Shown here: piece after piece, positions 1 through 64,000 of the stretch
How positions within the stretch are numbered: the first letter of the stretch is position 1
How the letters are laid out: each line of letters opens with the position of its first letter
DNA from: Balanoglossus misakiensis
Taxonomy: Eukaryota; Animalia; Hemichordata
NCBI GenBank assembly: GCA_040954595.2
Contig: CM082587.2
Coordinates: 11,773,262 to 11,837,261 of the forward strand
DNA length: 64,000 bases
Reading direction: 5' to 3'
Position numbers and translations under genes: made by a program
Notes under the pieces: model-generated
Database searches by the model: none
The model's input: only the letters and a program-made list of their open reading frames with translations
Told to the model about the DNA's origin: nothing

Positions 1-212
1 GCAAGCCGTCCTGCATCAATTATGAATTGTGTACATGCACTAAAGCGCCCTCACTGCTGGGTGTGTTGTATGGTCTTTAACCCTGTTTCAAATTAGAGTA
101 CTTTCTGCAATTTCAAGACAGATCTTACGTGCCATTGGAGAGCTCCATTGACTGGTCATTCATACTGTTTTCATTCATTCATTGCGGCATCAATATATTT
201 TATCTATTCTAG

Positions 213-359
213 CCAAAGAGCTTGGCACCTGTTGAAATGAACTCATCTGCTGTGGGCCAGTTTATTGGTGGCAGTTGAGCTGAGGAGAGCACCTTCCTTC
301 CCGGCACGCCACCAAGTAAAGTTCCACGCCGCCCACCACAGATGCCAGCATTCATTCAT
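213..359 (+). other. Exon-like 147-nt segment in module A (first copy; present in every monomer)
   Basis: Preceded by acceptor-like ttttatctattctAG (211-212) and followed by GCGAGT (360) and GTGAGT (364). The diverged copy has cat|GTGAGT at the equivalent position. All three plus frames contain a stop. Confidence 0.4.
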
Positions 360-392
360 GCGAGTGAGTGTAATTGCAAATTTGCCTATTCT

Positions 393-577
393 AGATCTGT
401 AATGGAAATGGAGAAAGTACCTTATATTTTCTGTAAAATAGACATTTAATTGGCAAGCCGTCCTGCATCAATTATGAATTGTGTACATGCACTAAAGCGC
501 CCTCACTGCTGGGTGTGTTGTATGGTCTTTAACCCTGTTTCAAATTAGAGTACTTTCTGCAATTTCAAGACAGATCT
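393..577. mobile_element. Module B: MITE-like 179-bp element with imperfect TIRs (first full copy; present in every 452-bp monomer)
   Basis: Left end tctgtaatggaaatggagaaagtac (396-420) vs reverse complement of right end (550-574) tctgtcttgaaattgcagaaagtac: 20/25 match. Palindromic AGATCT at both ends (393-398, 572-577). Absent as a whole unit from short monomers. Confidence 0.8.
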
Positions 578-3500
578 TACGTGCCATTGGAGAGCTCCAT
601 TGACTGGTCATTCATACTGTTTTCATTCATTCATTGCGGCATCAATATATTTTATCTATTCTAGCCAAAGAGCTTGGCACCTGTTGAAATGAACTCATCT
701 GCTCTGGGCCAGTTTATTGGTGGCAGTTGAGCTGAGGAGAGCACCTTCCTTCCCGGCACGCCACCAAGTAAAGTTCCACGCCGCCCACCACAGATGCCAG
801 CATTCATTCATGCGAGTGAGTGTAATTGCAAATTTGCCTATTCTAGATCTGTAATGGAAATGGAGAAAGTACCTTATATTTTCTGTAAAATAGACATTTA
901 ATTGGCAAGCCGTCCTGCATCAATTATGAATTGTGTACATGCACTAAAGCGCCCTCACTGCTGGGTGTGTTGTATGGTCTTTAACCCTGTTTCAAATTAG
1001 AGTACTTTCTGCAATTTCAAGACAGATCTTACGTGCCATTGGAGAGCTCCATTGACTGGTCATTCATACTGTTTTCATTCATTCATTGCGGCATCAATAT
1101 ATTTTATCTATTCTAGCCAAAGAGCTTGGCACCTGTTGAAATGAACTCATCTGCTGTGGGCCAGTTTATTGGTGGCAGTTGAGCTGAGAAGAGCACCTTC
1201 CTTCCCGGCACGCCACCAAGTAAAGTTCCACGCCGCCCACCACAGATGCCAGCATTCATTCATGCGAGTGAGTGTAATTGCAAATTTGCCTATTCTAGAA
1301 TCTTACGTGCCATTGGAGAGCTCCATTGACTGGTCATTCATACTGTTTTCATTCATTCATTGCGGCATCAATATATTTTATCTATTCTAGCCAAAGAGCT
1401 TGGCACCTGTTGAAATGAACTCATCTGCTGTGGGCCAGTTTATTGGTGGCAGTTGAGCTGAGGAGAGCACCTTCCTTCCCGGGACGCCACCAAGTAAAGT
1501 TCCACGCCGCCCACCACAGATGCCAGCATTCATTCATGCGAGTGAGTGTAATTGCAAATTTGCCTATTCTAGATTCTTACGTGCCATTGGAGAGCTCCAT
1601 TGACTGGTCATTCATACTGTTTTCATTCATTCATTGCGGCATCAATATATTTTATCTATTCTAGCCAAAGAGCTTGGCACCTGTTGAAATGAACTCATCT
1701 GCTGTGGGCCAGTTTATTGGTGGCAGTTGAGCTGAGGAGAGCACCTTCCTTCCCGGCACGCCACCAAGTAAAGTTCCACGCCGCCCACCACAGATGCCAG
1801 CATTCATTCATGCGAGTGAGTGTAATTGCAAATTTGCCTATTCTAGATCTGTAATGGAAATGGAGAAAGTACCTTATATTTTCTGTAAAATAGACATTTA
1901 ATTGGCAAGCCGTCCTGCATCAATTATTAATTGTGTACATGCACTAAAGCGCCCTCACTGCTGGGTGTGTTGTATGGTCTTTAACCCTGTTTCAAATTAG
2001 AGTACTTTCTGCAATTTCAAGACAGATCTTACGTGCCATTGGAGAGCTCCATTGACTGGTCATTCATACTGTTTTCATTCATTCATTGCGGCATCAATAT
2101 ATTTTATCTATTCTAGCCAAAGAGCTTGGCACCTGTTGAAATGAACTCATCTGCTGTGGGCCAGTTTATTGGTGGCAGTTGAGCTGAGGAGAGCACCTTC
2201 CTTCCCGGCACGCCACCAAGTAAAGTTCCACGCCGCCCACCACAGATGCCAGCATTCATTCATGCGAGTGAGTGTAATTGCAAATTTGCCTATTCTAGAA
2301 TTACGTGCCATTGGAGAGCTCCATTGACTGGTCATTCATACTGTTTTCATTCATTCATTGCGGCATCAATATATTTTATCTATTCTAGCCAAAGAGCTTG
2401 GCACCTGTTGAAATGAACTCATCTGCTGTGGGCCAGTTTATTGGTGGCAGTTGAGCTGAGGAGAGCACCTTCCTTCCCGGCACGCCACCAAGTAAAGTTC
2501 CACGCCGCCCACCACAGATGCCAGCATTCATTCATGCGAGTGAGTGTAATTGCAAATTTGCCTATTCTAGATCTGTAATGGAAATGGAGAAAGTACCTTA
2601 TATTTTCTGTAAAATAGACATTTAATTGGCAAGCCGTCCTGCATCAATTATGAATTGTGTACATGCACTAAAGCGCCCTCACTGCTGGGTGTGTTGTATG
2701 GTCTTTAACCCTGTTTCAAATTAGAGTACTTTCTGCAATTTCAAGACAGATCTTACGTGCCATTGGAGAGCTCCATTGACTGGTCATTCATACTGTTTTC
2801 ATTCATTCATTGCGGCATCAATATATTTTATCTATTCTAGCCAAAGAGCTTGGCACCTGTTGAAATGAACTCATCTGCTGTGGGCCAGTTTATTGGTGGC
2901 AGTTGAGCTGAGGAGAGCACCTTCCTTCCCGGCACGCCACCAAGTAAAGTTCCACGCCGCCCACCACAGATGCCAGCATTCATTCATGCGAGTGAGTGTA
3001 ATTGCAAATTTGCCTATTCTAGATCTGTAATGGAAATGGAGAAAGTACCTTATATTTTCTGTAAAATAGACATTTAATTGGCAAGCCGTCCTGCATCAAT
3101 TATGAATTGTGTACATGCACTAAAGCGCCCTCACTGCTGGGTGTGTTGTATGGTCTTTAACCCTGTTTCAAATTAGAGTACTTTCTGCAATTTCAAGACA
3201 GATCTTACGTGCCATTGGAGAGCTCCATTGACTGGTCATTCATACTGTTTTCATTCATTCATTTCGGCATCAATATATTTTATCTATTCTAGCCAAAGAG
3301 CTTGGCACCTGTTGAAATGAACTCATCTGCTGTGGGCCAGTTTATTGGTGGCAGTTGAGCTGAGAAGAGCACCTTCCTTCCCGGCACGCCACCAAGTAAA
3401 GTTCCACGCCGCCCACCACAGATGCCAGCATTCATTCATGCGAGTGAGTGTAATTGCAAATTTGCCTATTCTAGAATCTTACGTGCCATTGGAGAGCTCC

Positions 3501-6500
3501 ATTGACTGGTCATTCATACTGTTTTCATTCATTCATTGCGGCATCAATATATTTTATCTATTCTAGCCAAAGAGCTTGGCACCTGTTGAAATGAACTCAT
3601 CTGCTGTGGGCCAGTTTATTGGTGGCAGTTGAGCTGAGGAGAGCACCTTCCTTCCCGGGACGCCACCAAGTAAAGTTCCACGCCGCCCACCACAGATGCC
3701 AGCATTCATTCATGCGAGTGAGTGTAATTGCAAATTTGCCTATTCTAGATTCTTACGTGCCATTGGAGAGCTCCATTGACTGGTCATTCATACTGTTTTC
3801 ATTCATTCATTGCGGCATCAATATATTTTATCTATTCTAGCCAAAGAGCTTGGCACCTGTTGAAATGAACTCATCTGCTGTGGGCCAGTTTATTGGTGGC
3901 AGTTGAGCTGAGGAGAGCACCTTCCTTCCCGGCACGCCACCAAGTAAAGTTCCACGCCGCCCACCACAGATGCCAGCATTCATTCATGCGAGTGAGTGTA
4001 ATTGCAAATTTGCCTATTCTAGATCTGTAATGGAAATGGAGAAAGTACCTTATATTTTCTGTAAAATAGACATTTAATTGGCAAGCCGTCCTGCATCAAT
4101 TATTAATTGTGTACATGCACTAAAGCGCCCTCACTGCTGGGTGTGTTGTATGGTCTTTAACCCTGTTTCAAATTAGAGTACTTTCTGCAATTTCAAGACA
4201 GATCTTACGTGCCATTGGAGAGCTCCATTGACTGGTCATTCATACTGTTTTCATTCATTCATTGCGGCATCAATATATTTTATCTATTCTAGCCAAAGAG
4301 CTTGGCACCTGTTGAAATGAACTCATCTGCTGTGGGCCAGTTTATTGGTGGCAGTTGAGCTGAGGAGAGCACCTTCCTTCCCGGCACGCCACCAAGTAAA
4401 GTTCCACGCCGCCCACCACAGATGCCAGCATTCATTCATGCGAGTGAGTGTAATTGCAAATTTGCCTATTCTAGAATTACGTGCCATTGGAGAGCTCCAT
4501 TGACTGGTCATTCATACTGTTTTCATTCATTCATTGCGGCATCAATATATTTTATCTATTCTAGCCAAAGAGCTTGGCACCTGTTGAAATGAACTCATCT
4601 GCTGTGGGCCAGTTTATTGGTGGCAGTTGAGCTGAGGAGAGCACCTTCCTTCCCGGCACGCCACCAAGTAAAGTTCCACGCCGCCCACCACAGATGCCAG
4701 CATTCATTCATGCGAGTGAGTGTAATTGCAAATTTGCCTATTCTAGATCTGTAATGGAAATGGAGAAAGTACCTTATATTTTCTGTAAAATAGACATTTA
4801 ATTGGCAAGCCGTCCTGCATCAATTATGAATTGTGTACATGCACTAAAGCGCCCTCACTGCTGGGTGTGTTGTATGGTCTTTAACCCTGTTTCAAATTAG
4901 AGTACTTTCTGCAATTTCAAGACAGATCTTACGTGCCATTGGAGAGCTCCATTGACTGGTCATTCATACTGTTTTCATTCATTCATTGCGGCATCAATAT
5001 ATTTTATCTATTCTAGCCAAAGAGCTTGGCACCTGTTGAAATGAACTCATCTGCTGTGGGCCAGTTTATTGGTGGCAGTTGAGCTGAGGAGAGCACCTTC
5101 CTTCCCGGCACGCCACCAAGTAAAGTTCCACGCCGCCCACCACAGATGCCAGCATTCATTCATGCGAGTGAGTGTAATTGCAAATTTGCCTATTCTAGAT
5201 CTGTAATGGAAATGGAGAAAGTACCTTATATTTTCTGTAAAATAGACATTTAATTGGCAAGCCGTCCTGCATCAATTATTAATTGTGTACATGCACTAAA
5301 GCGCCCTCACTGCTGGGTGTGTTGTATGGTCTTTAACCCTGTTTCAAATTAGAGTACTTTCTGCAATTTCAAGACAGATCTTACGTGCCATTGGAGAGCT
5401 CCATTGACTGGTCATTCATACTGTTTTCATTCATTCATTGCGGCATCAATATATTTTATCTATTCTAGCCAAAGAGCTTGGCACCTGTTGAAATGAACTC
5501 ATCTGCTGTGGGCCAGTTTATTGGTGGCAGTTGAGCTGAGAAGAGCACCTTCCTTCCCGGCACGCCACCAAGTAAAGTTCCACGCCGCCCACCACAGATG
5601 CCAGCATTCATTCATGCGAGTGAGTGTAATTGCAAATTTGCCTATTCTAGATCTGTAATGGAAATGGAGAAAGTACCTTATATTTTCTGTAAAATAGACA
5701 TTTAATTGGCAAGCCGTCCTGCATCAATTATGAATTGTGTACATGCACTAAAGCGCCCTCACTGCTGGGTGTGTTGTATGGTCTTTAACCCTGTTTCAAA
5801 TTAGAGTACTTTCTGCAATTTCAAGACAGATCTTACGTGCCATTGGAGAGCTCCATTGACTGGTCATTCATACTGTTTTCATTCATTCATTGCGGCATCA
5901 ATATATTTTATCTATTCTAGCCAAAGAGCTTGGCACCTGTTGAAATGAACTCATCTGCTGTGGGCCAGTTTATTGGTGGCAGTTGAGCTGAGGAGAGCAC
6001 CTTCCTTCCCGGCACGCCACCAAGTAAAGTTCCACGCCGCCCACCACAGATGCCAGCATTCATTCATGCGAGTGAGTGTAATTGCAAATTTGCCTATTCT
6101 AGATCTGTAATGGAAATGGAGAAAGTACCTTATATTTTCTGTAAAATAGACATTTAATTGGCAAGCCGTCCTGCATCAATTATGAATTGTGTACATGCAC
6201 TAAAGCGCCCTCACTGCTGGGTGTGTTGTATGGTCTTTAACCCTGTTTCAAATTAGAGTACTTTCTGCAATTTCAAGACAGATCTTACGTGCCATTGGAG
6301 AGCTCCATTGACTGGTCATTCATACTGTTTTCATTCATTCATTGCGGCATCAATATATTTTATCTATTCTAGCCAAAGAGCTTGGCACCTGTTGAAATGA
6401 ACTCATCTGCTGTGGGCCAGTTTATTGGTGGCAGTTGAGCTGAGGAGAGCACCTTCCTTCCCGGCACGCCACCAAGTAAAGTTCCACGCCGCCCACCACA

Positions 6501-9500
6501 GATGCCAGCATTCATTCATGCGAGTGAGTGTAATTGCAAATTTGCCTATTCTAGATCTGTAATGGAAATGGAGAAAGTACCTTATATTTTCTGTAAAATA
6601 GACATTTAATTGGCAAGCCGTCCTGCATCAATTATGAATTGTGTACATGCACTAAAGCGCCCTCACTGCTGGGTGTGTTGTATGGTCTTTAACCCTGTTT
6701 CAAATTAGAGTACTTTCTGCAATTTCAAGACAGATCTTACGTGCCATTGGAGAGCTCCATTGACTGGTCATTCATACTGTTTTCATTCATTCATTGCGGC
6801 ATCAATATATTTTATCTATTCTAGCCAAAGAGCTTGGCACCTGTTGAAATGAACTCATCTGCTGTGGGCCAGTTTATTGGTGGCAGTTGAGCTGAGGAGA
6901 GCACCTTCCTTCCCGGCACGCCACCAAGTAAAGTTCCACGCCGCCCACCACAGATGCCAGCATTCATTCATGCGAGTGAGTGTAATTGCAAATTTGCCTA
7001 TTCTAGATCTGTAATGGAAATGGAGAAAGTACCTTATATTTTCTGTAAAATAGACATTTAATTGGCAAGCCGTCCTGCATCAATTATGAATTGTGTACAT
7101 GCACTAAAGCGCCCTCACTGCTGGGTGTGTTGTATGGTCTTTAACCCTGTTTCAAATTAGAGTACTTTCTGCAATTTCAAGACAGATCTTACGTGCCATT
7201 GGAGAGCTCCATTGACTGGTCATTCATACTGTTTTCATTCATTCATTGCGGCATCAATATATTTTATCTATTCTAGCCAAAGAGCTTGGCACCTGTTGAA
7301 ATGAACTCATCTGCTGTGGGCCAGTTTATTGGTGGCAGTTGAGCTGAGAAGAGCACCTTCCTTCCCGGCACGCCACCAAGTAAAGTTCCACGCCGCCCAC
7401 CACAGATGCCAGCATTCATTCATGCGAGTGAGTGTAATTGCAAATTTGCCTATTCTAGAATCTTACGTGCCATTGGAGAGCTCCATTGACTGGTCATTCA
7501 TACTGTTTTCATTCATTCATTGCGGCATCAATATATTTTATCTATTCTAGCCAAAGAGCTTGGCACCTGTTGAAATGAACTCATCTGCTGTGGGCCAGTT
7601 TATTGGTGGCAGTTGAGCTGAGGAGAGCACCTTCCTTCCCGGGACGCCACCAAGTAAAGTTCCACGCCGCCCACCACAGATGCCAGCATTCATTCATGCG
7701 AGTGAGTGTAATTGCAAATTTGCCTATTCTAGATTCTTACGTGCCATTGGAGAGCTCCATTGACTGGTCATTCATACTGTTTTCATTCATTCATTGCGGC
7801 ATCAATATATTTTATCTATTCTAGCCAAAGAGCTTGGCACCTGTTGAAATGAACTCATCTGCTGTGGGCCAGTTTATTGGTGGCAGTTGAGCTGAGGAGA
7901 GCACCTTCCTTCCCGGCACGCCACCAAGTAAAGTTCCACGCCGCCCACCACAGATGCCAGCATTCATTCATGCGAGTGAGTGTAATTGCAAATTTGCCTA
8001 TTCTAGATCTGTAATGGAAATGGAGAAAGTACCTTATATTTTCTGTAAAATAGACATTTAATTGGCAAGCCGTCCTGCATCAATTATGAATTGTGTACAT
8101 GCACTAAAGCGCCCTCACTGCTGGGTGTGTTGTATGGTCTTTAACCCTGTTTCAAATTAGAGTACTTTCTGCAATTTCAAGACAGATCTTACGTGCCATT
8201 GGAGAGCTCCATTGACTGGTCATTCATACTGTTTTCATTCATTCATTGCGGCATCAATATATTTTATCTATTCTAGCCAAAGAGCTTGGCACCTGTTGAA
8301 ATGAACTCATCTGCTGTGGGCCAGTTTATTGGTGGCAGTTGAGCTGAGGAGAGCACCTTCCTTCCCGGCACGCCACCAAGTAAAGTTCCACGCCGCCCAC
8401 CACAGATGCCAGCATTCATTCATGCGAGTGAGTGTAATTGCAAATTTGCCTATTCTAGATCTGTAATGGAAATGGAGAAAGTACCTTATATTTTCTGTAA
8501 AATAGACATTTAATTGGCAAGCCGTCCTGCATCAATTATGAATTGTGTACATGCACTAAAGCGCCCTCACTGCTGGGTGTGTTGTATGGTCTTTAACCCT
8601 GTTTCAAATTAGAGTACTTTCTGCAATTTCAAGACAGATCTTACGTGCCATTGGAGAGCTCCATTGACTGGTCATTCATACTGTTTTCATTCATTCATTG
8701 CGGCATCAATATATTTTATGTATTCTAGCCAAAGAGCTTGGCACCTGTTGAAATGAACTCATCTGCTGTGGGCCAGTTTATTGGTGGCAGTTGAGCTGAG
8801 GAGAGCACCTTCCTTCCCGGCACGCCACCAAGTAAAGTTCCACGCCGCCCACCACAGATGCCAGCATTCATTCATGCGAGTGAGTGTAATTGCAAATTTG
8901 CCTATTCTAGATCTGTAATGGAAATGGAGAAAGTACCTTATATTTTCTGTAAAATAGACATTTAATTGGCAAGCCGTCCTGCATCAATTATTAATTGTGT
9001 ACATGCACTAAAGCGCCCTCACTGCTGGGTGTGTTGTATGGTCTTTAACCCTGTTTCAAATTAGAGTACTTTCTGCAATTTCAAGACAGATCTTACGTGC
9101 CATTGGAGAGCTCCATTGACTGGTCATTCATACTGTTTTCATTCATTCATTGCGGCATCAATATATTTTATCTATTCTAGCCAAAGAGCTTGGCACCTGT
9201 TGAAATGAACTCATCTGCTGTGGGCCAGTTTATTGGTGGCAGTTGAGTTGAGGAGAGCACCTTCCTTCCCGGCACGCCACCAAGTAAAGTTCCACGCCGC
9301 CCACCACAGATGCCAGCATTCATTCATGCGAGTGAGTGTAATTGCAAATTTGCCTATTCTAGAATTCTTACGTGCCATTGGAGAGCTCCATTGACTGGTC
9401 ATTCATACTGTTTTCATTCATTCATTGCGGCATCAATATATTTTATGTATTCTAGCCAAAGAGCTTGGCACCTGTTGAAATGAACTCATCTGCTGTGGGC

Positions 9501-12500
9501 CAGTTTATTGGTGGCAGTTGAGCTGAGGAGAGCACCTTCCTTCCCGGCACGCCACCAAGTAAAGTTCCACGCCGCCCACCACAGATGCCAGCATTCATTC
9601 ATGCGAGTGAGTGTAATTGCAAATTTGCCTATTCTAGATCTGTAATGGAAATGGAGAAAGTACCTTATATTTTCTGTAAAATAGACATTTAATTGGCAAG
9701 CCGTCCTGCATCAATTATGAATTGTGTACATGCACTAAAGCGCCCTCACTGCTGGGTGTGTTGTATGGTCTTTAACCCTGTTTCAAATTAGAGTACTTTC
9801 TGCAATTTCAAGACAGATCTTACGTGCCATTGGAGAGCTCCATTGACTGGTCATTCATACTGTTTTCATTCATTCATTGTGGCATCAATATATTTTATCT
9901 ATTCTAGCCAAAGAGCTTGGCACCTGTTGAAATGAACTCATCTGCTGTGGGCCAGTTTATTGGTGGCAGTTGAGCTGAGGAGAGCACCTTCCTTCCCGGC
10001 ACGCCACCAAGTAAAGTTCCACGCCGCCCACCACAGATGCCAGCATTCATTCATGCGAGTGAGTGTAATTGCAAATTTGCCTATTCTAGATCTGTAATGG
10101 AAATGGAGAAAGTACCTTATATTTTCTGTAAAATAGACATTTAATTGGCAAGCCGTCCTGCATCAATTATTAATTGTGTACATGCACTAAAGCGCCCTCA
10201 CTGCTGGGTGTGTTGTATGGTCTTTAACCCTGTTTCAAATTAGAGTACTTTCTGCAATTTCAAGACAGATCTTACGTGCCATTGGAGAGCTCCATTGACT
10301 GGTCATTCATACTGTTTTCATTCATTCATTGCGGCATCAATATATTTTATCTATTCTAGCCAAAGAGCTTGGCACCTGTTGAAATGAACTCATCTGCTGT
10401 GGGCCAGTTTATTGGTGGCAGTTGAGCTGAGAAGAGCACCTTCCTTCCCGGCACGCCACCAAGTAAAGTTCCACGCCGCCCACCACAGATGCCAGCATTC
10501 ATTCATGCGAGTGAGTGTAATTGCAAATTTGCCTATTCTAGATCTGTAATGGAAATGGAGAAAGTACCTTATATTTTCTGTAAAATAGACATTTAATTGG
10601 CAAGCCGTCCTGCATCAATTATGAATTGTGTACATGCACTAAAGCGCCCTCACTGCTGGGTGTGTTGTATGGTCTTTAACCCTGTTTCAAATTAGAGTAC
10701 TTTCTGCAATTTCAAGACAGATCTTACGTGCCATTGGAGAGCTCCATTGACTGGTCATTCATACTGTTTTCATTCATTCATTGCGGCATCAATATATTTT
10801 ATCTATTCTAGCCAAAGAGCTTGGCACCTGTTGAAATGAACTCATCTGCTGTGGGCCAGTTTATTGGTGGCAGTTGAGCTGAGGAGAGCACCTTCCTTCC
10901 CGGCACGCCACCAAGTAAAGTTCCACGCCGCCCACCACAGATGCCAGCATTCATTCATGCGAGTGAGTGTAATTGCAAATTTGCCTATTCTAGATCTGTA
11001 ATGGAAATGGAGAAAGTACCTTATATTTTCTGTAAAATAGACATTTAATTGGCAAGCCGTCCTGCATCAATTATGAATTGTGTACATGCACTAAAGCGCC
11101 CTCACTGCTGGGTGTGTTGTATGGTCTTTAACCCTGTTTCAAATTAGAGTACTTTCTGCAATTTCAAGACAGATCTTACGTGCCATTGGAGAGCTCCATT
11201 GACTGGTCATTCATACTGTTTTCATTCATTCATTGCGGCATCAATATATTTTATCTATTCTAGCCAAAGAGCTTGGCACCTGTTGAAATGAACTCATCTG
11301 CTGTGGGCCAGTTTATTGGTGGCAGTTGAGCTGAGGAGAGCACCTTCCTTCCCGGCACGCCACCAAGTAAAGTTCCACGCCGCCCACCACAGATGCCAGC
11401 ATTCATTCATGCGAGTGAGTGTAATTGCAAATTTGCCTATTCTAGATCTGTAATGGAAATGGAGAAAGTACCTTATATTTTCTGTAAAATAGACATTTAA
11501 TTGGCAAGCCGTCCTGCATCAATTATGAATTGTGTACATGCACTAAAGCGCCCTCACTGCTGGGTGTGTTGTATGGTCTTTAACCCTGTTTCAAATTAGA
11601 GTACTTTCTGCAATTTCAAGACAGATCTTACGTGCCATTGGAGAGCTCCATTGACTGGTCATTCATACTGTTTTCATTCATTCATTGCGGCATCAATATA
11701 TTTTATGTATTCTAGCCAAAGAGCTTGGCACCTGTTGAAATGAACTCATCTGCTGTGGGCCAGTTTATTGGTGGCAGTTGAGCTGAGGAGAGCACCTTCC
11801 TTCCCGGCACGCCACCAAGTAAAGTTCCACGCCGCCCACCACAGATGCCAGCATTCATTCATGCGAGTGAGTGTAATTGCAAATTTGCCTATTCTAGATC
11901 TGTAATGGAAATGGAGAAAGTACCTTATATTTTCTGTAAAATAGACATTTAATTGGCAAGCCGTCCTGCATCAATTATTAATTGTGTACATGCACTAAAG
12001 CGCCCTCACTGCTGGGTGTGTTGTATGGTCTTTAACCCTGTTTCAAATTAGAGTACTTTCTGCAATTTCAAGACAGATCTTACGTGCCATTGGAGAGCTC
12101 CATTGACTGGTCATTCATACTGTTTTCATTCATTCATTGCGGCATCAATATATTTTATCTATTCTAGCCAAAGAGCTTGGCACCTGTTGAAATGAACTCA
12201 TCTGCTGTGGGCCAGTTTATTGGTGGCAGTTGAGCTGAGGAGAGCACCTTCCTTCCCGGCACGCCACCAAGTAAAGTTCCACGCCGCCCACCACAGATGC
12301 CAGCATTCATTCATGCGAGTGAGTGTAATTGCAAATTTGCCTATTCTAGAATTACGTGCCATTGGAGAGCTCCATTGACTGGTCATTCATACTGTTTTCA
12401 TTCATTCATTGCGGCATCAATATATTTTATCTATTCTAGCCAAAGAGCTTGGCACCTGTTGAAATGAACTCATCTGCTGTGGGCCAGTTTATTGGTGGCA

Positions 12501-15500
12501 GTTGAGCTGAGGAGAGCACCTTCCTTCCCGGCACGCCACCAAGTAAAGTTCCACGCCGCCCACCACAGATGCCAGCATTCATTCATGCGAGTGAGTGTAA
12601 TTGCAAATTTGCCTATTCTAGATCTGTAATGGAAATGGAGAAAGTACCTTATATTTTCTGTAAAATAGACATTTAATTGGCAAGCCGTCCTGCATCAATT
12701 ATGAATTGTGTACATGCACTAAAGCGCCCTCACTGCTGGGTGTGTTGTATGGTCTTTAACCCTGTTTCAAATTAGAGTACTTTCTGCAATTTCAAGACAG
12801 ATCTTACGTGCCATTGGAGAGCTCCATTGACTGGTCATTCATACTGTTTTCATTCATTCATTGCGGCATCAATATATTTTATCTATTCTAGCCAAAGAGC
12901 TTGGCACCTGTTGAAATGAACTCATCTGCTGTGGGCCAGTTTATTGGTGGCAGTTGAGCTGAGGAGAGCACCTTCCTTCCCGGCACGCCACCAAGTAAAG
13001 TTCCACGCCGCCCACCACAGATGCCAGCATTCATTCATGCGAGTGAGTGTAATTGCAAATTTGCCTATTCTAGAATCTTACGTGCCATTGGAGAGCTCCA
13101 TTGACTGGTCATTCATACTGTTTTCATTCATTCATTGCGGCATCAATATATTTTATCTATTCTAGCCAAAGAGCTTGGCACCTGTTGAAATGAACTCATC
13201 TGCTGTGGGCCAGTTTATTGGTGGCAGTTGAGCTGAGGAGAGCACCTTCCTTCCCGGCACGCCACCAAGTAAAGTTCCACGCCGCCCACCACAGATGCCA
13301 GCATTCATTCATGCGAGTGAGTGTAATTGCAAATTTGCCTATTCTAGATCTGTAATGGAAATGGAGAAAGTACCTTATATTTTCTGTAAAATAGACATTT
13401 AATTGGCAAGCCGTCCTGCATCAATTATTAATTGTGTACATGCACTAAAGCGCCCTCACTGCTGGGTGTGTTGTATGGTCTTTAACCCTGTTTCAAATTA
13501 GAGTACTTTCTGCAATTTCAAGACAGATCTTACGTGCCATTGGAGAGCTCCATTGACTGGTCATTCATACTGTTTTCATTCATTCATTGCGGCATCAATA
13601 TATTTTATCTATTCTAGCCAAAGAGCTTGGCACCTGTTGAAATGAACTCATCTGCTGTGGGCCAGTTTATTGGTGGCAGTTGAGCTGAGAAGAGCACCTT
13701 CCTTCCCGGCACGCCACCAAGTAAAGTTCCACGCCGCCCACCACAGATGCCAGCATTCATTCATGCGAGTGAGTGTAATTGCAAATTTGCCTATTCTAGA
13801 TCTGTAATGGAAATGGAGAAAGTACCTTATATTTTCTGTAAAATAGACATTTAATTGGCAAGCCGTCCTGCATCAATTATGAATTGTGTACATGCACTAA
13901 AGCGCCCTCACTGCTGGGTGTGTTGTATGGTCTTTAACCCTGTTTCAAATTAGAGTACTTTCTGCAATTTCAAGACAGATCTTACGTGCCATTGGAGAGC
14001 TCCATTGACTGGTCATTCATACTGTTTTCATTCATTCATTGCGGCATCAATATATTTTATCTATTCTAGCCAAAGAGCTTGGCACCTGTTGAAATGAACT
14101 CATCTGCTGTGGGCCAGTTTATTGGTGGCAGTTGAGCTGAGGAGAGCACCTTCCTTCCCGGCACGCCACCAAGTAAAGTTCCACGCCGCCCACCACAGAT
14201 GCCAGCATTCATTCATGCGAGTGAGTGTAATTGCAAATTTGCCTATTCTAGATCTGTAATGGAAATGGAGAAAGTACCTTATATTTTCTGTAAAATAGAC
14301 ATTTAATTGGCAAGCCGTCCTGCATCAATTATGAATTGTGTACATGCACTAAAGCGCCCTCACTGCTGGGTGTGTTGTATGGTCTTTAACCCTGTTTCAA
14401 ATTAGAGTACTTTCTGCAATTTCAAGACAGATCTTACGTGCCATTGGAGAGCTCCATTGACTGGTCATTCATACTGTTTTCATTCATTCATTGCGGCATC
14501 AATATATTTTATCTATTCTAGCCAAAGAGCTTGGCACCTGTTGAAATGAACTCATCTGCTGTGGGCCAGTTTATTGGTGGCAGTTGAGCTGAGGAGAGCA
14601 CCTTCCTTCCCGGCACGCCACCAAGTAAAGTTCCACGCCGCCCACCACAGATGCCAGCATTCATTCATGCGAGTGAGTGTAATTGCAAATTTGCCTATTC
14701 TAGATCTGTAATGGAAATGGAGAAAGTACCTTATATTTTCTGTAAAATAGACATTTAATTGGCAAGCCGTCCTGCATCAATTATGAATTGTGTACATGCA
14801 CTAAAGCGCCCTCACTGCTGGGTGTGTTGTATGGTCTTTAACCCTGTTTCAAATTAGAGTACTTTCTGCAATTTCAAGACAGATCTTACGTGCCATTGGA
14901 GAGCTCCATTGACTGGTCATTCATACTGTTTTCATTCATTCATTGCGGCATCAATATATTTTATCTATTCTAGCCAAAGAGCTTGGCACCTGTTGAAATG
15001 AACTCATCTGCTGTGGGCCAGTTTATTGGTGGCAGTTGAGCTGAGAAGAGCACCTTCCTTCCCGGCACGCCACCAAGTAAAGTTCCACGCCGCCCACCAC
15101 AGATGCCAGCATTCATTCATGCGAGTGAGTGTAATTGCAAATTTGCCTATTCTAGAATCTTACGTGCCATTGGAGAGCTCCATTGACTGGTCATTCATAC
15201 TGTTTTCATTCATTCATTGCGGCATCAATATATTTTATCTATTCTAGCCAAAGAGCTTGGCACCTGTTGAAATGAACTCATCTGCTGTGGGCCAGTTTAT
15301 TGGTGGCAGTTGAGCTGAGGAGAGCACCTTCCTTCCCGGGACGCCACCAAGTAAAGTTCCACGCCGCCCACCACAGATGCCAGCATTCATTCATGCGAGT
15401 GAGTGTAATTGCAAATTTGCCTATTCTAGATTCTTACGTGCCATTGGAGAGCTCCATTGACTGGTCATTCATACTGTTTTCATTCATTCATTGCGGCATC

Positions 15501-18155
15501 AATATATTTTATCTATTCTAGCCAAAGAGCTTGGCACCTGTTGAAATGAACTCATCTGCTGTGGGCCAGTTTATTGGTGGCAGTTGAGCTGAGGAGAGCA
15601 CCTTCCTTCCCGGCACGCCACCAAGTAAAGTTCCACGCCGCCCACCACAGATGCCAGCATTCATTCATGCGAGTGAGTGTAATTGCAAATTTGCCTATTC
15701 TAGATCTGTAATGGAAATGGAGAAAGTACCTTATATTTTCTGTAAAATAGACATTTAATTGGCAAGCCGTCCTGCATCAATTATTAATTGTGTACATGCA
15801 CTAAAGCGCCCTCACTGCTGGGTGTGTTGTATGGTCTTTAACCCTGTTTCAAATTAGAGTACTTTCTGCAATTTCAAGACAGATCTTACGTGCCATTGGA
15901 GAGCTCCATTGACTGGTCATTCATACTGTTTTCATTCATTCATTGCGGCATCAATATATTTTATCTATTCTAGCCAAAGAGCTTGGCACCTGTTGAAATG
16001 AACTCATCTGCTGTGGGCCAGTTTATTGGTGGCAGTTGAGCTGAGGAGAGCACCTTCCTTCCCGGCACGCCACCAAGTAAAGTTCCACGCCGCCCACCAC
16101 AGATGCCAGCATTCATTCATGCGAGTGAGTGTAATTGCAAATTTGCCTATTCTAGATCTGTAATGGAAATGGAGAAAGTACCTTATATTTTCTGTAAAAT
16201 AGACATTTAATTGGCAAGCCGTCCTGCATCAATTATGAATTGTGTACATGCACTAAAGCGCCCTCACTGCTGGGTGTGTTGTATGGTCTTTAACCCTGTT
16301 TCAAATTAGAGTACTTTCTGCAATTTCAAGACAGATCTTACGTGCCATTGGAGAGCTCCATTGACTGGTCATTCATACTGTTTTCATTCATTCATTGCGG
16401 CATCAATATATTTTATGTATTCTAGCCAAAGAGCTTGGCACCTGTTGAAATGAACTCATCTGCTGTGGGCCAGTTTATTGGTGGCAGTTGAGCTGAGGAG
16501 AGCACCTTCCTTCCCGGCACGCCACCAAGTAAAGTTCCACGCCGCCCACCACAGATGCCAGCATTCATTCATGCGAGTGAGTGTAATTGCAAATTTGCCT
16601 ATTCTAGATCTGTAATGGAAATGGAGAAAGTACCTTATATTTTCTGTAAAATAGACATTTAATTGGCAAGCCGTCCTGCATCAATTATTAATTGTGTACA
16701 TGCACTAAAGCGCCCTCACTGCTGGGTGTGTTGTATGGTCTTTAACCCTGTTTCAAATTAGAGTACTTTCTGCAATTTCAAGACAGATCTTACGTGCCAT
16801 TGGAGAGCTCCATTGACTGGTCATTCATACTGTTTTCATTCATTCATTGCGGCATCAATATATTTTATCTATTCTAGCCAAAGAGCTTGGCACCTGTTGA
16901 AATGAACTCATCTGCTGTGGGCCAGTTTATTGGTGGCAGTTGAGCTGAGGAGAGCACCTTCCTTCCCGGCACGCCACCAAGTAAAGTTCCACGCCGCCCA
17001 CCACAGATGCCAGCATTCATTCATGCGAGTGAGTGTAATTGCAAATTTGCCTATTCTAGAATTACGTGCCATTGGAGAGCTCCATTGACTGGTCATTCAT
17101 ACTGTTTTCATTCATTCATTGCGGCATCAATATATTTTATCTATTCTAGCCAAAGAGCTTGGCACCTGTTGAAATGAACTCATCTGCTGTGGGCCAGTTT
17201 ATTGGTGGCAGTTGAGCTGAGGAGAGCACCTTCCTTCCCGGCACGCCACCAAGTAAAGTTCCACGCCGCCCACCACAGATGCCAGCATTCATTCATGCGA
17301 GTGAGTGTAATTGCAAATTTGCCTATTCTAGATCTGTAATGGAAATGGAGAAAGTACCTTATATTTTCTGTAAAATAGACATTTAATTGGCAAGCCGTCC
17401 TGCATCAATTATGAATTGTGTACATGCACTAAAGCGCCCTCACTGCTGGGTGTGTTGTATGGTCTTTAACCCTGTTTCAAATTAGAGTACTTTCTGCAAT
17501 TTCAAGACAGATCTTACGTGCCATTGGAGAGCTCCATTGACTGGTCATTCATACTGTTTTCATTCATTCATTGCGGCATCAATATATTTTATCTATTCTA
17601 GCCAAAGAGCTTGGCACCTGTTGAAATGAACTCATCTGCTGTGGGCCAGTTTATTGGTGGCAGTTGAGCTGAGGAGAGCACCTTCCTTCCCGGCACGCCA
17701 CCAAGTAAAGTTCCACGCCGCCCACCACAGATGCCAGCATTCATTCATGCGAGTGAGTGTAATTGCAAATTTGCCTATTCTAGATCTGTAATGGAAATGG
17801 AGAAAGTACCTTATATTTTCTGTAAAATAGACATTTAATTGGCAAGCCGTCCTGCATCAATTATGAATTGTGTACATGCACTAAAGCGCCCTCACTGCTG
17901 GGTGTGTTGTATGGTCTTTAACCCTGTTTCAAATTAGAGTACTTTCTGCAATTTCAAGACAGATCTTACGTGCCATTGGAGAGCTCCATTGACTGGTCAT
18001 TCATACTGTTTTCATTCATTCATTGCGGCATCAATATATTTTATCTATTCTAGCCAAAGAGCTTGGCACCTGTTGAAATGAACTCATCTGCTGTGGGCCA
18101 GTTTATTGGTGGCAGTTGAGCTGAGGAGAGCACCTTCCTTCCCGGCACGCCACCA

Positions 18156-19959
18156 AGTAAAGTTCCACGTGCATTCCTGGCCCTGGTTTTATTTATGTTT
18201 ACAGACAATATTGCATTTTTGTACAAGTATTTTAATCAACTATAAATTTTGAATGTGTCATTTACCTGAACCGGTCATGTTGACCAGAATGATACATTTC
18301 TGCCTTCACTCACCCTATAAATATGTGATTGAGACATAGGTCATTTGCATAAGCTAACATACCAGAAAGTAAGCATATCTGTTGTTTTCCCTGTGTCACT
18401 GCCATCAAAGTAAAAATTAGACGTTGTGTAGAGCAAACTCCAATTTTTTGTTCTCAATAAACATGGATGAATTACATAGAATGTGTTTGTTGTTTACAGT
18501 CTTTAAATGACACATTAGATTATGCACTTTACAAAACGTTTCTGAGAAACAAGTGACTAACTAGTTTCTTTCCACTGTGGCCAACGTGGTTCACTGTTTG
18601 TGTCAGAATCTCTCTGTTTTGCAAGGATTTTGAAATCATAGTGGTGACATGCATAGTGAAAATCAGCTACTTTCAAATGTCCGTCATGTTCATGCTGTAA
18701 TTGAATTTTCAAAGCTGGGCTGGCGTGTTTTTTCTTATTTACATAAGTATCACACTTTATACATGTATCTTCATGGGGTTTTTTGAGTCCCGTATTTAGG
18801 TCCTCTCTCACAATTTTACGAAATATCGTATAACTGACAGTTGTTCTTCCCAGAAGAGATTGGTTGGTTATGAACTCTCGGTGTAACTGCGATATACTGT
18901 GGTCCGGCGCCAGGTACGGTTTAAATCGAGGATTCCTGCAGTAGTGAGATTCTACAATTCTGTGCCTGCGTACGTGTTCAGTGATATCAGTCAGCAAATT
19001 TGGATTGAGTTTCCGACGATGCCCTTTGTGTCGGCCCCTTGCATCTGGCATCAGACCAGTAAAGTTCCATGTGCATTCCTGGCCCTGGTTTTATTTATGT
19101 TTACAGACAATATTGCATTTTTGTACAAGTATTTTAATCAACTATAAATTTTGAATGTGTCATTTACCTGAACCGGTCATGTTGACCAGAATGATACATT
19201 TCTGCCTTCACTCACCCTATAAATATGTGATTGAGACATAGGTCATTTGCATAAGCTAACATACCAGAAAGTAAGCATATCTGTTGTTTTCCCTGTGTCA
19301 CTGCCATCAAAGTAAAAATTAGACGTTGTGTAGAGCAAACTCCAATTTTTTGTTCTCAATAAACATGGATGAATTACATAGAATGTGTTTGTTGTTTACA
19401 GTCTTTAAATGACACATTAGATTATGCACTTTACAAAACGTTTCTGAGAAACAAGTGACTAACTAGTTTCTTTCCACTGTGGCCAACGTGGTTCACTGTT
19501 TGTGTCAGAATCTCTCTGTTTTGCAAGGATTTTGAAATCATAGTGGTGACATGCATAGTGAAAATCAGCTACTTTCAAATGTCCGTCATGTTCATGCTGT
19601 AATTGAATTTTCAAAGCTGGGCTGGCGTGTTTTTTCTTATTTACATAAGTATCACACTTTATACATGTATCTTCATGGGGTTTTCTGAGTCCCGTATTTA
19701 GGTCCTCTCTCACAATTTTACGAAATATCGTATAACTGACAGTTGTTCTTCCCAGAAGAGATTGGTTGGTTATGAACTCTCGGTGTAACTGCGATATACT
19801 GTGGTCCGGCGCCAGGTACGGTTTAAATCGAGGATTCCTGCAGTAGTGAGATTCTACAATTCTGTGCCTGCGTACGTGTTCAGTGATATCAGTCAGCAAA
19901 TTTGGATTGAGTTTCCGACGATGCCCTTTGTGTCGGCCCCTTGCATCTGGCATCAGACC
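18156..19959. repeat. 902-bp direct tandem duplication (18156-19057 / 19058-19959)
   Basis: Same sequence at offset 902, with agt microhomology at the junction. Two substitutions noticed: c18168/t19070 and a K/R codon change. Confidence 0.95.
18557..19051 (-). pseudogene. 5'-truncated duplicate of the transposase N-half gene (164 aa, open from an internal Met)
   Basis: Identical to the last 164 aa of the 19459-20415 protein except one R/K change. Lies in the 902-bp duplication. Confidence 0.75.
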
Positions 19960-20415
19960 AGTTGAACAGTGCATCATTTTGCTTAGAACGGTTCTAGTCC
20001 GCCTCTCACTAATGCCAAATAATTTCAGGAATGCATTTTTGCAGACAGTAACCGTTTCACCGCCTTCATTCACCAGGTGATAACGAACCGATTTCTTGTG
20101 TGACTTCATCTGTATATCCATCAGTTTGTAGAGCATCAAGTTCTGTTCATTATACACGCGACCATCAAAATATTTTCTCGTGGTGCCTAAAACATGCGTA
20201 CTCCCAAGCTTCCGCAGACAATTCCCTTGAACGCAGGCGCATTCCAAGGAAAGACTGTCAATATCTGGAAAAGGGCGATTTTTCCTTGGTTTTTGTCTCG
20301 GACACGTCTTTTTAGAATTCCTACGTGGCTTGTTGGCTCGAGCTGACAGTTCGGTTCTGCGTTGCTGCCACACAGGAATGGGTTCCCACGCATAAGCAAC
20401 TCCCCGGCAGGCCAT
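19459..20415 (-). CDS. N-terminal half of Sola1-like transposase (DNA-binding/Zn region), 318 aa
   Basis: First ATG at 20415. Motifs CACVQGNC, VTVCKNAFLKLFGISERR, DARGRH, ESHYCR..YL, SYTIFRKIV..N.GL.KPHEDTCIKCD, H..HL..A are typical of the region preceding the catalytic core in this family. Confidence 0.8.
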   Translation of the reverse strand: MACRGVAYAWEPIPVWQQRRTELSARANKPRRNSKKTCPRQKPRKNRPFPDIDSLSLECACVQGNCLRKLGSTHVLGTTRKYFDGRVYNEQNLMLYKLMDIQMKSHKKSVRYHLVNEGGETVTVCKNAFLKLFGISERRTRTVLSKMMHCSTGLMPDARGRHKGHRRKLNPNLLTDITEHVRRHRIVESHYCRNPRFKPYLAPDHSISQLHREFITNQSLLGRTTVSYTIFRKIVREDLNTGLRKPHEDTCIKCDTYVNKKKHASPALKIQLQHEHDGHLKVADFHYACHHYDFKILAKQRDSDTNSEPRWPQWKETS

Positions 20416-20586
20416 GGTCACAGCTGAAGTATTTGTTCAAGTACTGACTGACTAAACGCGGCATGGAACAAACGAACGAACGAACGAACGACTTCACGTT
20501 CGGAAAAAAAATCGTTGCGAGCTGTTGGGTGCCTCTATAGTTGTCGGCAACCGTTCTTTTTTATTGCTAAACAATGCTGTCAGAGC
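20416..20586. promoter_or_regulatory. Putative 171-bp bidirectional promoter between the two transposase halves
   Basis: Head-to-head ATGs at 20415(-) and 20587(+). Contains short (ACTG)n and (AACG)5 repeats. Function inferred from position only. Confidence 0.5.
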
Positions 20587-21600
20587 ATGGAAGGTGTGGT
20601 GGAAAACGAACAGAGGTTTTGTACGACCAACGATTGGATGGTGCTACATATGGACTTCCACAAGTCATTGCCGGTTCCTAAACTCAGCTCTGAAGACTTT
20701 TACTTTAAATCGAAATTGCAAATGAAGCTCCTTGGAATTTACAACGGGACAACGGAAAAGATGCATTGTTATGTATGGACAGAGCTCGATAGCAGAAAGT
20801 CTCCCGATGAAGTTATTACCTGTCTAAATCACTTTTTTTATAACTCGGGTGTGACCAGCAGACATGCAGTTATTTACAGCGACAACTGCCGTGCCGAATT
20901 CAAGTGTGGGAAGTTAATGTTTTACTATGACTATCTGTTACGAAAGGGCGTGTTTCGACGAATTGACTATAAAACTCTTGTGGCTGGACACACGTACTCC
21001 ACCTGTGACCGAGTTTTTGCGTCCATTGAAAGGCATGCAAGTCGTTTCCAGAGTATAGAGACACCTCACGATTGGACATCTGTGATTCGAGGATCTTCTC
21101 TGAATGGGAACATTGGAGTTACGGAGATGACTCACAGAGACTTTTTCAATTATTCTGATTTCCTGAAAAATGAGTACGTTGTGCGTTATGCAGATACAAA
21201 CAATGTAACTTTTTACTACCAAGCCATGCACTATTTTAATTTTGGAGAAGGAGAAAGGCTTGATACCGACGGCAACCTCAGAACATTTAGTCATGCAGAT
21301 AAAGTTTGGGTGAGAACATCTCTAGATCCAAGCGAGACCCCGATTGTAGTCGACTTTAGAAAGAAGAAGCAGAACCGGCGTTTACAAGATTGTACGCTGA
21401 ACAAACTTTATCAGGAACGTCGACCACTGGCGAGCAAAGTTTGGCGGGATCTTCAGAGTTTAGCCAAAAATTACCTGTCTCCGGAGGCAATAGAATTTTA
21501 TAGGAATCTACCGCTTCAGGAGAGTAGTGGCACCTCTGCAGACCCGTACGCCTTTCATGATGATGACGACGACGATGATGATGATATGGGCGGTGGTTGA
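20587..21600 (+). CDS. Catalytic (RNase H-fold DDD) half of Sola1-like transposase, 337 aa, acidic tail
   Basis: MDFHKSLPVP...FYFKSKL...CYVWTE...EVITCL...YSDNC...KTLVAGHTYSTCDRVFASIE: three candidate catalytic Asp intact. First ATG at 20587. ATTAAA at 21701. Confidence 0.87.
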   Translation: MEGVVENEQRFCTTNDWMVLHMDFHKSLPVPKLSSEDFYFKSKLQMKLLGIYNGTTEKMHCYVWTELDSRKSPDEVITCLNHFFYNSGVTSRHAVIYSDNCRAEFKCGKLMFYYDYLLRKGVFRRIDYKTLVAGHTYSTCDRVFASIERHASRFQSIETPHDWTSVIRGSSLNGNIGVTEMTHRDFFNYSDFLKNEYVVRYADTNNVTFYYQAMHYFNFGEGERLDTDGNLRTFSHADKVWVRTSLDPSETPIVVDFRKKKQNRRLQDCTLNKLYQERRPLASKVWRDLQSLAKNYLSPEAIEFYRNLPLQESSGTSADPYAFHDDDDDDDDDMGGG

Positions 21601-21918
21601 ACAAACTGTCCTTTTCATGACGACAGTGATTTTGGATATTTGATGTGCGTGCACAGTTTATATGTAATATTTTCACACGAACGAGTTTTGACTGAATTTG
21701 ATTAAAGAATGTACTCGATAATTAACAAATGTGCTGAATCGTGGTTATTATGTTGTTAATTTTTGTTTGTTTGTTTGTTTGTTTGTAAACAATTTCCGTT
21801 CATTCAACTGGCTACAAAGTTGGATTTTTGTACTGGGAAGCGATAAACTCGCACATCAAAACCGGGGAGACTCGATCATTTTTCCCTGCAGGTAGCCTGA
21901 AAAGCACCCGGGCAGAGA

Positions 21919-21991
21919 TTACGTCATATATGGTCCACTTTAATACGAAATTATGCAAATGTGACATTTCACGGAAACGGCGTATATAAAA
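21919..21991 (+). promoter_or_regulatory. Pol II promoter-like cluster upstream of wHTH-SET gene
   Basis: CRE-like TTACGTCA 21919-21926, octamer ATGCAAAT 21953-21960, TATATAAAA 21983-21991, about 90 bp before ATG 22084. Confidence 0.55.
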
Positions 21992-22083
21992 GCGACCCTG
22001 GGCTATTGTTCGGAATGCGTCATCGACGAGAGAGTGACTGATAATTCTTCTACCTCGAGTCAACCATTCTGTATATACTGAAC

Positions 22084-23410
22084 ATGGCTAGCTGGCGCAG
22101 GAAGAGACAAGGCAATGTGCGGTCTGTAATCAACGAACGGCACCGCTCAGTTCAGTGTCCCTTTCTTCAAAAGTGGATCGGTGAGCAATTGGTATTTTCA
22201 GGTCGTTCAGAGGATGAAGTCCAGTCCAGTACTGTATTTGAGAGCTACAAATGTTGGGTTGAAAACTATTCGTCGGCGGACAATCAAGTAATGATTATGG
22301 TTACTAAAGCTCGATTTTTCAAGGTGAGAATGATCGCATTTTTCTTCCCCCCCCCCCTCCCTCCCCCAAGGGACTCGTTTTCTGTCTCTTTTAAACCTGT
22401 AACTTAACGAAAAGGAAGTTTTTCACATATCTCTTTGTTGACACTATAGCAATTTGGAGCGCGGATGCTTCAAGAGAATAGCGTTACCAAATCAAAGTCG
22501 GCCGGGGTTAATATTTATAGAGGTGTTCGTCTGAAAGCTGGTTCGCGAAGAATCTCAACGGGGAAACCTGAGCACAGTGTACTTCAGACCAGGGCAAGGG
22601 CATTTCTTGATGACGCCAGCGTGACCGTTCCGATCGAGGTAAGAATGGTGTTTTGTTTGGACTAGGACAATAGAACGTTGCAATGAGTGTGTCAATGGGT
22701 GTCCAAGTGCAAACGTGGTCGGCTTCTGTCCACAAATGCCATTAATTTTAGGCAGGATTTATAAAATTGTCAATGAAGAATACAAAAATGAAAAACAATA
22801 GTTAATAGCAAACGGGTAGGATTGCAAGGGCTTGTAAAACGGTACACACTGTACCAGGAAGTTTGCAACACTAATGAAGAATGTATATGATATATTTAGG
22901 TGAGAACTGTTCGCGATCGCCGGGACGCAGGACGGTGCGCGTTTTCGACGAGGGATCTTCAAGCCTGGAACGTCGTCTGCGAATACCGGGGCACGGTTAT
23001 TAGCGTTGAAGAAGCTAGTCGGCGTGATGAACTTTACAGGGCAGAGGGGAAACGACCACGCATGTTTCATCTCTACATTGGAAAGAGACACGTTGTGTGA
23101 GTGTATCACTTAGTCGAATATATGGTCATATATTGCAAAGCATCTGTCGAAATAGAAAACGTAATATTGTCTATATTTTCCTCATTAACGCAGCATTGAC
23201 GGATACGATGTCCCAGCCGGTGAAGAAAATTTAGCGGGCCTAATAAATCACAGTCAGCAGAACGCCAACTTGGTACCGGTTCGGATCGGAGAGCGCCTGG
23301 TTTTCTTTGCAACCAGGAATCTTTGTCAGGGAGTAGAGCTTTTGTATGATTACGGTGACGGGGGTGAAGAGGATTTCTTCAGTGGTTCTCAAACTTTTCC
23401 TGAAAATTAA
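22084..23410 (+). CDS. 4-exon gene: D5/RFX-like winged helix fused to SET8/PR-Set7(KMT5A)-like SET domain, ~280 aa
   Basis: Exons 22084-22323, 22450-22638, 22900-23096, 23194-23410 joined by GT-AG introns (phases 0, 0, 2) give one open frame. SET motifs AGRCAFSTRDL..VVCEYRG, IDG, LAGLINHS..N, FATRNL..GVELLYDYGD. N-terminus FLQKWI..VQSSTVFESYKCW..KARFFKQFG..NIYRGVRLK resembles a wHTH. Confidence 0.88.
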
Positions 23411-24319
23411 GGCATTAACACATCAACGCTTCGGGATGTCGTAACGGCGGCAAGGCGGGGGGGGGGGGGGGGGGGGCGTGAAAATGTTTGTATCAGGAAC
23501 AAAATTCCCGTGCAAATCACCTTGATCCGGGTGGGTGGACTATTCGCGACAAATGTTGGAAATCATACAAAGCATTTTACTTAATTAACCCATTTTTTTC
23601 ATTTATTTGTTTACAGTTTACAACGTCATAGAGAAGTTGAACTAGAGACTGGATCAGCGTGGGTGACACCATAGTACACCAATGTTTTCTTCAGTTTGAT
23701 TCAATTGTAATTTAAAACTGAGATTGCCTAACGCTTTCCCAGATTTTTTTAACCACTGAGAAACTGTGGGTTTTTTTCTGGGTTTTGGTGCGAGGTGATC
23801 TCAGTCAGTGGTGTTAATTTAATTAATCATTTTCTTTTCCTATTTACGTCGACTGAAATGTATTTTGATAGGTGATAGTCATACCATAAAAAAATCTTAC
23901 GGCGCGACTGCCAAAATGTACATTTATTTGTCCGTTCCAAGTTATTTTGTGTATGTGTGATGGGTGCCGGTGACTGTGCAGGGTTGATTTCCCTAGAGCG
24001 ACTGTTATATTCGTTTTCCAACGATGATGAATTTACATGTTATTTGCTTGGCATTTTGACGCAGAGACACTTCTGAAAACACAAACCTATTAATTATGCC
24101 ACGGGTGTAAATTGATCACATTAAAAGAGGCTTTAGACGTTTGCCGCGAGCTCCTGGTGGGCAGAATCTTGTCAGCCCAAATTTGACTATAAGTACATAG
24201 CCAATGATGTGACGCTCTCCCACATCCTTCGCCGCGCCTTTTCGCTGATTTACAGCATCTTGCGTAAACACTGTCATTTGATCTTGCTTGGCAGAAGTCA
24301 ACTTGCTCTATACTACATT

Positions 24320-24685
24320 ATGGCGGCCAAGCTCAACTGCATATCAGATAATGCCAAGGAGCGTTTGAGAGGCATCCTCGCCAGAAGGAGTCGCGTTTCC
24401 GGTGACTGTGTGCTCTGGACGGGTGCAGCTTGTCGAAACGGCTATGGCTCTATTACGTTCAGAGATGAGAACACTCTAACCGCCTATGTCCATCACATTG
24501 CACTCCTAATTAACGGAGTGCAATTGGTGGGCAGGCGGTTAGAGTGTTCTCATCTTTGCAACGAAAAGCTATGCATCCGCCCAGAGCACATTGTCCAGGA
24601 AACGCGACTCCTAAACATTTCACGAAAGACGTGCTTTAAATCCCCAAAAGGGGAGTGTCACCACGATCCCAGGTGCCTAAGGTGA
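24320..24685 (+). CDS. His-Me finger endonuclease (zinc-binding loop homing endonuclease, I-PpoI-like), 121 aa
   Basis: CVLWTGA..NGYGSI...YVHH...ECSHLCNEKLCIRPEHIVQET..LNISRKTC...CHHDPRC. First ATG at 24320. The stop overlaps a strong donor AAG|GTGAGT, so the 3' end may be spliced. Confidence 0.88.
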   Translation: MAAKLNCISDNAKERLRGILARRSRVSGDCVLWTGAACRNGYGSITFRDENTLTAYVHHIALLINGVQLVGRRLECSHLCNEKLCIRPEHIVQETRLLNISRKTCFKSPKGECHHDPRCLR

Positions 24686-25598
24686 GTAATCCTCTTCTCA
24701 TTTGATATGTATTGTGTGACCCTGCAGTTGAAACGCTTTCATCAATAATTTGCGGCGCGTGGGTAATCTCGGTGTTATTGACAATGCAGCCGGCCCAAAC
24801 ATTTTTAAATTAACACTGTTTCTGACTGTATTAACGAAATGTCCAATTTGCAAGTAGCCTATAGACAACCCTTTTGAATGAGTTTTGTCTCGTTGAGATT
24901 TTATACATAAGGAACAATCTAGATTTATTTTAGAAGACACTGTTCTTTTAAAACAGCTAGCATAATACAGCTAAATTTCGGAATTTCCGGACAATTTTCG
25001 GAATTCCTTTTAAATTTGAGAAATTTTTCATCAGATATAAGTGTTACTATTTATTGGACATGTTTTTATCATTGTTTACTTTTTAAGGTCATTCTCATCC
25101 CCCCCCCCCCCCCCAAAAAAAAGCCGCTTTAGGCTTCATGTTCAGTAAAAAATCTGGAAAGTTCAGCTGAATTTTACACTGATCACACATTTTTGGGAAG
25201 GTCTGGCGCAAAATAAAGGATGACAAATGTAAATCTAATGTCACATTTGTAAACCTCTAAGTATTGTACACTCATTCTATTAAGTATATGCAAATAGTAC
25301 GGATAATTTTTTCGGAATGTGGAATTCCGAAATTAGTTCGGAACGTGTTAGCAGTGAAGAGATCACCACTGAGGGTTGGAAGGCCTTGCCAGAAATTAAC
25401 GCGTAAAGTACGCCCTCACAGGCCATGTAAACAAGGTCAAATAAGGCCGTCTGGCAAACGAATGATTAATTCAACGCGCCATTTGAGCCGAGCTGAGTTG
25501 GTCTGAGTTGCGTATCACACAGACTTAGGCTGAATGTCAGTGGAGTAACCAGTCCGTTTTAGATTTACCAATGATGTGAATTTAATTTCTTCACCCAG

Positions 25599-26000
25599 AA
25601 AAACAGAACACAACTTGTCTGCAACATGATGCTGGAGGTGACACATGACAGAGAAGTGGATCCGCGTTGTCAACACAGATGCCAGCATTCAAAAGGGGAG
25701 TGCCACCTGCTAAAATCAACTCATCTGCTGTTGGCCCATTTTACCTGTGGCAACTGTTCAGAGGAGACAACGTTTATTCCGTGCAAGCCAACACGCAATG
25801 TTGGGGTCTACCTGTCAACACAGATGCAAGCATTCATGTGAGTGAGTATCAGGACTGACCTTGTTTTGCTGAATAATTCATAATGCCTATTTTAGAATTC
25901 TTAGAGGCATTTGGAGTTCATTGCCTGGTCAACCAAACTACACCCCTTAACAGCTGAAACAAAATGCGTATTGTGTTCATTCATTCATTGCTTCAATATA
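25599..26000 (+). repeat. Diverged copy of satellite module A inside the cassette
   Basis: Blocks acagatgccagcattca, aactcatctgctgt, agcattcatgtgagtgagt, tgcctattttagaattctta, ctggtca and ttcattcattcattgc occur in monomer order. Internal direct repeat tgtcaacacagatgc at 25668 and 25813. Confidence 0.85.
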
Positions 26001-26316
26001 TATAGGCAACATGAGTATCAAGTAGCACTATTTGTTTACGATTGTATTCATGAAAACTTCCCACTAACAATTCCACAGTTAATATTGAACACATTTATCC
26101 AACAAGGTCAAAAGAAAAAGGGAATCTTCTGGTTCCAAAATACGCCACAAATGTGGGTCAACATACAGTGAAATATTATGGTGCTCAAATATGCAACATA
26201 TCAAATCTGTCTCATCAAAGTCATGCTTTAAAAAAGAATTGAAAAGGTATTATTTATCCATTTGACTGCTGTATTTTCAGAAGGAAAACAAACTGAATTT
26301 GGTTTTTCATGTACAA

Positions 26317-29300
26317 ATATTTTCTGTAAAATAGACATTTAATTGGCAAGCCGTCCTGCATCAATTATTAATTGTGTACATGCACTAAAGCGCCCTCACT
26401 GCTGGGTGTGTTGTATGGTCTTTAACCCTGTTTCAAATTAGAGTACTTTCTGCAATTTCAAGACAGATCTTACGTGCCATTGGAGAGCTCCATTGACTGG
26501 TCATTCATACTGTTTTCATTCATTCATTGCGGCATCAATATATTTTATGTATTCTAGCCAAAGAGCTTGGCACCTGTTGAAATGAACTCATCTGCTGTGG
26601 GCCAGTTTATTGGTGGCAGTTGAGCTGAGGAGAGCACCTTCCTTCCCGGCACGCCACCAAGTAAAGTTCCACGCCGCCCACCACAGATGCCAGCATTCAT
26701 TCATGCGAGTGAGTGTAATTGCAAATTTGCCTATTCTAGATCTGTAATGGAAATGGAGAAAGTACCTTATATTTTCTGTAAAATAGACATTTAATTGGCA
26801 AGCCGTCCTGCATCAATTATTAATTGTGTACATGCACTAAAGCGCCCTCACTGCTGGGTGTGTTGTATGGTCTTTAACCCTGTTTCAAATTAGAGTACTT
26901 TCTGCAATTTCAAGACAGATCTTACGTGCCATTGGAGAGCTCCATTGACTGGTCATTCATACTGTTTTCATTCATTCATTGCGGCATCAATATATTTTAT
27001 CTATTCTAGCCAAAGAGCTTGGCACCTGTTGAAATGAACTCATCTGCTGTGGGCCAGTTTATTGGTGGCAGTTGAGCTGAGGAGAGCACCTTCCTTCCCG
27101 GCACGCCACCAAGTAAAGTTCCACGCCGCCCACCACAGATGCCAGCATTCATTCATGCGAGTGAGTGTAATTGCAAATTTGCCTATTCTAGAATTACGTG
27201 CCATTGGAGAGCTCCATTGACTGGTCATTCATACTGTTTTCATTCATTCATTGCGGCATCAATATATTTTATCTATTCTAGCCAAAGAGCTTGGCACCTG
27301 TTGAAATGAACTCATCTGCTGTGGGCCAGTTTATTGGTGGCAGTTGAGCTGAGGAGAGCACCTTCCTTCCCGGCACGCCACCAAGTAAAGTTCCACGCCG
27401 CCCACCACAGATGCCAGCATTCATTCATGCGAGTGAGTGTAATTGCAAATTTGCCTATTCTAGATCTGTAATGGAAATGGAGAAAGTACCTTATATTTTC
27501 TGTAAAATAGACATTTAATTGGCAAGCCGTCCTGCATCAATTATGAATTGTGTACATGCACTAAAGCGCCCTCACTGCTGGGTGTGTTGTATGGTCTTTA
27601 ACCCTGTTTCAAATTAGAGTACTTTCTGCAATTTCAAGACAGATCTTACGTGCCATTGGAGAGCTCCATTGACTGGTCATTCATACTGTTTTCATTCATT
27701 CATTGCGGCATCAATATATTTTATCTATTCTAGCCAAAGAGCTTGGCACCTGTTGAAATGAACTCATCTGCTGTGGGCCAGTTTATTGGTGGCAGTTGAG
27801 CTGAGGAGAGCACCTTCCTTCCCGGCACGCCACCAAGTAAAGTTCCACGCCGCCCACCACAGATGCCAGCATTCATTCATGCGAGTGAGTGTAATTGCAA
27901 ATTTGCCTATTCTAGAATCTTACGTGCCATTGGAGAGCTCCATTGACTGGTCATTCATACTGTTTTCATTCATTCATTGCGGCATCAATATATTTTATCT
28001 ATTCTAGCCAAAGAGCTTGGCACCTGTTGAAATGAACTCATCTGCTGTGGGCCAGTTTATTGGTGGCAGTTGAGCTGAGGAGAGCACCTTCCTTCCCGGC
28101 ACGCCACCAAGTAAAGTTCCACGCCGCCCACCACAGATGCCAGCATTCATTCATGCGAGTGAGTGTAATTGCAAATTTGCCTATTCTAGATCTGTAATGG
28201 AAATGGAGAAAGTACCTTATATTTTCTGTAAAATAGACATTTAATTGGCAAGCCGTCCTGCATCAATTATTAATTGTGTACATGCACTAAAGCGCCCTCA
28301 CTGCTGGGTGTGTTGTATGGTCTTTAACCCTGTTTCAAATTAGAGTACTTTCTGCAATTTCAAGACAGATCTTACGTGCCATTGGAGAGCTCCATTGACT
28401 GGTCATTCATACTGTTTTCATTCATTCATTGCGGCATCAATATATTTTATCTATTCTAGCCAAAGAGCTTGGCACCTGTTGAAATGAACTCATCTGCTGT
28501 GGGCCAGTTTATTGGTGGCAGTTGAGCTGAGAAGAGCACCTTCCTTCCCGGCACGCCACCAAGTAAAGTTCCACGCCGCCCACCACAGATGCCAGCATTC
28601 ATTCATGCGAGTGAGTGTAATTGCAAATTTGCCTATTCTAGATCTGTAATGGAAATGGAGAAAGTACCTTATATTTTCTGTAAAATAGACATTTAATTGG
28701 CAAGCCGTCCTGCATCAATTATGAATTGTGTACATGCACTAAAGCGCCCTCACTGCTGGGTGTGTTGTATGGTCTTTAACCCTGTTTCAAATTAGAGTAC
28801 TTTCTGCAATTTCAAGACAGATCTTACGTGCCATTGGAGAGCTCCATTGACTGGTCATTCATACTGTTTTCATTCATTCATTGCGGCATCAATATATTTT
28901 ATCTATTCTAGCCAAAGAGCTTGGCACCTGTTGAAATGAACTCATCTGCTGTGGGCCAGTTTATTGGTGGCAGTTGAGCTGAGGAGAGCACCTTCCTTCC
29001 CGGCACGCCACCAAGTAAAGTTCCACGCCGCCCACCACAGATGCCAGCATTCATTCATGCGAGTGAGTGTAATTGCAAATTTGCCTATTCTAGATCTGTA
29101 ATGGAAATGGAGAAAGTACCTTATATTTTCTGTAAAATAGACATTTAATTGGCAAGCCGTCCTGCATCAATTATGAATTGTGTACATGCACTAAAGCGCC
29201 CTCACTGCTGGGTGTGTTGTATGGTCTTTAACCCTGTTTCAAATTAGAGTACTTTCTGCAATTTCAAGACAGATCTTACGTGCCATTGGAGAGCTCCATT

Positions 29301-32300
29301 GACTGGTCATTCATACTGTTTTCATTCATTCATTGCGGCATCAATATATTTTATCTATTCTAGCCAAAGAGCTTGGCACCTGTTGAAATGAACTCATCTG
29401 CTGTGGGCCAGTTTATTGGTGGCAGTTGAGCTGAGGAGAGCACCTTCCTTCCCGGCACGCCACCAAGTAAAGTTCCACGCCGCCCACCACAGATGCCAGC
29501 ATTCATTCATGCGAGTGAGTGTAATTGCAAATTTGCCTATTCTAGATCTGTAATGGAAATGGAGAAAGTACCTTATATTTTCTGTAAAATAGACATTTAA
29601 TTGGCAAGCCGTCCTGCATCAATTATGAATTGTGTACATGCACTAAAGCGCCCTCACTGCTGGGTGTGTTGTATGGTCTTTAACCCTGTTTCAAATTAGA
29701 GTACTTTCTGCAATTTCAAGACAGATCTTACGTGCCATTGGAGAGCTCCATTGACTGGTCATTCATACTGTTTTCATTCATTCATTGCGGCATCAATATA
29801 TTTTATCTATTCTAGCCAAAGAGCTTGGCACCTGTTGAAATGAACTCATCTGCTGTGGGCCAGTTTATTGGTGGCAGTTGAGCTGAGGAGAGCACCTTCC
29901 TTCCCGGCACGCCACCAAGTAAAGTTCCACGCCGCCCACCACAGATGCCAGCATTCATTCATGCGAGTGAGTGTAATTGCAAATTTGCCTATTCTAGATC
30001 TGTAATGGAAATGGAGAAAGTACCTTATATTTTCTGTAAAATAGACATTTAATTGGCAAGCCGTCCTGCATCAATTATGAATTGTGTACATGCACTAAAG
30101 CGCCCTCACTGCTGGGTGTGTTGTATGGTCTTTAACCCTGTTTCAAATTAGAGTACTTTCTGCAATTTCAAGACAGATCTTACGTGCCATTGGAGAGCTC
30201 CATTGACTGGTCATTCATACTGTTTTCATTCATTCATTGCGGCATCAATATATTTTATCTATTCTAGCCAAAGAGCTTGGCACCTGTTGAAATGAACTCA
30301 TCTGCTGTGGGCCAGTTTATTGGTGGCAGTTGAGCTGAGAAGAGCACCTTCCTTCCCGGCACGCCACCAAGTAAAGTTCCACGCCGCCCACCACAGATGC
30401 CAGCATTCATTCATGCGAGTGAGTGTAATTGCAAATTTGCCTATTCTAGAATCTTACGTGCCATTGGAGAGCTCCATTGACTGGTCATTCATACTGTTTT
30501 CATTCATTCATTGCGGCATCAATATATTTTATCTATTCTAGCCAAAGAGCTTGGCACCTGTTGAAATGAACTCATCTGCTGTGGGCCAGTTTATTGGTGG
30601 CAGTTGAGCTGAGGAGAGCACCTTCCTTCCCGGGACGCCACCAAGTAAAGTTCCACGCCGCCCACCACAGATGCCAGCATTCATTCATGCGAGTGAGTGT
30701 AATTGCAAATTTGCCTATTCTAGATTCTTACGTGCCATTGGAGAGCTCCATTGACTGGTCATTCATACTGTTTTCATTCATTCATTGCGGCATCAATATA
30801 TTTTATCTATTCTAGCCAAAGAGCTTGGCACCTGTTGAAATGAACTCATCTGCTGTGGGCCAGTTTATTGGTGGCAGTTGAGCTGAGGAGAGCACCTTCC
30901 TTCCCGGCACGCCACCAAGTAAAGTTCCACGCCGCCCACCACAGATGCCAGCATTCATTCATGCGAGTGAGTGTAATTGCAAATTTGCCTATTCTAGATC
31001 TGTAATGGAAATGGAGAAAGTACCTTATATTTTCTGTAAAATAGACATTTAATTGGCAAGCCGTCCTGCATCAATTATTAATTGTGTACATGCACTAAAG
31101 CGCCCTCACTGCTGGGTGTGTTGTATGGTCTTTAACCCTGTTTCAAATTAGAGTACTTTCTGCAATTTCAAGACAGATCTTACGTGCCATTGGAGAGCTC
31201 CATTGACTGGTCATTCATACTGTTTTCATTCATTCATTGCGGCATCAATATATTTTATCTATTCTAGCCAAAGAGCTTGGCACCTGTTGAAATGAACTCA
31301 TCTGCTGTGGGCCAGTTTATTGGTGGCAGTTGAGCTGAGGAGAGCACCTTCCTTCCCGGCACGCCACCAAGTAAAGTTCCACGCCGCCCACCACAGATGC
31401 CAGCATTCATTCATGCGAGTGAGTGTAATTGCAAATTTGCCTATTCTAGATCTGTAATGGAAATGGAGAAAGTACCTTATATTTTCTGTAAAATAGACAT
31501 TTAATTGGCAAGCCGTCCTGCATCAATTATTAATTGTGTACATGCACTAAAGCGCCCTCACTGCTGGGTGTGTTGTATGGTCTTTAACCCTGTTTCAAAT
31601 TAGAGTACTTTCTGCAATTTCAAGACAGATCTTACGTGCCATTGGAGAGCTCCATTGACTGGTCATTCATACTGTTTTCATTCATTCATTGCGGCATCAA
31701 TATATTTTATCTATTCTAGCCAAAGAGCTTGGCACCTGTTGAAATGAACTCATCTGCTGTGGGCCAGTTTATTGGTGGCAGTTGAGCTGAGGAGAGCACC
31801 TTCCTTCCCGGCACGCCACCAAGTAAAGTTCCACGCCGCCCACCACAGATGCCAGCATTCATTCATGCGAGTGAGTGTAATTGCAAATTTGCCTATTCTA
31901 GAATTACGTGCCATTGGAGAGCTCCATTGACTGGTCATTCATACTGTTTTCATTCATTCATTGCGGCATCAATATATTTTATCTATTCTAGCCAAAGAGC
32001 TTGGCACCTGTTGAAATGAACTCATCTGCTGTGGGCCAGTTTATTGGTGGCAGTTGAGCTGAGGAGAGCACCTTCCTTCCCGGCACGCCACCAAGTAAAG
32101 TTCCACGCCGCCCACCACAGATGCCAGCATTCATTCATGCGAGTGAGTGTAATTGCAAATTTGCCTATTCTAGATCTGTAATGGAAATGGAGAAAGTACC
32201 TTATATTTTCTGTAAAATAGACATTTAATTGGCAAGCCGTCCTGCATCAATTATGAATTGTGTACATGCACTAAAGCGCCCTCACTGCTGGGTGTGTTGT

Positions 32301-35300
32301 ATGGTCTTTAACCCTGTTTCAAATTAGAGTACTTTCTGCAATTTCAAGACAGATCTTACGTGCCATTGGAGAGCTCCATTGACTGGTCATTCATACTGTT
32401 TTCATTCATTCATTGCGGCATCAATATATTTTATCTATTCTAGCCAAAGAGCTTGGCACCTGTTGAAATGAACTCATCTGCTGTGGGCCAGTTTATTGGT
32501 GGCAGTTGAGCTGAGGAGAGCACCTTCCTTCCCGGCACGCCACCAAGTAAAGTTCCACGCCGCCCACCACAGATGCCAGCATTCATTCATGCGAGTGAGT
32601 GTAATTGCAAATTTGCCTATTCTAGAATCTTACGTGCCATTGGAGAGCTCCATTGACTGGTCATTCATACTGTTTTCATTCATTCATTGCGGCATCAATA
32701 TATTTTATCTATTCTAGCCAAAGAGCTTGGCACCTGTTGAAATGAACTCATCTGCTGTGGGCCAGTTTATTGGTGGCAGTTGAGCTGAGGAGAGCACCTT
32801 CCTTCCCGGCACGCCACCAAGTAAAGTTCCACGCCGCCCACCACAGATGCCAGCATTCATTCATGCGAGTGAGTGTAATTGCAAATTTGCCTATTCTAGA
32901 TCTGTAATGGAAATGGAGAAAGTACCTTATATTTTCTGTAAAATAGACATTTAATTGGCAAGCCGTCCTGCATCAATTATTAATTGTGTACATGCACTAA
33001 AGCGCCCTCACTGCTGGGTGTGTTGTATGGTCTTTAACCCTGTTTCAAATTAGAGTACTTTCTGCAATTTCAAGACAGATCTTACGTGCCATTGGAGAGC
33101 TCCATTGACTGGTCATTCATACTGTTTTCATTCATTCATTGCGGCATCAATATATTTTATCTATTCTAGCCAAAGAGCTTGGCACCTGTTGAAATGAACT
33201 CATCTGCTGTGGGCCAGTTTATTGGTGGCAGTTGAGCTGAGAAGAGCACCTTCCTTCCCGGCACGCCACCAAGTAAAGTTCCACGCCGCCCACCACAGAT
33301 GCCAGCATTCATTCATGCGAGTGAGTGTAATTGCAAATTTGCCTATTCTAGATCTGTAATGGAAATGGAGAAAGTACCTTATATTTTCTGTAAAATAGAC
33401 ATTTAATTGGCAAGCCGTCCTGCATCAATTATGAATTGTGTACATGCACTAAAGCGCCCTCACTGCTGGGTGTGTTGTATGGTCTTTAACCCTGTTTCAA
33501 ATTAGAGTACTTTCTGCAATTTCAAGACAGATCTTACGTGCCATTGGAGAGCTCCATTGACTGGTCATTCATACTGTTTTCATTCATTCATTGCGGCATC
33601 AATATATTTTATCTATTCTAGCCAAAGAGCTTGGCACCTGTTGAAATGAACTCATCTGCTGTGGGCCAGTTTATTGGTGGCAGTTGAGCTGAGGAGAGCA
33701 CCTTCCTTCCCGGCACGCCACCAAGTAAAGTTCCACGCCGCCCACCACAGATGCCAGCATTCATTCATGCGAGTGAGTGTAATTGCAAATTTGCCTATTC
33801 TAGATCTGTAATGGAAATGGAGAAAGTACCTTATATTTTCTGTAAAATAGACATTTAATTGGCAAGCCGTCCTGCATCAATTATGAATTGTGTACATGCA
33901 CTAAAGCGCCCTCACTGCTGGGTGTGTTGTATGGTCTTTAACCCTGTTTCAAATTAGAGTACTTTCTGCAATTTCAAGACAGATCTTACGTGCCATTGGA
34001 GAGCTCCATTGACTGGTCATTCATACTGTTTTCATTCATTCATTGCGGCATCAATATATTTTATCTATTCTAGCCAAAGAGCTTGGCACCTGTTGAAATG
34101 AACTCATCTGCTGTGGGCCAGTTTATTGGTGGCAGTTGAGCTGAGGAGAGCACCTTCCTTCCCGGCACGCCACCAAGTAAAGTTCCACGCCGCCCACCAC
34201 AGATGCCAGCATTCATTCATGCGAGTGAGTGTAATTGCAAATTTGCCTATTCTAGATCTGTAATGGAAATGGAGAAAGTACCTTATATTTTCTGTAAAAT
34301 AGACATTTAATTGGCAAGCCGTCCTGCATCAATTATGAATTGTGTACATGCACTAAAGCGCCCTCACTGCTGGGTGTGTTGTATGGTCTTTAACCCTGTT
34401 TCAAATTAGAGTACTTTCTGCAATTTCAAGACAGATCTTACGTGCCATTGGAGAGCTCCATTGACTGGTCATTCATACTGTTTTCATTCATTCATTGCGG
34501 CATCAATATATTTTATCTATTCTAGCCAAAGAGCTTGGCACCTGTTGAAATGAACTCATCTGCTGTGGGCCAGTTTATTGGTGGCAGTTGAGCTGAGGAG
34601 AGCACCTTCCTTCCCGGCACGCCACCAAGTAAAGTTCCACGCCGCCCACCACAGATGCCAGCATTCATTCATGCGAGTGAGTGTAATTGCAAATTTGCCT
34701 ATTCTAGATCTGTAATGGAAATGGAGAAAGTACCTTATATTTTCTGTAAAATAGACATTTAATTGGCAAGCCGTCCTGCATCAATTATGAATTGTGTACA
34801 TGCACTAAAGCGCCCTCACTGCTGGGTGTGTTGTATGGTCTTTAACCCTGTTTCAAATTAGAGTACTTTCTGCAATTTCAAGACAGATCTTACGTGCCAT
34901 TGGAGAGCTCCATTGACTGGTCATTCATACTGTTTTCATTCATTCATTGCGGCATCAATATATTTTATCTATTCTAGCCAAAGAGCTTGGCACCTGTTGA
35001 AATGAACTCATCTGCTGTGGGCCAGTTTATTGGTGGCAGTTGAGCTGAGAAGAGCACCTTCCTTCCCGGCACGCCACCAAGTAAAGTTCCACGCCGCCCA
35101 CCACAGATGCCAGCATTCATTCATGCGAGTGAGTGTAATTGCAAATTTGCCTATTCTAGAATCTTACGTGCCATTGGAGAGCTCCATTGACTGGTCATTC
35201 ATACTGTTTTCATTCATTCATTGCGGCATCAATATATTTTATCTATTCTAGCCAAAGAGCTTGGCACCTGTTGAAATGAACTCATCTGCTGTGGGCCAGT

Positions 35301-38300
35301 TTATTGGTGGCAGTTGAGCTGAGGAGAGCACCTTCCTTCCCGGGACGCCACCAAGTAAAGTTCCACGCCGCCCACCACAGATGCCAGCATTCATTCATGC
35401 GAGTGAGTGTAATTGCAAATTTGCCTATTCTAGATTCTTACGTGCCATTGGAGAGCTCCATTGACTGGTCATTCATACTGTTTTCATTCATTCATTGCGG
35501 CATCAATATATTTTATCTATTCTAGCCAAAGAGCTTGGCACCTGTTGAAATGAACTCATCTGCTGTGGGCCAGTTTATTGGTGGCAGTTGAGCTGAGGAG
35601 AGCACCTTCCTTCCCGGCACGCCACCAAGTAAAGTTCCACGCCGCCCACCACAGATGCCAGCATTCATTCATGCGAGTGAGTGTAATTGCAAATTTGCCT
35701 ATTCTAGATCTGTAATGGAAATGGAGAAAGTACCTTATATTTTCTGTAAAATAGACATTTAATTGGCAAGCCGTCCTGCATCAATTATTAATTGTGTACA
35801 TGCACTAAAGCGCCCTCACTGCTGGGTGTGTTGTATGGTCTTTAACCCTGTTTCAAATTAGAGTACTTTCTGCAATTTCAAGACAGATCTTACGTGCCAT
35901 TGGAGAGCTCCATTGACTGGTCATTCATACTGTTTTCATTCATTCATTGCGGCATCAATATATTTTATCTATTCTAGCCAAAGAGCTTGGCACCTGTTGA
36001 AATGAACTCATCTGCTGTGGGCCAGTTTATTGGTGGCAGTTGAGCTGAGGAGAGCACCTTCCTTCCCGGCACGCCACCAAGTAAAGTTCCACGCCGCCCA
36101 CCACAGATGCCAGCATTCATTCATGCGAGTGAGTGTAATTGCAAATTTGCCTATTCTAGAATTACGTGCCATTGGAGAGCTCCATTGACTGGTCATTCAT
36201 ACTGTTTTCATTCATTCATTGCGGCATCAATATATTTTATCTATTCTAGCCAAAGAGCTTGGCACCTGTTGAAATGAACTCATCTGCTGTGGGCCAGTTT
36301 ATTGGTGGCAGTTGAGCTGAGGAGAGCACCTTCCTTCCCGGCACGCCACCAAGTAAAGTTCCACGCCGCCCACCACAGATGCCAGCATTCATTCATGCGA
36401 GTGAGTGTAATTGCAAATTTGCCTATTCTAGATCTGTAATGGAAATGGAGAAAGTACCTTATATTTTCTGTAAAATAGACATTTAATTGGCAAGCCGTCC
36501 TGCATCAATTATGAATTGTGTACATGCACTAAAGCGCCCTCACTGCTGGGTGTGTTGTATGGTCTTTAACCCTGTTTCAAATTAGAGTACTTTCTGCAAT
36601 TTCAAGACAGATCTTACGTGCCATTGGAGAGCTCCATTGACTGGTCATTCATACTGTTTTCATTCATTCATTGCGGCATCAATATATTTTATCTATTCTA
36701 GCCAAAGAGCTTGGCACCTGTTGAAATGAACTCATCTGCTGTGGGCCAGTTTATTGGTGGCAGTTGAGCTGAGGAGAGCACCTTCCTTCCCGGCACGCCA
36801 CCAAGTAAAGTTCCACGCCGCCCACCACAGATGCCAGCATTCATTCATGCGAGTGAGTGTAATTGCAAATTTGCCTATTCTAGATCTGTAATGGAAATGG
36901 AGAAAGTACCTTATATTTTCTGTAAAATAGACATTTAATTGGCAAGCCGTCCTGCATCAATTATGAATTGTGTACATGCACTAAAGCGCCCTCACTGCTG
37001 GGTGTGTTGTATGGTCTTTAACCCTGTTTCAAATTAGAGTACTTTCTGCAATTTCAAGACAGATCTTACGTGCCATTGGAGAGCTCCATTGACTGGTCAT
37101 TCATACTGTTTTCATTCATTCATTTCGGCATCAATATATTTTATCTATTCTAGCCAAAGAGCTTGGCACCTGTTGAAATGAACTCATCTGCTGTGGGCCA
37201 GTTTATTGGTGGCAGTTGAGCTGAGAAGAGCACCTTCCTTCCCGGCACGCCACCAAGTAAAGTTCCACGCCGCCCACCACAGATGCCAGCATTCATTCAT
37301 GCGAGTGAGTGTAATTGCAAATTTGCCTATTCTAGAATCTTACGTGCCATTGGAGAGCTCCATTGACTGGTCATTCATACTGTTTTCATTCATTCATTGC
37401 GGCATCAATATATTTTATCTATTCTAGCCAAAGAGCTTGGCACCTGTTGAAATGAACTCATCTGCTGTGGGCCAGTTTATTGGTGGCAGTTGAGCTGAGG
37501 AGAGCACCTTCCTTCCCGGGACGCCACCAAGTAAAGTTCCACGCCGCCCACCACAGATGCCAGCATTCATTCATGCGAGTGAGTGTAATTGCAAATTTGC
37601 CTATTCTAGATTCTTACGTGCCATTGGAGAGCTCCATTGACTGGTCATTCATACTGTTTTCATTCATTCATTGCGGCATCAATATATTTTATCTATTCTA
37701 GCCAAAGAGCTTGGCACCTGTTGAAATGAACTCATCTGCTGTGGGCCAGTTTATTGGTGGCAGTTGAGCTGAGGAGAGCACCTTCCTTCCCGGCACGCCA
37801 CCAAGTAAAGTTCCACGCCGCCCACCACAGATGCCAGCATTCATTCATGCGAGTGAGTGTAATTGCAAATTTGCCTATTCTAGATCTGTAATGGAAATGG
37901 AGAAAGTACCTTATATTTTCTGTAAAATAGACATTTAATTGGCAAGCCGTCCTGCATCAATTATTAATTGTGTACATGCACTAAAGCGCCCTCACTGCTG
38001 GGTGTGTTGTATGGTCTTTAACCCTGTTTCAAATTAGAGTACTTTCTGCAATTTCAAGACAGATCTTACGTGCCATTGGAGAGCTCCATTGACTGGTCAT
38101 TCATACTGTTTTCATTCATTCATTGCGGCATCAATATATTTTATCTATTCTAGCCAAAGAGCTTGGCACCTGTTGAAATGAACTCATCTGCTGTGGGCCA
38201 GTTTATTGGTGGCAGTTGAGCTGAGGAGAGCACCTTCCTTCCCGGCACGCCACCAAGTAAAGTTCCACGCCGCCCACCACAGATGCCAGCATTCATTCAT

Positions 38301-40801
38301 GCGAGTGAGTGTAATTGCAAATTTGCCTATTCTAGAATTACGTGCCATTGGAGAGCTCCATTGACTGGTCATTCATACTGTTTTCATTCATTCATTGCGG
38401 CATCAATATATTTTATCTATTCTAGCCAAAGAGCTTGGCACCTGTTGAAATGAACTCATCTGCTGTGGGCCAGTTTATTGGTGGCAGTTGAGCTGAGGAG
38501 AGCACCTTCCTTCCCGGCACGCCACCAAGTAAAGTTCCACGCCGCCCACCACAGATGCCAGCATTCATTCATGCGAGTGAGTGTAATTGCAAATTTGCCT
38601 ATTCTAGATCTGTAATGGAAATGGAGAAAGTACCTTATATTTTCTGTAAAATAGACATTTAATTGGCAAGCCGTCCTGCATCAATTATGAATTGTGTACA
38701 TGCACTAAAGCGCCCTCACTGCTGGGTGTGTTGTATGGTCTTTAACCCTGTTTCAAATTAGAGTACTTTCTGCAATTTCAAGACAGATCTTACGTGCCAT
38801 TGGAGAGCTCCATTGACTGGTCATTCATACTGTTTTCATTCATTCATTGCGGCATCAATATATTTTATCTATTCTAGCCAAAGAGCTTGGCACCTGTTGA
38901 AATGAACTCATCTGCTGTGGGCCAGTTTATTGGTGGCAGTTGAGCTGAGGAGAGCACCTTCCTTCCCGGCACGCCACCAAGTAAAGTTCCACGCCGCCCA
39001 CCACAGATGCCAGCATTCATTCATGCGAGTGAGTGTAATTGCAAATTTGCCTATTCTAGATCTGTAATGGAAATGGAGAAAGTACCTTATATTTTCTGTA
39101 AAATAGACATTTAATTGGCAAGCCGTCCTGCATCAATTATTAATTGTGTACATGCACTAAAGCGCCCTCACTGCTGGGTGTGTTGTATGGTCTTTAACCC
39201 TGTTTCAAATTAGAGTACTTTCTGCAATTTCAAGACAGATCTTACGTGCCATTGGAGAGCTCCATTGACTGGTCATTCATACTGTTTTCATTCATTCATT
39301 GCGGCATCAATATATTTTATCTATTCTAGCCAAAGAGCTTGGCACCTGTTGAAATGAACTCATCTGCTGTGGGCCAGTTTATTGGTGGCAGTTGAGCTGA
39401 GAAGAGCACCTTCCTTCCCGGCACGCCACCAAGTAAAGTTCCACGCCGCCCACCACAGATGCCAGCATTCATTCATGCGAGTGAGTGTAATTGCAAATTT
39501 GCCTATTCTAGATCTGTAATGGAAATGGAGAAAGTACCTTATATTTTCTGTAAAATAGACATTTAATTGGCAAGCCGTCCTGCATCAATTATGAATTGTG
39601 TACATGCACTAAAGCGCCCTCACTGCTGGGTGTGTTGTATGGTCTTTAACCCTGTTTCAAATTAGAGTACTTTCTGCAATTTCAAGACAGATCTTACGTG
39701 CCATTGGAGAGCTCCATTGACTGGTCATTCATACTGTTTTCATTCATTCATTGCGGCATCAATATATTTTATCTATTCTAGCCAAAGAGCTTGGCACCTG
39801 TTGAAATGAACTCATCTGCTGTGGGCCAGTTTATTGGTGGCAGTTGAGCTGAGGAGAGCACCTTCCTTCCCGGCACGCCACCAAGTAAAGTTCCACGCCG
39901 CCCACCACAGATGCCAGCATTCATTCATGCGAGTGAGTGTAATTGCAAATTTGCCTATTCTAGATCTGTAATGGAAATGGAGAAAGTACCTTATATTTTC
40001 TGTAAAATAGACATTTAATTGGCAAGCCGTCCTGCATCAATTATGAATTGTGTACATGCACTAAAGCGCCCTCACTGCTGGGTGTGTTGTATGGTCTTTA
40101 ACCCTGTTTCAAATTAGAGTACTTTCTGCAATTTCAAGACAGATCTTACGTGCCATTGGAGAGCTCCATTGACTGGTCATTCATACTGTTTTCATTCATT
40201 CATTGCGGCATCAATATATTTTATCTATTCTAGCCAAAGAGCTTGGCACCTGTTGAAATGAACTCATCTGCTGTGGGCCAGTTTATTGGTGGCAGTTGAG
40301 CTGAGGAGAGCACCTTCCTTCCCGGCACGCCACCAAGTAAAGTTCCACGCCGCCCACCACAGATGCCAGCATTCATTCATGCGAGTGAGTGTAATTGCAA
40401 ATTTGCCTATTCTAGATCTGTAATGGAAATGGAGAAAGTACCTTATATTTTCTGTAAAATAGACATTTAATTGGCAAGCCGTCCTGCATCAATTATGAAT
40501 TGTGTACATGCACTAAAGCGCCCTCACTGCTGGGTGTGTTGTATGGTCTTTAACCCTGTTTCAAATTAGAGTACTTTCTGCAATTTCAAGACAGATCTTA
40601 CGTGCCATTGGAGAGCTCCATTGACTGGTCATTCATACTGTTTTCATTCATTCATTGCGGCATCAATATATTTTATCTATTCTAGCCAAAGAGCTTGGCA
40701 CCTGTTGAAATGAACTCATCTGCTGTGGGCCAGTTTATTGGTGGCAGTTGAGCTGAGGAGAGCACCTTCCTTCCCGGCACGCCACCAAGTAAAGTTCCAC
40801 G
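26317..40801. repeat. Tandem satellite array 2
   Basis: Same monomers. 4710-bp (27786 to 32496) and 2176-bp (35030 to 37206) higher-order periods. Confidence 0.99.
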
Positions 40802-42591
40802 TGCATTCCTGGCCCTGGTTTTATTTATGTTTACAGACAATATTGCATTTTTGTACAAGTATTTTAATCAACTATAAATTTTGAATGTGTCATTTACCTG
40901 AACCGGTCATGTTGACCAGAATGATACATTTCTGCCTTCACTCACCCTATAAATATGTGATTGAGACATAGGTCATTTGCATAAGCTAACATACCAGAAA
41001 GTAAGCATATCTGTTGTTTTCCCTGTGTCACTGCCATCAAAGTAAAAATTAGACGTTGTGTAGAGCAAACTCCAATTTTTTGTTCTCAATAAACATGGAT
41101 GAATTACATAGAATGTGTTTGTTGTTTACAGTCTTTAAATGACACATTAGATTATGCACTTTACAAAACGTTTCTGAGAAACAAGTGACTAACTAGTTTC
41201 TTTCCACTGTGGCCAACGTGGTTCACTGTTTGTGTCAGAATCTCTCTGTTTTGCAAGGATTTTGAAATCATAGTGGTGACATGCATAGTGAAAATCAGCT
41301 ACTTTCAAATGTCCGTCATGTTCATGCTGTAATTGAATTTTCAAAGCTGGGCTGGCGTGTTTTTTCTTATTTACATAAGTATCACACTTTATACATGTAT
41401 CTTCATGGGGTTTTTTGAGTCCCGTATTTAGGTCCTCTCTCACAATTTTACGAAATATCGTATAACTGACAGTTGTTCTTCCCAGAAGAGATTGGTTGGT
41501 TATGAACTCTCGGTGTAACTGCGATATACTGTGGTCCGGCGCCAGGTACGGTTTAAATCGAGGATTCCTGCAGTAGTGAGATTCTACAATTCTGTGCCTG
41601 CGTACGTGTTCAGTGATATCAGTCAGCAAATTTGGATTGAGTTTCCGACGATGCCCTTTGTGTCGGCCCCTTGCATCTGGCATCAGACCAGTAAAGTTCC
41701 ATGTGCATTCCTGGCCCTGGTTTTATTTATGTTTACAGACAATATTGCATTTTTGTACAAGTATTTTAATCAACTATAAATTTTGAATGTGTCATTTACC
41801 TGAACCGGTCATGTTGACCAGAATGATACATTTCTGCCTTCACTCACCCTATAAATATGTGATTGAGACATAGGTCATTTGCATAAGCTAACATACCAGA
41901 AAGTAAGCATATCTGTTGTTTTCCCTGTGTCACTGCCATCAAAGTAAAAATTAGACGTTGTGTAGAGCAAACTCCAATTTTTTGTTCTCAATAAACATGG
42001 ATGAATTACATAGAATGTGTTTGTTGTTTACAGTCTTTAAATGACACATTAGATTATGCACTTTACAAAACGTTTCTGAGAAACAAGTGACTAACTAGTT
42101 TCTTTCCACTGTGGCCAACGTGGTTCACTGTTTGTGTCAGAATCTCTCTGTTTTGCAAGGATTTTGAAATCATAGTGGTGACATGCATAGTGAAAATCAG
42201 CTACTTTCAAATGTCCGTCATGTTCATGCTGTAATTGAATTTTCAAAGCTGGGCTGGCGTGTTTTTTCTTATTTACATAAGTATCACACTTTATACATGT
42301 ATCTTCATGGGGTTTTCTGAGTCCCGTATTTAGGTCCTCTCTCACAATTTTACGAAATATCGTATAACTGACAGTTGTTCTTCCCAGAAGAGATTGGTTG
42401 GTTATGAACTCTCGGTGTAACTGCGATATACTGTGGTCCGGCGCCAGGTACGGTTTAAATCGAGGATTCCTGCAGTAGTGAGATTCTACAATTCTGTGCC
42501 TGCGTACGTGTTCAGTGATATCAGTCAGCAAATTTGGATTGAGTTTCCGACGATGCCCTTTGTGTCGGCCCCTTGCATCTGGCATCAGACC
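40788..42591. repeat. 902-bp tandem duplication, copy 2
   Basis: Matches 18156-19959 at +22632. Confidence 0.95.
41189..41683 (-). pseudogene. 5'-truncated duplicate of transposase N-half, copy 2
   Basis: Same translation as 18557-19051. Confidence 0.75.
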
Positions 42592-43047
42592 AGTTGAACA
42601 GTGCATCATTTTGCTTAGAACGGTTCTAGTCCGCCTCTCACTAATGCCAAATAATTTCAGGAATGCATTTTTGCAGACAGTAACCGTTTCACCGCCTTCA
42701 TTCACCAGGTGATAACGAACCGATTTCTTGTGTGACTTCATCTGTATATCCATCAGTTTGTAGAGCATCAAGTTCTGTTCATTATACACGCGACCATCAA
42801 AATATTTTCTCGTGGTGCCTAAAACATGCGTACTCCCAAGCTTCCGCAGACAATTCCCTTGAACGCAGGCGCATTCCAAGGAAAGACTGTCAATATCTGG
42901 AAAAGGGCGATTTTTCCTTGGTTTTTGTCTCGGACACGTCTTTTTAGAATTCCTACGTGGCTTGTTGGCTCGAGCTGACAGTTCGGTTCTGCGTTGCTGC
43001 CACACAGGAATGGGTTCCCACGCATAAGCAACTCCCCGGCAGGCCAT
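42091..43047 (-). CDS. N-terminal half of Sola1-like transposase, copy 2
   Basis: Same translation as 19459-20415. Confidence 0.8.
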   Translation of the reverse strand: MACRGVAYAWEPIPVWQQRRTELSARANKPRRNSKKTCPRQKPRKNRPFPDIDSLSLECACVQGNCLRKLGSTHVLGTTRKYFDGRVYNEQNLMLYKLMDIQMKSHKKSVRYHLVNEGGETVTVCKNAFLKLFGISERRTRTVLSKMMHCSTGLMPDARGRHKGHRRKLNPNLLTDITEHVRRHRIVESHYCRNPRFKPYLAPDHSISQLHREFITNQSLLGRTTVSYTIFRKIVREDLNTGLRKPHEDTCIKCDTYVNKKKHASPALKIQLQHEHDGHLKVADFHYACHHYDFKILAKQRDSDTNSEPRWPQWKETS

Positions 43048-43218
43048 GGTCACAGCTGAAGTATTTGTTCAAGTACTGACTGACTAAACGCGGCATGGAA
43101 CAAACGAACGAACGAACGAACGACTTCACGTTCGGAAAAAAAATCGTTGCGAGCTGTTGGGTGCCTCTATAGTTGTCGGCAACCGTTCTTTTTTATTGCT
43201 AAACAATGCTGTCAGAGC

Positions 43219-44232
43219 ATGGAAGGTGTGGTGGAAAACGAACAGAGGTTTTGTACGACCAACGATTGGATGGTGCTACATATGGACTTCCACAAGTCAT
43301 TGCCGGTTCCTAAACTCAGCTCTGAAGACTTTTACTTTAAATCGAAATTGCAAATGAAGCTCCTTGGAATTTACAACGGGACAACGGAAAAGATGCATTG
43401 TTATGTATGGACAGAGCTCGATAGCAGAAAGTCTCCCGATGAAGTTATTACCTGTCTAAATCACTTTTTTTATAACTCGGGTGTGACCAGCAGACATGCA
43501 GTTATTTACAGCGACAACTGCCGTGCCGAATTCAAGTGTGGGAAGTTAATGTTTTACTATGACTATCTGTTACGAAAGGGCGTGTTTCGACGAATTGACT
43601 ATAAAACTCTTGTGGCTGGACACACGTACTCCACCTGTGACCGAGTTTTTGCGTCCATTGAAAGGCATGCAAGTCGTTTCCAGAGTATAGAGACACCTCA
43701 CGATTGGACATCTGTGATTCGAGGATCTTCTCTGAATGGGAACATTGGAGTTACGGAGATGACTCACAGAGACTTTTTCAATTATTCTGATTTCCTGAAA
43801 AATGAGTACGTTGTGCGTTATGCAGATACAAACAATGTAACTTTTTACTACCAAGCCATGCACTATTTTAATTTTGGAGAAGGAGAAAGGCTTGATACCG
43901 ACGGCAACCTCAGAACATTTAGTCATGCAGATAAAGTTTGGGTGAGAACATCTCTAGATCCAAGCGAGACCCCGATTGTAGTCGACTTTAGAAAGAAGAA
44001 GCAGAACCGGCGTTTACAAGATTGTACGCTGAACAAACTTTATCAGGAACGTCGACCACTGGCGAGCAAAGTTTGGCGGGATCTTCAGAGTTTAGCCAAA
44101 AATTACCTGTCTCCGGAGGCAATAGAATTTTATAGGAATCTACCGCTTCAGGAGAGTAGTGGCACCTCTGCAGACCCGTACGCCTTTCATGATGATGACG
44201 ACGACGATGATGATGATATGGGCGGTGGTTGA
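43219..44232 (+). CDS. Catalytic DDD half of Sola1-like transposase, copy 2
   Basis: Same translation as 20587-21600. Confidence 0.87.
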   Translation: MEGVVENEQRFCTTNDWMVLHMDFHKSLPVPKLSSEDFYFKSKLQMKLLGIYNGTTEKMHCYVWTELDSRKSPDEVITCLNHFFYNSGVTSRHAVIYSDNCRAEFKCGKLMFYYDYLLRKGVFRRIDYKTLVAGHTYSTCDRVFASIERHASRFQSIETPHDWTSVIRGSSLNGNIGVTEMTHRDFFNYSDFLKNEYVVRYADTNNVTFYYQAMHYFNFGEGERLDTDGNLRTFSHADKVWVRTSLDPSETPIVVDFRKKKQNRRLQDCTLNKLYQERRPLASKVWRDLQSLAKNYLSPEAIEFYRNLPLQESSGTSADPYAFHDDDDDDDDDMGGG

Positions 44233-44715
44233 ACAAACTGTCCTTTTCATGACGACAGTGATTTTGGATATTTGATGTGCGTGCACAGTTTATATGTAAT
44301 ATTTTCACACGAACGAGTTTTGACTGAATTTGATTAAAGAATGTACTCGATAATTAACAAATGTGCTGAATCGTGGTTATTATGTTGTTAATTTTTGTTT
44401 GTTTGTTTGTTTGTTTGTAAACAATTTCCGTTCATTCAACTGGCTACAAAGTTGGATTTTTGTACTGGGAAGCGATAAACTCGCACATCAAAACCGGGGA
44501 GACTCGATCATTTTTCCCTGCAGGTAGCCTGAAAAGCACCCGGGCAGAGATTACGTCATATATGGTCCACTTTAATACGAAATTATGCAAATGTGACATT
44601 TCACGGAAACGGCGTATATAAAAGCGACCCTGGGCTATTGTTCGGAATGCGTCATCGACGAGAGAGTGACTGATAATTCTTCTACCTCGAGTCAACCATT
44701 CTGTATATACTGAAC

Positions 44716-46042
44716 ATGGCTAGCTGGCGCAGGAAGAGACAAGGCAATGTGCGGTCTGTAATCAACGAACGGCACCGCTCAGTTCAGTGTCCCTTTCTTC
44801 AAAAGTGGATCGGTGAGCAATTGGTATTTTCAGGTCGTTCAGAGGATGAAGTCCAGTCCAGTACTGTATTTGAGAGCTACAAATGTTGGGTTGAAAACTA
44901 TTCGTCGGCGGACAATCAAGTAATGATTATGGTTACTAAAGCTCGATTTTTCAAGGTGAGAATGATCGCATTTTTCTTCCCCCCCCCCCTCCCTCCCCCA
45001 AGGGACTCGTTTTCTGTCTCTTTTAAACCTGTAACTTAACGAAAAGGAAGTTTTTCACATATCTCTTTGTTGACACTATAGCAATTTGGAGCGCGGATGC
45101 TTCAAGAGAATAGCGTTACCAAATCAAAGTCGGCCGGGGTTAATATTTATAGAGGTGTTCGTCTGAAAGCTGGTTCGCGAAGAATCTCAACGGGGAAACC
45201 TGAGCACAGTGTACTTCAGACCAGGGCAAGGGCATTTCTTGATGACGCCAGCGTGACCGTTCCGATCGAGGTAAGAATGGTGTTTTGTTTGGACTAGGAC
45301 AATAGAACGTTGCAATGAGTGTGTCAATGGGTGTCCAAGTGCAAACGTGGTCGGCTTCTGTCCACAAATGCCATTAATTTTAGGCAGGATTTATAAAATT
45401 GTCAATGAAGAATACAAAAATGAAAAACAATAGTTAATAGCAAACGGGTAGGATTGCAAGGGCTTGTAAAACGGTACACACTGTACCAGGAAGTTTGCAA
45501 CACTAATGAAGAATGTATATGATATATTTAGGTGAGAACTGTTCGCGATCGCCGGGACGCAGGACGGTGCGCGTTTTCGACGAGGGATCTTCAAGCCTGG
45601 AACGTCGTCTGCGAATACCGGGGCACGGTTATTAGCGTTGAAGAAGCTAGTCGGCGTGATGAACTTTACAGGGCAGAGGGGAAACGACCACGCATGTTTC
45701 ATCTCTACATTGGAAAGAGACACGTTGTGTGAGTGTATCACTTAGTCGAATATATGGTCATATATTGCAAAGCATCTGTCGAAATAGAAAACGTAATATT
45801 GTCTATATTTTCCTCATTAACGCAGCATTGACGGATACGATGTCCCAGCCGGTGAAGAAAATTTAGCGGGCCTAATAAATCACAGTCAGCAGAACGCCAA
45901 CTTGGTACCGGTTCGGATCGGAGAGCGCCTGGTTTTCTTTGCAACCAGGAATCTTTGTCAGGGAGTAGAGCTTTTGTATGATTACGGTGACGGGGGTGAA
46001 GAGGATTTCTTCAGTGGTTCTCAAACTTTTCCTGAAAATTAA
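44716..46042 (+). CDS. 4-exon wHTH-SET gene, copy 2
   Basis: Exons 44716-44955, 45082-45270, 45532-45728, 45826-46042. Same splice sites and motifs as copy 1. Confidence 0.88.
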
Positions 46043-46950
46043 GGCATTAACACATCAACGCTTCGGGATGTCGTAACGGCGGCAAGGCGGGGGGGGGGGG
46101 GGGGGGGGCGTGAAAATGTTTGTATCAGGAACAAAATTCCCGTGCAAATCACCTTGATCCGGGTGGGTGGACTATTCGCGACAAATGTTGAAATCATACA
46201 AAGCATTTTACTTAATTAACCCATTTTTTTCATTTATTTGTTTACAGTTTACAACGTCATAGAGAAGTTGAACTAGAGACTGGATCAGCGTGGGTGACAC
46301 CATAGTACACCAATGTTTTCTTCAGTTTGATTCAATTGTAATTTAAAACTGAGATTGCCTAACGCTTTCCCAGATTTTTTTAACCACTGAGAAACTGTGG
46401 GTTTTTTTCTGGGTTTTGGTGCGAGGTGATCTCAGTCAGTGGTGTTAATTTAATTAATCATTTTCTTTTCCTATTTACGTCGACTGAAATGTATTTTGAT
46501 AGGTGATAGTCATACCATAAAAAAATCTTACGGCGCGACTGCCAAAATGTACATTTATTTGTCCGTTCCAAGTTATTTTGTGTATGTGTGATGGGTGCCG
46601 GTGACTGTGCAGGGTTGATTTCCCTAGAGCGACTGTTATATTCGTTTTCCAACGATGATGAATTTACATGTTATTTGCTTGGCATTTTGACGCAGAGACA
46701 CTTCTGAAAACACAAACCTATTAATTATGCCACGGGTGTAAATTGATCACATTAAAAGAGGCTTTAGACGTTTGCCGCGAGCTCCTGGTGGGCAGAATCT
46801 TGTCAGCCCAAATTTGACTATAAGTACATAGCCAATGATGTGACGCTCTCCCACATCCTTCGCCGCGCCTTTTCGCTGATTTACAGCATCTTGCGTAAAC
46901 ACTGTCATTTGATCTTGCTTGGCAGAAGTCAACTTGCTCTATACTACATT

Positions 46951-47316
46951 ATGGCGGCCAAGCTCAACTGCATATCAGATAATGCCAAGGAGCGTTTGAG
47001 AGGCATCCTCGCCAGAAGGAGTCGCGTTTCCGGTGACTGTGTGCTCTGGACGGGTGCAGCTTGTCGAAACGGCTATGGCTCTATTACGTTCAGAGATGAG
47101 AACACTCTAACCGCCTATGTCCATCACATTGCACTCCTAATTAACGGAGTGCAATTGGTGGGCAGGCGGTTAGAGTGTTCTCATCTTTGCAACGAAAAGC
47201 TATGCATCCGCCCAGAGCACATTGTCCAGGAAACGCGACTCCTAAACATTTCACGAAAGACGTGCTTTAAATCCCCAAAAGGGGAGTGTCACCACGATCC
47301 CAGGTGCCTAAGGTGA
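46951..47316 (+). CDS. His-Me finger endonuclease, copy 2
   Basis: Same translation as 24320-24685. Confidence 0.88.
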   Translation: MAAKLNCISDNAKERLRGILARRSRVSGDCVLWTGAACRNGYGSITFRDENTLTAYVHHIALLINGVQLVGRRLECSHLCNEKLCIRPEHIVQETRLLNISRKTCFKSPKGECHHDPRCLR

Positions 47317-48230
47317 GTAATCCTCTTCTCATTTGATATGTATTGTGTGACCCTGCAGTTGAAACGCTTTCATCAATAATTTGCGGCGCGTGGGTAATCT
47401 CGGTGTTATTGACAATGCAGCCGGCCCAAACATTTTTAAATTAACACTGTTTCTGACTGTATTAACGAAATGTCCAATTTGCAAGTAGCCTATAGACAAC
47501 CCTTTTGAATGAGTTTTGTCTCGTTGAGATTTTATACATAAGGAACAATCTAGATTTATTTTAGAAGACACTGTTCTTTTAAAACAGCTAGCATAATACA
47601 GCTAAATTTCGGAATTTCCGGACAATTTTCGGAATTCCTTTTAAATTTGAGAAATTTTTCATCAGATATAAGTGTTACTATTTATTGGACATGTTTTTAT
47701 CATTGTTTACTTTTTAAGGTCATTCTCATCCCCCCCCCCCCCCCCCAAAAAAAAGCCGCTTTAGGCTTCATGTTCAGTAAAAAATCTGGAAAGTTCAGCT
47801 GAATTTTACACTGATCACACATTTTTGGGAAGGTCTGGCGCAAAATAAAGGATGACAAATGTAAATCTAATGTCACATTTGTAAACCTCTAAGTATTGTA
47901 CACTCATTCTATTAAGTATATGCAAATAGTACGGATAATTTTTTCGGAATGTGGAATTCCGAAATTAGTTCGGAACGTGTTAGCAGTGAAGAGATCACCA
48001 CTGAGGGTTGGAAGGCCTTGCCAGAAATTAACGCGTAAAGTACGCCCTCACAGGCCATGTAAACAAGGTCAAATAAGGCCGTCTGGCAAACGAATGATTA
48101 ATTCAACGCGCCATTTGAGCCGAGCTGAGTTGGTCTGAGTTGCGTATCACACAGACTTAGGCTGAATGTCAGTGGAGTAACCAGTCCGTTTTAGATTTAC
48201 CAATGATGTGAATTTAATTTCTTCACCCAG

Positions 48231-48632
48231 AAAAACAGAACACAACTTGTCTGCAACATGATGCTGGAGGTGACACATGACAGAGAAGTGGATCCGCGTT
48301 GTCAACACAGATGCCAGCATTCAAAAGGGGAGTGCCACCTGCTAAAATCAACTCATCTGCTGTTGGCCCATTTTACCTGTGGCAACTGTTCAGAGGAGAC
48401 AACGTTTATTCCGTGCAAGCCAACACGCAATGTTGGGGTCTACCTGTCAACACAGATGCAAGCATTCATGTGAGTGAGTATCAGGACTGACCTTGTTTTG
48501 CTGAATAATTCATAATGCCTATTTTAGAATTCTTAGAGGCATTTGGAGTTCATTGCCTGGTCAACCAAACTACACCCCTTAACAGCTGAAACAAAATGCG
48601 TATTGTGTTCATTCATTCATTGCTTCAATATA
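48231..48632 (+). repeat. Diverged module A, copy 2
   Basis: Matches 25599-26000 at +22632. Confidence 0.85.
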
Positions 48633-48948
48633 TATAGGCAACATGAGTATCAAGTAGCACTATTTGTTTACGATTGTATTCATGAAAACTTCCCACTAAC
48701 AATTCCACAGTTAATATTGAACACATTTATCCAACAAGGTCAAAAGAAAAAGGGAATCTTCTGGTTCCAAAATACGCCACAAATGTGGGTCAACATACAG
48801 TGAAATATTATGGTGCTCAAATATGCAACATATCAAATCTGTCTCATCAAAGTCATGCTTTAAAAAAGAATTGAAAAGGTATTATTTATCCATTTGACTG
48901 CTGTATTTTCAGAAGGAAAACAAACTGAATTTGGTTTTTCATGTACAA

Positions 48949-51900
48949 ATATTTTCTGTAAAATAGACATTTAATTGGCAAGCCGTCCTGCATCAATTAT
49001 TAATTGTGTACATGCACTAAAGCGCCCTCACTGCTGGGTGTGTTGTATGGTCTTTAACCCTGTTTCAAATTAGAGTACTTTCTGCAATTTCAAGACAGAT
49101 CTTACGTGCCATTGGAGAGCTCCATTGACTGGTCATTCATACTGTTTTCATTCATTCATTGCGGCATCAATATATTTTATGTATTCTAGCCAAAGAGCTT
49201 GGCACCTGTTGAAATGAACTCATCTGCTGTGGGCCAGTTTATTGGTGGCAGTTGAGCTGAGGAGAGCACCTTCCTTCCCGGCACGCCACCAAGTAAAGTT
49301 CCACGCCGCCCACCACAGATGCCAGCATTCATTCATGCGAGTGAGTGTAATTGCAAATTTGCCTATTCTAGATCTGTAATGGAAATGGAGAAAGTACCTT
49401 ATATTTTCTGTAAAATAGACATTTAATTGGCAAGCCGTCCTGCATCAATTATTAATTGTGTACATGCACTAAAGCGCCCTCACTGCTGGGTGTGTTGTAT
49501 GGTCTTTAACCCTGTTTCAAATTAGAGTACTTTCTGCAATTTCAAGACAGATCTTACGTGCCATTGGAGAGCTCCATTGACTGGTCATTCATACTGTTTT
49601 CATTCATTCATTGCGGCATCAATATATTTTATCTATTCTAGCCAAAGAGCTTGGCACCTGTTGAAATGAACTCATCTGCTGTGGGCCAGTTTATTGGTGG
49701 CAGTTGAGCTGAGGAGAGCACCTTCCTTCCCGGCACGCCACCAAGTAAAGTTCCACGCCGCCCACCACAGATGCCAGCATTCATTCATGCGAGTGAGTGT
49801 AATTGCAAATTTGCCTATTCTAGAATTACGTGCCATTGGAGAGCTCCATTGACTGGTCATTCATACTGTTTTCATTCATTCATTGCGGCATCAATATATT
49901 TTATCTATTCTAGCCAAAGAGCTTGGCACCTGTTGAAATGAACTCATCTGCTGTGGGCCAGTTTATTGGTGGCAGTTGAGCTGAGGAGAGCACCTTCCTT
50001 CCCGGCACGCCACCAAGTAAAGTTCCACGCCGCCCACCACAGATGCCAGCATTCATTCATGCGAGTGAGTGTAATTGCAAATTTGCCTATTCTAGATCTG
50101 TAATGGAAATGGAGAAAGTACCTTATATTTTCTGTAAAATAGACATTTAATTGGCAAGCCGTCCTGCATCAATTATGAATTGTGTACATGCACTAAAGCG
50201 CCCTCACTGCTGGGTGTGTTGTATGGTCTTTAACCCTGTTTCAAATTAGAGTACTTTCTGCAATTTCAAGACAGATCTTACGTGCCATTGGAGAGCTCCA
50301 TTGACTGGTCATTCATACTGTTTTCATTCATTCATTGCGGCATCAATATATTTTATCTATTCTAGCCAAAGAGCTTGGCACCTGTTGAAATGAACTCATC
50401 TGCTGTGGGCCAGTTTATTGGTGGCAGTTGAGCTGAGGAGAGCACCTTCCTTCCCGGCACGCCACCAAGTAAAGTTCCACGCCGCCCACCACAGATGCCA
50501 GCATTCATTCATGCGAGTGAGTGTAATTGCAAATTTGCCTATTCTAGAATCTTACGTGCCATTGGAGAGCTCCATTGACTGGTCATTCATACTGTTTTCA
50601 TTCATTCATTGCGGCATCAATATATTTTATCTATTCTAGCCAAAGAGCTTGGCACCTGTTGAAATGAACTCATCTGCTGTGGGCCAGTTTATTGGTGGCA
50701 GTTGAGCTGAGGAGAGCACCTTCCTTCCCGGCACGCCACCAAGTAAAGTTCCACGCCGCCCACCACAGATGCCAGCATTCATTCATGCGAGTGAGTGTAA
50801 TTGCAAATTTGCCTATTCTAGATCTGTAATGGAAATGGAGAAAGTACCTTATATTTTCTGTAAAATAGACATTTAATTGGCAAGCCGTCCTGCATCAATT
50901 ATTAATTGTGTACATGCACTAAAGCGCCCTCACTGCTGGGTGTGTTGTATGGTCTTTAACCCTGTTTCAAATTAGAGTACTTTCTGCAATTTCAAGACAG
51001 ATCTTACGTGCCATTGGAGAGCTCCATTGACTGGTCATTCATACTGTTTTCATTCATTCATTGCGGCATCAATATATTTTATCTATTCTAGCCAAAGAGC
51101 TTGGCACCTGTTGAAATGAACTCATCTGCTGTGGGCCAGTTTATTGGTGGCAGTTGAGCTGAGAAGAGCACCTTCCTTCCCGGCACGCCACCAAGTAAAG
51201 TTCCACGCCGCCCACCACAGATGCCAGCATTCATTCATGCGAGTGAGTGTAATTGCAAATTTGCCTATTCTAGATCTGTAATGGAAATGGAGAAAGTACC
51301 TTATATTTTCTGTAAAATAGACATTTAATTGGCAAGCCGTCCTGCATCAATTATGAATTGTGTACATGCACTAAAGCGCCCTCACTGCTGGGTGTGTTGT
51401 ATGGTCTTTAACCCTGTTTCAAATTAGAGTACTTTCTGCAATTTCAAGACAGATCTTACGTGCCATTGGAGAGCTCCATTGACTGGTCATTCATACTGTT
51501 TTCATTCATTCATTGCGGCATCAATATATTTTATCTATTCTAGCCAAAGAGCTTGGCACCTGTTGAAATGAACTCATCTGCTGTGGGCCAGTTTATTGGT
51601 GGCAGTTGAGCTGAGGAGAGCACCTTCCTTCCCGGCACGCCACCAAGTAAAGTTCCACGCCGCCCACCACAGATGCCAGCATTCATTCATGCGAGTGAGT
51701 GTAATTGCAAATTTGCCTATTCTAGATCTGTAATGGAAATGGAGAAAGTACCTTATATTTTCTGTAAAATAGACATTTAATTGGCAAGCCGTCCTGCATC
51801 AATTATGAATTGTGTACATGCACTAAAGCGCCCTCACTGCTGGGTGTGTTGTATGGTCTTTAACCCTGTTTCAAATTAGAGTACTTTCTGCAATTTCAAG

Positions 51901-54900
51901 ACAGATCTTACGTGCCATTGGAGAGCTCCATTGACTGGTCATTCATACTGTTTTCATTCATTCATTGCGGCATCAATATATTTTATCTATTCTAGCCAAA
52001 GAGCTTGGCACCTGTTGAAATGAACTCATCTGCTGTGGGCCAGTTTATTGGTGGCAGTTGAGCTGAGGAGAGCACCTTCCTTCCCGGCACGCCACCAAGT
52101 AAAGTTCCACGCCGCCCACCACAGATGCCAGCATTCATTCATGCGAGTGAGTGTAATTGCAAATTTGCCTATTCTAGATCTGTAATGGAAATGGAGAAAG
52201 TACCTTATATTTTCTGTAAAATAGACATTTAATTGGCAAGCCGTCCTGCATCAATTATGAATTGTGTACATGCACTAAAGCGCCCTCACTGCTGGGTGTG
52301 TTGTATGGTCTTTAACCCTGTTTCAAATTAGAGTACTTTCTGCAATTTCAAGACAGATCTTACGTGCCATTGGAGAGCTCCATTGACTGGTCATTCATAC
52401 TGTTTTCATTCATTCATTGCGGCATCAATATATTTTATCTATTCTAGCCAAAGAGCTTGGCACCTGTTGAAATGAACTCATCTGCTGTGGGCCAGTTTAT
52501 TGGTGGCAGTTGAGCTGAGGAGAGCACCTTCCTTCCCGGCACGCCACCAAGTAAAGTTCCACGCCGCCCACCACAGATGCCAGCATTCATTCATGCGAGT
52601 GAGTGTAATTGCAAATTTGCCTATTCTAGATCTGTAATGGAAATGGAGAAAGTACCTTATATTTTCTGTAAAATAGACATTTAATTGGCAAGCCGTCCTG
52701 CATCAATTATGAATTGTGTACATGCACTAAAGCGCCCTCACTGCTGGGTGTGTTGTATGGTCTTTAACCCTGTTTCAAATTAGAGTACTTTCTGCAATTT
52801 CAAGACAGATCTTACGTGCCATTGGAGAGCTCCATTGACTGGTCATTCATACTGTTTTCATTCATTCATTGCGGCATCAATATATTTTATCTATTCTAGC
52901 CAAAGAGCTTGGCACCTGTTGAAATGAACTCATCTGCTGTGGGCCAGTTTATTGGTGGCAGTTGAGCTGAGAAGAGCACCTTCCTTCCCGGCACGCCACC
53001 AAGTAAAGTTCCACGCCGCCCACCACAGATGCCAGCATTCATTCATGCGAGTGAGTGTAATTGCAAATTTGCCTATTCTAGAATCTTACGTGCCATTGGA
53101 GAGCTCCATTGACTGGTCATTCATACTGTTTTCATTCATTCATTGCGGCATCAATATATTTTATCTATTCTAGCCAAAGAGCTTGGCACCTGTTGAAATG
53201 AACTCATCTGCTGTGGGCCAGTTTATTGGTGGCAGTTGAGCTGAGGAGAGCACCTTCCTTCCCGGGACGCCACCAAGTAAAGTTCCACGCCGCCCACCAC
53301 AGATGCCAGCATTCATTCATGCGAGTGAGTGTAATTGCAAATTTGCCTATTCTAGATTCTTACGTGCCATTGGAGAGCTCCATTGACTGGTCATTCATAC
53401 TGTTTTCATTCATTCATTGCGGCATCAATATATTTTATCTATTCTAGCCAAAGAGCTTGGCACCTGTTGAAATGAACTCATCTGCTGTGGGCCAGTTTAT
53501 TGGTGGCAGTTGAGCTGAGGAGAGCACCTTCCTTCCCGGCACGCCACCAAGTAAAGTTCCACGCCGCCCACCACAGATGCCAGCATTCATTCATGCGAGT
53601 GAGTGTAATTGCAAATTTGCCTATTCTAGATCTGTAATGGAAATGGAGAAAGTACCTTATATTTTCTGTAAAATAGACATTTAATTGGCAAGCCGTCCTG
53701 CATCAATTATTAATTGTGTACATGCACTAAAGCGCCCTCACTGCTGGGTGTGTTGTATGGTCTTTAACCCTGTTTCAAATTAGAGTACTTTCTGCAATTT
53801 CAAGACAGATCTTACGTGCCATTGGAGAGCTCCATTGACTGGTCATTCATACTGTTTTCATTCATTCATTGCGGCATCAATATATTTTATCTATTCTAGC
53901 CAAAGAGCTTGGCACCTGTTGAAATGAACTCATCTGCTGTGGGCCAGTTTATTGGTGGCAGTTGAGCTGAGGAGAGCACCTTCCTTCCCGGCACGCCACC
54001 AAGTAAAGTTCCACGCCGCCCACCACAGATGCCAGCATTCATTCATGCGAGTGAGTGTAATTGCAAATTTGCCTATTCTAGATCTGTAATGGAAATGGAG
54101 AAAGTACCTTATATTTTCTGTAAAATAGACATTTAATTGGCAAGCCGTCCTGCATCAATTATTAATTGTGTACATGCACTAAAGCGCCCTCACTGCTGGG
54201 TGTGTTGTATGGTCTTTAACCCTGTTTCAAATTAGAGTACTTTCTGCAATTTCAAGACAGATCTTACGTGCCATTGGAGAGCTCCATTGACTGGTCATTC
54301 ATACTGTTTTCATTCATTCATTGCGGCATCAATATATTTTATCTATTCTAGCCAAAGAGCTTGGCACCTGTTGAAATGAACTCATCTGCTGTGGGCCAGT
54401 TTATTGGTGGCAGTTGAGCTGAGGAGAGCACCTTCCTTCCCGGCACGCCACCAAGTAAAGTTCCACGCCGCCCACCACAGATGCCAGCATTCATTCATGC
54501 GAGTGAGTGTAATTGCAAATTTGCCTATTCTAGAATTACGTGCCATTGGAGAGCTCCATTGACTGGTCATTCATACTGTTTTCATTCATTCATTGCGGCA
54601 TCAATATATTTTATCTATTCTAGCCAAAGAGCTTGGCACCTGTTGAAATGAACTCATCTGCTGTGGGCCAGTTTATTGGTGGCAGTTGAGCTGAGGAGAG
54701 CACCTTCCTTCCCGGCACGCCACCAAGTAAAGTTCCACGCCGCCCACCACAGATGCCAGCATTCATTCATGCGAGTGAGTGTAATTGCAAATTTGCCTAT
54801 TCTAGATCTGTAATGGAAATGGAGAAAGTACCTTATATTTTCTGTAAAATAGACATTTAATTGGCAAGCCGTCCTGCATCAATTATGAATTGTGTACATG

Positions 54901-57900
54901 CACTAAAGCGCCCTCACTGCTGGGTGTGTTGTATGGTCTTTAACCCTGTTTCAAATTAGAGTACTTTCTGCAATTTCAAGACAGATCTTACGTGCCATTG
55001 GAGAGCTCCATTGACTGGTCATTCATACTGTTTTCATTCATTCATTGCGGCATCAATATATTTTATCTATTCTAGCCAAAGAGCTTGGCACCTGTTGAAA
55101 TGAACTCATCTGCTGTGGGCCAGTTTATTGGTGGCAGTTGAGCTGAGGAGAGCACCTTCCTTCCCGGCACGCCACCAAGTAAAGTTCCACGCCGCCCACC
55201 ACAGATGCCAGCATTCATTCATGCGAGTGAGTGTAATTGCAAATTTGCCTATTCTAGAATCTTACGTGCCATTGGAGAGCTCCATTGACTGGTCATTCAT
55301 ACTGTTTTCATTCATTCATTGCGGCATCAATATATTTTATCTATTCTAGCCAAAGAGCTTGGCACCTGTTGAAATGAACTCATCTGCTGTGGGCCAGTTT
55401 ATTGGTGGCAGTTGAGCTGAGGAGAGCACCTTCCTTCCCGGCACGCCACCAAGTAAAGTTCCACGCCGCCCACCACAGATGCCAGCATTCATTCATGCGA
55501 GTGAGTGTAATTGCAAATTTGCCTATTCTAGATCTGTAATGGAAATGGAGAAAGTACCTTATATTTTCTGTAAAATAGACATTTAATTGGCAAGCCGTCC
55601 TGCATCAATTATTAATTGTGTACATGCACTAAAGCGCCCTCACTGCTGGGTGTGTTGTATGGTCTTTAACCCTGTTTCAAATTAGAGTACTTTCTGCAAT
55701 TTCAAGACAGATCTTACGTGCCATTGGAGAGCTCCATTGACTGGTCATTCATACTGTTTTCATTCATTCATTGCGGCATCAATATATTTTATCTATTCTA
55801 GCCAAAGAGCTTGGCACCTGTTGAAATGAACTCATCTGCTGTGGGCCAGTTTATTGGTGGCAGTTGAGCTGAGAAGAGCACCTTCCTTCCCGGCACGCCA
55901 CCAAGTAAAGTTCCACGCCGCCCACCACAGATGCCAGCATTCATTCATGCGAGTGAGTGTAATTGCAAATTTGCCTATTCTAGATCTGTAATGGAAATGG
56001 AGAAAGTACCTTATATTTTCTGTAAAATAGACATTTAATTGGCAAGCCGTCCTGCATCAATTATGAATTGTGTACATGCACTAAAGCGCCCTCACTGCTG
56101 GGTGTGTTGTATGGTCTTTAACCCTGTTTCAAATTAGAGTACTTTCTGCAATTTCAAGACAGATCTTACGTGCCATTGGAGAGCTCCATTGACTGGTCAT
56201 TCATACTGTTTTCATTCATTCATTGCGGCATCAATATATTTTATCTATTCTAGCCAAAGAGCTTGGCACCTGTTGAAATGAACTCATCTGCTGTGGGCCA
56301 GTTTATTGGTGGCAGTTGAGCTGAGGAGAGCACCTTCCTTCCCGGCACGCCACCAAGTAAAGTTCCACGCCGCCCACCACAGATGCCAGCATTCATTCAT
56401 GCGAGTGAGTGTAATTGCAAATTTGCCTATTCTAGATCTGTAATGGAAATGGAGAAAGTACCTTATATTTTCTGTAAAATAGACATTTAATTGGCAAGCC
56501 GTCCTGCATCAATTATGAATTGTGTACATGCACTAAAGCGCCCTCACTGCTGGGTGTGTTGTATGGTCTTTAACCCTGTTTCAAATTAGAGTACTTTCTG
56601 CAATTTCAAGACAGATCTTACGTGCCATTGGAGAGCTCCATTGACTGGTCATTCATACTGTTTTCATTCATTCATTGCGGCATCAATATATTTTATCTAT
56701 TCTAGCCAAAGAGCTTGGCACCTGTTGAAATGAACTCATCTGCTGTGGGCCAGTTTATTGGTGGCAGTTGAGCTGAGGAGAGCACCTTCCTTCCCGGCAC
56801 GCCACCAAGTAAAGTTCCACGCCGCCCACCACAGATGCCAGCATTCATTCATGCGAGTGAGTGTAATTGCAAATTTGCCTATTCTAGATCTGTAATGGAA
56901 ATGGAGAAAGTACCTTATATTTTCTGTAAAATAGACATTTAATTGGCAAGCCGTCCTGCATCAATTATGAATTGTGTACATGCACTAAAGCGCCCTCACT
57001 GCTGGGTGTGTTGTATGGTCTTTAACCCTGTTTCAAATTAGAGTACTTTCTGCAATTTCAAGACAGATCTTACGTGCCATTGGAGAGCTCCATTGACTGG
57101 TCATTCATACTGTTTTCATTCATTCATTGCGGCATCAATATATTTTATCTATTCTAGCCAAAGAGCTTGGCACCTGTTGAAATGAACTCATCTGCTGTGG
57201 GCCAGTTTATTGGTGGCAGTTGAGCTGAGGAGAGCACCTTCCTTCCCGGCACGCCACCAAGTAAAGTTCCACGCCGCCCACCACAGATGCCAGCATTCAT
57301 TCATGCGAGTGAGTGTAATTGCAAATTTGCCTATTCTAGATCTGTAATGGAAATGGAGAAAGTACCTTATATTTTCTGTAAAATAGACATTTAATTGGCA
57401 AGCCGTCCTGCATCAATTATGAATTGTGTACATGCACTAAAGCGCCCTCACTGCTGGGTGTGTTGTATGGTCTTTAACCCTGTTTCAAATTAGAGTACTT
57501 TCTGCAATTTCAAGACAGATCTTACGTGCCATTGGAGAGCTCCATTGACTGGTCATTCATACTGTTTTCATTCATTCATTGCGGCATCAATATATTTTAT
57601 CTATTCTAGCCAAAGAGCTTGGCACCTGTTGAAATGAACTCATCTGCTGTGGGCCAGTTTATTGGTGGCAGTTGAGCTGAGAAGAGCACCTTCCTTCCCG
57701 GCACGCCACCAAGTAAAGTTCCACGCCGCCCACCACAGATGCCAGCATTCATTCATGCGAGTGAGTGTAATTGCAAATTTGCCTATTCTAGAATCTTACG
57801 TGCCATTGGAGAGCTCCATTGACTGGTCATTCATACTGTTTTCATTCATTCATTGCGGCATCAATATATTTTATCTATTCTAGCCAAAGAGCTTGGCACC

Positions 57901-60900
57901 TGTTGAAATGAACTCATCTGCTGTGGGCCAGTTTATTGGTGGCAGTTGAGCTGAGGAGAGCACCTTCCTTCCCGGGACGCCACCAAGTAAAGTTCCACGC
58001 CGCCCACCACAGATGCCAGCATTCATTCATGCGAGTGAGTGTAATTGCAAATTTGCCTATTCTAGATTCTTACGTGCCATTGGAGAGCTCCATTGACTGG
58101 TCATTCATACTGTTTTCATTCATTCATTGCGGCATCAATATATTTTATCTATTCTAGCCAAAGAGCTTGGCACCTGTTGAAATGAACTCATCTGCTGTGG
58201 GCCAGTTTATTGGTGGCAGTTGAGCTGAGGAGAGCACCTTCCTTCCCGGCACGCCACCAAGTAAAGTTCCACGCCGCCCACCACAGATGCCAGCATTCAT
58301 TCATGCGAGTGAGTGTAATTGCAAATTTGCCTATTCTAGATCTGTAATGGAAATGGAGAAAGTACCTTATATTTTCTGTAAAATAGACATTTAATTGGCA
58401 AGCCGTCCTGCATCAATTATTAATTGTGTACATGCACTAAAGCGCCCTCACTGCTGGGTGTGTTGTATGGTCTTTAACCCTGTTTCAAATTAGAGTACTT
58501 TCTGCAATTTCAAGACAGATCTTACGTGCCATTGGAGAGCTCCATTGACTGGTCATTCATACTGTTTTCATTCATTCATTGCGGCATCAATATATTTTAT
58601 CTATTCTAGCCAAAGAGCTTGGCACCTGTTGAAATGAACTCATCTGCTGTGGGCCAGTTTATTGGTGGCAGTTGAGCTGAGGAGAGCACCTTCCTTCCCG
58701 GCACGCCACCAAGTAAAGTTCCACGCCGCCCACCACAGATGCCAGCATTCATTCATGCGAGTGAGTGTAATTGCAAATTTGCCTATTCTAGAATTACGTG
58801 CCATTGGAGAGCTCCATTGACTGGTCATTCATACTGTTTTCATTCATTCATTGCGGCATCAATATATTTTATCTATTCTAGCCAAAGAGCTTGGCACCTG
58901 TTGAAATGAACTCATCTGCTGTGGGCCAGTTTATTGGTGGCAGTTGAGCTGAGGAGAGCACCTTCCTTCCCGGCACGCCACCAAGTAAAGTTCCACGCCG
59001 CCCACCACAGATGCCAGCATTCATTCATGCGAGTGAGTGTAATTGCAAATTTGCCTATTCTAGATCTGTAATGGAAATGGAGAAAGTACCTTATATTTTC
59101 TGTAAAATAGACATTTAATTGGCAAGCCGTCCTGCATCAATTATGAATTGTGTACATGCACTAAAGCGCCCTCACTGCTGGGTGTGTTGTATGGTCTTTA
59201 ACCCTGTTTCAAATTAGAGTACTTTCTGCAATTTCAAGACAGATCTTACGTGCCATTGGAGAGCTCCATTGACTGGTCATTCATACTGTTTTCATTCATT
59301 CATTGCGGCATCAATATATTTTATCTATTCTAGCCAAAGAGCTTGGCACCTGTTGAAATGAACTCATCTGCTGTGGGCCAGTTTATTGGTGGCAGTTGAG
59401 CTGAGGAGAGCACCTTCCTTCCCGGCACGCCACCAAGTAAAGTTCCACGCCGCCCACCACAGATGCCAGCATTCATTCATGCGAGTGAGTGTAATTGCAA
59501 ATTTGCCTATTCTAGATCTGTAATGGAAATGGAGAAAGTACCTTATATTTTCTGTAAAATAGACATTTAATTGGCAAGCCGTCCTGCATCAATTATGAAT
59601 TGTGTACATGCACTAAAGCGCCCTCACTGCTGGGTGTGTTGTATGGTCTTTAACCCTGTTTCAAATTAGAGTACTTTCTGCAATTTCAAGACAGATCTTA
59701 CGTGCCATTGGAGAGCTCCATTGACTGGTCATTCATACTGTTTTCATTCATTCATTTCGGCATCAATATATTTTATCTATTCTAGCCAAAGAGCTTGGCA
59801 CCTGTTGAAATGAACTCATCTGCTGTGGGCCAGTTTATTGGTGGCAGTTGAGCTGAGAAGAGCACCTTCCTTCCCGGCACGCCACCAAGTAAAGTTCCAC
59901 GCCGCCCACCACAGATGCCAGCATTCATTCATGCGAGTGAGTGTAATTGCAAATTTGCCTATTCTAGAATCTTACGTGCCATTGGAGAGCTCCATTGACT
60001 GGTCATTCATACTGTTTTCATTCATTCATTGCGGCATCAATATATTTTATCTATTCTAGCCAAAGAGCTTGGCACCTGTTGAAATGAACTCATCTGCTGT
60101 GGGCCAGTTTATTGGTGGCAGTTGAGCTGAGGAGAGCACCTTCCTTCCCGGGACGCCACCAAGTAAAGTTCCACGCCGCCCACCACAGATGCCAGCATTC
60201 ATTCATGCGAGTGAGTGTAATTGCAAATTTGCCTATTCTAGATTCTTACGTGCCATTGGAGAGCTCCATTGACTGGTCATTCATACTGTTTTCATTCATT
60301 CATTGCGGCATCAATATATTTTATCTATTCTAGCCAAAGAGCTTGGCACCTGTTGAAATGAACTCATCTGCTGTGGGCCAGTTTATTGGTGGCAGTTGAG
60401 CTGAGGAGAGCACCTTCCTTCCCGGCACGCCACCAAGTAAAGTTCCACGCCGCCCACCACAGATGCCAGCATTCATTCATGCGAGTGAGTGTAATTGCAA
60501 ATTTGCCTATTCTAGATCTGTAATGGAAATGGAGAAAGTACCTTATATTTTCTGTAAAATAGACATTTAATTGGCAAGCCGTCCTGCATCAATTATTAAT
60601 TGTGTACATGCACTAAAGCGCCCTCACTGCTGGGTGTGTTGTATGGTCTTTAACCCTGTTTCAAATTAGAGTACTTTCTGCAATTTCAAGACAGATCTTA
60701 CGTGCCATTGGAGAGCTCCATTGACTGGTCATTCATACTGTTTTCATTCATTCATTGCGGCATCAATATATTTTATCTATTCTAGCCAAAGAGCTTGGCA
60801 CCTGTTGAAATGAACTCATCTGCTGTGGGCCAGTTTATTGGTGGCAGTTGAGCTGAGGAGAGCACCTTCCTTCCCGGCACGCCACCAAGTAAAGTTCCAC

Positions 60901-63900
60901 GCCGCCCACCACAGATGCCAGCATTCATTCATGCGAGTGAGTGTAATTGCAAATTTGCCTATTCTAGAATTACGTGCCATTGGAGAGCTCCATTGACTGG
61001 TCATTCATACTGTTTTCATTCATTCATTGCGGCATCAATATATTTTATCTATTCTAGCCAAAGAGCTTGGCACCTGTTGAAATGAACTCATCTGCTGTGG
61101 GCCAGTTTATTGGTGGCAGTTGAGCTGAGGAGAGCACCTTCCTTCCCGGCACGCCACCAAGTAAAGTTCCACGCCGCCCACCACAGATGCCAGCATTCAT
61201 TCATGCGAGTGAGTGTAATTGCAAATTTGCCTATTCTAGATCTGTAATGGAAATGGAGAAAGTACCTTATATTTTCTGTAAAATAGACATTTAATTGGCA
61301 AGCCGTCCTGCATCAATTATGAATTGTGTACATGCACTAAAGCGCCCTCACTGCTGGGTGTGTTGTATGGTCTTTAACCCTGTTTCAAATTAGAGTACTT
61401 TCTGCAATTTCAAGACAGATCTTACGTGCCATTGGAGAGCTCCATTGACTGGTCATTCATACTGTTTTCATTCATTCATTGCGGCATCAATATATTTTAT
61501 CTATTCTAGCCAAAGAGCTTGGCACCTGTTGAAATGAACTCATCTGCTGTGGGCCAGTTTATTGGTGGCAGTTGAGCTGAGGAGAGCACCTTCCTTCCCG
61601 GCACGCCACCAAGTAAAGTTCCACGCCGCCCACCACAGATGCCAGCATTCATTCATGCGAGTGAGTGTAATTGCAAATTTGCCTATTCTAGATCTGTAAT
61701 GGAAATGGAGAAAGTACCTTATATTTTCTGTAAAATAGACATTTAATTGGCAAGCCGTCCTGCATCAATTATTAATTGTGTACATGCACTAAAGCGCCCT
61801 CACTGCTGGGTGTGTTGTATGGTCTTTAACCCTGTTTCAAATTAGAGTACTTTCTGCAATTTCAAGACAGATCTTACGTGCCATTGGAGAGCTCCATTGA
61901 CTGGTCATTCATACTGTTTTCATTCATTCATTGCGGCATCAATATATTTTATCTATTCTAGCCAAAGAGCTTGGCACCTGTTGAAATGAACTCATCTGCT
62001 GTGGGCCAGTTTATTGGTGGCAGTTGAGCTGAGAAGAGCACCTTCCTTCCCGGCACGCCACCAAGTAAAGTTCCACGCCGCCCACCACAGATGCCAGCAT
62101 TCATTCATGCGAGTGAGTGTAATTGCAAATTTGCCTATTCTAGATCTGTAATGGAAATGGAGAAAGTACCTTATATTTTCTGTAAAATAGACATTTAATT
62201 GGCAAGCCGTCCTGCATCAATTATGAATTGTGTACATGCACTAAAGCGCCCTCACTGCTGGGTGTGTTGTATGGTCTTTAACCCTGTTTCAAATTAGAGT
62301 ACTTTCTGCAATTTCAAGACAGATCTTACGTGCCATTGGAGAGCTCCATTGACTGGTCATTCATACTGTTTTCATTCATTCATTGCGGCATCAATATATT
62401 TTATCTATTCTAGCCAAAGAGCTTGGCACCTGTTGAAATGAACTCATCTGCTGTGGGCCAGTTTATTGGTGGCAGTTGAGCTGAGGAGAGCACCTTCCTT
62501 CCCGGCACGCCACCAAGTAAAGTTCCACGCCGCCCACCACAGATGCCAGCATTCATTCATGCGAGTGAGTGTAATTGCAAATTTGCCTATTCTAGATCTG
62601 TAATGGAAATGGAGAAAGTACCTTATATTTTCTGTAAAATAGACATTTAATTGGCAAGCCGTCCTGCATCAATTATGAATTGTGTACATGCACTAAAGCG
62701 CCCTCACTGCTGGGTGTGTTGTATGGTCTTTAACCCTGTTTCAAATTAGAGTACTTTCTGCAATTTCAAGACAGATCTTACGTGCCATTGGAGAGCTCCA
62801 TTGACTGGTCATTCATACTGTTTTCATTCATTCATTGCGGCATCAATATATTTTATCTATTCTAGCCAAAGAGCTTGGCACCTGTTGAAATGAACTCATC
62901 TGCTGTGGGCCAGTTTATTGGTGGCAGTTGAGCTGAGGAGAGCACCTTCCTTCCCGGCACGCCACCAAGTAAAGTTCCACGCCGCCCACCACAGATGCCA
63001 GCATTCATTCATGCGAGTGAGTGTAATTGCAAATTTGCCTATTCTAGATCTGTAATGGAAATGGAGAAAGTACCTTATATTTTCTGTAAAATAGACATTT
63101 AATTGGCAAGCCGTCCTGCATCAATTATGAATTGTGTACATGCACTAAAGCGCCCTCACTGCTGGGTGTGTTGTATGGTCTTTAACCCTGTTTCAAATTA
63201 GAGTACTTTCTGCAATTTCAAGACAGATCTTACGTGCCATTGGAGAGCTCCATTGACTGGTCATTCATACTGTTTTCATTCATTCATTGCGGCATCAATA
63301 TATTTTATCTATTCTAGCCAAAGAGCTTGGCACCTGTTGAAATGAACTCATCTGCTCTGGGCCAGTTTATTGGTGGCAGTTGAGCTGAGGAGAGCACCTT
63401 CCTTCCCGGCACGCCACCAAGTAAAGTTCCACGCCGCCCACCACAGATGCCAGCATTCATTCATGCGAGTGAGTGTAATTGCAAATTTGCCTATTCTAGA
63501 TCTGTAATGGAAATGGAGAAAGTACCTTATATTTTCTGTAAAATAGACATTTAATTGGCAAGCCGTCCTGCATCAATTATGAATTGTGTACATGCACTAA
63601 AGCGCCCTCACTGCTGGGTGTGTTGTATGGTCTTTAACCCTGTTTCAAATTAGAGTACTTTCTGCAATTTCAAGACAGATCTTACGTGCCATTGGAGAGC
63701 TCCATTGACTGGTCATTCATACTGTTTTCATTCATTCATTGCGGCATCAATATATTTTATCTATTCTAGCCAAAGAGCTTGGCACCTGTTGAAATGAACT
63801 CATCTGCTGTGGGCCAGTTTATTGGTGGCAGTTGAGCTGAGAAGAGCACCTTCCTTCCCGGCACGCCACCAAGTAAAGTTCCACGCCGCCCACCACAGAT

Positions 63901-64000
63901 GCCAGCATTCATTCATGCGAGTGAGTGTAATTGCAAATTTGCCTATTCTAGAATCTTACGTGCCATTGGAGAGCTCCATTGACTGGTCATTCATACTGTT
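48949..64000. repeat. Tandem satellite array 3
   Basis: Monomer order matches array 2 at +22632 to about 63.4 kb, then continues as array without a third cassette. Confidence 0.99.

Follow-up and report, generated by a model that had tools for sequence, protein, structure and literature searches.

Links between MITEs and satellite DNA are already well represented in the accessible part of the literature, with MITEs or other non-autonomous TIR elements found in satellites of bivalves and a beetle. The module B analysed here, part of a satellite in a 64,000-nucleotide stretch of Balanoglossus misakiensis DNA (the window), resembles these cases as a short TIR element without coding capacity that has a target duplication and dispersed relatives and is carried in a tandem repeat, but differs from them, as far as their available text goes, in that B is located inside a host monomer and that filled and emptied monomers are found side by side with the scars amplified in higher-order repeats. 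In the accessible parts of the MITE-satellite papers among the matches listed, filled and emptied monomers next to each other with distinct amplified scars are not described, and 'excision footprints' are absent from the available text of the papers among those matches.

With respect to the scars, the closest described systems are those which form hairpins on the flanking DNA, as recorded for hAT, Transib, RAG and MULE enzymes (available part of PMC5499845). Published Ds footprints obey the same rule, with GGAA-Ds-CTCG giving rise to GGA-T-TCG and GGA-G-TCG (available part of PMC1978519). As in Ds, and in line with the hAT (Ac/Ds, Hermes), MULE, Transib and RAG systems in the accessible text of these two papers, the scars of B combine the complement of a flank base with microhomology. 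By analogy, B would act like the hairpin systems at the donor site, which does not imply membership, as the hAT target duplication comprises 5–8 bp in the accessible literature, whereas 2 bp fits B best.

Other families match in part. ISL2EU elements of the PHIS superfamily have a 2-bp AT duplication as in B, but insert into A/AT/T and start with GG, while B resides in G/AT/C or (AT)n and starts with CTG (accessible part of PMC4482050); the cassette ORFs tested gave no THAP or YqaJ match. For Sola1, the target duplication is the 4-bp AWWT (accessible part of PMC3845634), in contrast to the flanks AGAT and ATCT of B, which are not such a duplication. In KolobokP, a transposase of the DDD/E type and a His-Me nuclease are likewise situated among direct repeats of approximately 450 bp, with excisable TIR modules and multimers, and a His-Me nuclease next to a transposase is also present in the cassette that interrupts the array described here. 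On the other hand, the 450/660-bp KolobokP repeats are wholly TIR-bounded, with RR…YY ends and a clean internal join (accessible part of PMC9587614), whereas here the TIRs bound 177 of 452 bp, the ends are CT…AG and the cassette joints are located mid-A and mid-B.

The window consists of a satellite array interrupted at two places by the 8,147-bp cassette. The monomer period of 452 bp is made up of repeat A, the junction and B, while A without B measures 272–275 bp. At the 119 monomer junctions of the window, B is present 80 times and absent 39 times. The components of the filled monomer are:

126–391, plus strand: repeat A, the host repeat, 266 bp between anchors, with eight alleles one or two bases apart.
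397–573, unstranded: MITE B proper, CTG…CAG, 177 bp, with 80 complete copies in the window; probable boundaries, from the scar model and the (AT)n-flanked dispersed relatives.
397–420, plus strand: left TIR of B, 24 nt, matching the right TIR at 19/24 positions.
550–573, minus strand: right TIR of B, from the 24-nt TIR comparison with the left end.
395–396 and 574–575, unstranded: left and right copy of the presumed 2-bp target duplication AT, as read from the sequence.

The sequence-only reading had described module B (393–577, 185 nt) as MITE-like, with inverted ends matching at 20/25 positions, or at 23/28 with the outer AGA/TCT included. Both counts could be reproduced, the 20/25 with or without AGA/TCT, and are far beyond chance: among 200,000 terminal pairs drawn at random with the composition of B, none reached 23/28, and shuffling B 60 times gave at best 14–21 matches for 28-nt inverted stretches at any position. 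The same reading held that the array presents dozens of transposase end pairs, and 80 are indeed found in the window, the TIR matches (80 left, 83 right) all being located within the DNA of the array or else at the two cassette ends. The copies of B fall into two variants one base apart, B0 (55 copies) and B1 (25 copies). B is short with TIRs, possesses an AT target duplication (at the presumed boundary) and has dispersed copies at unrelated sites (in one sample); moreover, as appropriate for a MITE, no stop-to-stop frame of at least 100 amino acids exists in the array. The TIRs, the scar classes and the dispersed relatives back the assignment as a MITE-like module, and we conclude, on the support of the latter two, that B is a real MITE whose ends are used. 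The outer AGAT/ATCT is best explained as flank plus 2-bp AT duplication within a palindromic site, and not as part of the TIR. As to the array as a whole, a comparison of 17062–40725 with 39694–63357 displays nested higher-order repeats, in which filled and empty monomers form blocks that return in a constant order; one 22,632-bp higher-order unit includes the cassette. No Rfam match was obtained at E≤5 in 1–1700, with neither a hammerhead nor another RNA family detected in monomer and cassette, and among the at least five runs listed, four of which contain part of the cassette stretch, there was no RNA run.

The 39 B-less junctions fall into four classes, and a clean AGATCT join is found at none of them (0/39). 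Examples are:

1296–1303, plus strand: class AGA-A-TCT, 16/39, in two SNP and neighbour contexts.
1570–1577, plus strand: class AGA-T-TCT, 10/39, always (10/10) after A allele 180C>G.
2296–2301, plus strand: class AGA-A-TTACG, 12/39, always (12/12) between B1 and B0.
9360–9368, plus strand: class AGA-A-T-TCT, 1/39.

As three of the classes recur in fixed neighbour and SNP contexts, they would represent heritable, germline events. The class AGA-A-TCT occurs with allele 160G>A (n=11) and with the common allele (n=5), and these two contexts may reflect two origins. Allele 160G>A precedes B0-filled junctions (n=9) as well as the 11 AGA-A-TCT junctions, which is expected if empty monomers descend from filled ones. 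Cumulatively, the classes suggest at least four separate losses of B, three of which would later have been copied through higher-order repeats.

Four sequencing runs were compared over 200–660. X1 and X2 derive from one sample, which may be the source of the window, and thus provide other loci, not independent confirmation. X3 and X4, with nothing but low-depth array pieces, were left out of any reading of habitat or host. The AGA-A-TCT joint is present in all four runs, and in X2 all four scar classes appear as contig joints, together with one further 187-nt skip. GATC inserts at 393 and 572, GATC-GATC joints and loose ends in GATC, all restricted to X2, are likely fill-in and ligation products of a proximity-ligation library and were not counted as footprints.

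To account for the four classes, 12 cut models were compared, each pairing one of four readings of the boundary with a nick offset (0, 1 or 2) on the flank side. Permitted were hairpin-derived bases as well as trimming and microhomology of no more than 4 nt each, but no untemplated bases. Only one of the 12, with CTG…CAG ends, an AT duplication and an offset of 1, yields all four scar classes (three without trimming, one with 2 nt trimmed), which equals the one-base-offset flank-hairpin footprint of the hAT type; the other models yield at most two. The winning model permits a clean AGATCT join too, which was not seen in the window. The remaining boundary readings, TCTG…CAGA without duplication, TG…CA with a GATC duplication and GT…AC with a 6-bp AGATCT duplication, were rejected, each explaining at most two of the four classes.

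The proposed sequence of events starts with a single insertion of B into repeat A, after which B was likely amplified along with A as the 452-bp satellite. A transposase would nick one base into each flank and seal the flanks as hairpins, and on opening of the hairpins by host end-joining, the flank base that had been lost would be replaced by its complement (AGA-A, T-TCT), in many cases with 3 nt of microhomology. Excision from monomers is likely to have occurred in this way in the germline at least four times, with the scars subsequently copied along the array. Excision of a block of several monomers would leave scars identical to those of a single B. The cassette was presumably fitted in by non-homologous joints, at base 203 of A on one side and base 424 of B on the other, with a loss of 95 bp, and the 902-bp and 22.6-kb duplications would have followed cassette entry. 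The enzyme mobilising B is most likely encoded elsewhere in the genome. Taken as a whole, this account, in which B is a MITE with a family at other sites that was amplified within a satellite and lost by hairpin-type excision at least four times, with the cassette not its parent, is considered probable; the MITE part is held with greater confidence than the whole.

Dispersed copies of B with target duplications had been named by the sequence-only reading as a check. Diverged relatives of B with (AT)n or other flanks occur in contigs of X1 and X2, from the organism that matches the cassette best among the runs listed. Among the matches listed, two contigs of X1 and three of X2 start to match B at 395 directly after (AT)n, and one X1 contig ends its match at 575 before (AT)n, which fits CTG…CAG within AT. 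X1 record 7 and X2 record 15 align over 395–475 with five substitutions and five gap positions, and X2 record 14 over 394–474 with 11 substitutions; these dispersed relatives are approximately 12–14% diverged from B and their alignments cross position 424. In X1, 65 letters beyond 475 are still B-like (about 24/30 by eye), while X2 record 16 represents a diverged right end of B (452–575). Two flank motifs of the dispersed B-like contigs are absent from the window. The dispersed copies are represented by a few short contigs of one sample, with a loose-end agreement of 0.73–0.82, and none of the contigs listed covers a dispersed copy from one end to the other. Depths of B-like contigs of 107–1893 suggest several copies, not a copy number. 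One X2 contig departs from B after 440, continues with 67 unrelated letters that the window lacks and could be a longer relative of B. Independently of these contigs, a degenerate TIR pattern recovered eight loci in metagenome contigs, four of which align only over the TIR motif (24–38 nt) and none of which reaches the interior of B; these were discarded as chance matches.

The following features bear on the relationship of B to the cassette:

18170–26316, unstranded: cassette copy 1, 8,147 bp, left joint at A base 203, right joint at the equivalent of B position 424.
40802–48948, unstranded: cassette copy 2, a duplicate of copy 1 inside the 22,632-bp higher-order unit.
26317–26466, unstranded: left-truncated B at the right joint of the cassette, the last 150 bp, identical to B1; again at 48949–49098.
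18156–19959, unstranded: 902-bp tandem duplication at the left end of the cassette, including 14 bp of array A.
25687–26001, plus strand: A', a diverged homolog of A running across the B site with no B in it, with junction TTTTAGAATTCTTAG; 200 of 253 aligned columns identical.
26030–26260, plus strand: frameshifted LINE-like remnant, recognized by translation.

That the cassette runs into B at 26317 and 48949 and ends at the same A flank, as stated earlier, was reproduced: at the 424-equivalent, the comparison is gtacaa/ATATTTTCTG against gtacctt/ATATTTTCTG, followed by the same A flank, and GTAC is located shortly upstream of the joint in the cassette as it is in B. From these joints, a model had been developed in which the AT site took up a large element with B's ends, B arose from it there by internal deletion and was amplified with the satellite, and the cassette represents the left-truncated parent. 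This model accommodates that the cassette ends in the last 150 bp of B plus the same A flank and that it encodes an intact-looking transposase, and GTAC right before the joint in both sequences suits a deletion joint too. The derivation of B from the cassette is not upheld, since relatives with other flanks, approximately 12–14% diverged, already span position 424, the supposed deletion joint, so that the structure of B exists independently of the array site. Furthermore, the piece of B in the cassette is letter-identical to one array variant, B1, and unlike B0. The cassette has no left TIR: within its body no TIR with up to three mismatches is found, the best match of 16/24 being about chance by estimate. 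Across the cassette 95 bp of the monomer, the end of A plus the left TIR of B, are missing, and the model needs a second loss that removed these together with the left part of the parent. A' and the LINE-like remnant adjoin B, and the canonical Sola1 duplication is the 4-bp AWWT, unlike the flanks of B. The cassette is thus probably not the parent of B, a descent to which we assign a low probability; most likely, it joined the array through a break inside B. Had B been the terminus of the cassette, this would have tied the transposase to its ends, but B as terminus is not backed by the findings.

The 650 bp before B in the cassette consist of an old A-like repeat and the LINE-like remnant, and resemble old DNA rich in repeats or an old edge of the array rather than a subterminal region. 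The alignment of A' with A scores 165 compared with a shuffle maximum of 37. The remnant at 26030–26260 we take, judged by a motif, to be the C-terminal end of a CR1/L2-type LINE ORF2; it retrieved no Pfam match, no word-search match among longer proteins and only unnamed Atlas clusters. The A' region (25665–26001) has its own 145-bp internal repeat and is multi-copy by contig depth.

The two 8,147-bp cassette copies are two single-base indels apart, and their right flank is identical over 26317–40700; as they share their flanks in one 22,632-bp duplication, they go back to one event and not to transposition. The 902-bp duplication copies 14 bp of A and is therefore younger than the joint between array and cassette. 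The sequence-only reading further proposed that any upstream left TIR could pair with the right TIR of the cassette as in a composite transposon. Such pairing is geometrically possible, with a left TIR at 17786 and a right TIR ending at 26466 bracketing the cassette as cargo between mobile modules, but nothing in the window shows that it happened. The cassette starts at A base 203, 3' of the stop of the minus-strand transposase gene. On the strand of this gene, an AATAAA precedes the left joint of the cassette (18170–18200 and 19072–19100, minus strand) by approximately 18 nt, placing the joint near the expected transcript end, which may be chance. Related C- or G-run motifs are located at 22337–22367, 23457–23486 and 25090–25114, two of them being inverted relative to each other (88%) on either side of the nuclease gene at a distance of 1.6 kb, and the only differences between the cassette copies, one G and one C indel, occur at about such motifs. 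Protein-led scans for relatives of the cassette found no locus in viral or metagenome contigs.

The cassette carries the following genes:

19459–20415, minus strand: ORF of 318 aa when read from the ATG at 20415, with homology to DUF7869 transposases of the one-piece kind over their N-terminal half.
20587–21600, plus strand: catalytic ORF with an RNase H-like DDD domain, 337 aa; D23, D99, D141; Pfam DUF7869.
22084–23410, plus strand: probable intron-containing gene ending in a SET domain, with SET matches on two exon-like pieces and a presumed exon structure.
24320–24685, plus strand: His-Me finger (I-PpoI-like) endonuclease ORF, 121 aa, aligned to the I-PpoI motif.

The two transposase halves are intact ORFs arranged head to head on opposite strands, 171 bp apart, and the transposase appears to be naturally split into a DNA-binding and a catalytic half. 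Of 58 relatives with at least 480 aa (ranks 12–150), 53 are matched by the N-half in their N-terminal part. A word search with the N-half against 339 candidates comparable in length found no match. For the catalytic half, the 11 best relatives all measure 190–376 aa and none contains the N-half; several, a Saccoglossus gene model among them, begin at about the same position, although such short relatives could be exon fragments produced by gene callers. The nearest named relative of the cassette transposase is from Saccoglossus kowalevskii (47% identity). The gene at 22084–23410 presumably starts with a winged-helix-like region. Within the His-Me ORF, the I-PpoI motif is matched in alignment by SHLC, H and N residues; the ORF also contains a 26-nt inverted repeat of 96% (24460–24485/24533–24558).

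In the alignment, D99 and D141 are invariant and D23 is found in 11 of 12 rows, consistent with a DDD triad in an RNase H-like core. The structure model (pLDDT 84.9) resembles integrase and mariner cores, with best Z scores of 9.6 for integrases, 8.7 for Mos1 and 6.8 for Hermes, differences that are modest. D99 and D141 are spaced by only 42 residues, and the Hermes match spans residues 174–602. Flank-hairpin enzymes such as Hermes possess at this place a large insertion domain tied to the flank hairpins. A compact integrase-like core that lacks a large insertion would thus be a doubtful source of the scars of B, and, judged by the model, the cassette transposase is doubtful as mobiliser of B. 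Its motif pattern leads us to assume a Sola1 transposase. With Sola1 it shares the DDD triad, the RNase H-like fold and an N-half that matches one-piece relatives, in contrast to which the two ORFs here are located on opposite strands. A motif test for Sola1 is not contained in the accessible parts of PMC4455052, PMC5751038 and bioRxiv 10.1101/2021.09.26.461848. In the accessible literature, DUF7869 occurred in no paper, and the matches listed for 'split transposase' were three papers on bacterial genomics and an immunology preprint.

The His-Me nuclease and A' give rise to an alternative account of the empty junctions, namely that AGAATTCT is the ancestral, never-filled site and has been cut by a site-specific nuclease, for example the cassette His-Me protein, with deletions of 1–3 nt as a consequence. 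A' indeed carries exactly AGAATTCT, the rarest B-less class of the window, so that A' may be an old emptied copy or the AGAATTCT class may be the ancestral state and not a scar. The other three classes can be written as single short deletions (1–3 nt) of AGAATTCT, the cassette encodes the I-PpoI-like ORF, and KolobokP nucleases have been proposed to cut their own repeats (accessible part of PMC9587614). An AT-duplicating insertion into AGAATTCT predicts AGAAT-B-ATTCT, while AGAT-B-ATCT is observed, and allele 160G>A is common to filled and empty monomers. As the filled junction is impossible without a separate 2-bp loss, nuclease scarring is judged unlikely.

An equally unlikely proposal unites both activities in a self-editing array, in which the embedded split DDD transposase, with halves on opposite strands, would excise B or B-bounded blocks via flank hairpins in the germline, whereupon the His-Me nuclease would cut emptied AGAATTCT sites and neighbour-templated repair would restore B and alter the array length. 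Transposase-free loss of B by ordinary recombination or slippage between flanking direct repeats, for which AGATCT is available on both sides of B and recombination in satellites is known to be frequent, predicts a clean AGATCT, found at none of the 39 B-less junctions of the window and absent among the joints listed for the four runs, and is accordingly very improbable.

If excision of a MITE through flank hairpins is the right explanation for the empty junctions, the array constitutes a natural excision assay, with several independent germline footprints of one transposon in one sequence context. These footprints would point to hairpin chemistry for a family which, with its CTG ends and AT duplication, matches no superfamily among those compared. 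In this case, transposase breaks would directly create length variants of the satellite monomer and may drive the turnover of higher-order repeats.

Follow-up and report, generated by a model that had tools for sequence, protein, structure and literature searches.

Empty junctions of a transposon-bearing satellite in Balanoglossus misakiensis as likely footprints of repeated excision, probably through flank hairpins

Transposons of the hAT type create an 8-bp target duplication and encode a transposase with a helical insertion domain, and to our knowledge the enzymes known to make flank hairpins carry a large domain of this kind. ISL2EU elements create a 2-bp AT duplication and combine a PIF/IS5-like transposase with a YqaJ exonuclease. 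The hAT excision pathway of Ac/Ds and Hermes is set out in the accessible part of PMC5499845, and the Ds footprints in Table 1 of PMC1978519 fall into the same classes as those described below, the clean product being rare; by inspection, 15 of the 17 entries of that table show a flank shortened by 1 nt and extended by the complement of a lost base. Sola1 elements are described, in the portion available of PMC3845634, with a 4-bp AWWT duplication and, in one example, a single ORF of ~630 aa. In the accessible text on KolobokP (Kojima and Bao 2022, PMC9587614), these elements have a TTAA-type duplication, RR..YY ends and long terminal direct repeats bearing TIRs, and their footprints are one-sided deletions of 1-5 bp. 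In transposon-derived satellites arising by double insertion, the units are parted by the target duplication only (main text of McGurk and Barbash 2018, PMC5932611).

Here we report the analysis of a 64,000-nucleotide stretch of B. misakiensis DNA (the window) that holds a satellite array made of a spacer core, A, and an AT-flanked element, B, with ends CTGT..ACAG. We think it likely that the four kinds of empty junction in this array are footprints of at least four separate transposase excisions, with flank hairpins as the probable route.

The tandem repeat is composed of A and a 177-bp transposon-like insert, B, which is present in two thirds of the units: the census of the whole window gave 119 junctions, 80 of them filled and 39 empty (Table 1). 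Length is constant, at 267 bp in each of the 119 A cores and 185 bp in each of the 80 filled inserts, and the 452-bp unit varies by seven substitution types in A and one in B, with a mean pairwise difference among A copies of 0.24%. No indel outside the junction site was found in these 119 cores and 80 inserts. B ends in CTGT..ACAG and its TIRs match at 19 of 24 positions; the MITE features of shortness, absence of coding capacity and TIRs are all present, as is an AT target duplication. An earlier note on this DNA had described 6-bp AGATCT repeats around B; the flanks (TTCTAGAT and ATCTTACG) share AT as their only direct repeat, and what looked like 6-bp repeats is a 2-bp AT duplication together with the element's inverted ends. 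Relatives of B start after (AT)n in two X1 contigs and three X2 contigs and end before (AT)n in one contig, and a few diverged relatives have other flanks. Such (AT)n flanks alone are insufficient to place the ends of B to the base, but elements at three related loci (L009-L011) agree with CTGT/AT. Ginger-like ends (TGT..ACA with a GATC duplication) were rejected because the relatives carry C and G beside (AT)n and the corresponding cut models miss junctions X and d. A Helitron-like reading of A (TC..CTAG) leaves both B's inverted ends and the (AT)n copies unexplained, and A was discarded as a coding exon on account of stops and of frame-breaking indels relative to a diverged A copy.

Table 1. 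Coordinates of the satellite components, empty junctions and long segment in the window
Feature	Position	Strand	Remarks
AT, left copy of putative 2-bp target duplication	395..396		right copy 574-575; based on sequence, (AT)n-flanked B relatives and AT bordering the L009-L011 element at either end
B, TIR element, non-coding, MITE-like	397..573 (first whole copy)	.	80 window copies
A, satellite spacer core, 267 bp	578..844	.	119 whole copies
Empty junction a, AGAATCT	1297..1303	+	16 copies, two SNP contexts
Empty junction t, AGATTCT	1571..1577	+	10 copies, all after G160A-a-C180G
Empty junction d, AGAAT	2297..2301	+	12 copies, one SNP context
Empty junction X, AGAATTCT	9361..9368	+	once in window; also in run X2 contigs
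Non-satellite segment, 8,147 bp	18170..26316	.	left joins A, right joins right 150 bp of B
N-terminal half, DUF7869-type transposase, open frame	19459..20415	-	
Catalytic DDE half, open frame	20587..21600	+	PF25273 DUF7869, E 1.4e-14
Intron-containing gene ending in SET domain	22084..23411	+	exon limits predicted from sequence
His-Me finger endonuclease frame	24137..24685	+	PF05551, E 6.7e-13
Diverged A copy	25701..25991	+	191/239 aligned columns identical
Right 150 bp of B, ending ACAG then AT	26317..26466	.	closes long segment

The earlier note had claimed four distinct B-less junctions, the absence of a clean product, and indels concentrated at one site amid rare substitutions. All four junctions were located (Table 1), clean AGATCT and AGATATCT each occur in none of the 119 window junctions, and the remainder of the unit bears only the eight substitution types given above. 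A fifth junction (e), 10 bases shorter than AGAATTCT, was found in contigs, outside the window. Because each junction in the window is linked to one or two SNP contexts (10/10 t and 12/12 d in one context each, a in two), the empty sites appear to be copies of few events. The 39 sites descend from about four or five events, old enough to have been amplified, and each scarred unit would have been copied by unequal exchange into higher-order repeats as the array expanded. Repeated, independent cut-and-repair, as the earlier note had proposed, is still the best reading, but the number of empty sites greatly exceeds that of the events they copy. The tabulation of all window monomers, in which, by its account, many rare variants would betray ongoing excision, confirmed the four variants and showed them to be few, amplified events. 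Candidate B circles and new junctions (GATC-GATC joints and a joint at which B 'goes back'), together with a junction labelled 'GA put in' and a loose end that folds back, fit ligation of GATC/GANTC ends and were rejected as presumable products of a proximity-ligation library.

Seven cut-and-repair models were enumerated, the set having been chosen after the junctions were known. The offset flank hairpin of the Ac/Hermes type, with a nick 1 nt outside the element, is the only one that can produce all four window junctions with no need of untemplated bases. Without trimming, its leading products are t and a (3-nt microhomology), followed by X and one unobserved product (2-nt microhomology), and clean AGATCT is reachable by a single route without microhomology. 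Under the other six models AGATCT, AGATATCT or longer products would prevail, and these were never seen. As a and t are reachable in all seven models, 1-nt trimming or a 1-nt overhang being sufficient, the hairpin is singled out only by X and d. The footprints probably reflect a flank hairpin of this offset type. An enzyme of the split-DUF7869 transposon family would first nick 1 nt outside B, the flank ends would then seal as hairpins, and the host would open these off-centre and join the opened ends through short microhomology, so that AT would become AAT (a), ATT (t), AATT (X) or, after trimming, d and the fifth junction.

The 8,147-bp segment recurs as a second, nearly identical copy at 40802-48948, the higher-order unit being 22,632 bp. 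It has no left end and is likely to be a long member of B's family truncated on the left; its join to B, also present in X2 contigs, could have arisen by non-homologous capture. Besides the N-terminal transposase half it holds a truncated duplicate of that half (18557-19090). The catalytic half has the conserved residues D99, G134, H135, D141 and E148, with a short spacing from D99 to D141/E148, and its motifs SDNC..K and GH..D..F..IE are ones that we take to resemble those of Sola1 transposases. Its predicted structure is a compact integrase-like RNase H fold, and the fold matches listed for it are to integrases, to IstA and to herpes terminases; hAT, Transib and RAG do not appear in that list. 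The N-terminus of the SET gene is presumably winged-helix-like. The diverged A copy reads AGAATTCT at 25894-25901, agreeing there and in the adjoining bases at 19 of 20 positions, and may preserve an older footprint of the same kind; position 20309 shows a 16/18 match to the X site (E 0.16), which was taken as chance. Rfam gave no match up to E 1 between 17300 and 27500.

A full HMMER search with the catalytic half returned 3,054 relatives with E values of 0.001 or less. The word-index homolog search with this half gave no relatives at 189-602 aa, the PDB sequence search nothing below E 0.88, and 24 pattern matches in viral contigs included no related sequence. Of 51 long relatives, 50 have the N-terminal and catalytic halves fused, and the N-terminal half occurs in none of the 11 closest proteins. 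In the window, as in 10 of 42 related loci, the halves are encoded on opposite strands; in two distant loci they share a strand. SET matches stand beside the transposase in nine of the 42, and the His-Me nuclease, though present in the window segment, in none. One locus, L010, contains a 13.6-kb element running from AT-CTGTCC (182) to GGACAG-AT (13749) and enclosing both transposase halves and SET. Its right TIR matches that of B at 16 of 24 positions, and a comparable TIR pair was obtained in 3 of 300 shuffles. In L009 and L011 a 127-bp spacer stands between one unit and the next, and L010 has an empty spacer junction in which AT has become ATT, a t-type product ranking among the top four of the offset-hairpin model. 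L008-L011 are 97.7-99.7% identical and therefore count as one family. The shared ends suggest that B was mobilised by a split-DUF7869 transposase, and such an enzyme is probably the source of the excisions. At L017, an ACAG-(AT)n sequence constitutes a weak case that failed the TIR scan.

Several observations count against hairpin excision: the diverged A copy reads as would be expected had X never been filled, the compact fold predicted for the catalytic half sets it apart from known hairpin-makers, and the footprint outside the array is one junction in one contig (L010). A rival reading supposes that AGAATTCT is the never-filled ancestral site, that a site-specific nuclease, for example the His-Me enzyme of the array, cut it repeatedly, with repair producing the fifth junction as well as a, t and d, and that B entered a derivative of the site by capture or insertion. 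Besides the agreement with the diverged copy (19/20 bases) and the presence of the gene in the array, this supposition gains from the fact that each of a, t, d and e can be derived from X by simple deletion with ~1 nt of microhomology, and such a role is proposed for KolobokP in the accessible text of PMC9587614. We nonetheless judge it unlikely, since X plus an insertion with duplication cannot give the filled site unless through an AGATCT intermediate, seen 0 times; the deletion most favoured from X (8 bp, 5-nt microhomology) occurs neither in the window nor in the contig listing; and L010 bears the same kind of scar in a set of loci that lack the nuclease. Ordinary slippage from one never-filled ancestor, named in the earlier note as the case that would undo its reading, would also fit the diverged copy and would make a and t single-base losses in the AA and TT of X. 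It leaves the filled state unexplained, and we reject it as very improbable because the indels concentrate at one site: all fall within 8 bp of the 452-bp unit (chance ~6e-6 for three, ~1e-7 for four), and the AAAA, TTTT, (TTCA)n and ATATAT runs elsewhere in the unit are free of indels in the window.

Excision could also have proceeded without hairpins, through blunt or 1-nt 5' flank overhangs, in which case an A-A mismatch or 1-nt trimming would yield a and t, d would have arisen from a by a later deletion, and X would be a converted site or an ancestral one that had survived. The predicted compact DDE fold suits such a double-nicking enzyme, the L010 scar is of the t type, and a and t demand nothing special of any model. 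This route is nevertheless improbable in our view: X and d require extra events, the blunt model favours the two unseen products AGATCT and AGATATCT, and X lies between A copies that are at most one substitution from consensus, unlike an old survivor. That the variants are assembly or sequencing errors is scarcely credible; X does occur only once in the window, but a, t and d recur in fixed SNP contexts, and all four junctions are found, at depths in the thousands, in the short-word Logan contigs of run X2, which speaks against assembly error even though this run may be the window's own sample and hence no independent one. Between the two causes offered in the earlier note, transposase excision and endonuclease cleavage, the data favour the former, and excision through flank hairpins is retained as the probable course.

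The footprints resemble those of Ac/Ds and Hermes in that 1 nt of the flank disappears and the complement of a lost base is added. Unlike hAT elements, B has a 2-bp AT duplication instead of 8 bp, its scars are fixed and amplified in a satellite, and the candidate transposase, whose link to B is drawn from shared ends, is assigned by Pfam to DUF7869 only and has a predicted compact core. The duplication is like that of ISL2EU, whereas the seven frames scanned gave no Pfam match to a PIF/IS5-like transposase or YqaJ exonuclease. With Sola1 and its MITEs the array shares TIR elements in AT-rich targets, yet the flanks are AGAT/ATCT here and CAAT/ATTA in L009, with 2-bp AT instead of AWWT, and the transposase halves are two separate genes instead of a single ORF. 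Tandem multimers, excision of an internal TIR unit with footprints and a nuclease of the His-Me finger type are likenesses to KolobokP as presented in the available text of PMC9587614, from which B and its family differ in ends (CT..AG with AT), in transposase, in a nuclease not conserved across the 42 loci and in a SET gene, none being mentioned there. Like the satellites of PMC5932611, the array represents tandem DNA transposons expanded into repeats; the word 'excision' is absent from the main text of that paper.

The footprint is thus of a known kind, and the element family is apparently undescribed. The literature covered, with Repbase, Dfam, most subscription papers and supplements outside the search, contained neither excision footprints inside a satellite nor the split family, which may already be catalogued somewhere. 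Only tentatively do we propose a novel animal lineage with CTGT..ACAG ends, a 2-bp AT duplication, a split transposase, SET cargo, spacer-element arrays and hairpin excision by a compact core free of an insertion domain, the satellite serving as a dated tape of its excisions.

The array would record several independent excisions from one identical donor site beside a substitution clock: at least four excisions against eight substitution types in 452 bp correspond to roughly 200 times the per-base rate. The array also presents a TIR element as a recurrent break site inside a satellite, and it led us to a conserved family of SET-carrying elements with a split transposase. The scars would predict the cutting chemistry of a widespread group of transposases that has no solved relative by sequence, and if a compact DDE core does make flank hairpins, the link between an insertion domain and RAG-like cleavage would need revising.

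Most of the window is satellite, in which 267-bp A cores are linked either by a 185-bp filled site, containing the non-coding terminal inverted repeat (TIR) element B, or by a short empty junction. Its 119 junctions comprise 80 filled sites and four empty types, AGAATCT (a, 16), AGAAT (d, 12), AGATTCT (t, 10) and AGAATTCT (X, 1); neither a clean AGATCT nor a doubled AGATATCT occurs among them. Indels are absent from every A core and every B copy in the window (seven substitution types in A, one in B), and the computed chance of three indels all falling within these 8 bp is about 6e-6. The earlier note described the varied B-less junctions correctly, and the satellite scars are a real feature. 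What it took for 6-bp repeats at the filled site is instead target AT plus the element ends, as indicated by the (AT)n flanks of relatives. Diverged B relatives in contigs start after (AT)n and stop before (AT)n, which places the putative ends of B at CTGT..ACAG, with a 2-bp AT duplication; these inverted ends match at 19 of 24 bases.

We enumerated the products of seven cut-and-repair models, which were picked after the junctions were known. One alone, in which the flank closes into a hairpin after an initial nick 1 nt beyond the element end, could produce a, t, d and X with no need for untemplated bases. Among its untrimmed products, t and a rank highest (3-nt microhomology), followed by X and one unobserved form (2-nt); it reaches the clean site by one path only, which lacks microhomology. 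Taken on their own, a and t are compatible with any of the seven. Neither X nor d emerges from the models with RAG-type hairpins, Tc1-type overhangs, blunt trimming or alternative ends, whose preferred products are AGATCT, AGATATCT or longer forms. A first nick 1 nt outside B, followed by hairpin formation on flanking DNA, would therefore yield all four junctions, and the scarred units would then be copied within the satellite. By our inspection, 15 of 17 Ds footprints in Table 1 of PMC1978519 fall into the same classes as the scars of the array, and in that paper cleavage is assigned to the nucleotide next to the insertion; flank-hairpin makers listed in PMC5499845 are hAT, Transib, MULE and RAG.

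The array is interrupted twice by an 8,147-bp segment, inside which a diverged A copy (191 of 239 columns identical to A) also reads AGAATTCT at the site. This is what would be expected if X were the never-filled ancestral site. However, the filled site is not derivable from X by duplication, X is among the top products of the offset-hairpin model, and the 8-bp loss with 5-nt microhomology that X should undergo most readily was unseen; on these grounds AGAATTCT in the diverged copy is tentatively read as an older footprint. Overall, we think it probable that the empty junctions record past excisions of a TIR element, as fossil footprints that were multiplied within the satellite and are most likely of the flank-hairpin type.

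In the window, t is preceded by G160A-a-C180G in 10/10 cases, d is confined to one context (12/12), a occurs in two (11 after G160A, five after consensus A) and X is a single occurrence. Because junctions keep fixed neighbours and a higher-order unit of 22,632 bp recurs, the 39 empty sites reflect about four to five events plus later copying. All sequencing runs (X1-X4) were examined as contigs, which drop rare variants. Contigs of X2 contain all four junctions plus a fifth, which is a plain deletion, shorter than X by 10 bases, and does not discriminate between models; depths, which are not copy numbers, were about 25,000 (a), 8,700 (X), 6,286 (t), 5,714 (fifth) and 4,673 (d). Among the joints listed for X1, only a was found. 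Several further contig joints were set aside, as they look like products of ligation between GATC or GANTC ends. The satellite in X3 and X4 may stem either from a relative or from carry-over.

Among 42 related metagenome loci, several of them near-duplicates, the transposase halves lie on opposite strands in ten and on the same strand in two distant ones; nine gave a SET match and none a His-Me nuclease. Locus L010 carries a 13.6-kb element bounded by AT|CTGTCC and GGACAG|AT, and L009 and L011 have such ends on either side of a 127-bp spacer (3/300 in a shuffle control for such a TIR pair). The right TIRs of B and the long element match at 16 of 24 positions. In L010 a doubled spacer has an empty junction with AT changed to ATT (one junction in one contig), a top-four product of the offset-hairpin model that lies outside the top eight without the offset.

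The segment closes on the right 150 bp of B and so is plausibly a long member of B's family that has lost its left part, the link being drawn from shared ends and position only. Its split transposase is the likely enzyme behind the excisions. An AlphaFold model of the catalytic half of this transposase (mean pLDDT 93.7) weakly matches integrase-type cores (best E 2e-4), with no hAT, Transib or RAG among the structural matches listed. Known flank-hairpin enzymes carry a large insertion domain. Either the enzyme may be unusual, or it may make no hairpins, or a different enzyme may have cut B.

Features of the window and of two related loci
Location	Coordinates	Feature	Observation
Window	260-710	Satellite in X3, X4 (labelled another organism)	At least 99% identity; filled and a forms only, low depth
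Window	397-573	B	First whole copy, putative ends
Window	578-844	A	One splice-acceptor-like motif and one donor-like motif (GA/GTGAGT, retained in diverged copy); no conserved open frame
Window	18156-19959	902-bp tandem duplication	Two differences; copies A/segment junction, truncates second N-half frame
Window	18170-26316; 40802-48948	Segment	Two near-identical copies
Window	19459-21600	Split transposase	Halves encoded by two intronless genes, one on each strand, head-to-head; tail-to-tail in related loci (L002, L004, L006, L008-L013, L017), where order relative to SET varies
Window	22084-23411	Spliced gene, SET domain at end	Closest matches, both weak, KMT2C and KMT5A/SETD8; gene is cargo of element family
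Window	24137-24685	His-Me finger endonuclease frame	Contains 26-nt inverted repeat (24460-24558)
Window	24985-25343	23-nt inverted repeat	Many TTCCGGAA-like words; lies after nuclease frame and before diverged A copy
Window	25668-25836	Direct repeat in diverged A copy	145-bp spacing
Window	25690	18-nt stretch	94% match to nuclease frame end (24645)
L009	242-368	127-bp spacer	Beyond AT, one end is in part an inverted copy of the other, which may point to a symmetric target preference
L011	1-114	Joint to other sequence	About 320 bp upstream of element's right end, resembling the window's segment-B junction; perhaps a shorter derivative in same array

Excision would work as in Ac/Ds, but the element of the array is not a hAT, having a 2-bp duplication and a different candidate transposase. 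The motifs of the candidate transposase presumably resemble those of Sola1. In contrast to the 4-bp AWWT duplication (available text of PMC3845634) and single ORF of Sola1, however, the duplication here is AT and the transposase is split. KolobokP, as described in PMC9587614, shares multimers, internal excision and the nuclease type of the window's segment, and differs in ends, target and transposase. The consulted portion of McGurk and Barbash (PMC5932611) describes tandem transposon arrays and not excision, and the available parts of PMC4455052, PMC5751038, PMC10294476, PMC13565253 and PMC7351741 did not settle family placement. Our search of the main texts of journal articles showed no description of this element family or of a satellite scarred in this way. 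The SET gene product could act in chromatin change at the element's own arrays. The footprint type is already known; the element family, which combines an AT target, a split transposase, SET cargo and spacer arrays, seems to be a variant not described before.

Follow-up and report, generated by a model that had tools for sequence, protein, structure and literature searches.

The window, the 64,000-nt stretch of DNA analyzed here, contains an 8.3-kb cassette with four open genes, which encode two transposase halves, a winged-helix (wHTH) SET protein and an I-PpoI-type nuclease. We consider this cassette likely to be a cut-and-paste, Sola-like transposon that combines a split transposase with a SET8-like gene and resides in a satellite of a spacer plus the element's own 177-bp miniature. 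We observed this gene set, a wHTH-SET gene linked to the transposase, ends that read AT-CTGT (the hyphen marking the element boundary), junctions that resemble excision footprints, and a transposase split that, judged by sequence comparison, is a trait of a clade. In the literature, searched outside Repbase, Repbase Reports and Dfam, no account of this gene set turned up, and the cassette lineage apparently consists of undescribed Sola-like DNA transposons.

The satellite array and the cassette within it

The array occupies positions 1..18169, 26467-40801 and 49099-64000 (+ strand), and its monomers are ~99% identical. Its unit is a 273-bp spacer carrying a 177-bp TIR element, so filled monomers measure 452 bp. 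Filled monomers account for 80 of the 119 in the window, and the other 39 are short (272, 274 or 275 bp) and without the TIR element. As shown by the example at 17786..17962 (+), which lies inside a 452-bp monomer, the non-autonomous element has CTGT…ACAG ends with AT on each side. Its TIRs are 24 bp long and identical at 19/24 positions, and its flanks in the window are AGAT/ATCT. Four kinds of excision-like footprint were found among the short monomers (39/119), which suggests that the small TIR element was excised inside the array. A perfect empty site was found in 0/119 monomers; since only about four events are sampled, this does not imply cutting by the nuclease. The satellite is built from the element's own miniatures, with excision footprints that can still be read.

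Our raw-run comparison rests on runs X1 and X2, with X3 and X4 (small shares) left out. Outside the array, copies of the small element in X1 were flanked by (AT)n, which ruled out a Ginger-like reading with TGT…ACA ends and GATC. A "TG..CA, GATC" excision joint in X2 was likewise rejected, as many GATC joints in that run appear to be proximity-ligation products.

An earlier note had described four intact genes in an 8-kb cassette that was present twice and whose right end was contiguous with a TIR-bearing monomer. All four genes are present and all reading frames are open. The second whole copy (40802..49098, +) also exists but belongs to a 22,632-bp tandem duplication. The two cassettes lie 22,632 bp apart. 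Two 1-bp indels are the sole differences across their 8.3 kb, and the array downstream is 100% identical between the duplicates, so they reflect one recent 22.6-kb tandem duplication rather than two independent insertions. As for the right end, the last 150 bp of the cassette (26317..26466, +), which end in a right TIR at 26443-26466, are indeed the right part of the 177-bp element, but the TIRs bound only 177 of the 452 bp of the monomer and the left end is missing. We searched the window cassette for a left TIR and found none, the best candidate having 8 mismatches in 24. Lacking this TIR, the window copy may be unable to move, except by borrowing the end of a miniature upstream.

Both junctions carry traces of rearrangement. 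The left end opens with an extra 902-bp tandem copy covering the 3' portion of the transposase N-half gene and its 3' flank (18156..19057, −), which is 99.8% identical to 19058-19962 and begins with 14 nt common to the spacer; in X1 this region has about double the contig depth (1564 vs 750-775). At the right end, the X1 cassette contig (depth 775) departs from the window sequence at 26317, the start of the shared 150 bp, and one X2 contig continues past this point to 26337, so the junction is possibly secondary or polymorphic. Within the cassette, an unrelated passenger repeat (24938..25356; CACTG…CAGTG ends, internal inverted arms) shows varied loose ends at 24974 and 25350 in X1. An old, diverged copy of the satellite spacer (25668..26001, +; ~1.3 units, 71-83%) has no TIR element at the insertion site, and a minor X2 variant joins 25790 to 19059, that is, old-type spacer to the cassette left end. 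Contigs from another individual span the cassette with few changes. Because Rfam yielded no match in window positions 17000-27500 or in 14 related loci, and no tRNA was found in those 14 loci, the element does not appear to target a small-RNA gene.

The split transposase, the SET gene and their relatives

The N-half gene (318 aa; 20415-19459, −) encodes a predicted DNA-binding/zinc part with SHYCR and DxCxxC (DTCIKC) motifs, and the C-half gene (337 aa; 20587-21600, +) a predicted RNase H/integrase fold with D23, D99 and D141. The two are arranged head-to-head with 171 bp between their start codons. The C-half matches Pfam DUF7869 (E 1.4e-14), and its model is a compact integrase/Mos1-like core (Z 8-9) without an insertion domain. 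The three aspartates and the SHY, DxCxxC and GH…D motifs are common to single-ORF DUF7869 proteins of 600-900 aa, which we take to be Sola transposases, and the N-half corresponds in sequence to the N-terminal region of fused relatives. All 13 matches at E<1e-30 (144-376 aa) lack the N-half, which is present in 62/62 long relatives outside the split clade. Of 190 candidates for the tree, the coverage filter retained 151; after removal of 17 near-duplicates, the remaining 134 were analyzed with FastTree, 50 of them also with IQ-TREE. The window and 17 stand-alone C-halves formed one clade (FastTree 0.997; IQ-TREE UFBoot 88). An opposite-strand N-half was found in 18 of 56 related loci, and the two-gene, opposite-strand layout in place of a single transposase ORF holds for the window and for 18/18 split-type loci showing both halves. 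These comparisons bear out the split Sola-like transposase proposed earlier and indicate that the split is a trait of a clade in a Sola-like lineage. In the Atlas, the N-half falls with unnamed eukaryotic clusters (0.95-0.96), the nearest named one being DUF7869 (0.85). A word-indexed protein search gave no relatives of the N-half among 276 candidates or of the nuclease among 4, blanks that do not show absence, and viral contigs gave no match for the N-half, C-half or nuclease.

The wHTH-SET gene (280 aa; 22084..23410, +) has four GT-AG exons (22084-22323, 22450-22638, 22900-23096 and 23194-23410) that join into a stop-free frame. Exon 4 matches the Pfam SET family (E 1.7e-7), the motifs INHS and ELLYDY are present, and for both exon 4 and the relative L013 the first PDB sequence matches are CpSET8 and SET8. 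A model of a coral homologue aligned with SET8 (1zkk, Z 13.1) and with RFX/P4-origin-binding winged helices (Z 8.5-8.7). Taken together, these matches predict a DNA-binding, SET8-like histone methyltransferase; in Foldseek the SET domain matches MLL1 equally with SET8, so the fold does not fix the substrate. A strict PIP degron pattern is unmatched, the N-terminus being the winged helix instead. The three intron positions are common to the window, L009 and L016. Two Oculina gene models fuse N-half and SET sequence, which implies that the two genes are neighbors there too, and wHTH-SET genes are multi-copy in coral genomes.

Among the 56 related loci, many of which are near-identical copies and not independent cases, the N-half lay on the opposite strand in 18, on the same strand in 12 (the more distant, fused type) and out of view in 26. 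SET was found in 17/56 but in 0/12 of the fused type. The N-half, C-half and SET genes occur together in 11 loci from three sequence groups, so the gene set to be sought at other loci recurs in part, but the nuclease is found in 0/56. This linkage, the conserved SET introns and the family TIRs argue for a single mobile element and against insertions nested by chance. Purifying selection is indicated by an omega of 0.24 for one close C-half pair, and for all three genes synonymous sites among relatives are near saturation vs a pN of 0.16-0.34.

One related family, the 13.5-kb unit of L015-L018, is complete and has the same AT-CTGT…ACAG-AT ends as the window element, even though its C-half is only 33% identical. 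Its strongest inverted repeat starts AT-CTGTC and is identical to the window right TIR at 14/18 nt (chance ~1e-5 for one fixed comparison). Its ends face a 125-bp spacer unrelated in sequence to that of the window (112 and 60 of 200 shuffles give scores as good), and L017 carries a footprint of the same type as the window's. The flanks in L016-L018 are CAAT/ATTA, with only AT common to the window flanks. This is the one related family with both ends known, assembled as short, collapsed contigs, and the other split-type loci gave no such TIR pair. As for the checks proposed earlier, to define ends and target duplications and to ask whether homologous cassettes always adjoin arrays, the ends were recovered in this unit and it does adjoin a short spacer repeat, but insertions into unique sequence showed no target duplication.

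The nuclease, a proposed mechanism and its alternatives

The His-Cys box nuclease gene (121 aa; 24320..24685, +) matches Pfam zf-His_Me_endon (PF05551, E 6.7e-13), and an alignment with I-PpoI pairs the SH, H, E and N positions of the two proteins. Its absence from 56/56 related loci, the complete relative included, removes it from the conserved gene set to which it had been assigned. Extra depth and variant letters over this region in X1 and X2 suggest other related copies. An imperfect inverted repeat (24386..24612) spans the catalytic coding region and is predicted to form a 93-pair hairpin (−154.5 kcal/mol; z −19.3 vs 100 dinucleotide shuffles), with 87/93 pairs Watson-Crick. The coding sequence folds at −191.6, vs −123.2 for the best of 100 synonymous-codon shuffles. 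The rest of the cassette and 5 scanned relatives held no comparable hairpin (weakest threshold −85; best −92). Conserved catalytic codons that double as a predicted 93-pair stem are unusual in themselves.

We propose that the two halves likely come together in trans, with the N-half as the part that would bind the TIRs and the C-half as the part that would cut, through the DDD triad. The element would, with good probability, insert at AT in a short repeat, after which unequal crossover would multiply units of element and spacer, and the transposase would excise miniatures on at least four occasions, the resulting footprints being copied in turn. On this reading the element likely excises its own miniatures and probably had a part in the growth of the satellite. 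There is about an even chance that the winged helix tethers SET to element or spacer DNA, where it would write H4K20me1 and favor the element's expression, replication or repair. More tentatively, the nuclease may be cargo gained in the window lineage, with breaks in the array promoting crossover and gene conversion and the message hairpin keeping the nuclease low.

An extension of this mechanism, which we regard as unlikely, is a satellite-dwelling system that runs its own array. Its two-subunit transposase would move miniatures into and out of a spacer repeat, its nuclease would cut vacated spacers so that repair from filled neighbors restores or multiplies the element, its DNA-tethered, degron-less SET8 would compact or re-license the array, and the hairpin would throttle the nuclease. 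PMC13565253 regards protein-guided restorative homing as possible in theory, though only for transposons that target repeats, and as unreported in Dada.

Equally doubtful is that only the three-gene unit is real, the TIR miniature, satellite and nuclease being independent and having become attached through deletion and crossover in a host satellite. The left junction, with its 14-nt microhomology and no TIR, the X1 divergence at 26317, the relatives without a nuclease, the extra depth and sequence variants in the nuclease region, and the separate repeat at 24938-25356 could all be read this way. Against it, the 33%-identity relative shares the end signature and footprint type and likewise adjoins a spacer, and the old spacer inside the cassette and the X2 joint of 25790 to 19059 make the association old.

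Still less probable is a domesticated, host-beneficial module whose tandem copies the host maintains, e.g., for programmed DNA elimination or centromere-like array marking. Such a module would suit the open genes, the purifying selection in relatives, the little-changed cassette contigs of the other individual and a two-gene organization like that of RAG. However, the related loci include divergent families, different gene orders, broken copies and one intronless SET copy, wHTH-SET is multi-copy in corals, and the footprints and dispersed miniatures indicate ordinary mobility.

Least credible is a KolobokP-type composite with the 452-bp monomer as its long terminal direct repeat: KolobokP does have an I-PpoI-type nuclease, forms multimers and contains TIR-bearing repeats that are excised, and a length of ~450 bp is found in it too (PMC9587614, in part), but we rejected the monomer as such a repeat since its TIR unit is 177 bp, not 452, the ends are CT…AG, not RR…YY, the cassette lacks a repeat at both ends (150 bp at the right, none at the left), and the transposase is split and DUF7869-type.

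A Sola-like transposon in a satellite of its own miniatures would represent a new animal DNA-transposon lineage whose transposase naturally consists of two subunits, so that its activity could be made to depend on the supply of both. The satellite would have been caught mid-construction from the element's miniature, so that the idea of an element driving its own satellite becomes testable. It would also give a transposon origin to at least some multi-copy "KMT5A-like" coral genes; the consulted part of PMC10368294 reports unexplained KMT5A expansions, mostly of different architecture, active at genome activation in Hydractinia and sea urchin.

Comparison with known systems

The closest likeness is to Sola1, namely a DDD core without an insertion domain, SHY/DxCxxC/GH…D motifs, TIRs and miniature derivatives, a putative link drawn through DUF7869. 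The 177-bp element has 24-bp TIRs and the 13.5-kb relative has matching ends, with the left TIR absent from the window cassette. Sola1 differs in having a single ORF of 630 aa (PMC3845634, in part), whereas the window transposase is two opposite-strand genes, and in the wHTH-SET8 gene and residence beside a spacer repeat that mark the window lineage. The consulted part of PMC3845634 calls a 4-bp AWWT target duplication a Sola1 hallmark; here we found AT (2 bp or no duplication), and (AT)n flanks, as in X1, are compatible with both.

KolobokP resembles the window element in pairing a DDD/E transposase with a His-Cys nuclease, in multimers and in small TIR units excised with imprecise junctions (PMC9587614, in part). 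Its I-PpoI-type nuclease residues are given there as S97, H98, H110, E114 and N119, and the window nuclease matches PF05551 and aligns with I-PpoI. Nuclease-induced unequal crossover was proposed for KolobokP in the same source (Kojima and Bao 2022). That source also describes ~450 or ~660-bp terminal direct repeats with their own TIRs at both ends and RR…YY termini, whereas the window has no paired repeats and CTG…CAG ends. In the sections consulted it describes no SET gene and mentions no hairpin, and the nuclease is not a family trait here. The Kolobok transposase has a C/DxxH signature and zinc-finger insertions; our C-half model predicts a compact core without an insertion domain.

Among SET-bearing DNA transposons, the Phytophthora HarbingerS and MuDR families also encode a SET histone methyltransferase (PMC12730594, in part) but belong to other superfamilies and another kingdom, and the window SET domain resembles SET8 and is joined to a winged helix of RFX/D5 type. 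Tandem hobo and Bari1 satellites (PMC5932611, in part) are alike in being tandem element arrays grown by crossover, and target-specific Dada transposons in residing in a repeated target, with a homing-type nuclease unreported in Dada in section 6.3 of PMC13565253. The window differs from all three in that its array retains a cassette with genes alongside the miniature, and the footprints represent turnover inside that array.

A split transposase and its wHTH-SET partner

The four-gene observation is real, and the division of the transposase into two genes proposed in the earlier note was borne out upon analysis of related sequences. The C-half (20587-21600, plus strand) belongs to DUF7869 with D23, D99 and D141 present, and its model (mean pLDDT 85.7) has an integrase/Mos1-like core (Z 8-9, rmsd ~3). 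A full HMMER search with the C-half returned 3054 relatives. The 13 relatives at E<1e-30 are all short, the full-length ones begin near the first aspartate, and the N-half is found in 0/13 clade proteins versus 62/62 long proteins outside the clade. Together with 17 others, one of them from Nematostella, the window's protein forms one branch (support 0.997, UFBoot 88). Judged from these sequences, the split is a trait of the clade. We also observed a stand-alone C-half in the sister branch (P0007) with an N-terminal PHD finger, a second tie between this lineage and chromatin reading.

A metagenome scan reduced 140 pattern matches to 56 loci, many of them near-identical, giving ~8-10 sequence groups, part of which were cross-checked. 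The N-half (19459-20415, minus strand, in the window) is a separate opposite-strand gene in 18 of the 56, with both head-to-head and tail-to-tail arrangements represented. It lies on the same strand, mostly in a single frame, in 12 distant loci (22-27% identity), and no N-half was found within the contig in 26. All N-halves with a visible end stop at one common position.

The wHTH-SET gene (22084-23410, plus strand) has four GT-AG exons encoding 280 aa. This predicted splicing is supported by L009 and L016, two related loci in which the three introns fall at codons identical to those of the window. The gene recurs as a partner: SET sequence adjoins the C-half in 17/56 loci (0/12 of those with a same-strand N-half), and all three genes occur together at 11 loci in three groups, with one group (L003) showing the last SET exon only. 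Among relatives, N-half, C-half and wHTH-SET all evolve under purifying selection. The homologues that bear a name are 'KMT5A-like' genes, present in several copies in Oculina, Porites, Montipora and Desmophyllum, and SET8 proteins rank first in PDB sequence searches. The fold evidence comes from a coral homologue, modelled at pLDDT 68, rather than from the window's spliced protein; the model matches SET8 with Z 13.1, and its residues 16-118 match RFX5, RFX1 and the P4 origin-binding domain (Z 8.5-8.7). In a further homologue, a Pox_D5 match is weak and below the cut-off (E 0.0035). Separately, an intronless, partly frameshifted wHTH-SET copy lies directly 3' of the C-half in L013 (1402-2217), L024 and L025, which suggests a retro-processed gene within a DNA element.

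The satellite, its miniature and the cassette

The young satellite fills ~48 kb of the 64,000-nt window, and fixed-anchor splitting gave 119 monomers (452 bp, n=80; 274 bp, n=26; 272 bp, n=12; 275 bp, n=1) and two cassette-holding intervals. Each 452-bp unit consists of a 273-bp spacer into which a 177-bp miniature element (for example 17786-17962) is inserted at AG·AT·CT. The miniature is bounded by 24-bp TIRs (19/24 identical), with the terminal sequence CTGT…ACAG and AT at either side. Since copies outside the array, in contigs of run X1 from another sample, have (AT)n on both flanks, the ends are CTG…CAG and the target is AT. All 39 short monomers lack the miniature, and none has an exact empty site; instead, four kinds of altered junction occur (16, 12, 10 and 1 copies). 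We infer at least four imprecise excisions, then copied by crossover. Complemented flanking bases are the pattern expected from hairpin-type excision, and one junction type, a single copy only, has both flanking bases complemented. CpG observed/expected over 1-64000 is 0.45 in the satellite versus 0.84-1.06 in the four genes.

A second copy of the cassette (18170-26466) lies 22,632 bp downstream and differs by two 1-bp indels, without any substitution. Because the 36 monomers that follow the first copy also recur in identical order after the second, a single tandem duplication accounts for both; the second copy reported earlier is present in the window, but the two are not independent. Contigs from X1 and a second run of that sample, X2, cover 29 of 30 cassette bins with ~1% differences, which shows that the cassette is no artefact of assembly, although its second copy may be. 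Minor variant contigs of both runs over 23201-23317 (SET exon 4), 24109-24736 (nuclease) and 25668-26001 (old spacer) suggest that the host genome holds additional diverged families of both element and spacer.

No left TIR was found at the cassette's left end, where cassette and spacer have 14 nucleotides in common. A 902-bp duplicate of the N-half 3' part also lies there, with doubled depth in X1. Tandem partial duplications of transposase-half 3' ends were observed in the window (18156-19959), L001 (795-1826) and L002 (2733-2992). Close to its right end, the cassette has a passenger repeat, an old spacer copy (71-83%) and 150 bp that also occur in the miniature, in line with the earlier statement that TIR-bearing array sequence is contiguous with this end. 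Where these 150 bp start, an X1 contig departs from the window sequence and an X2 contig runs 20 bp further; this junction may be polymorphic or of later origin. The passenger repeat (24938-25356) is bounded by CACTG…CAGTG and contains inverted arms, with further, differently flanked copies in X1.

One related family, represented by four assemblies (L015-L018), forms a self-closing 13.65-kb unit. Its strongest inverted repeat faces outward, starts AT|CTGTC and matches the window's right TIR at 14/18 positions; the pair encloses a 125-bp spacer and gives an element of 13,521 bp. In L017, two spacer copies are joined by the footprint type found ten times in the window. In both families with visible ends (n=2) the element therefore sits next to a short direct repeat. 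The two spacers have no sequence relation. The AT|CTGT terminal signature probably belongs to the element family. The remaining loci run into repeats before any terminus. Neighbours include an intronless STING-like gene (L004, 6093-7145; Pfam STING_LBD, STING_TM), which may be host flank, cargo or a misjoin, and three unrelated ones: a Harbinger-like transposase accompanied by a Myb gene (L022, 2022-4765), an LTR retrotransposon (L006, 441-4632) and a reverse transcriptase gene (L027, 2585-4462).

The nuclease and its hairpin

The nuclease (24320-24685, plus strand; 121 aa) aligns with I-PpoI (E 0.002) and retains the catalytic positions given in PMC9587614. It is present in the cassette as first described, but is not a conserved member of the gene set: it was found in 0/56 related loci (phmmer, best E 0.19) and by Pfam in 0/67 additional frames from relatives, including one complete relative. 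This absence makes it either a nested gene or cargo of the window's lineage. The catalytic part of the coding sequence, 24386-24612, forms an inverted repeat with z -19.3 relative to dinucleotide shuffles and far outside all 100 synonymous-codon shuffles, and its arms code for the conserved CxLW and CxxPxH motifs. With 87/93 pairs Watson-Crick and G-U pairs nearly absent, pairing is possible as RNA or as DNA on either strand. The hairpin might restrain a toxic nuclease via small RNAs, editing or blocked translation.

Proposed origin and known systems

In the most likely course of events, a short repeat was first colonised by a cut-and-paste element whose transposase has two subunits, and element and spacer were amplified jointly. 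Internal deletion would have yielded the miniature now dominant in the array, while the gene-bearing copy would have lost its left end and then been duplicated along with the array. Plausibly, H4K20 methylation by a tethered enzyme and crossover induced by the nuclease would have helped. According to PMC3597678, stabilised SET8 without a PIP box causes compaction and re-replication, and PMC9587614 proposes that the KolobokP nuclease induces unequal crossover.

A literature search, with Repbase and Dfam outside its scope, turned up no Sola-like element that combines a split transposase and a wHTH-SET gene, and it is unlikely that this element has already been described. Transposons that carry SET genes have been described in oomycetes, in the Harbinger and MuDR families (PMC12730594). 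The element, suggested at first to be Sola1-like, probably works as Sola or other DDD transposons do, but lacks the single ORF and 4-bp duplication of Sola1. KolobokP differs in its terminal features and is a parallel in cargo.

Follow-up and report, generated by a model that had tools for sequence, protein, structure and literature searches.

To our knowledge, the cut-and-paste transposases of eukaryotes are either single chains or are paired with an unrelated helper. Catalytic functions are separated from accessory or DNA-binding ones in different reading frames in RAG1/RAG2, IS3 OrfA/OrfB, and IS1 InsA/InsB; RAG2 is not known to have arisen from RAG1 by fission, and in IS3 and IS1 the two frames are joined again through ribosomal frameshifting, an option that is closed to genes on opposite strands. 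The autonomous Sola1 element is described as having one ORF of 630 aa (PMC3845634), and terminal inverted repeats and target duplications of 4 bp (AWWT) are given for known Sola1 elements in the parts of the literature covered. Passenger genes with a SET domain are reported in HarbingerS and MuDR transposons (PMC12730594), and a His-Me nuclease passenger is reported in KolobokP (PMC9587614). No two-gene Sola transposase is described in the literature that was searched; Repbase and the original Sola description lie outside that scope and may hold an earlier record.

The window, which is the whole stretch of 64,000 nucleotides analysed, carries two ORFs in head-to-head orientation, each with its own ATG and without stops or frameshifts, at the coordinates and with the spacing claimed in the earlier note. 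The features of the pair are as follows.

19459..20415, minus strand: gene of the N-terminal half of the transposase (N-half), 318 aa; based on the ORF, its relatives, a structure model with pLDDT of 84, and a strong start context
20416..20586, no strand: spacer between the two ATGs, 171 bp, 45% GC, with 13 CpG and an AACG microsatellite
20587..21600, plus strand: gene of the C-terminal half (C-half), 337 aa; based on DUF7869, a structure model with pLDDT of 89.7, a fold match, and conserved residues
19090..19095, minus strand: AATAAA from a motif scan, putative poly(A) signal of the N-half gene
21701..21706, plus strand: ATTAAA from a motif scan, putative poly(A) signal of the C-half gene

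Both ATGs are in a strong context (purine at -3, G at +4). The N-half contains predicted DNA-binding modules, a CxxC...H motif, and a clade-specific hydrophobic helix at about residues 279-302 that is predicted to dock on the partner. In the C-half, D23, D99, and D141 belong to a catalytic core of the RNase H/DDE type, which is followed by a C-terminal domain and an acidic tail. The motifs quoted in the earlier note were found as well, with CxxC...H at the end of the minus-strand ORF and MDFHK as residues 22-26 of the plus-strand ORF. Judged from its sequence and position, the spacer would be a bidirectional promoter co-expressing both genes, an activity that is putative, and we lean somewhat to the opinion that both genes are expressed in the animal from which the window comes. 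An inverted duplication as the origin of the pair was ruled out, as the N-half and the C-half are unlike each other (hhalign probability of 0.3%).

In the Pfam search, the C-half matched DUF7869 only (E 1.1e-14) and the N-half was without match. The model of the C-half has retroviral integrases (Z 10.4, rmsd 2.9, 133 residues aligned) and Mos1/mariner (Z 9.3) as its best fold matches. D141 is invariant and D23 and D99 are nearly invariant in 54 aligned sequences, and the DDD triad is intact in the window. By eye, the C-half resembles the published RNase_H_Sola1 profile (PMC5751038) at consensus positions 1-30 and 57-81; the comparison covers 55 of the 124 consensus positions and, of the three Sola profiles, that of Sola1. 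For the N-half, nothing clear came out of the fold search, where a chain of the TnsABCD transpososome ranked best (Z 7.0, rmsd 8.3), and among solved structures searched by sequence no Sola relative was recognized (best E 0.24). In 70 of the 163 proteins fetched, both halves were matched on a single chain with the N-match ahead of the C-match; the halves are thus front and back of one family, and not members of different families, which was the possibility raised in the earlier note. The pair likely encodes a Sola1-like transposase in two parts, the front and the catalytic half; the name Sola1 is our assumption, taken from the visual profile match.

In 43 single-chain proteins, 26-34 aa (median 30) separate the conserved His from the first catalytic Asp, and the regions flanking the break are therefore adjacent in single-ORF relatives, as had been supposed. 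The further supposition that little is missing between the halves can be sharpened, as nothing was in fact lost and the break falls within this His-Asp linker. In the window, 39 residues follow the conserved His in the N-half and 22 precede the first catalytic Asp in the C-half; compared with the single-chain linker, both halves gained ends.

HMMER, run with the N-half and without length limit, found 2,597 hits, and the best 150 among them were examined; a word-index search with the same half had found no relatives. Among these 150, the six best relatives are N-only proteins of 306-347 aa that align near end-to-end with 123-232 bits, while the best single-chain protein reaches 91 bits, so the nearest relatives of the N-half are not single ORFs. 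In a quick tree of the N-half (67/68 rows), 13 rows with lengths of 224-359 aa and no full-length member form a clade with SH-aLRT of 95; some truncated or partial proteins are included in it, and other short fragments branch outside. Relatives of the C-half are four proteins with 41-51% identity, found in the word-index search, and one at a locus designated as L002. Five C-only rows remained after a length filter, and they group in one clade with support of 100 (53/54 rows). The C-only relatives have retained all three catalytic Asp. The starting Met is in one common column in the C-halves of P0001, P0002, and L002, which are all three relatives with a visible start, and the ATG of the window C-half lies seven codons before this column. 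A later database model of P0002 has 38 extra residues in front, and these have no match to the N-half.

The new ends are conserved too. Large hydrophobic residues are present at positions 292, 294, 296, and 297 in 11/11, 8/11, 11/11, and 10/11 of the N-only ends, versus 10/43, 4/43, 10/43, and 2/43 of the single-chain proteins, where the linker positions were counted as ungapped offsets from the conserved His. A Pro/aromatic (Pro/Trp) tail motif ends seven of the 11 N-only proteins and four are without it. The NCBI gene model of P0161, an N-only protein, stops at its own stop codon. Named relatives are from one hemichordate and from cnidarians, with truncated models present in named anemones; the DNA of the window is eukaryotic, and its host is accordingly likely to be a marine invertebrate. 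The clusters of the relatives are small, with 1-6 members, and the cluster mates of P0008 and P0050 are shorter, apparently broken copies. For most of the relatives there is an ORF call and no gene model, and in some of them a join could be concealed by an intron.

Both halves were found together on DNA at two loci only, the window and L002. L002 is arranged in tandem: the end of the N-half and its stop are followed by 42 nt and then by the C-half on the same strand. The 42-nt gap holds a second in-frame stop, after which the ATG of the C-half follows in a strong context, and the C-half is interrupted by one intron. At a third locus, L003, the N-half is present without a C-half in the 3.9 kb upstream, and the downstream side is cut off; the source genome gave no C-half match, which is no argument either way because the contig breaks off within the N gene. 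Head-to-head order was thus seen in one of three loci with DNA, the window itself, and it is not a family trait. The search for split, divergent homologs proposed in the earlier note was borne out as far as the split is concerned, but not in the divergent layout. No locus was found in the viral contigs, in a first metagenome scan, or in a pattern scan of genome contigs, and L001, one of two pattern matches, was dropped as a chance bacterial match. Fission likely came first, in a tandem arrangement such as that of L002, and inversion later in the lineage of the window, which is the simplest sequence of events. Beyond the window and L002 the halves would also be paired, as in the case of P0004 and P0001, the closest relatives of the N-half and the C-half, respectively, each of which lies on a contig of 2,400 bp, possibly one and the same.

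Modelling of the heterodimer, as suggested in the earlier note, gave a score of 0.73 versus 0.01 for the best of three controls, in a test which halves of split genes tend to pass by likeness and with a model that was probably trained on single-chain relatives. The complex was built without alignments. Of the solved pairs, 51 of 78 microbial and 39 of 65 eukaryotic ones attained the mark for the complex score, as did 2 of 108 microbial and 2 of 126 eukaryotic mismatched pairs. At least 43% of the contacts were common between runs, with partner pLDDT of at least 59. Predicted contacts put residues 279-302 of the N-protein on residues 14-21, 53-55, 95-97, 129-139, and 245-249 of the C-protein, a dock site made of the first catalytic strands and the C-terminal hairpin. 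The docked stretch is the one with changed chemistry in the split clade, which gives the interface independent support from sequence. Judged from this model, the halves quite probably bind each other.

In comparison with L002, amino-acid change is below synonymous change in both halves, with pN of 0.39 and pS of 0.86 in the C-half (288 codons) and pN of 0.39 and pS of 0.93 at the N end (77 codons); pS is saturated, and dN/dS is therefore given without a number. The split is almost certainly old and under selection. The view of the earlier note that the pair is an evolved two-part transposase and not a product of decay is upheld by the N-only and C-only clades, the conserved new ends, the strong synonymous excess, the DDD triad, and the complex model. 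Read variation was seen in X1 and X2, two DNA runs from one sample, in which the main allele differs from the window. One change (Ile to Met) was counted in the 1,971 bp of the two ORFs versus 12 in an adjacent region of 1,570 bp (Fisher p 0.0004, among the variants listed, with 15 rows beyond these), and the spacer has two indels, a deletion of 8 bp and an insertion of 4 bp. The low count in the ORFs gives modest support for constraint and could reflect haplotype structure. Runs X3 and X4 contained only scraps of the locus.

The pair lies in a large tandem repeat together with other genes. The features of the repeat are as follows.

18170..40801, no strand: tandem unit of 22,632 bp, with 99.99% identity to the next unit
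42091..43047, minus strand: second copy of the N-half gene, identical, 0 differences at lag 22,632
43219..44232, plus strand: second copy of the C-half gene, identical, 0 differences at lag 22,632
18156..19057, no strand: tandem duplicate of 19058-19959, 902 bp, 2 substitutions between the copies
22084..23410, plus strand: gene that is probably spliced and has a SETD8/KMT5A-like SET domain at its end, with Pfam SET E of 0.003 and 1.6e-7 on two exons and with PDB matches
24320..24685, plus strand: ORF of a His-Me (I-PpoI-like) endonuclease, 121 aa, with Pfam zf-His_Me_endon E of 2e-13 and I-PpoI E of 0.002

About 2.8 units of 22,632 bp fill the window, each with a gene block of about 8.1 kb and about 14.5 kb of satellite with repeats of 452, 272, and 274 bp. 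The copies of the pair in the window are in tandem, and the region 18001-23400 has no difference from its copy at +22,632. On its minus strand, at 18557-19051, the 902-bp duplicate repeats the final 164 codons of the N-half ORF. Exon borders of the SET gene were set by eye; its first exons gave no significant family match, and they may have a winged-helix likeness. The SET gene and the His-Me ORF may be part of the element of the transposase. No convincing pair of terminal inverted repeats or target-site duplications bounding the block was identified between 19058-19460 and 21600-26330, and the ends of the element may have been lost to the satellite or may lie outside this range. The 452-bp repeat is a long satellite with an internal inverted repeat, which does not recur in the gene block. 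The Rfam search of 16500-27500 gave no match.

From the broken copies among the relatives and the passenger-like SET and His-Me neighbours, the pair seems to be mobile, and it is in our opinion rather probable that it is still a transposon and not a pair of host genes. Domestication is the main rival explanation, according to which an old split transposase has been kept by the host as a two-subunit nuclease or recombinase, or its N-half for DNA binding alone. The failure to find element ends in the range given above would fit such a pair, as would the small clusters, the intron in the C-half of L002, and the existence of gene models in named animals. Host genes are less readily reconciled with broken or shorter copies next to intact ones, with a gene order that varies between loci, with neighbours of known transposon-passenger kinds (PMC12730594, PMC9587614, as far as these sources describe them), and with patchy sampling across distant animals, and domestication is considered unlikely.

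The halves could also be rejoined in RNA, by cis-splicing past the stop in tandem members and by trans-splicing of opposite strands in the window. Opposite-strand trans-splicing occurs in insects, in mod(mdg4), the two ORFs of L002 are in the same frame and only 42 nt apart, and introns are used in the clade. A joined product is, however, less readily expected with an N-half end that is conserved as protein up to the common Pro/Trp motif in seven of the 11 sequences, with the single Met column of the C-halves (3/3), with start codons in strong context both in the window and at L002, and with the P0161 model that terminates at its own stop, and this explanation is very unlikely.

A one-off recent inversion or a misassembly of an ordinary single-ORF transposase, left as a dead copy in a repeat array, would suit a satellite array that is rearranged and locally duplicated over 902 bp, near-identical tandem units that are hard to assemble, and the lack of any single X1/X2 contig across both ATGs, but it is already largely refuted and the least probable of the three, as no close single-chain relative is among the best 150 of 2,597 matches, the break and the new ends are common to distant relatives, each gene has its own ATG in a strong context, depth of X1 and X2 is unbroken over both ORFs and the spacer, and misassembly could touch the orientation at most and never the split.

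The best explanation of the locus, with a probability of roughly 0.7, is a two-gene Sola1-like DDD transposase, split at one common point in a clade of animal relatives and likely made as two proteins that are predicted to reassemble. The break is located in the linker of about 30 residues that leads directly into the first RNase H core strand. According to the model, the last helix of the N-protein would pack on the catalytic sheet of the C-protein, a non-covalent link in place of the lost peptide link. From the place of the N region in the single-chain enzyme, the N-protein would bind the element ends and bring the catalytic protein to them. Fission presumably gave tandem genes, and later inversion of one of them would have left the 171-bp spacer as a common promoter for both. 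The pair would belong, or would recently have belonged, to a DNA transposon that is now amplified in the satellite-containing tandem unit. A bolder and more tentative proposal, to which we give somewhat less than even odds, is an undescribed lineage of animal transposons with an obligate heterodimer born of fission, a new docking helix, freely rearranged genes, and SET and homing-type nuclease passengers, multiplying inside a satellite array or cutting a small element from it.

A long-conserved fission into DNA-binding and catalytic subunits would give a direct view of how a two-component recombinase originates, and the split shows why gene order and regulation become free. It also offers a testable interface in a superfamily for which no solved structure was found by sequence, and the natural split point could serve conditional or retargeted transposon tools. 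For annotators, such halves resemble dead fragments and sit unnamed in databases.

In comparison with known systems, the pair resembles KolobokP in having an I-PpoI-like His-Me nuclease gene beside the transposase and in its tandem multimers (PMC9587614). It differs in that the KolobokP transposase, in the parts of this source covered, is a single chain of another superfamily, and the element has terminal direct repeats of about 450/660 bp with short inverted ends. The transposase in the window is of the DUF7869 type, such terminal direct repeats with inverted ends were not found there, and its His-Me nuclease gene and C-half share one strand, which is a further difference. Sola1-1_Ec32 of Ectocarpus is similar in that a Sola1 element can be large and can carry a second, chromatin- or DNA-modifying gene, but this gene is described as a ParB-methyltransferase passenger and not as a transposase half (PMC12477816). 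The likeness to Sola1 itself lies in the DUF7869 match and visual profile match of the C-half and in the alignment of both halves, in order, to 70 single-chain proteins. Known Sola1 elements, as far as described, differ by their one ORF, terminal inverted repeats, and AWWT duplications, whereas the window has two genes on opposite strands, new docking ends, and no element ends found. The window has neither the Myb/SANT second ORF nor the DDE_Tnp_4-type transposase of PIF/Harbinger, as DUF7869 in the C-half is the only Pfam match of the pair. The common trait with PIF/Harbinger would be a separate DNA-binding protein, which there attaches to the element ends and interacts with its catalytic partner (PMC9179366), a role that is predicted for the N-half. 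The partner in PIF/Harbinger is an unrelated Myb-like protein, whereas both partners in the window would come from one Sola-like chain by fission.

The DNA is arranged as a higher-order satellite with the gene block embedded in each unit, and copies of the unit are 99.99% identical. The following features were annotated:

18170-40801: tandem unit of 22,632 bp, about 2.8 copies of which make up the whole window
17330-17514: insert of about 180 bp with inverted ends, recurring in every 452-bp satellite monomer
22084-23410, plus strand: probable four-exon gene with a SETD8-like SET domain at its end
24404-24595: inverted-repeat region in the His-Me ORF
25668-26316: diverged satellite-like sequence, then a decayed stretch

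The satellite insert is bounded by 28-nt imperfect inverted repeats (82% identity) and in this respect resembles a miniature transposon. Monomers of 452 bp are the most numerous (n=80), followed by those of 274 bp (n=26), 272 bp (n=12), and 275 bp (n=1). The three short classes lack the insert and have four distinct junctions; these resemble the footprints of separate excision events, multiplied within the array.

Octamer-like and TATA-like motifs, judged by eye, precede the SET gene near 21951-21990. In sequencing runs X1 and X2 of one sample, the last exon of this gene and the His-Me ORF both occur in diverged versions, which suggests that related copies of both exist elsewhere. The His-Me ORF has an inverted repeat of 26 nt (24460-24485/24533-24558, 96%) enclosed by a second one, and these nested repeats could potentially form a long hairpin inside the coding sequence. 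The satellite-like part of 25668-26316 is 71% identical over 151 bp. The last frame of the decayed stretch is reminiscent of the C-terminus of a LINE reverse transcriptase; no match to this stretch was found in Pfam.

Two loci carry relatives of the transposase:

L002, 307-354 and 427-738: stretches within the tandem pair, two genes on one strand
L003, 1-4965: contig with an N-only clade member, assigned to a bacterial MAG

The L002 genes are separated by only 42 nt, and the second has a clean GT-AG intron of 312 nt. This second gene may be expressed either through re-initiation or from a separate promoter located within the first ORF. The L003 protein clusters with a coral protein in the tree, and no long ORF was found in the 3.9 kb outside the N-half gene; L003 is therefore probably animal DNA within a bacterial MAG bin.

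Tandem units together with a His-Me nuclease in the gene block recall KolobokP, for which nuclease-driven multimerisation has been proposed (PMC9587614).

Follow-up and report, generated by a model that had tools for sequence, protein, structure and literature searches.

A spliced gene joining a predicted winged helix to a SET8-derived domain, beside transposase-like and endonuclease genes in acorn worm satellite DNA

Introduction

KMT5A (SET8/PR-Set7; PDB 5TEG, 1ZKK, 7D1Z) is an H4K20 methyltransferase with an unstructured N-terminus. According to the available text of bioRxiv 10.1101/2022.01.30.478405, the equivalent of Arg295 in SET8 contacts SAM, its change to Gly stops activity in vitro, this being the inactive mutant in common use, and modelling indicated that this change disrupts SAH binding and hardly alters H4 peptide binding; the same text allows that the fly allele, Set8 R634G, might be hypomorphic rather than null. 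R295G is described as a SET8 mutant without methylase activity in the accessible part of PMC11258601, and the accessible part of PMC6579520 reports that the post-SET residue Trp390 stacks on SAM.

SET genes have been described as accessory cargo of DNA transposons in HarbingerS and in oomycete MuDR elements (PMC12730594, in the text available). Proto-Helentron-Pi features a 153-aa intronless Clr4-like ORF in which the cofactor sites are conserved (PMC4067079, likewise in the text available), and the accessible parts of both sources give precedent for anti-silencing proteins on transposons. Plant VANC, cited in PMC12730594, is a transposon-encoded protein that exerts sequence-specific control over the silencing of its own element; the available text of that source does not describe it as a SET protein. 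SETMAR (PMC6326780, available text) joins SET to a mobile-element DNA-binding domain, as the protein characterized here would; it is a host gene in which SET comes first and the mariner domain follows. KolobokP (PMC9587614) features a DDE-type gene together with an I-PpoI-like His-Me nuclease, tandem multimers and a repeat of ~450 bp, and the accessible part of its description mentions no SET gene. No transposon gene fusing a winged-helix (wHTH) domain to a SET8-type domain was found in the literature covered, a coverage that stops short of Repbase Reports, most subscription journals and supplements.

The window analysed here is the whole 64,000-nt stretch of contig CM082587.2 of Balanoglossus misakiensis (assembly GCA_040954595.2, positions 11,773,262 to 11,837,261, forward strand), and all coordinates below refer to it. 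A first-pass annotation had proposed that a spliced gene in this window fuses a winged helix to a SET8-like methyltransferase, and that the product is a DNA-targeted chromatin writer carried by a mobile element.

Gene structure and homologues

The gene and its candidate promoter motifs are located as follows.

21953..21960, plus strand: octamer motif ATGCAAAT, 5' of the wHTH-SET gene, a candidate promoter motif
21983..21990, plus strand: TATA box TATATAAA, ~100 bp 5' of the ATG
22084..22323, plus strand: exon 1, aa 1-80, the basic N-terminus and the first three quarters of the winged helix
22450..22638, plus strand: exon 2, aa 81-143, the end of the recognition helix, the beta wing (YRGVRLK) and the start of the SET8-type N-flanking segment
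22900..23096, plus strand: exon 3, aa 144-209, the N-half of SET with GRC for GRG, Tyr172 (=Y245) and Asp186 (=E259)
23194..23410, plus strand: exon 4, aa 209-280, with Gly224 (codon 23237-23239, the position of SET8 Arg295), NHS, ELLYDYGD, an acidic Phe-Phe tail and the stop

The ATG of exon 1 lies in an A(-3)/G(+4) context. The three introns of 126, 261 and 97 nt are all GT-AG, and the spliced coding sequence of 843 nt reads through 280 aa plus stop with no internal stop, placing GRC at residues 154-156, NHS at 227-229 and ELLYDY at 257-262. In mononucleotide shuffles, TATATAAA is expected by chance ~0.01 times and ATGCAAAT ~0.011 times per 200 bp; both motifs, which the first-pass annotation had placed upstream, were located at 21983 and 21953, respectively. 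Octamer motifs occur at 18343, 19245, 21953 and 25288, and three fall within 19060-26316 where 0.38 would be expected from the same kind of shuffles.

The sole full-length homologue found is XP_070545977.1, a RefSeq protein of 278 aa from the acorn worm Ptychodera flava (P. flava). The two proteins align over their full length with 176 of 280 residues identical (63%, E 6e-136) and only two gaps, each of a single residue and neither at an exon junction. When the open-frame GT-AG pairs tried for each intron were ranked against the P. flava protein, the proposed junctions scored best in every case (first of 23 for intron 1, of 6 for intron 2 and of 8 for intron 3). The earlier splice model, in which four exons give ~280 aa with NHS, ELLYDY and GRC, is matched end to end by the P. 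flava homologue, and comparison of the two proteins confirms a real and intact four-exon gene with well-supported predicted junctions.

Relatives are very sparse. When exon 1 was searched exhaustively with HMMER against 1.84 billion representatives, five matches were returned, XP_070545977.1 and four unnamed ORFs known as exon-1 fragments only, which are 32-37% identical to exon 1 and have similar start points. In all four distant ORFs the similarity stops at R-F-x-K; the next residue is Val, against Gln in the spliced proteins. A GT donor read as a codon gives Val, so these ORFs resemble first exons left unspliced, with an intron at the same place. Word-index searches, a method weak for absence, recovered XP_070545977.1 as one of 93 candidates with exon 4, nothing among 20 candidates with exon 1, and, with XP_070545977.1 as the query, itself alone among 334. 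Viral contigs held no relative of XP_070545977.1, exon 4, the neighbouring nuclease or the neighbouring 318-aa ORF described below, metagenome contigs held none of XP_070545977.1 or of the neighbouring DUF7869 catalytic half, and a phage scan found no relatives.

The N-terminal winged-helix domain

The N-terminal domain was modelled on residues 1-115 of XP_070545977.1 with a six-row family alignment from which D5 and RFX sequences were left out. The model has a pLDDT of ~90 over residues 31-110 and features the order helix-strand-helix-helix-beta-hairpin, with the hairpin as a beta wing. A structure search of 48,161 chains placed the RFX1 DNA-binding domain (DBD) first (Z 9.3, rmsd 2.1, 72 residues aligned), followed by nucleosome-bound RFX5 (Z 9.0), the phage P4 origin-binding domain (7.9) and African swine fever virus (ASFV) PrimPol (7.5), with the next row at 6.0. 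Foldseek returned viral primase-helicases down to E 5e-5, and against the PDB it gave RFX and PrimPol rows in the same order as the structure search, none of them below E 0.001. In the Atlas, exon 1 lies closest to clusters of Pox_D5 (0.97), sharing 197 of 256 features with them.

Sequence profiles of the N-terminus are less informative. Pfam Pox_D5 scores 13.5 bits against a cut-off of 21.4 (E 0.1) and in one of the six family members, no RFX family appears among the Pfam matches of the N-terminal alignment, and a PHROG primase C-terminus matches weakly (E 0.25). A sequence-profile search of the PDB with the same alignment gave weak unrelated rows only (best E 0.39), and the single-sequence fold of XP_070545977.1 has a pLDDT of 33. 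Pfam matches to NTR and TK fell below cut-off and were rejected.

The domain shares its predicted fold and topology (Z 7.5-9.3) with the RFX DBD (1DP7, 8ZJR), the origin-binding domain of phage P4 alpha (1KA8) and the winged helices of Pox_D5 and ASFV PrimPol. It is 12-20% identical to these domains and, unlike them, is joined to SET; neither the protein nor the surrounding gene block contains a primase or helicase. The proposal that the N-terminus resembles the C-terminal domain of D5 primase-helicases or RFX stands as a prediction, the modelled fold being nearest to the RFX/P4/D5 type of winged helix. The fold and the basic wing suggest that the domain may bind DNA. X-box-like sites number four with two mismatches in the locus against 10 expected by chance, and none lies in the satellite, a weak test as the winged helix may have another specificity; within that limit, the earlier idea that the protein marks the satellite finds no support.

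The SET domain

Exons 3 and 4 match Pfam SET with E values of 0.003 and 1.7e-7, and the Pfam SET match is above cut-off with E 6e-13. The closest solved relative is KMT5A, which fills the first 14 rows (best E 9e-10) and is found by profile search with E 7e-12. Among Atlas structure rows, residues 120-263 align to clusters named as SET8 (H4K20 methyltransferase) with a TM of ~0.45; a feature search of the Atlas using the entire protein yielded no usable match. The identification of the domain as SET8-like therefore holds, with KMT5A nearest in sequence, profile and Atlas structure comparisons.

Residues were mapped onto the 352-aa KMT5A by aligning residues 10-50 of exon 3 to 226-266 and residues 11-58 of exon 4 to 291-341. 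The SET-I helix (RRDELY versus KREALY), LINHS and ELLYDYGD resemble SET8, and the positions R228, Y245, R258, Y262, N298, H299, Y334, Y336 and D338 are kept, with N298-H299 corresponding to N227-H228, Y334 and Y336 to Y260 and Y262, and Y245 to Y172; the E259 equivalent is Asp in the window protein and Glu in P. flava. The 2005 SET8 structures are reported to place E259, D338, Y245 and Y334 on the substrate side and Y271 on the cofactor side; the lysine-channel tyrosines are among the residues kept.

In contrast to SET8, the window protein has a predicted folded winged helix at its N-terminus, and several cofactor-side residues differ. The Arg295 position is occupied by Gly in both the window protein (Gly224) and its P. 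flava homologue, and Gly229 is Cys in both species, which gives GRC for GRG. The strand C270-F275 (YMYYF in SET8) is changed in both species, and Tyr271 is absent in either register. The post-SET Trp is also absent: no Trp follows YDY in either species, and in place of PW there is an acidic C-terminal tail that carries a conserved Phe-Phe pair. This pair could replace the SAM-capping Trp. By its residues the window protein appears to be a SET8 derivative that falls outside SET8 at the cofactor positions. The Arg295 to Gly change was not mentioned in the first-pass annotation.

The SET region is better conserved between the two species than the winged helix (83 of 120 residues, 69%, versus 47 of 86, 55%), which argues that it is under constraint; the C-terminal tail is 76% identical (13 of 17). 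These values would also suit an active, rewired lysine methyltransferase on a transposon, one whose winged helix targets the element and whose SET domain has adapted to the missing Arg and Trp and methylates a lysine, either H4K20 or one elsewhere in histones or in other proteins. Such an enzyme is possible, though somewhat unlikely. It is favoured by the NH pair and the Y245, Y334 and Y336 equivalents kept in both species, by the Pfam match above cut-off and by active SET families, such as SUV4-20 and viral vSET, that apparently lack the Arg, although the available text of PMC3874154 does not establish this for SUV4-20. Transposons carrying SET genes whose cofactor sites are intact have been described (PMC4067079, available text). 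Against it, R295G, G229C and the loss of Y271 and of the post-SET Trp coincide in one protein, and R295G by itself stops SET8 in vitro (bioRxiv 10.1101/2022.01.30.478405, available text). The term chromatin writer used earlier is weakened by the same replacement of Arg295 by Gly in both species and by the accompanying changes at Gly229, Tyr271 and the post-SET Trp.

The gene block and its neighbours

The wHTH-SET gene lies in a block with three other genes.

18170..26316, no strand: non-satellite block of 8.1 kb with four genes, its ends being breakpoints inside satellite units
19459..20415, minus strand: 318-aa ORF apparently similar to the DNA-binding, N-terminal part of a transposase of the DUF7869 type, with a strong ATG, a stop and a downstream AATAAA
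20587..21600, plus strand: 337-aa DUF7869 (PF25273) protein, transposase-like catalytic half, Pfam E 1.4e-14
24320..24685, plus strand: His-Me (His-Cys box) endonuclease ORF, PF05551, Pfam E 6.7e-13, with a long inverted repeat in its middle 230 nt

The 318-aa ORF has no Pfam match and the DUF7869 protein no PDB match; the latter carries a candidate acidic triad, D23/D99/D141-E148, proposed from its sequence. The two genes are head-to-head and 171 bp apart, and the end of the N-half corresponds roughly to the start of the catalytic half. We take them to be the putative DNA-binding and catalytic halves of one Sola-like transposase. The available texts of PMC5751038 and PMC3845634 give no Sola motif. 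A standing two-gene arrangement fits better than a fresh inversion because both halves start in an A(-3)-ATG-G context of their own and the minus-strand gene has a stop and AATAAA. All four block genes start in this context, which 12 of the segment's 276 ATGs have. A tandem duplication of 902 bp (99.8%; 18156-19060 = 19058-19962) copies the 3' part of the minus-strand ORF.

The nuclease ORF contains a quasi-palindrome at 24385-24612 on the plus strand, repeated 22,632 bp downstream, which folds as an RNA hairpin of 99 pairs (-154.5 kcal/mol, z -18). None of 200 shuffles was as stable, the hairpin is the strongest of 66 windows across the block, and the plus strand forms 99 pairs versus 87 for the minus strand. 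The His-Cys motifs are retained despite the hairpin, which could act as a self-silencing hairpin RNA or form a cruciform. At the end of the ORF, a strong GT donor (AAG/GTGAGT) lies at 24683, and a simple filter gave one weak second-exon candidate at 26281.

The transposase-like gene lies 483 bp upstream of the wHTH-SET gene and the His-Me endonuclease ~900 bp downstream. No pair of terminal inverted repeats (TIRs) or target site duplication (TSD) was found bounding the 8.1-kb block, and no Rfam family or NCBIfam entry matched. From this neighbourhood alone, the wHTH-SET gene likely travels with the transposase-like and endonuclease genes as one mobile element. The proposal of a mobile-element carrier thus holds for the neighbours, which are mobile-element genes, and membership of the wHTH-SET gene follows from its position among them, no TIR or TSD having been found. 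Nothing supports a viral origin for the block, as no capsid, polymerase or helicase was present among the scanned ORFs.

Alternatively, wHTH-SET could be a host gene of acorn worms or of a wider animal group, a domesticated fusion of SETMAR-like origin that was caught by chance in a satellite duplication beside transposon genes. The single annotated P. flava match on a 29-Mb contig, the intron position conserved in four distant homologues, the conventional promoter and the missing element ends are compatible with this, however, the gene is tightly packed between the transposase-like gene and the endonuclease in a block with no host gene, the five matches in 1.84 billion representatives are a very sparse distribution, and winged helices of the D5/P4 type come mostly from mobile replicons. 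A host origin is thus improbable.

HarbingerS, MuDR and proto-Helentron-Pi (as far as the available texts describe them) carry a SET gene as transposon cargo; here a SET gene adjoins a transposase-like gene, with no element ends found. The window differs in its DUF7869 transposase-like gene, its animal host and its SET8-derived SET fused to a winged helix. Membership in HarbingerS was rejected since the transposase-like ORF matches DUF7869 only and no Harbinger-type transposase was found. The block shares with KolobokP a His-Me finger nuclease gene (PF05551) beside a candidate DDE-type gene, and its setting resembles KolobokP in tandem multimers and a repeat near 450 bp, but the C/DxxH motif that the accessible part of PMC9587614 places between the second D and E is absent from the window catalytic half, and the 452-bp unit of the window is a many-copy satellite with inverted arms that do not abut at the unit ends. 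KolobokP has single LTDRs with terminal TIRs and a TTAA TSD (same source), whereas the block ends inside satellite units and the arms are 129 and 267 nt apart. KolobokP membership was rejected on the C/DxxH motif and the LTDR structure, as given in that text.

Satellite organization and the 22.6-kb duplication

The window is mostly satellite of 452-bp and 272-275-bp units, which the 8.1-kb block interrupts twice. The second interruption carries another copy of the gene.

44716..46042, plus strand: second wHTH-SET copy, identical to the first and 22,632 bp downstream, part of a higher-order duplication

The two blocks differ by just two homopolymer indels, and at a lag of 22,632 bp all 11 two-kb windows across 18001-40000 match at 99.95-100%. 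The 22,632-bp higher-order repeat is either a very recent duplication or an assembly artefact. The 452-bp unit consists of a block A of 272-275 bp and a block B of ~180 bp with 28-nt inverted arms ending in AGATCT, as seen at 17062-18169. The satellite contains 122 A blocks and 80 B blocks, and 39 junctions without B fall into four sequence types (16, 12, 10 and 1); these junctions resemble excision footprints of a MITE-like B. Older copies of block A, 71-95% similar, are located inside the gene block at 25668-25847 and 25964-26001, and the block segment 25701-25847 is 71% like the satellite. Because these older copies sit inside the gene block, it is suggested that the satellite arose from the flank of the element.

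Amplification of this kind raises the question of a functionless cargo, in which a once-active transposon SET gene is drifting and has been carried along passively with the satellite. The changed cofactor residues, the rearranged block ends and the internal 902-bp duplication would suit such decay, and the two gene copies in the window, being identical, are uninformative on selection. The P. flava comparison speaks the other way: 37% aa divergence has accumulated, yet there is no stop, no frameshift and the splice sites are intact, and the same unusual residues (GRC and Gly at R295) are found in both species. Decay is accordingly very unlikely.

Proposed function

The reading we prefer, tentatively and at a little under even weight, is that wHTH-SET is an accessory gene of a DNA transposon in which the winged helix tethers a SET8-derived, weak or dead methyltransferase that binds the H4 tail and does not write H4K20me1. 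The protein is likely a chromatin-tethered weak or dead enzyme rather than a normal H4K20 writer because its natural Arg to Gly change is the disabling change of human SET8. The winged helix would bind the element's own DNA or nucleosomes, and the SET domain would hold the H4 tail and methylate it weakly or not at all. K20 would then be shielded from host SET8 and SUV4-20, so that heterochromatin and silencing on the element would be blunted locally. Occupancy of the H4 tail and shielding of K20 are suggested because Y245, E259 (as Asp or Glu), Y334, Y336 and D338 on the substrate side are retained, and on the cofactor side R295 has become Gly, G229 has become Cys, and Y271 and the post-SET Trp have been lost. 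True pseudo-enzymes often lack the Asn-His and YDY motifs. The Asn-His pair, both YDY tyrosines and the tail with Phe-Phe are kept in both species, and these residues count against a weak or dead enzyme, as do the active SET families that apparently lack the Arg and the possible hypomorphy of fly R634G. The preferred reading is further weakened by the missing TIRs and TSD, by the single full-length homologue and by the Pfam score of the winged helix below cut-off. VANC (cited in PMC12730594, available text) offers a functional analogy for the preferred reading; SETMAR and the inactive SET-24 are analogies only for the window protein.

A further reading extends this one to the whole block, as a new animal transposon lineage with a split two-subunit DUF7869 transposase, a His-Me nuclease whose own mRNA would fold into a long hairpin, and a SET8 pseudo-enzyme, tethered to DNA, that would protect the element's chromatin from H4K20 methylation. 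This combination is doubtful as a whole. If true, it would be an animal counterpart of VANC anti-silencing in plants, in which a viral-type winged helix was fused to a captured host writer that turned into a decoy.

Significance

Most of the known chromatin modifiers encoded by transposons come from plants, oomycetes and fungi, and the SET genes among them have been assumed to encode writers. The animal element described here appears to keep, constrained in two species, a SET8 derivative that is linked to a DNA-binding domain and carries naturally a mutation used in the laboratory as dead. If the enzyme is dead, it would be a testable, sequence-targeted decoy for the H4 tail and a natural case of the non-catalytic SET8 function that the fly R634G work left open. 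If it is active, it would represent a SET8 site rewired without Arg295 and a compact, self-targeting methyltransferase of 280 aa.
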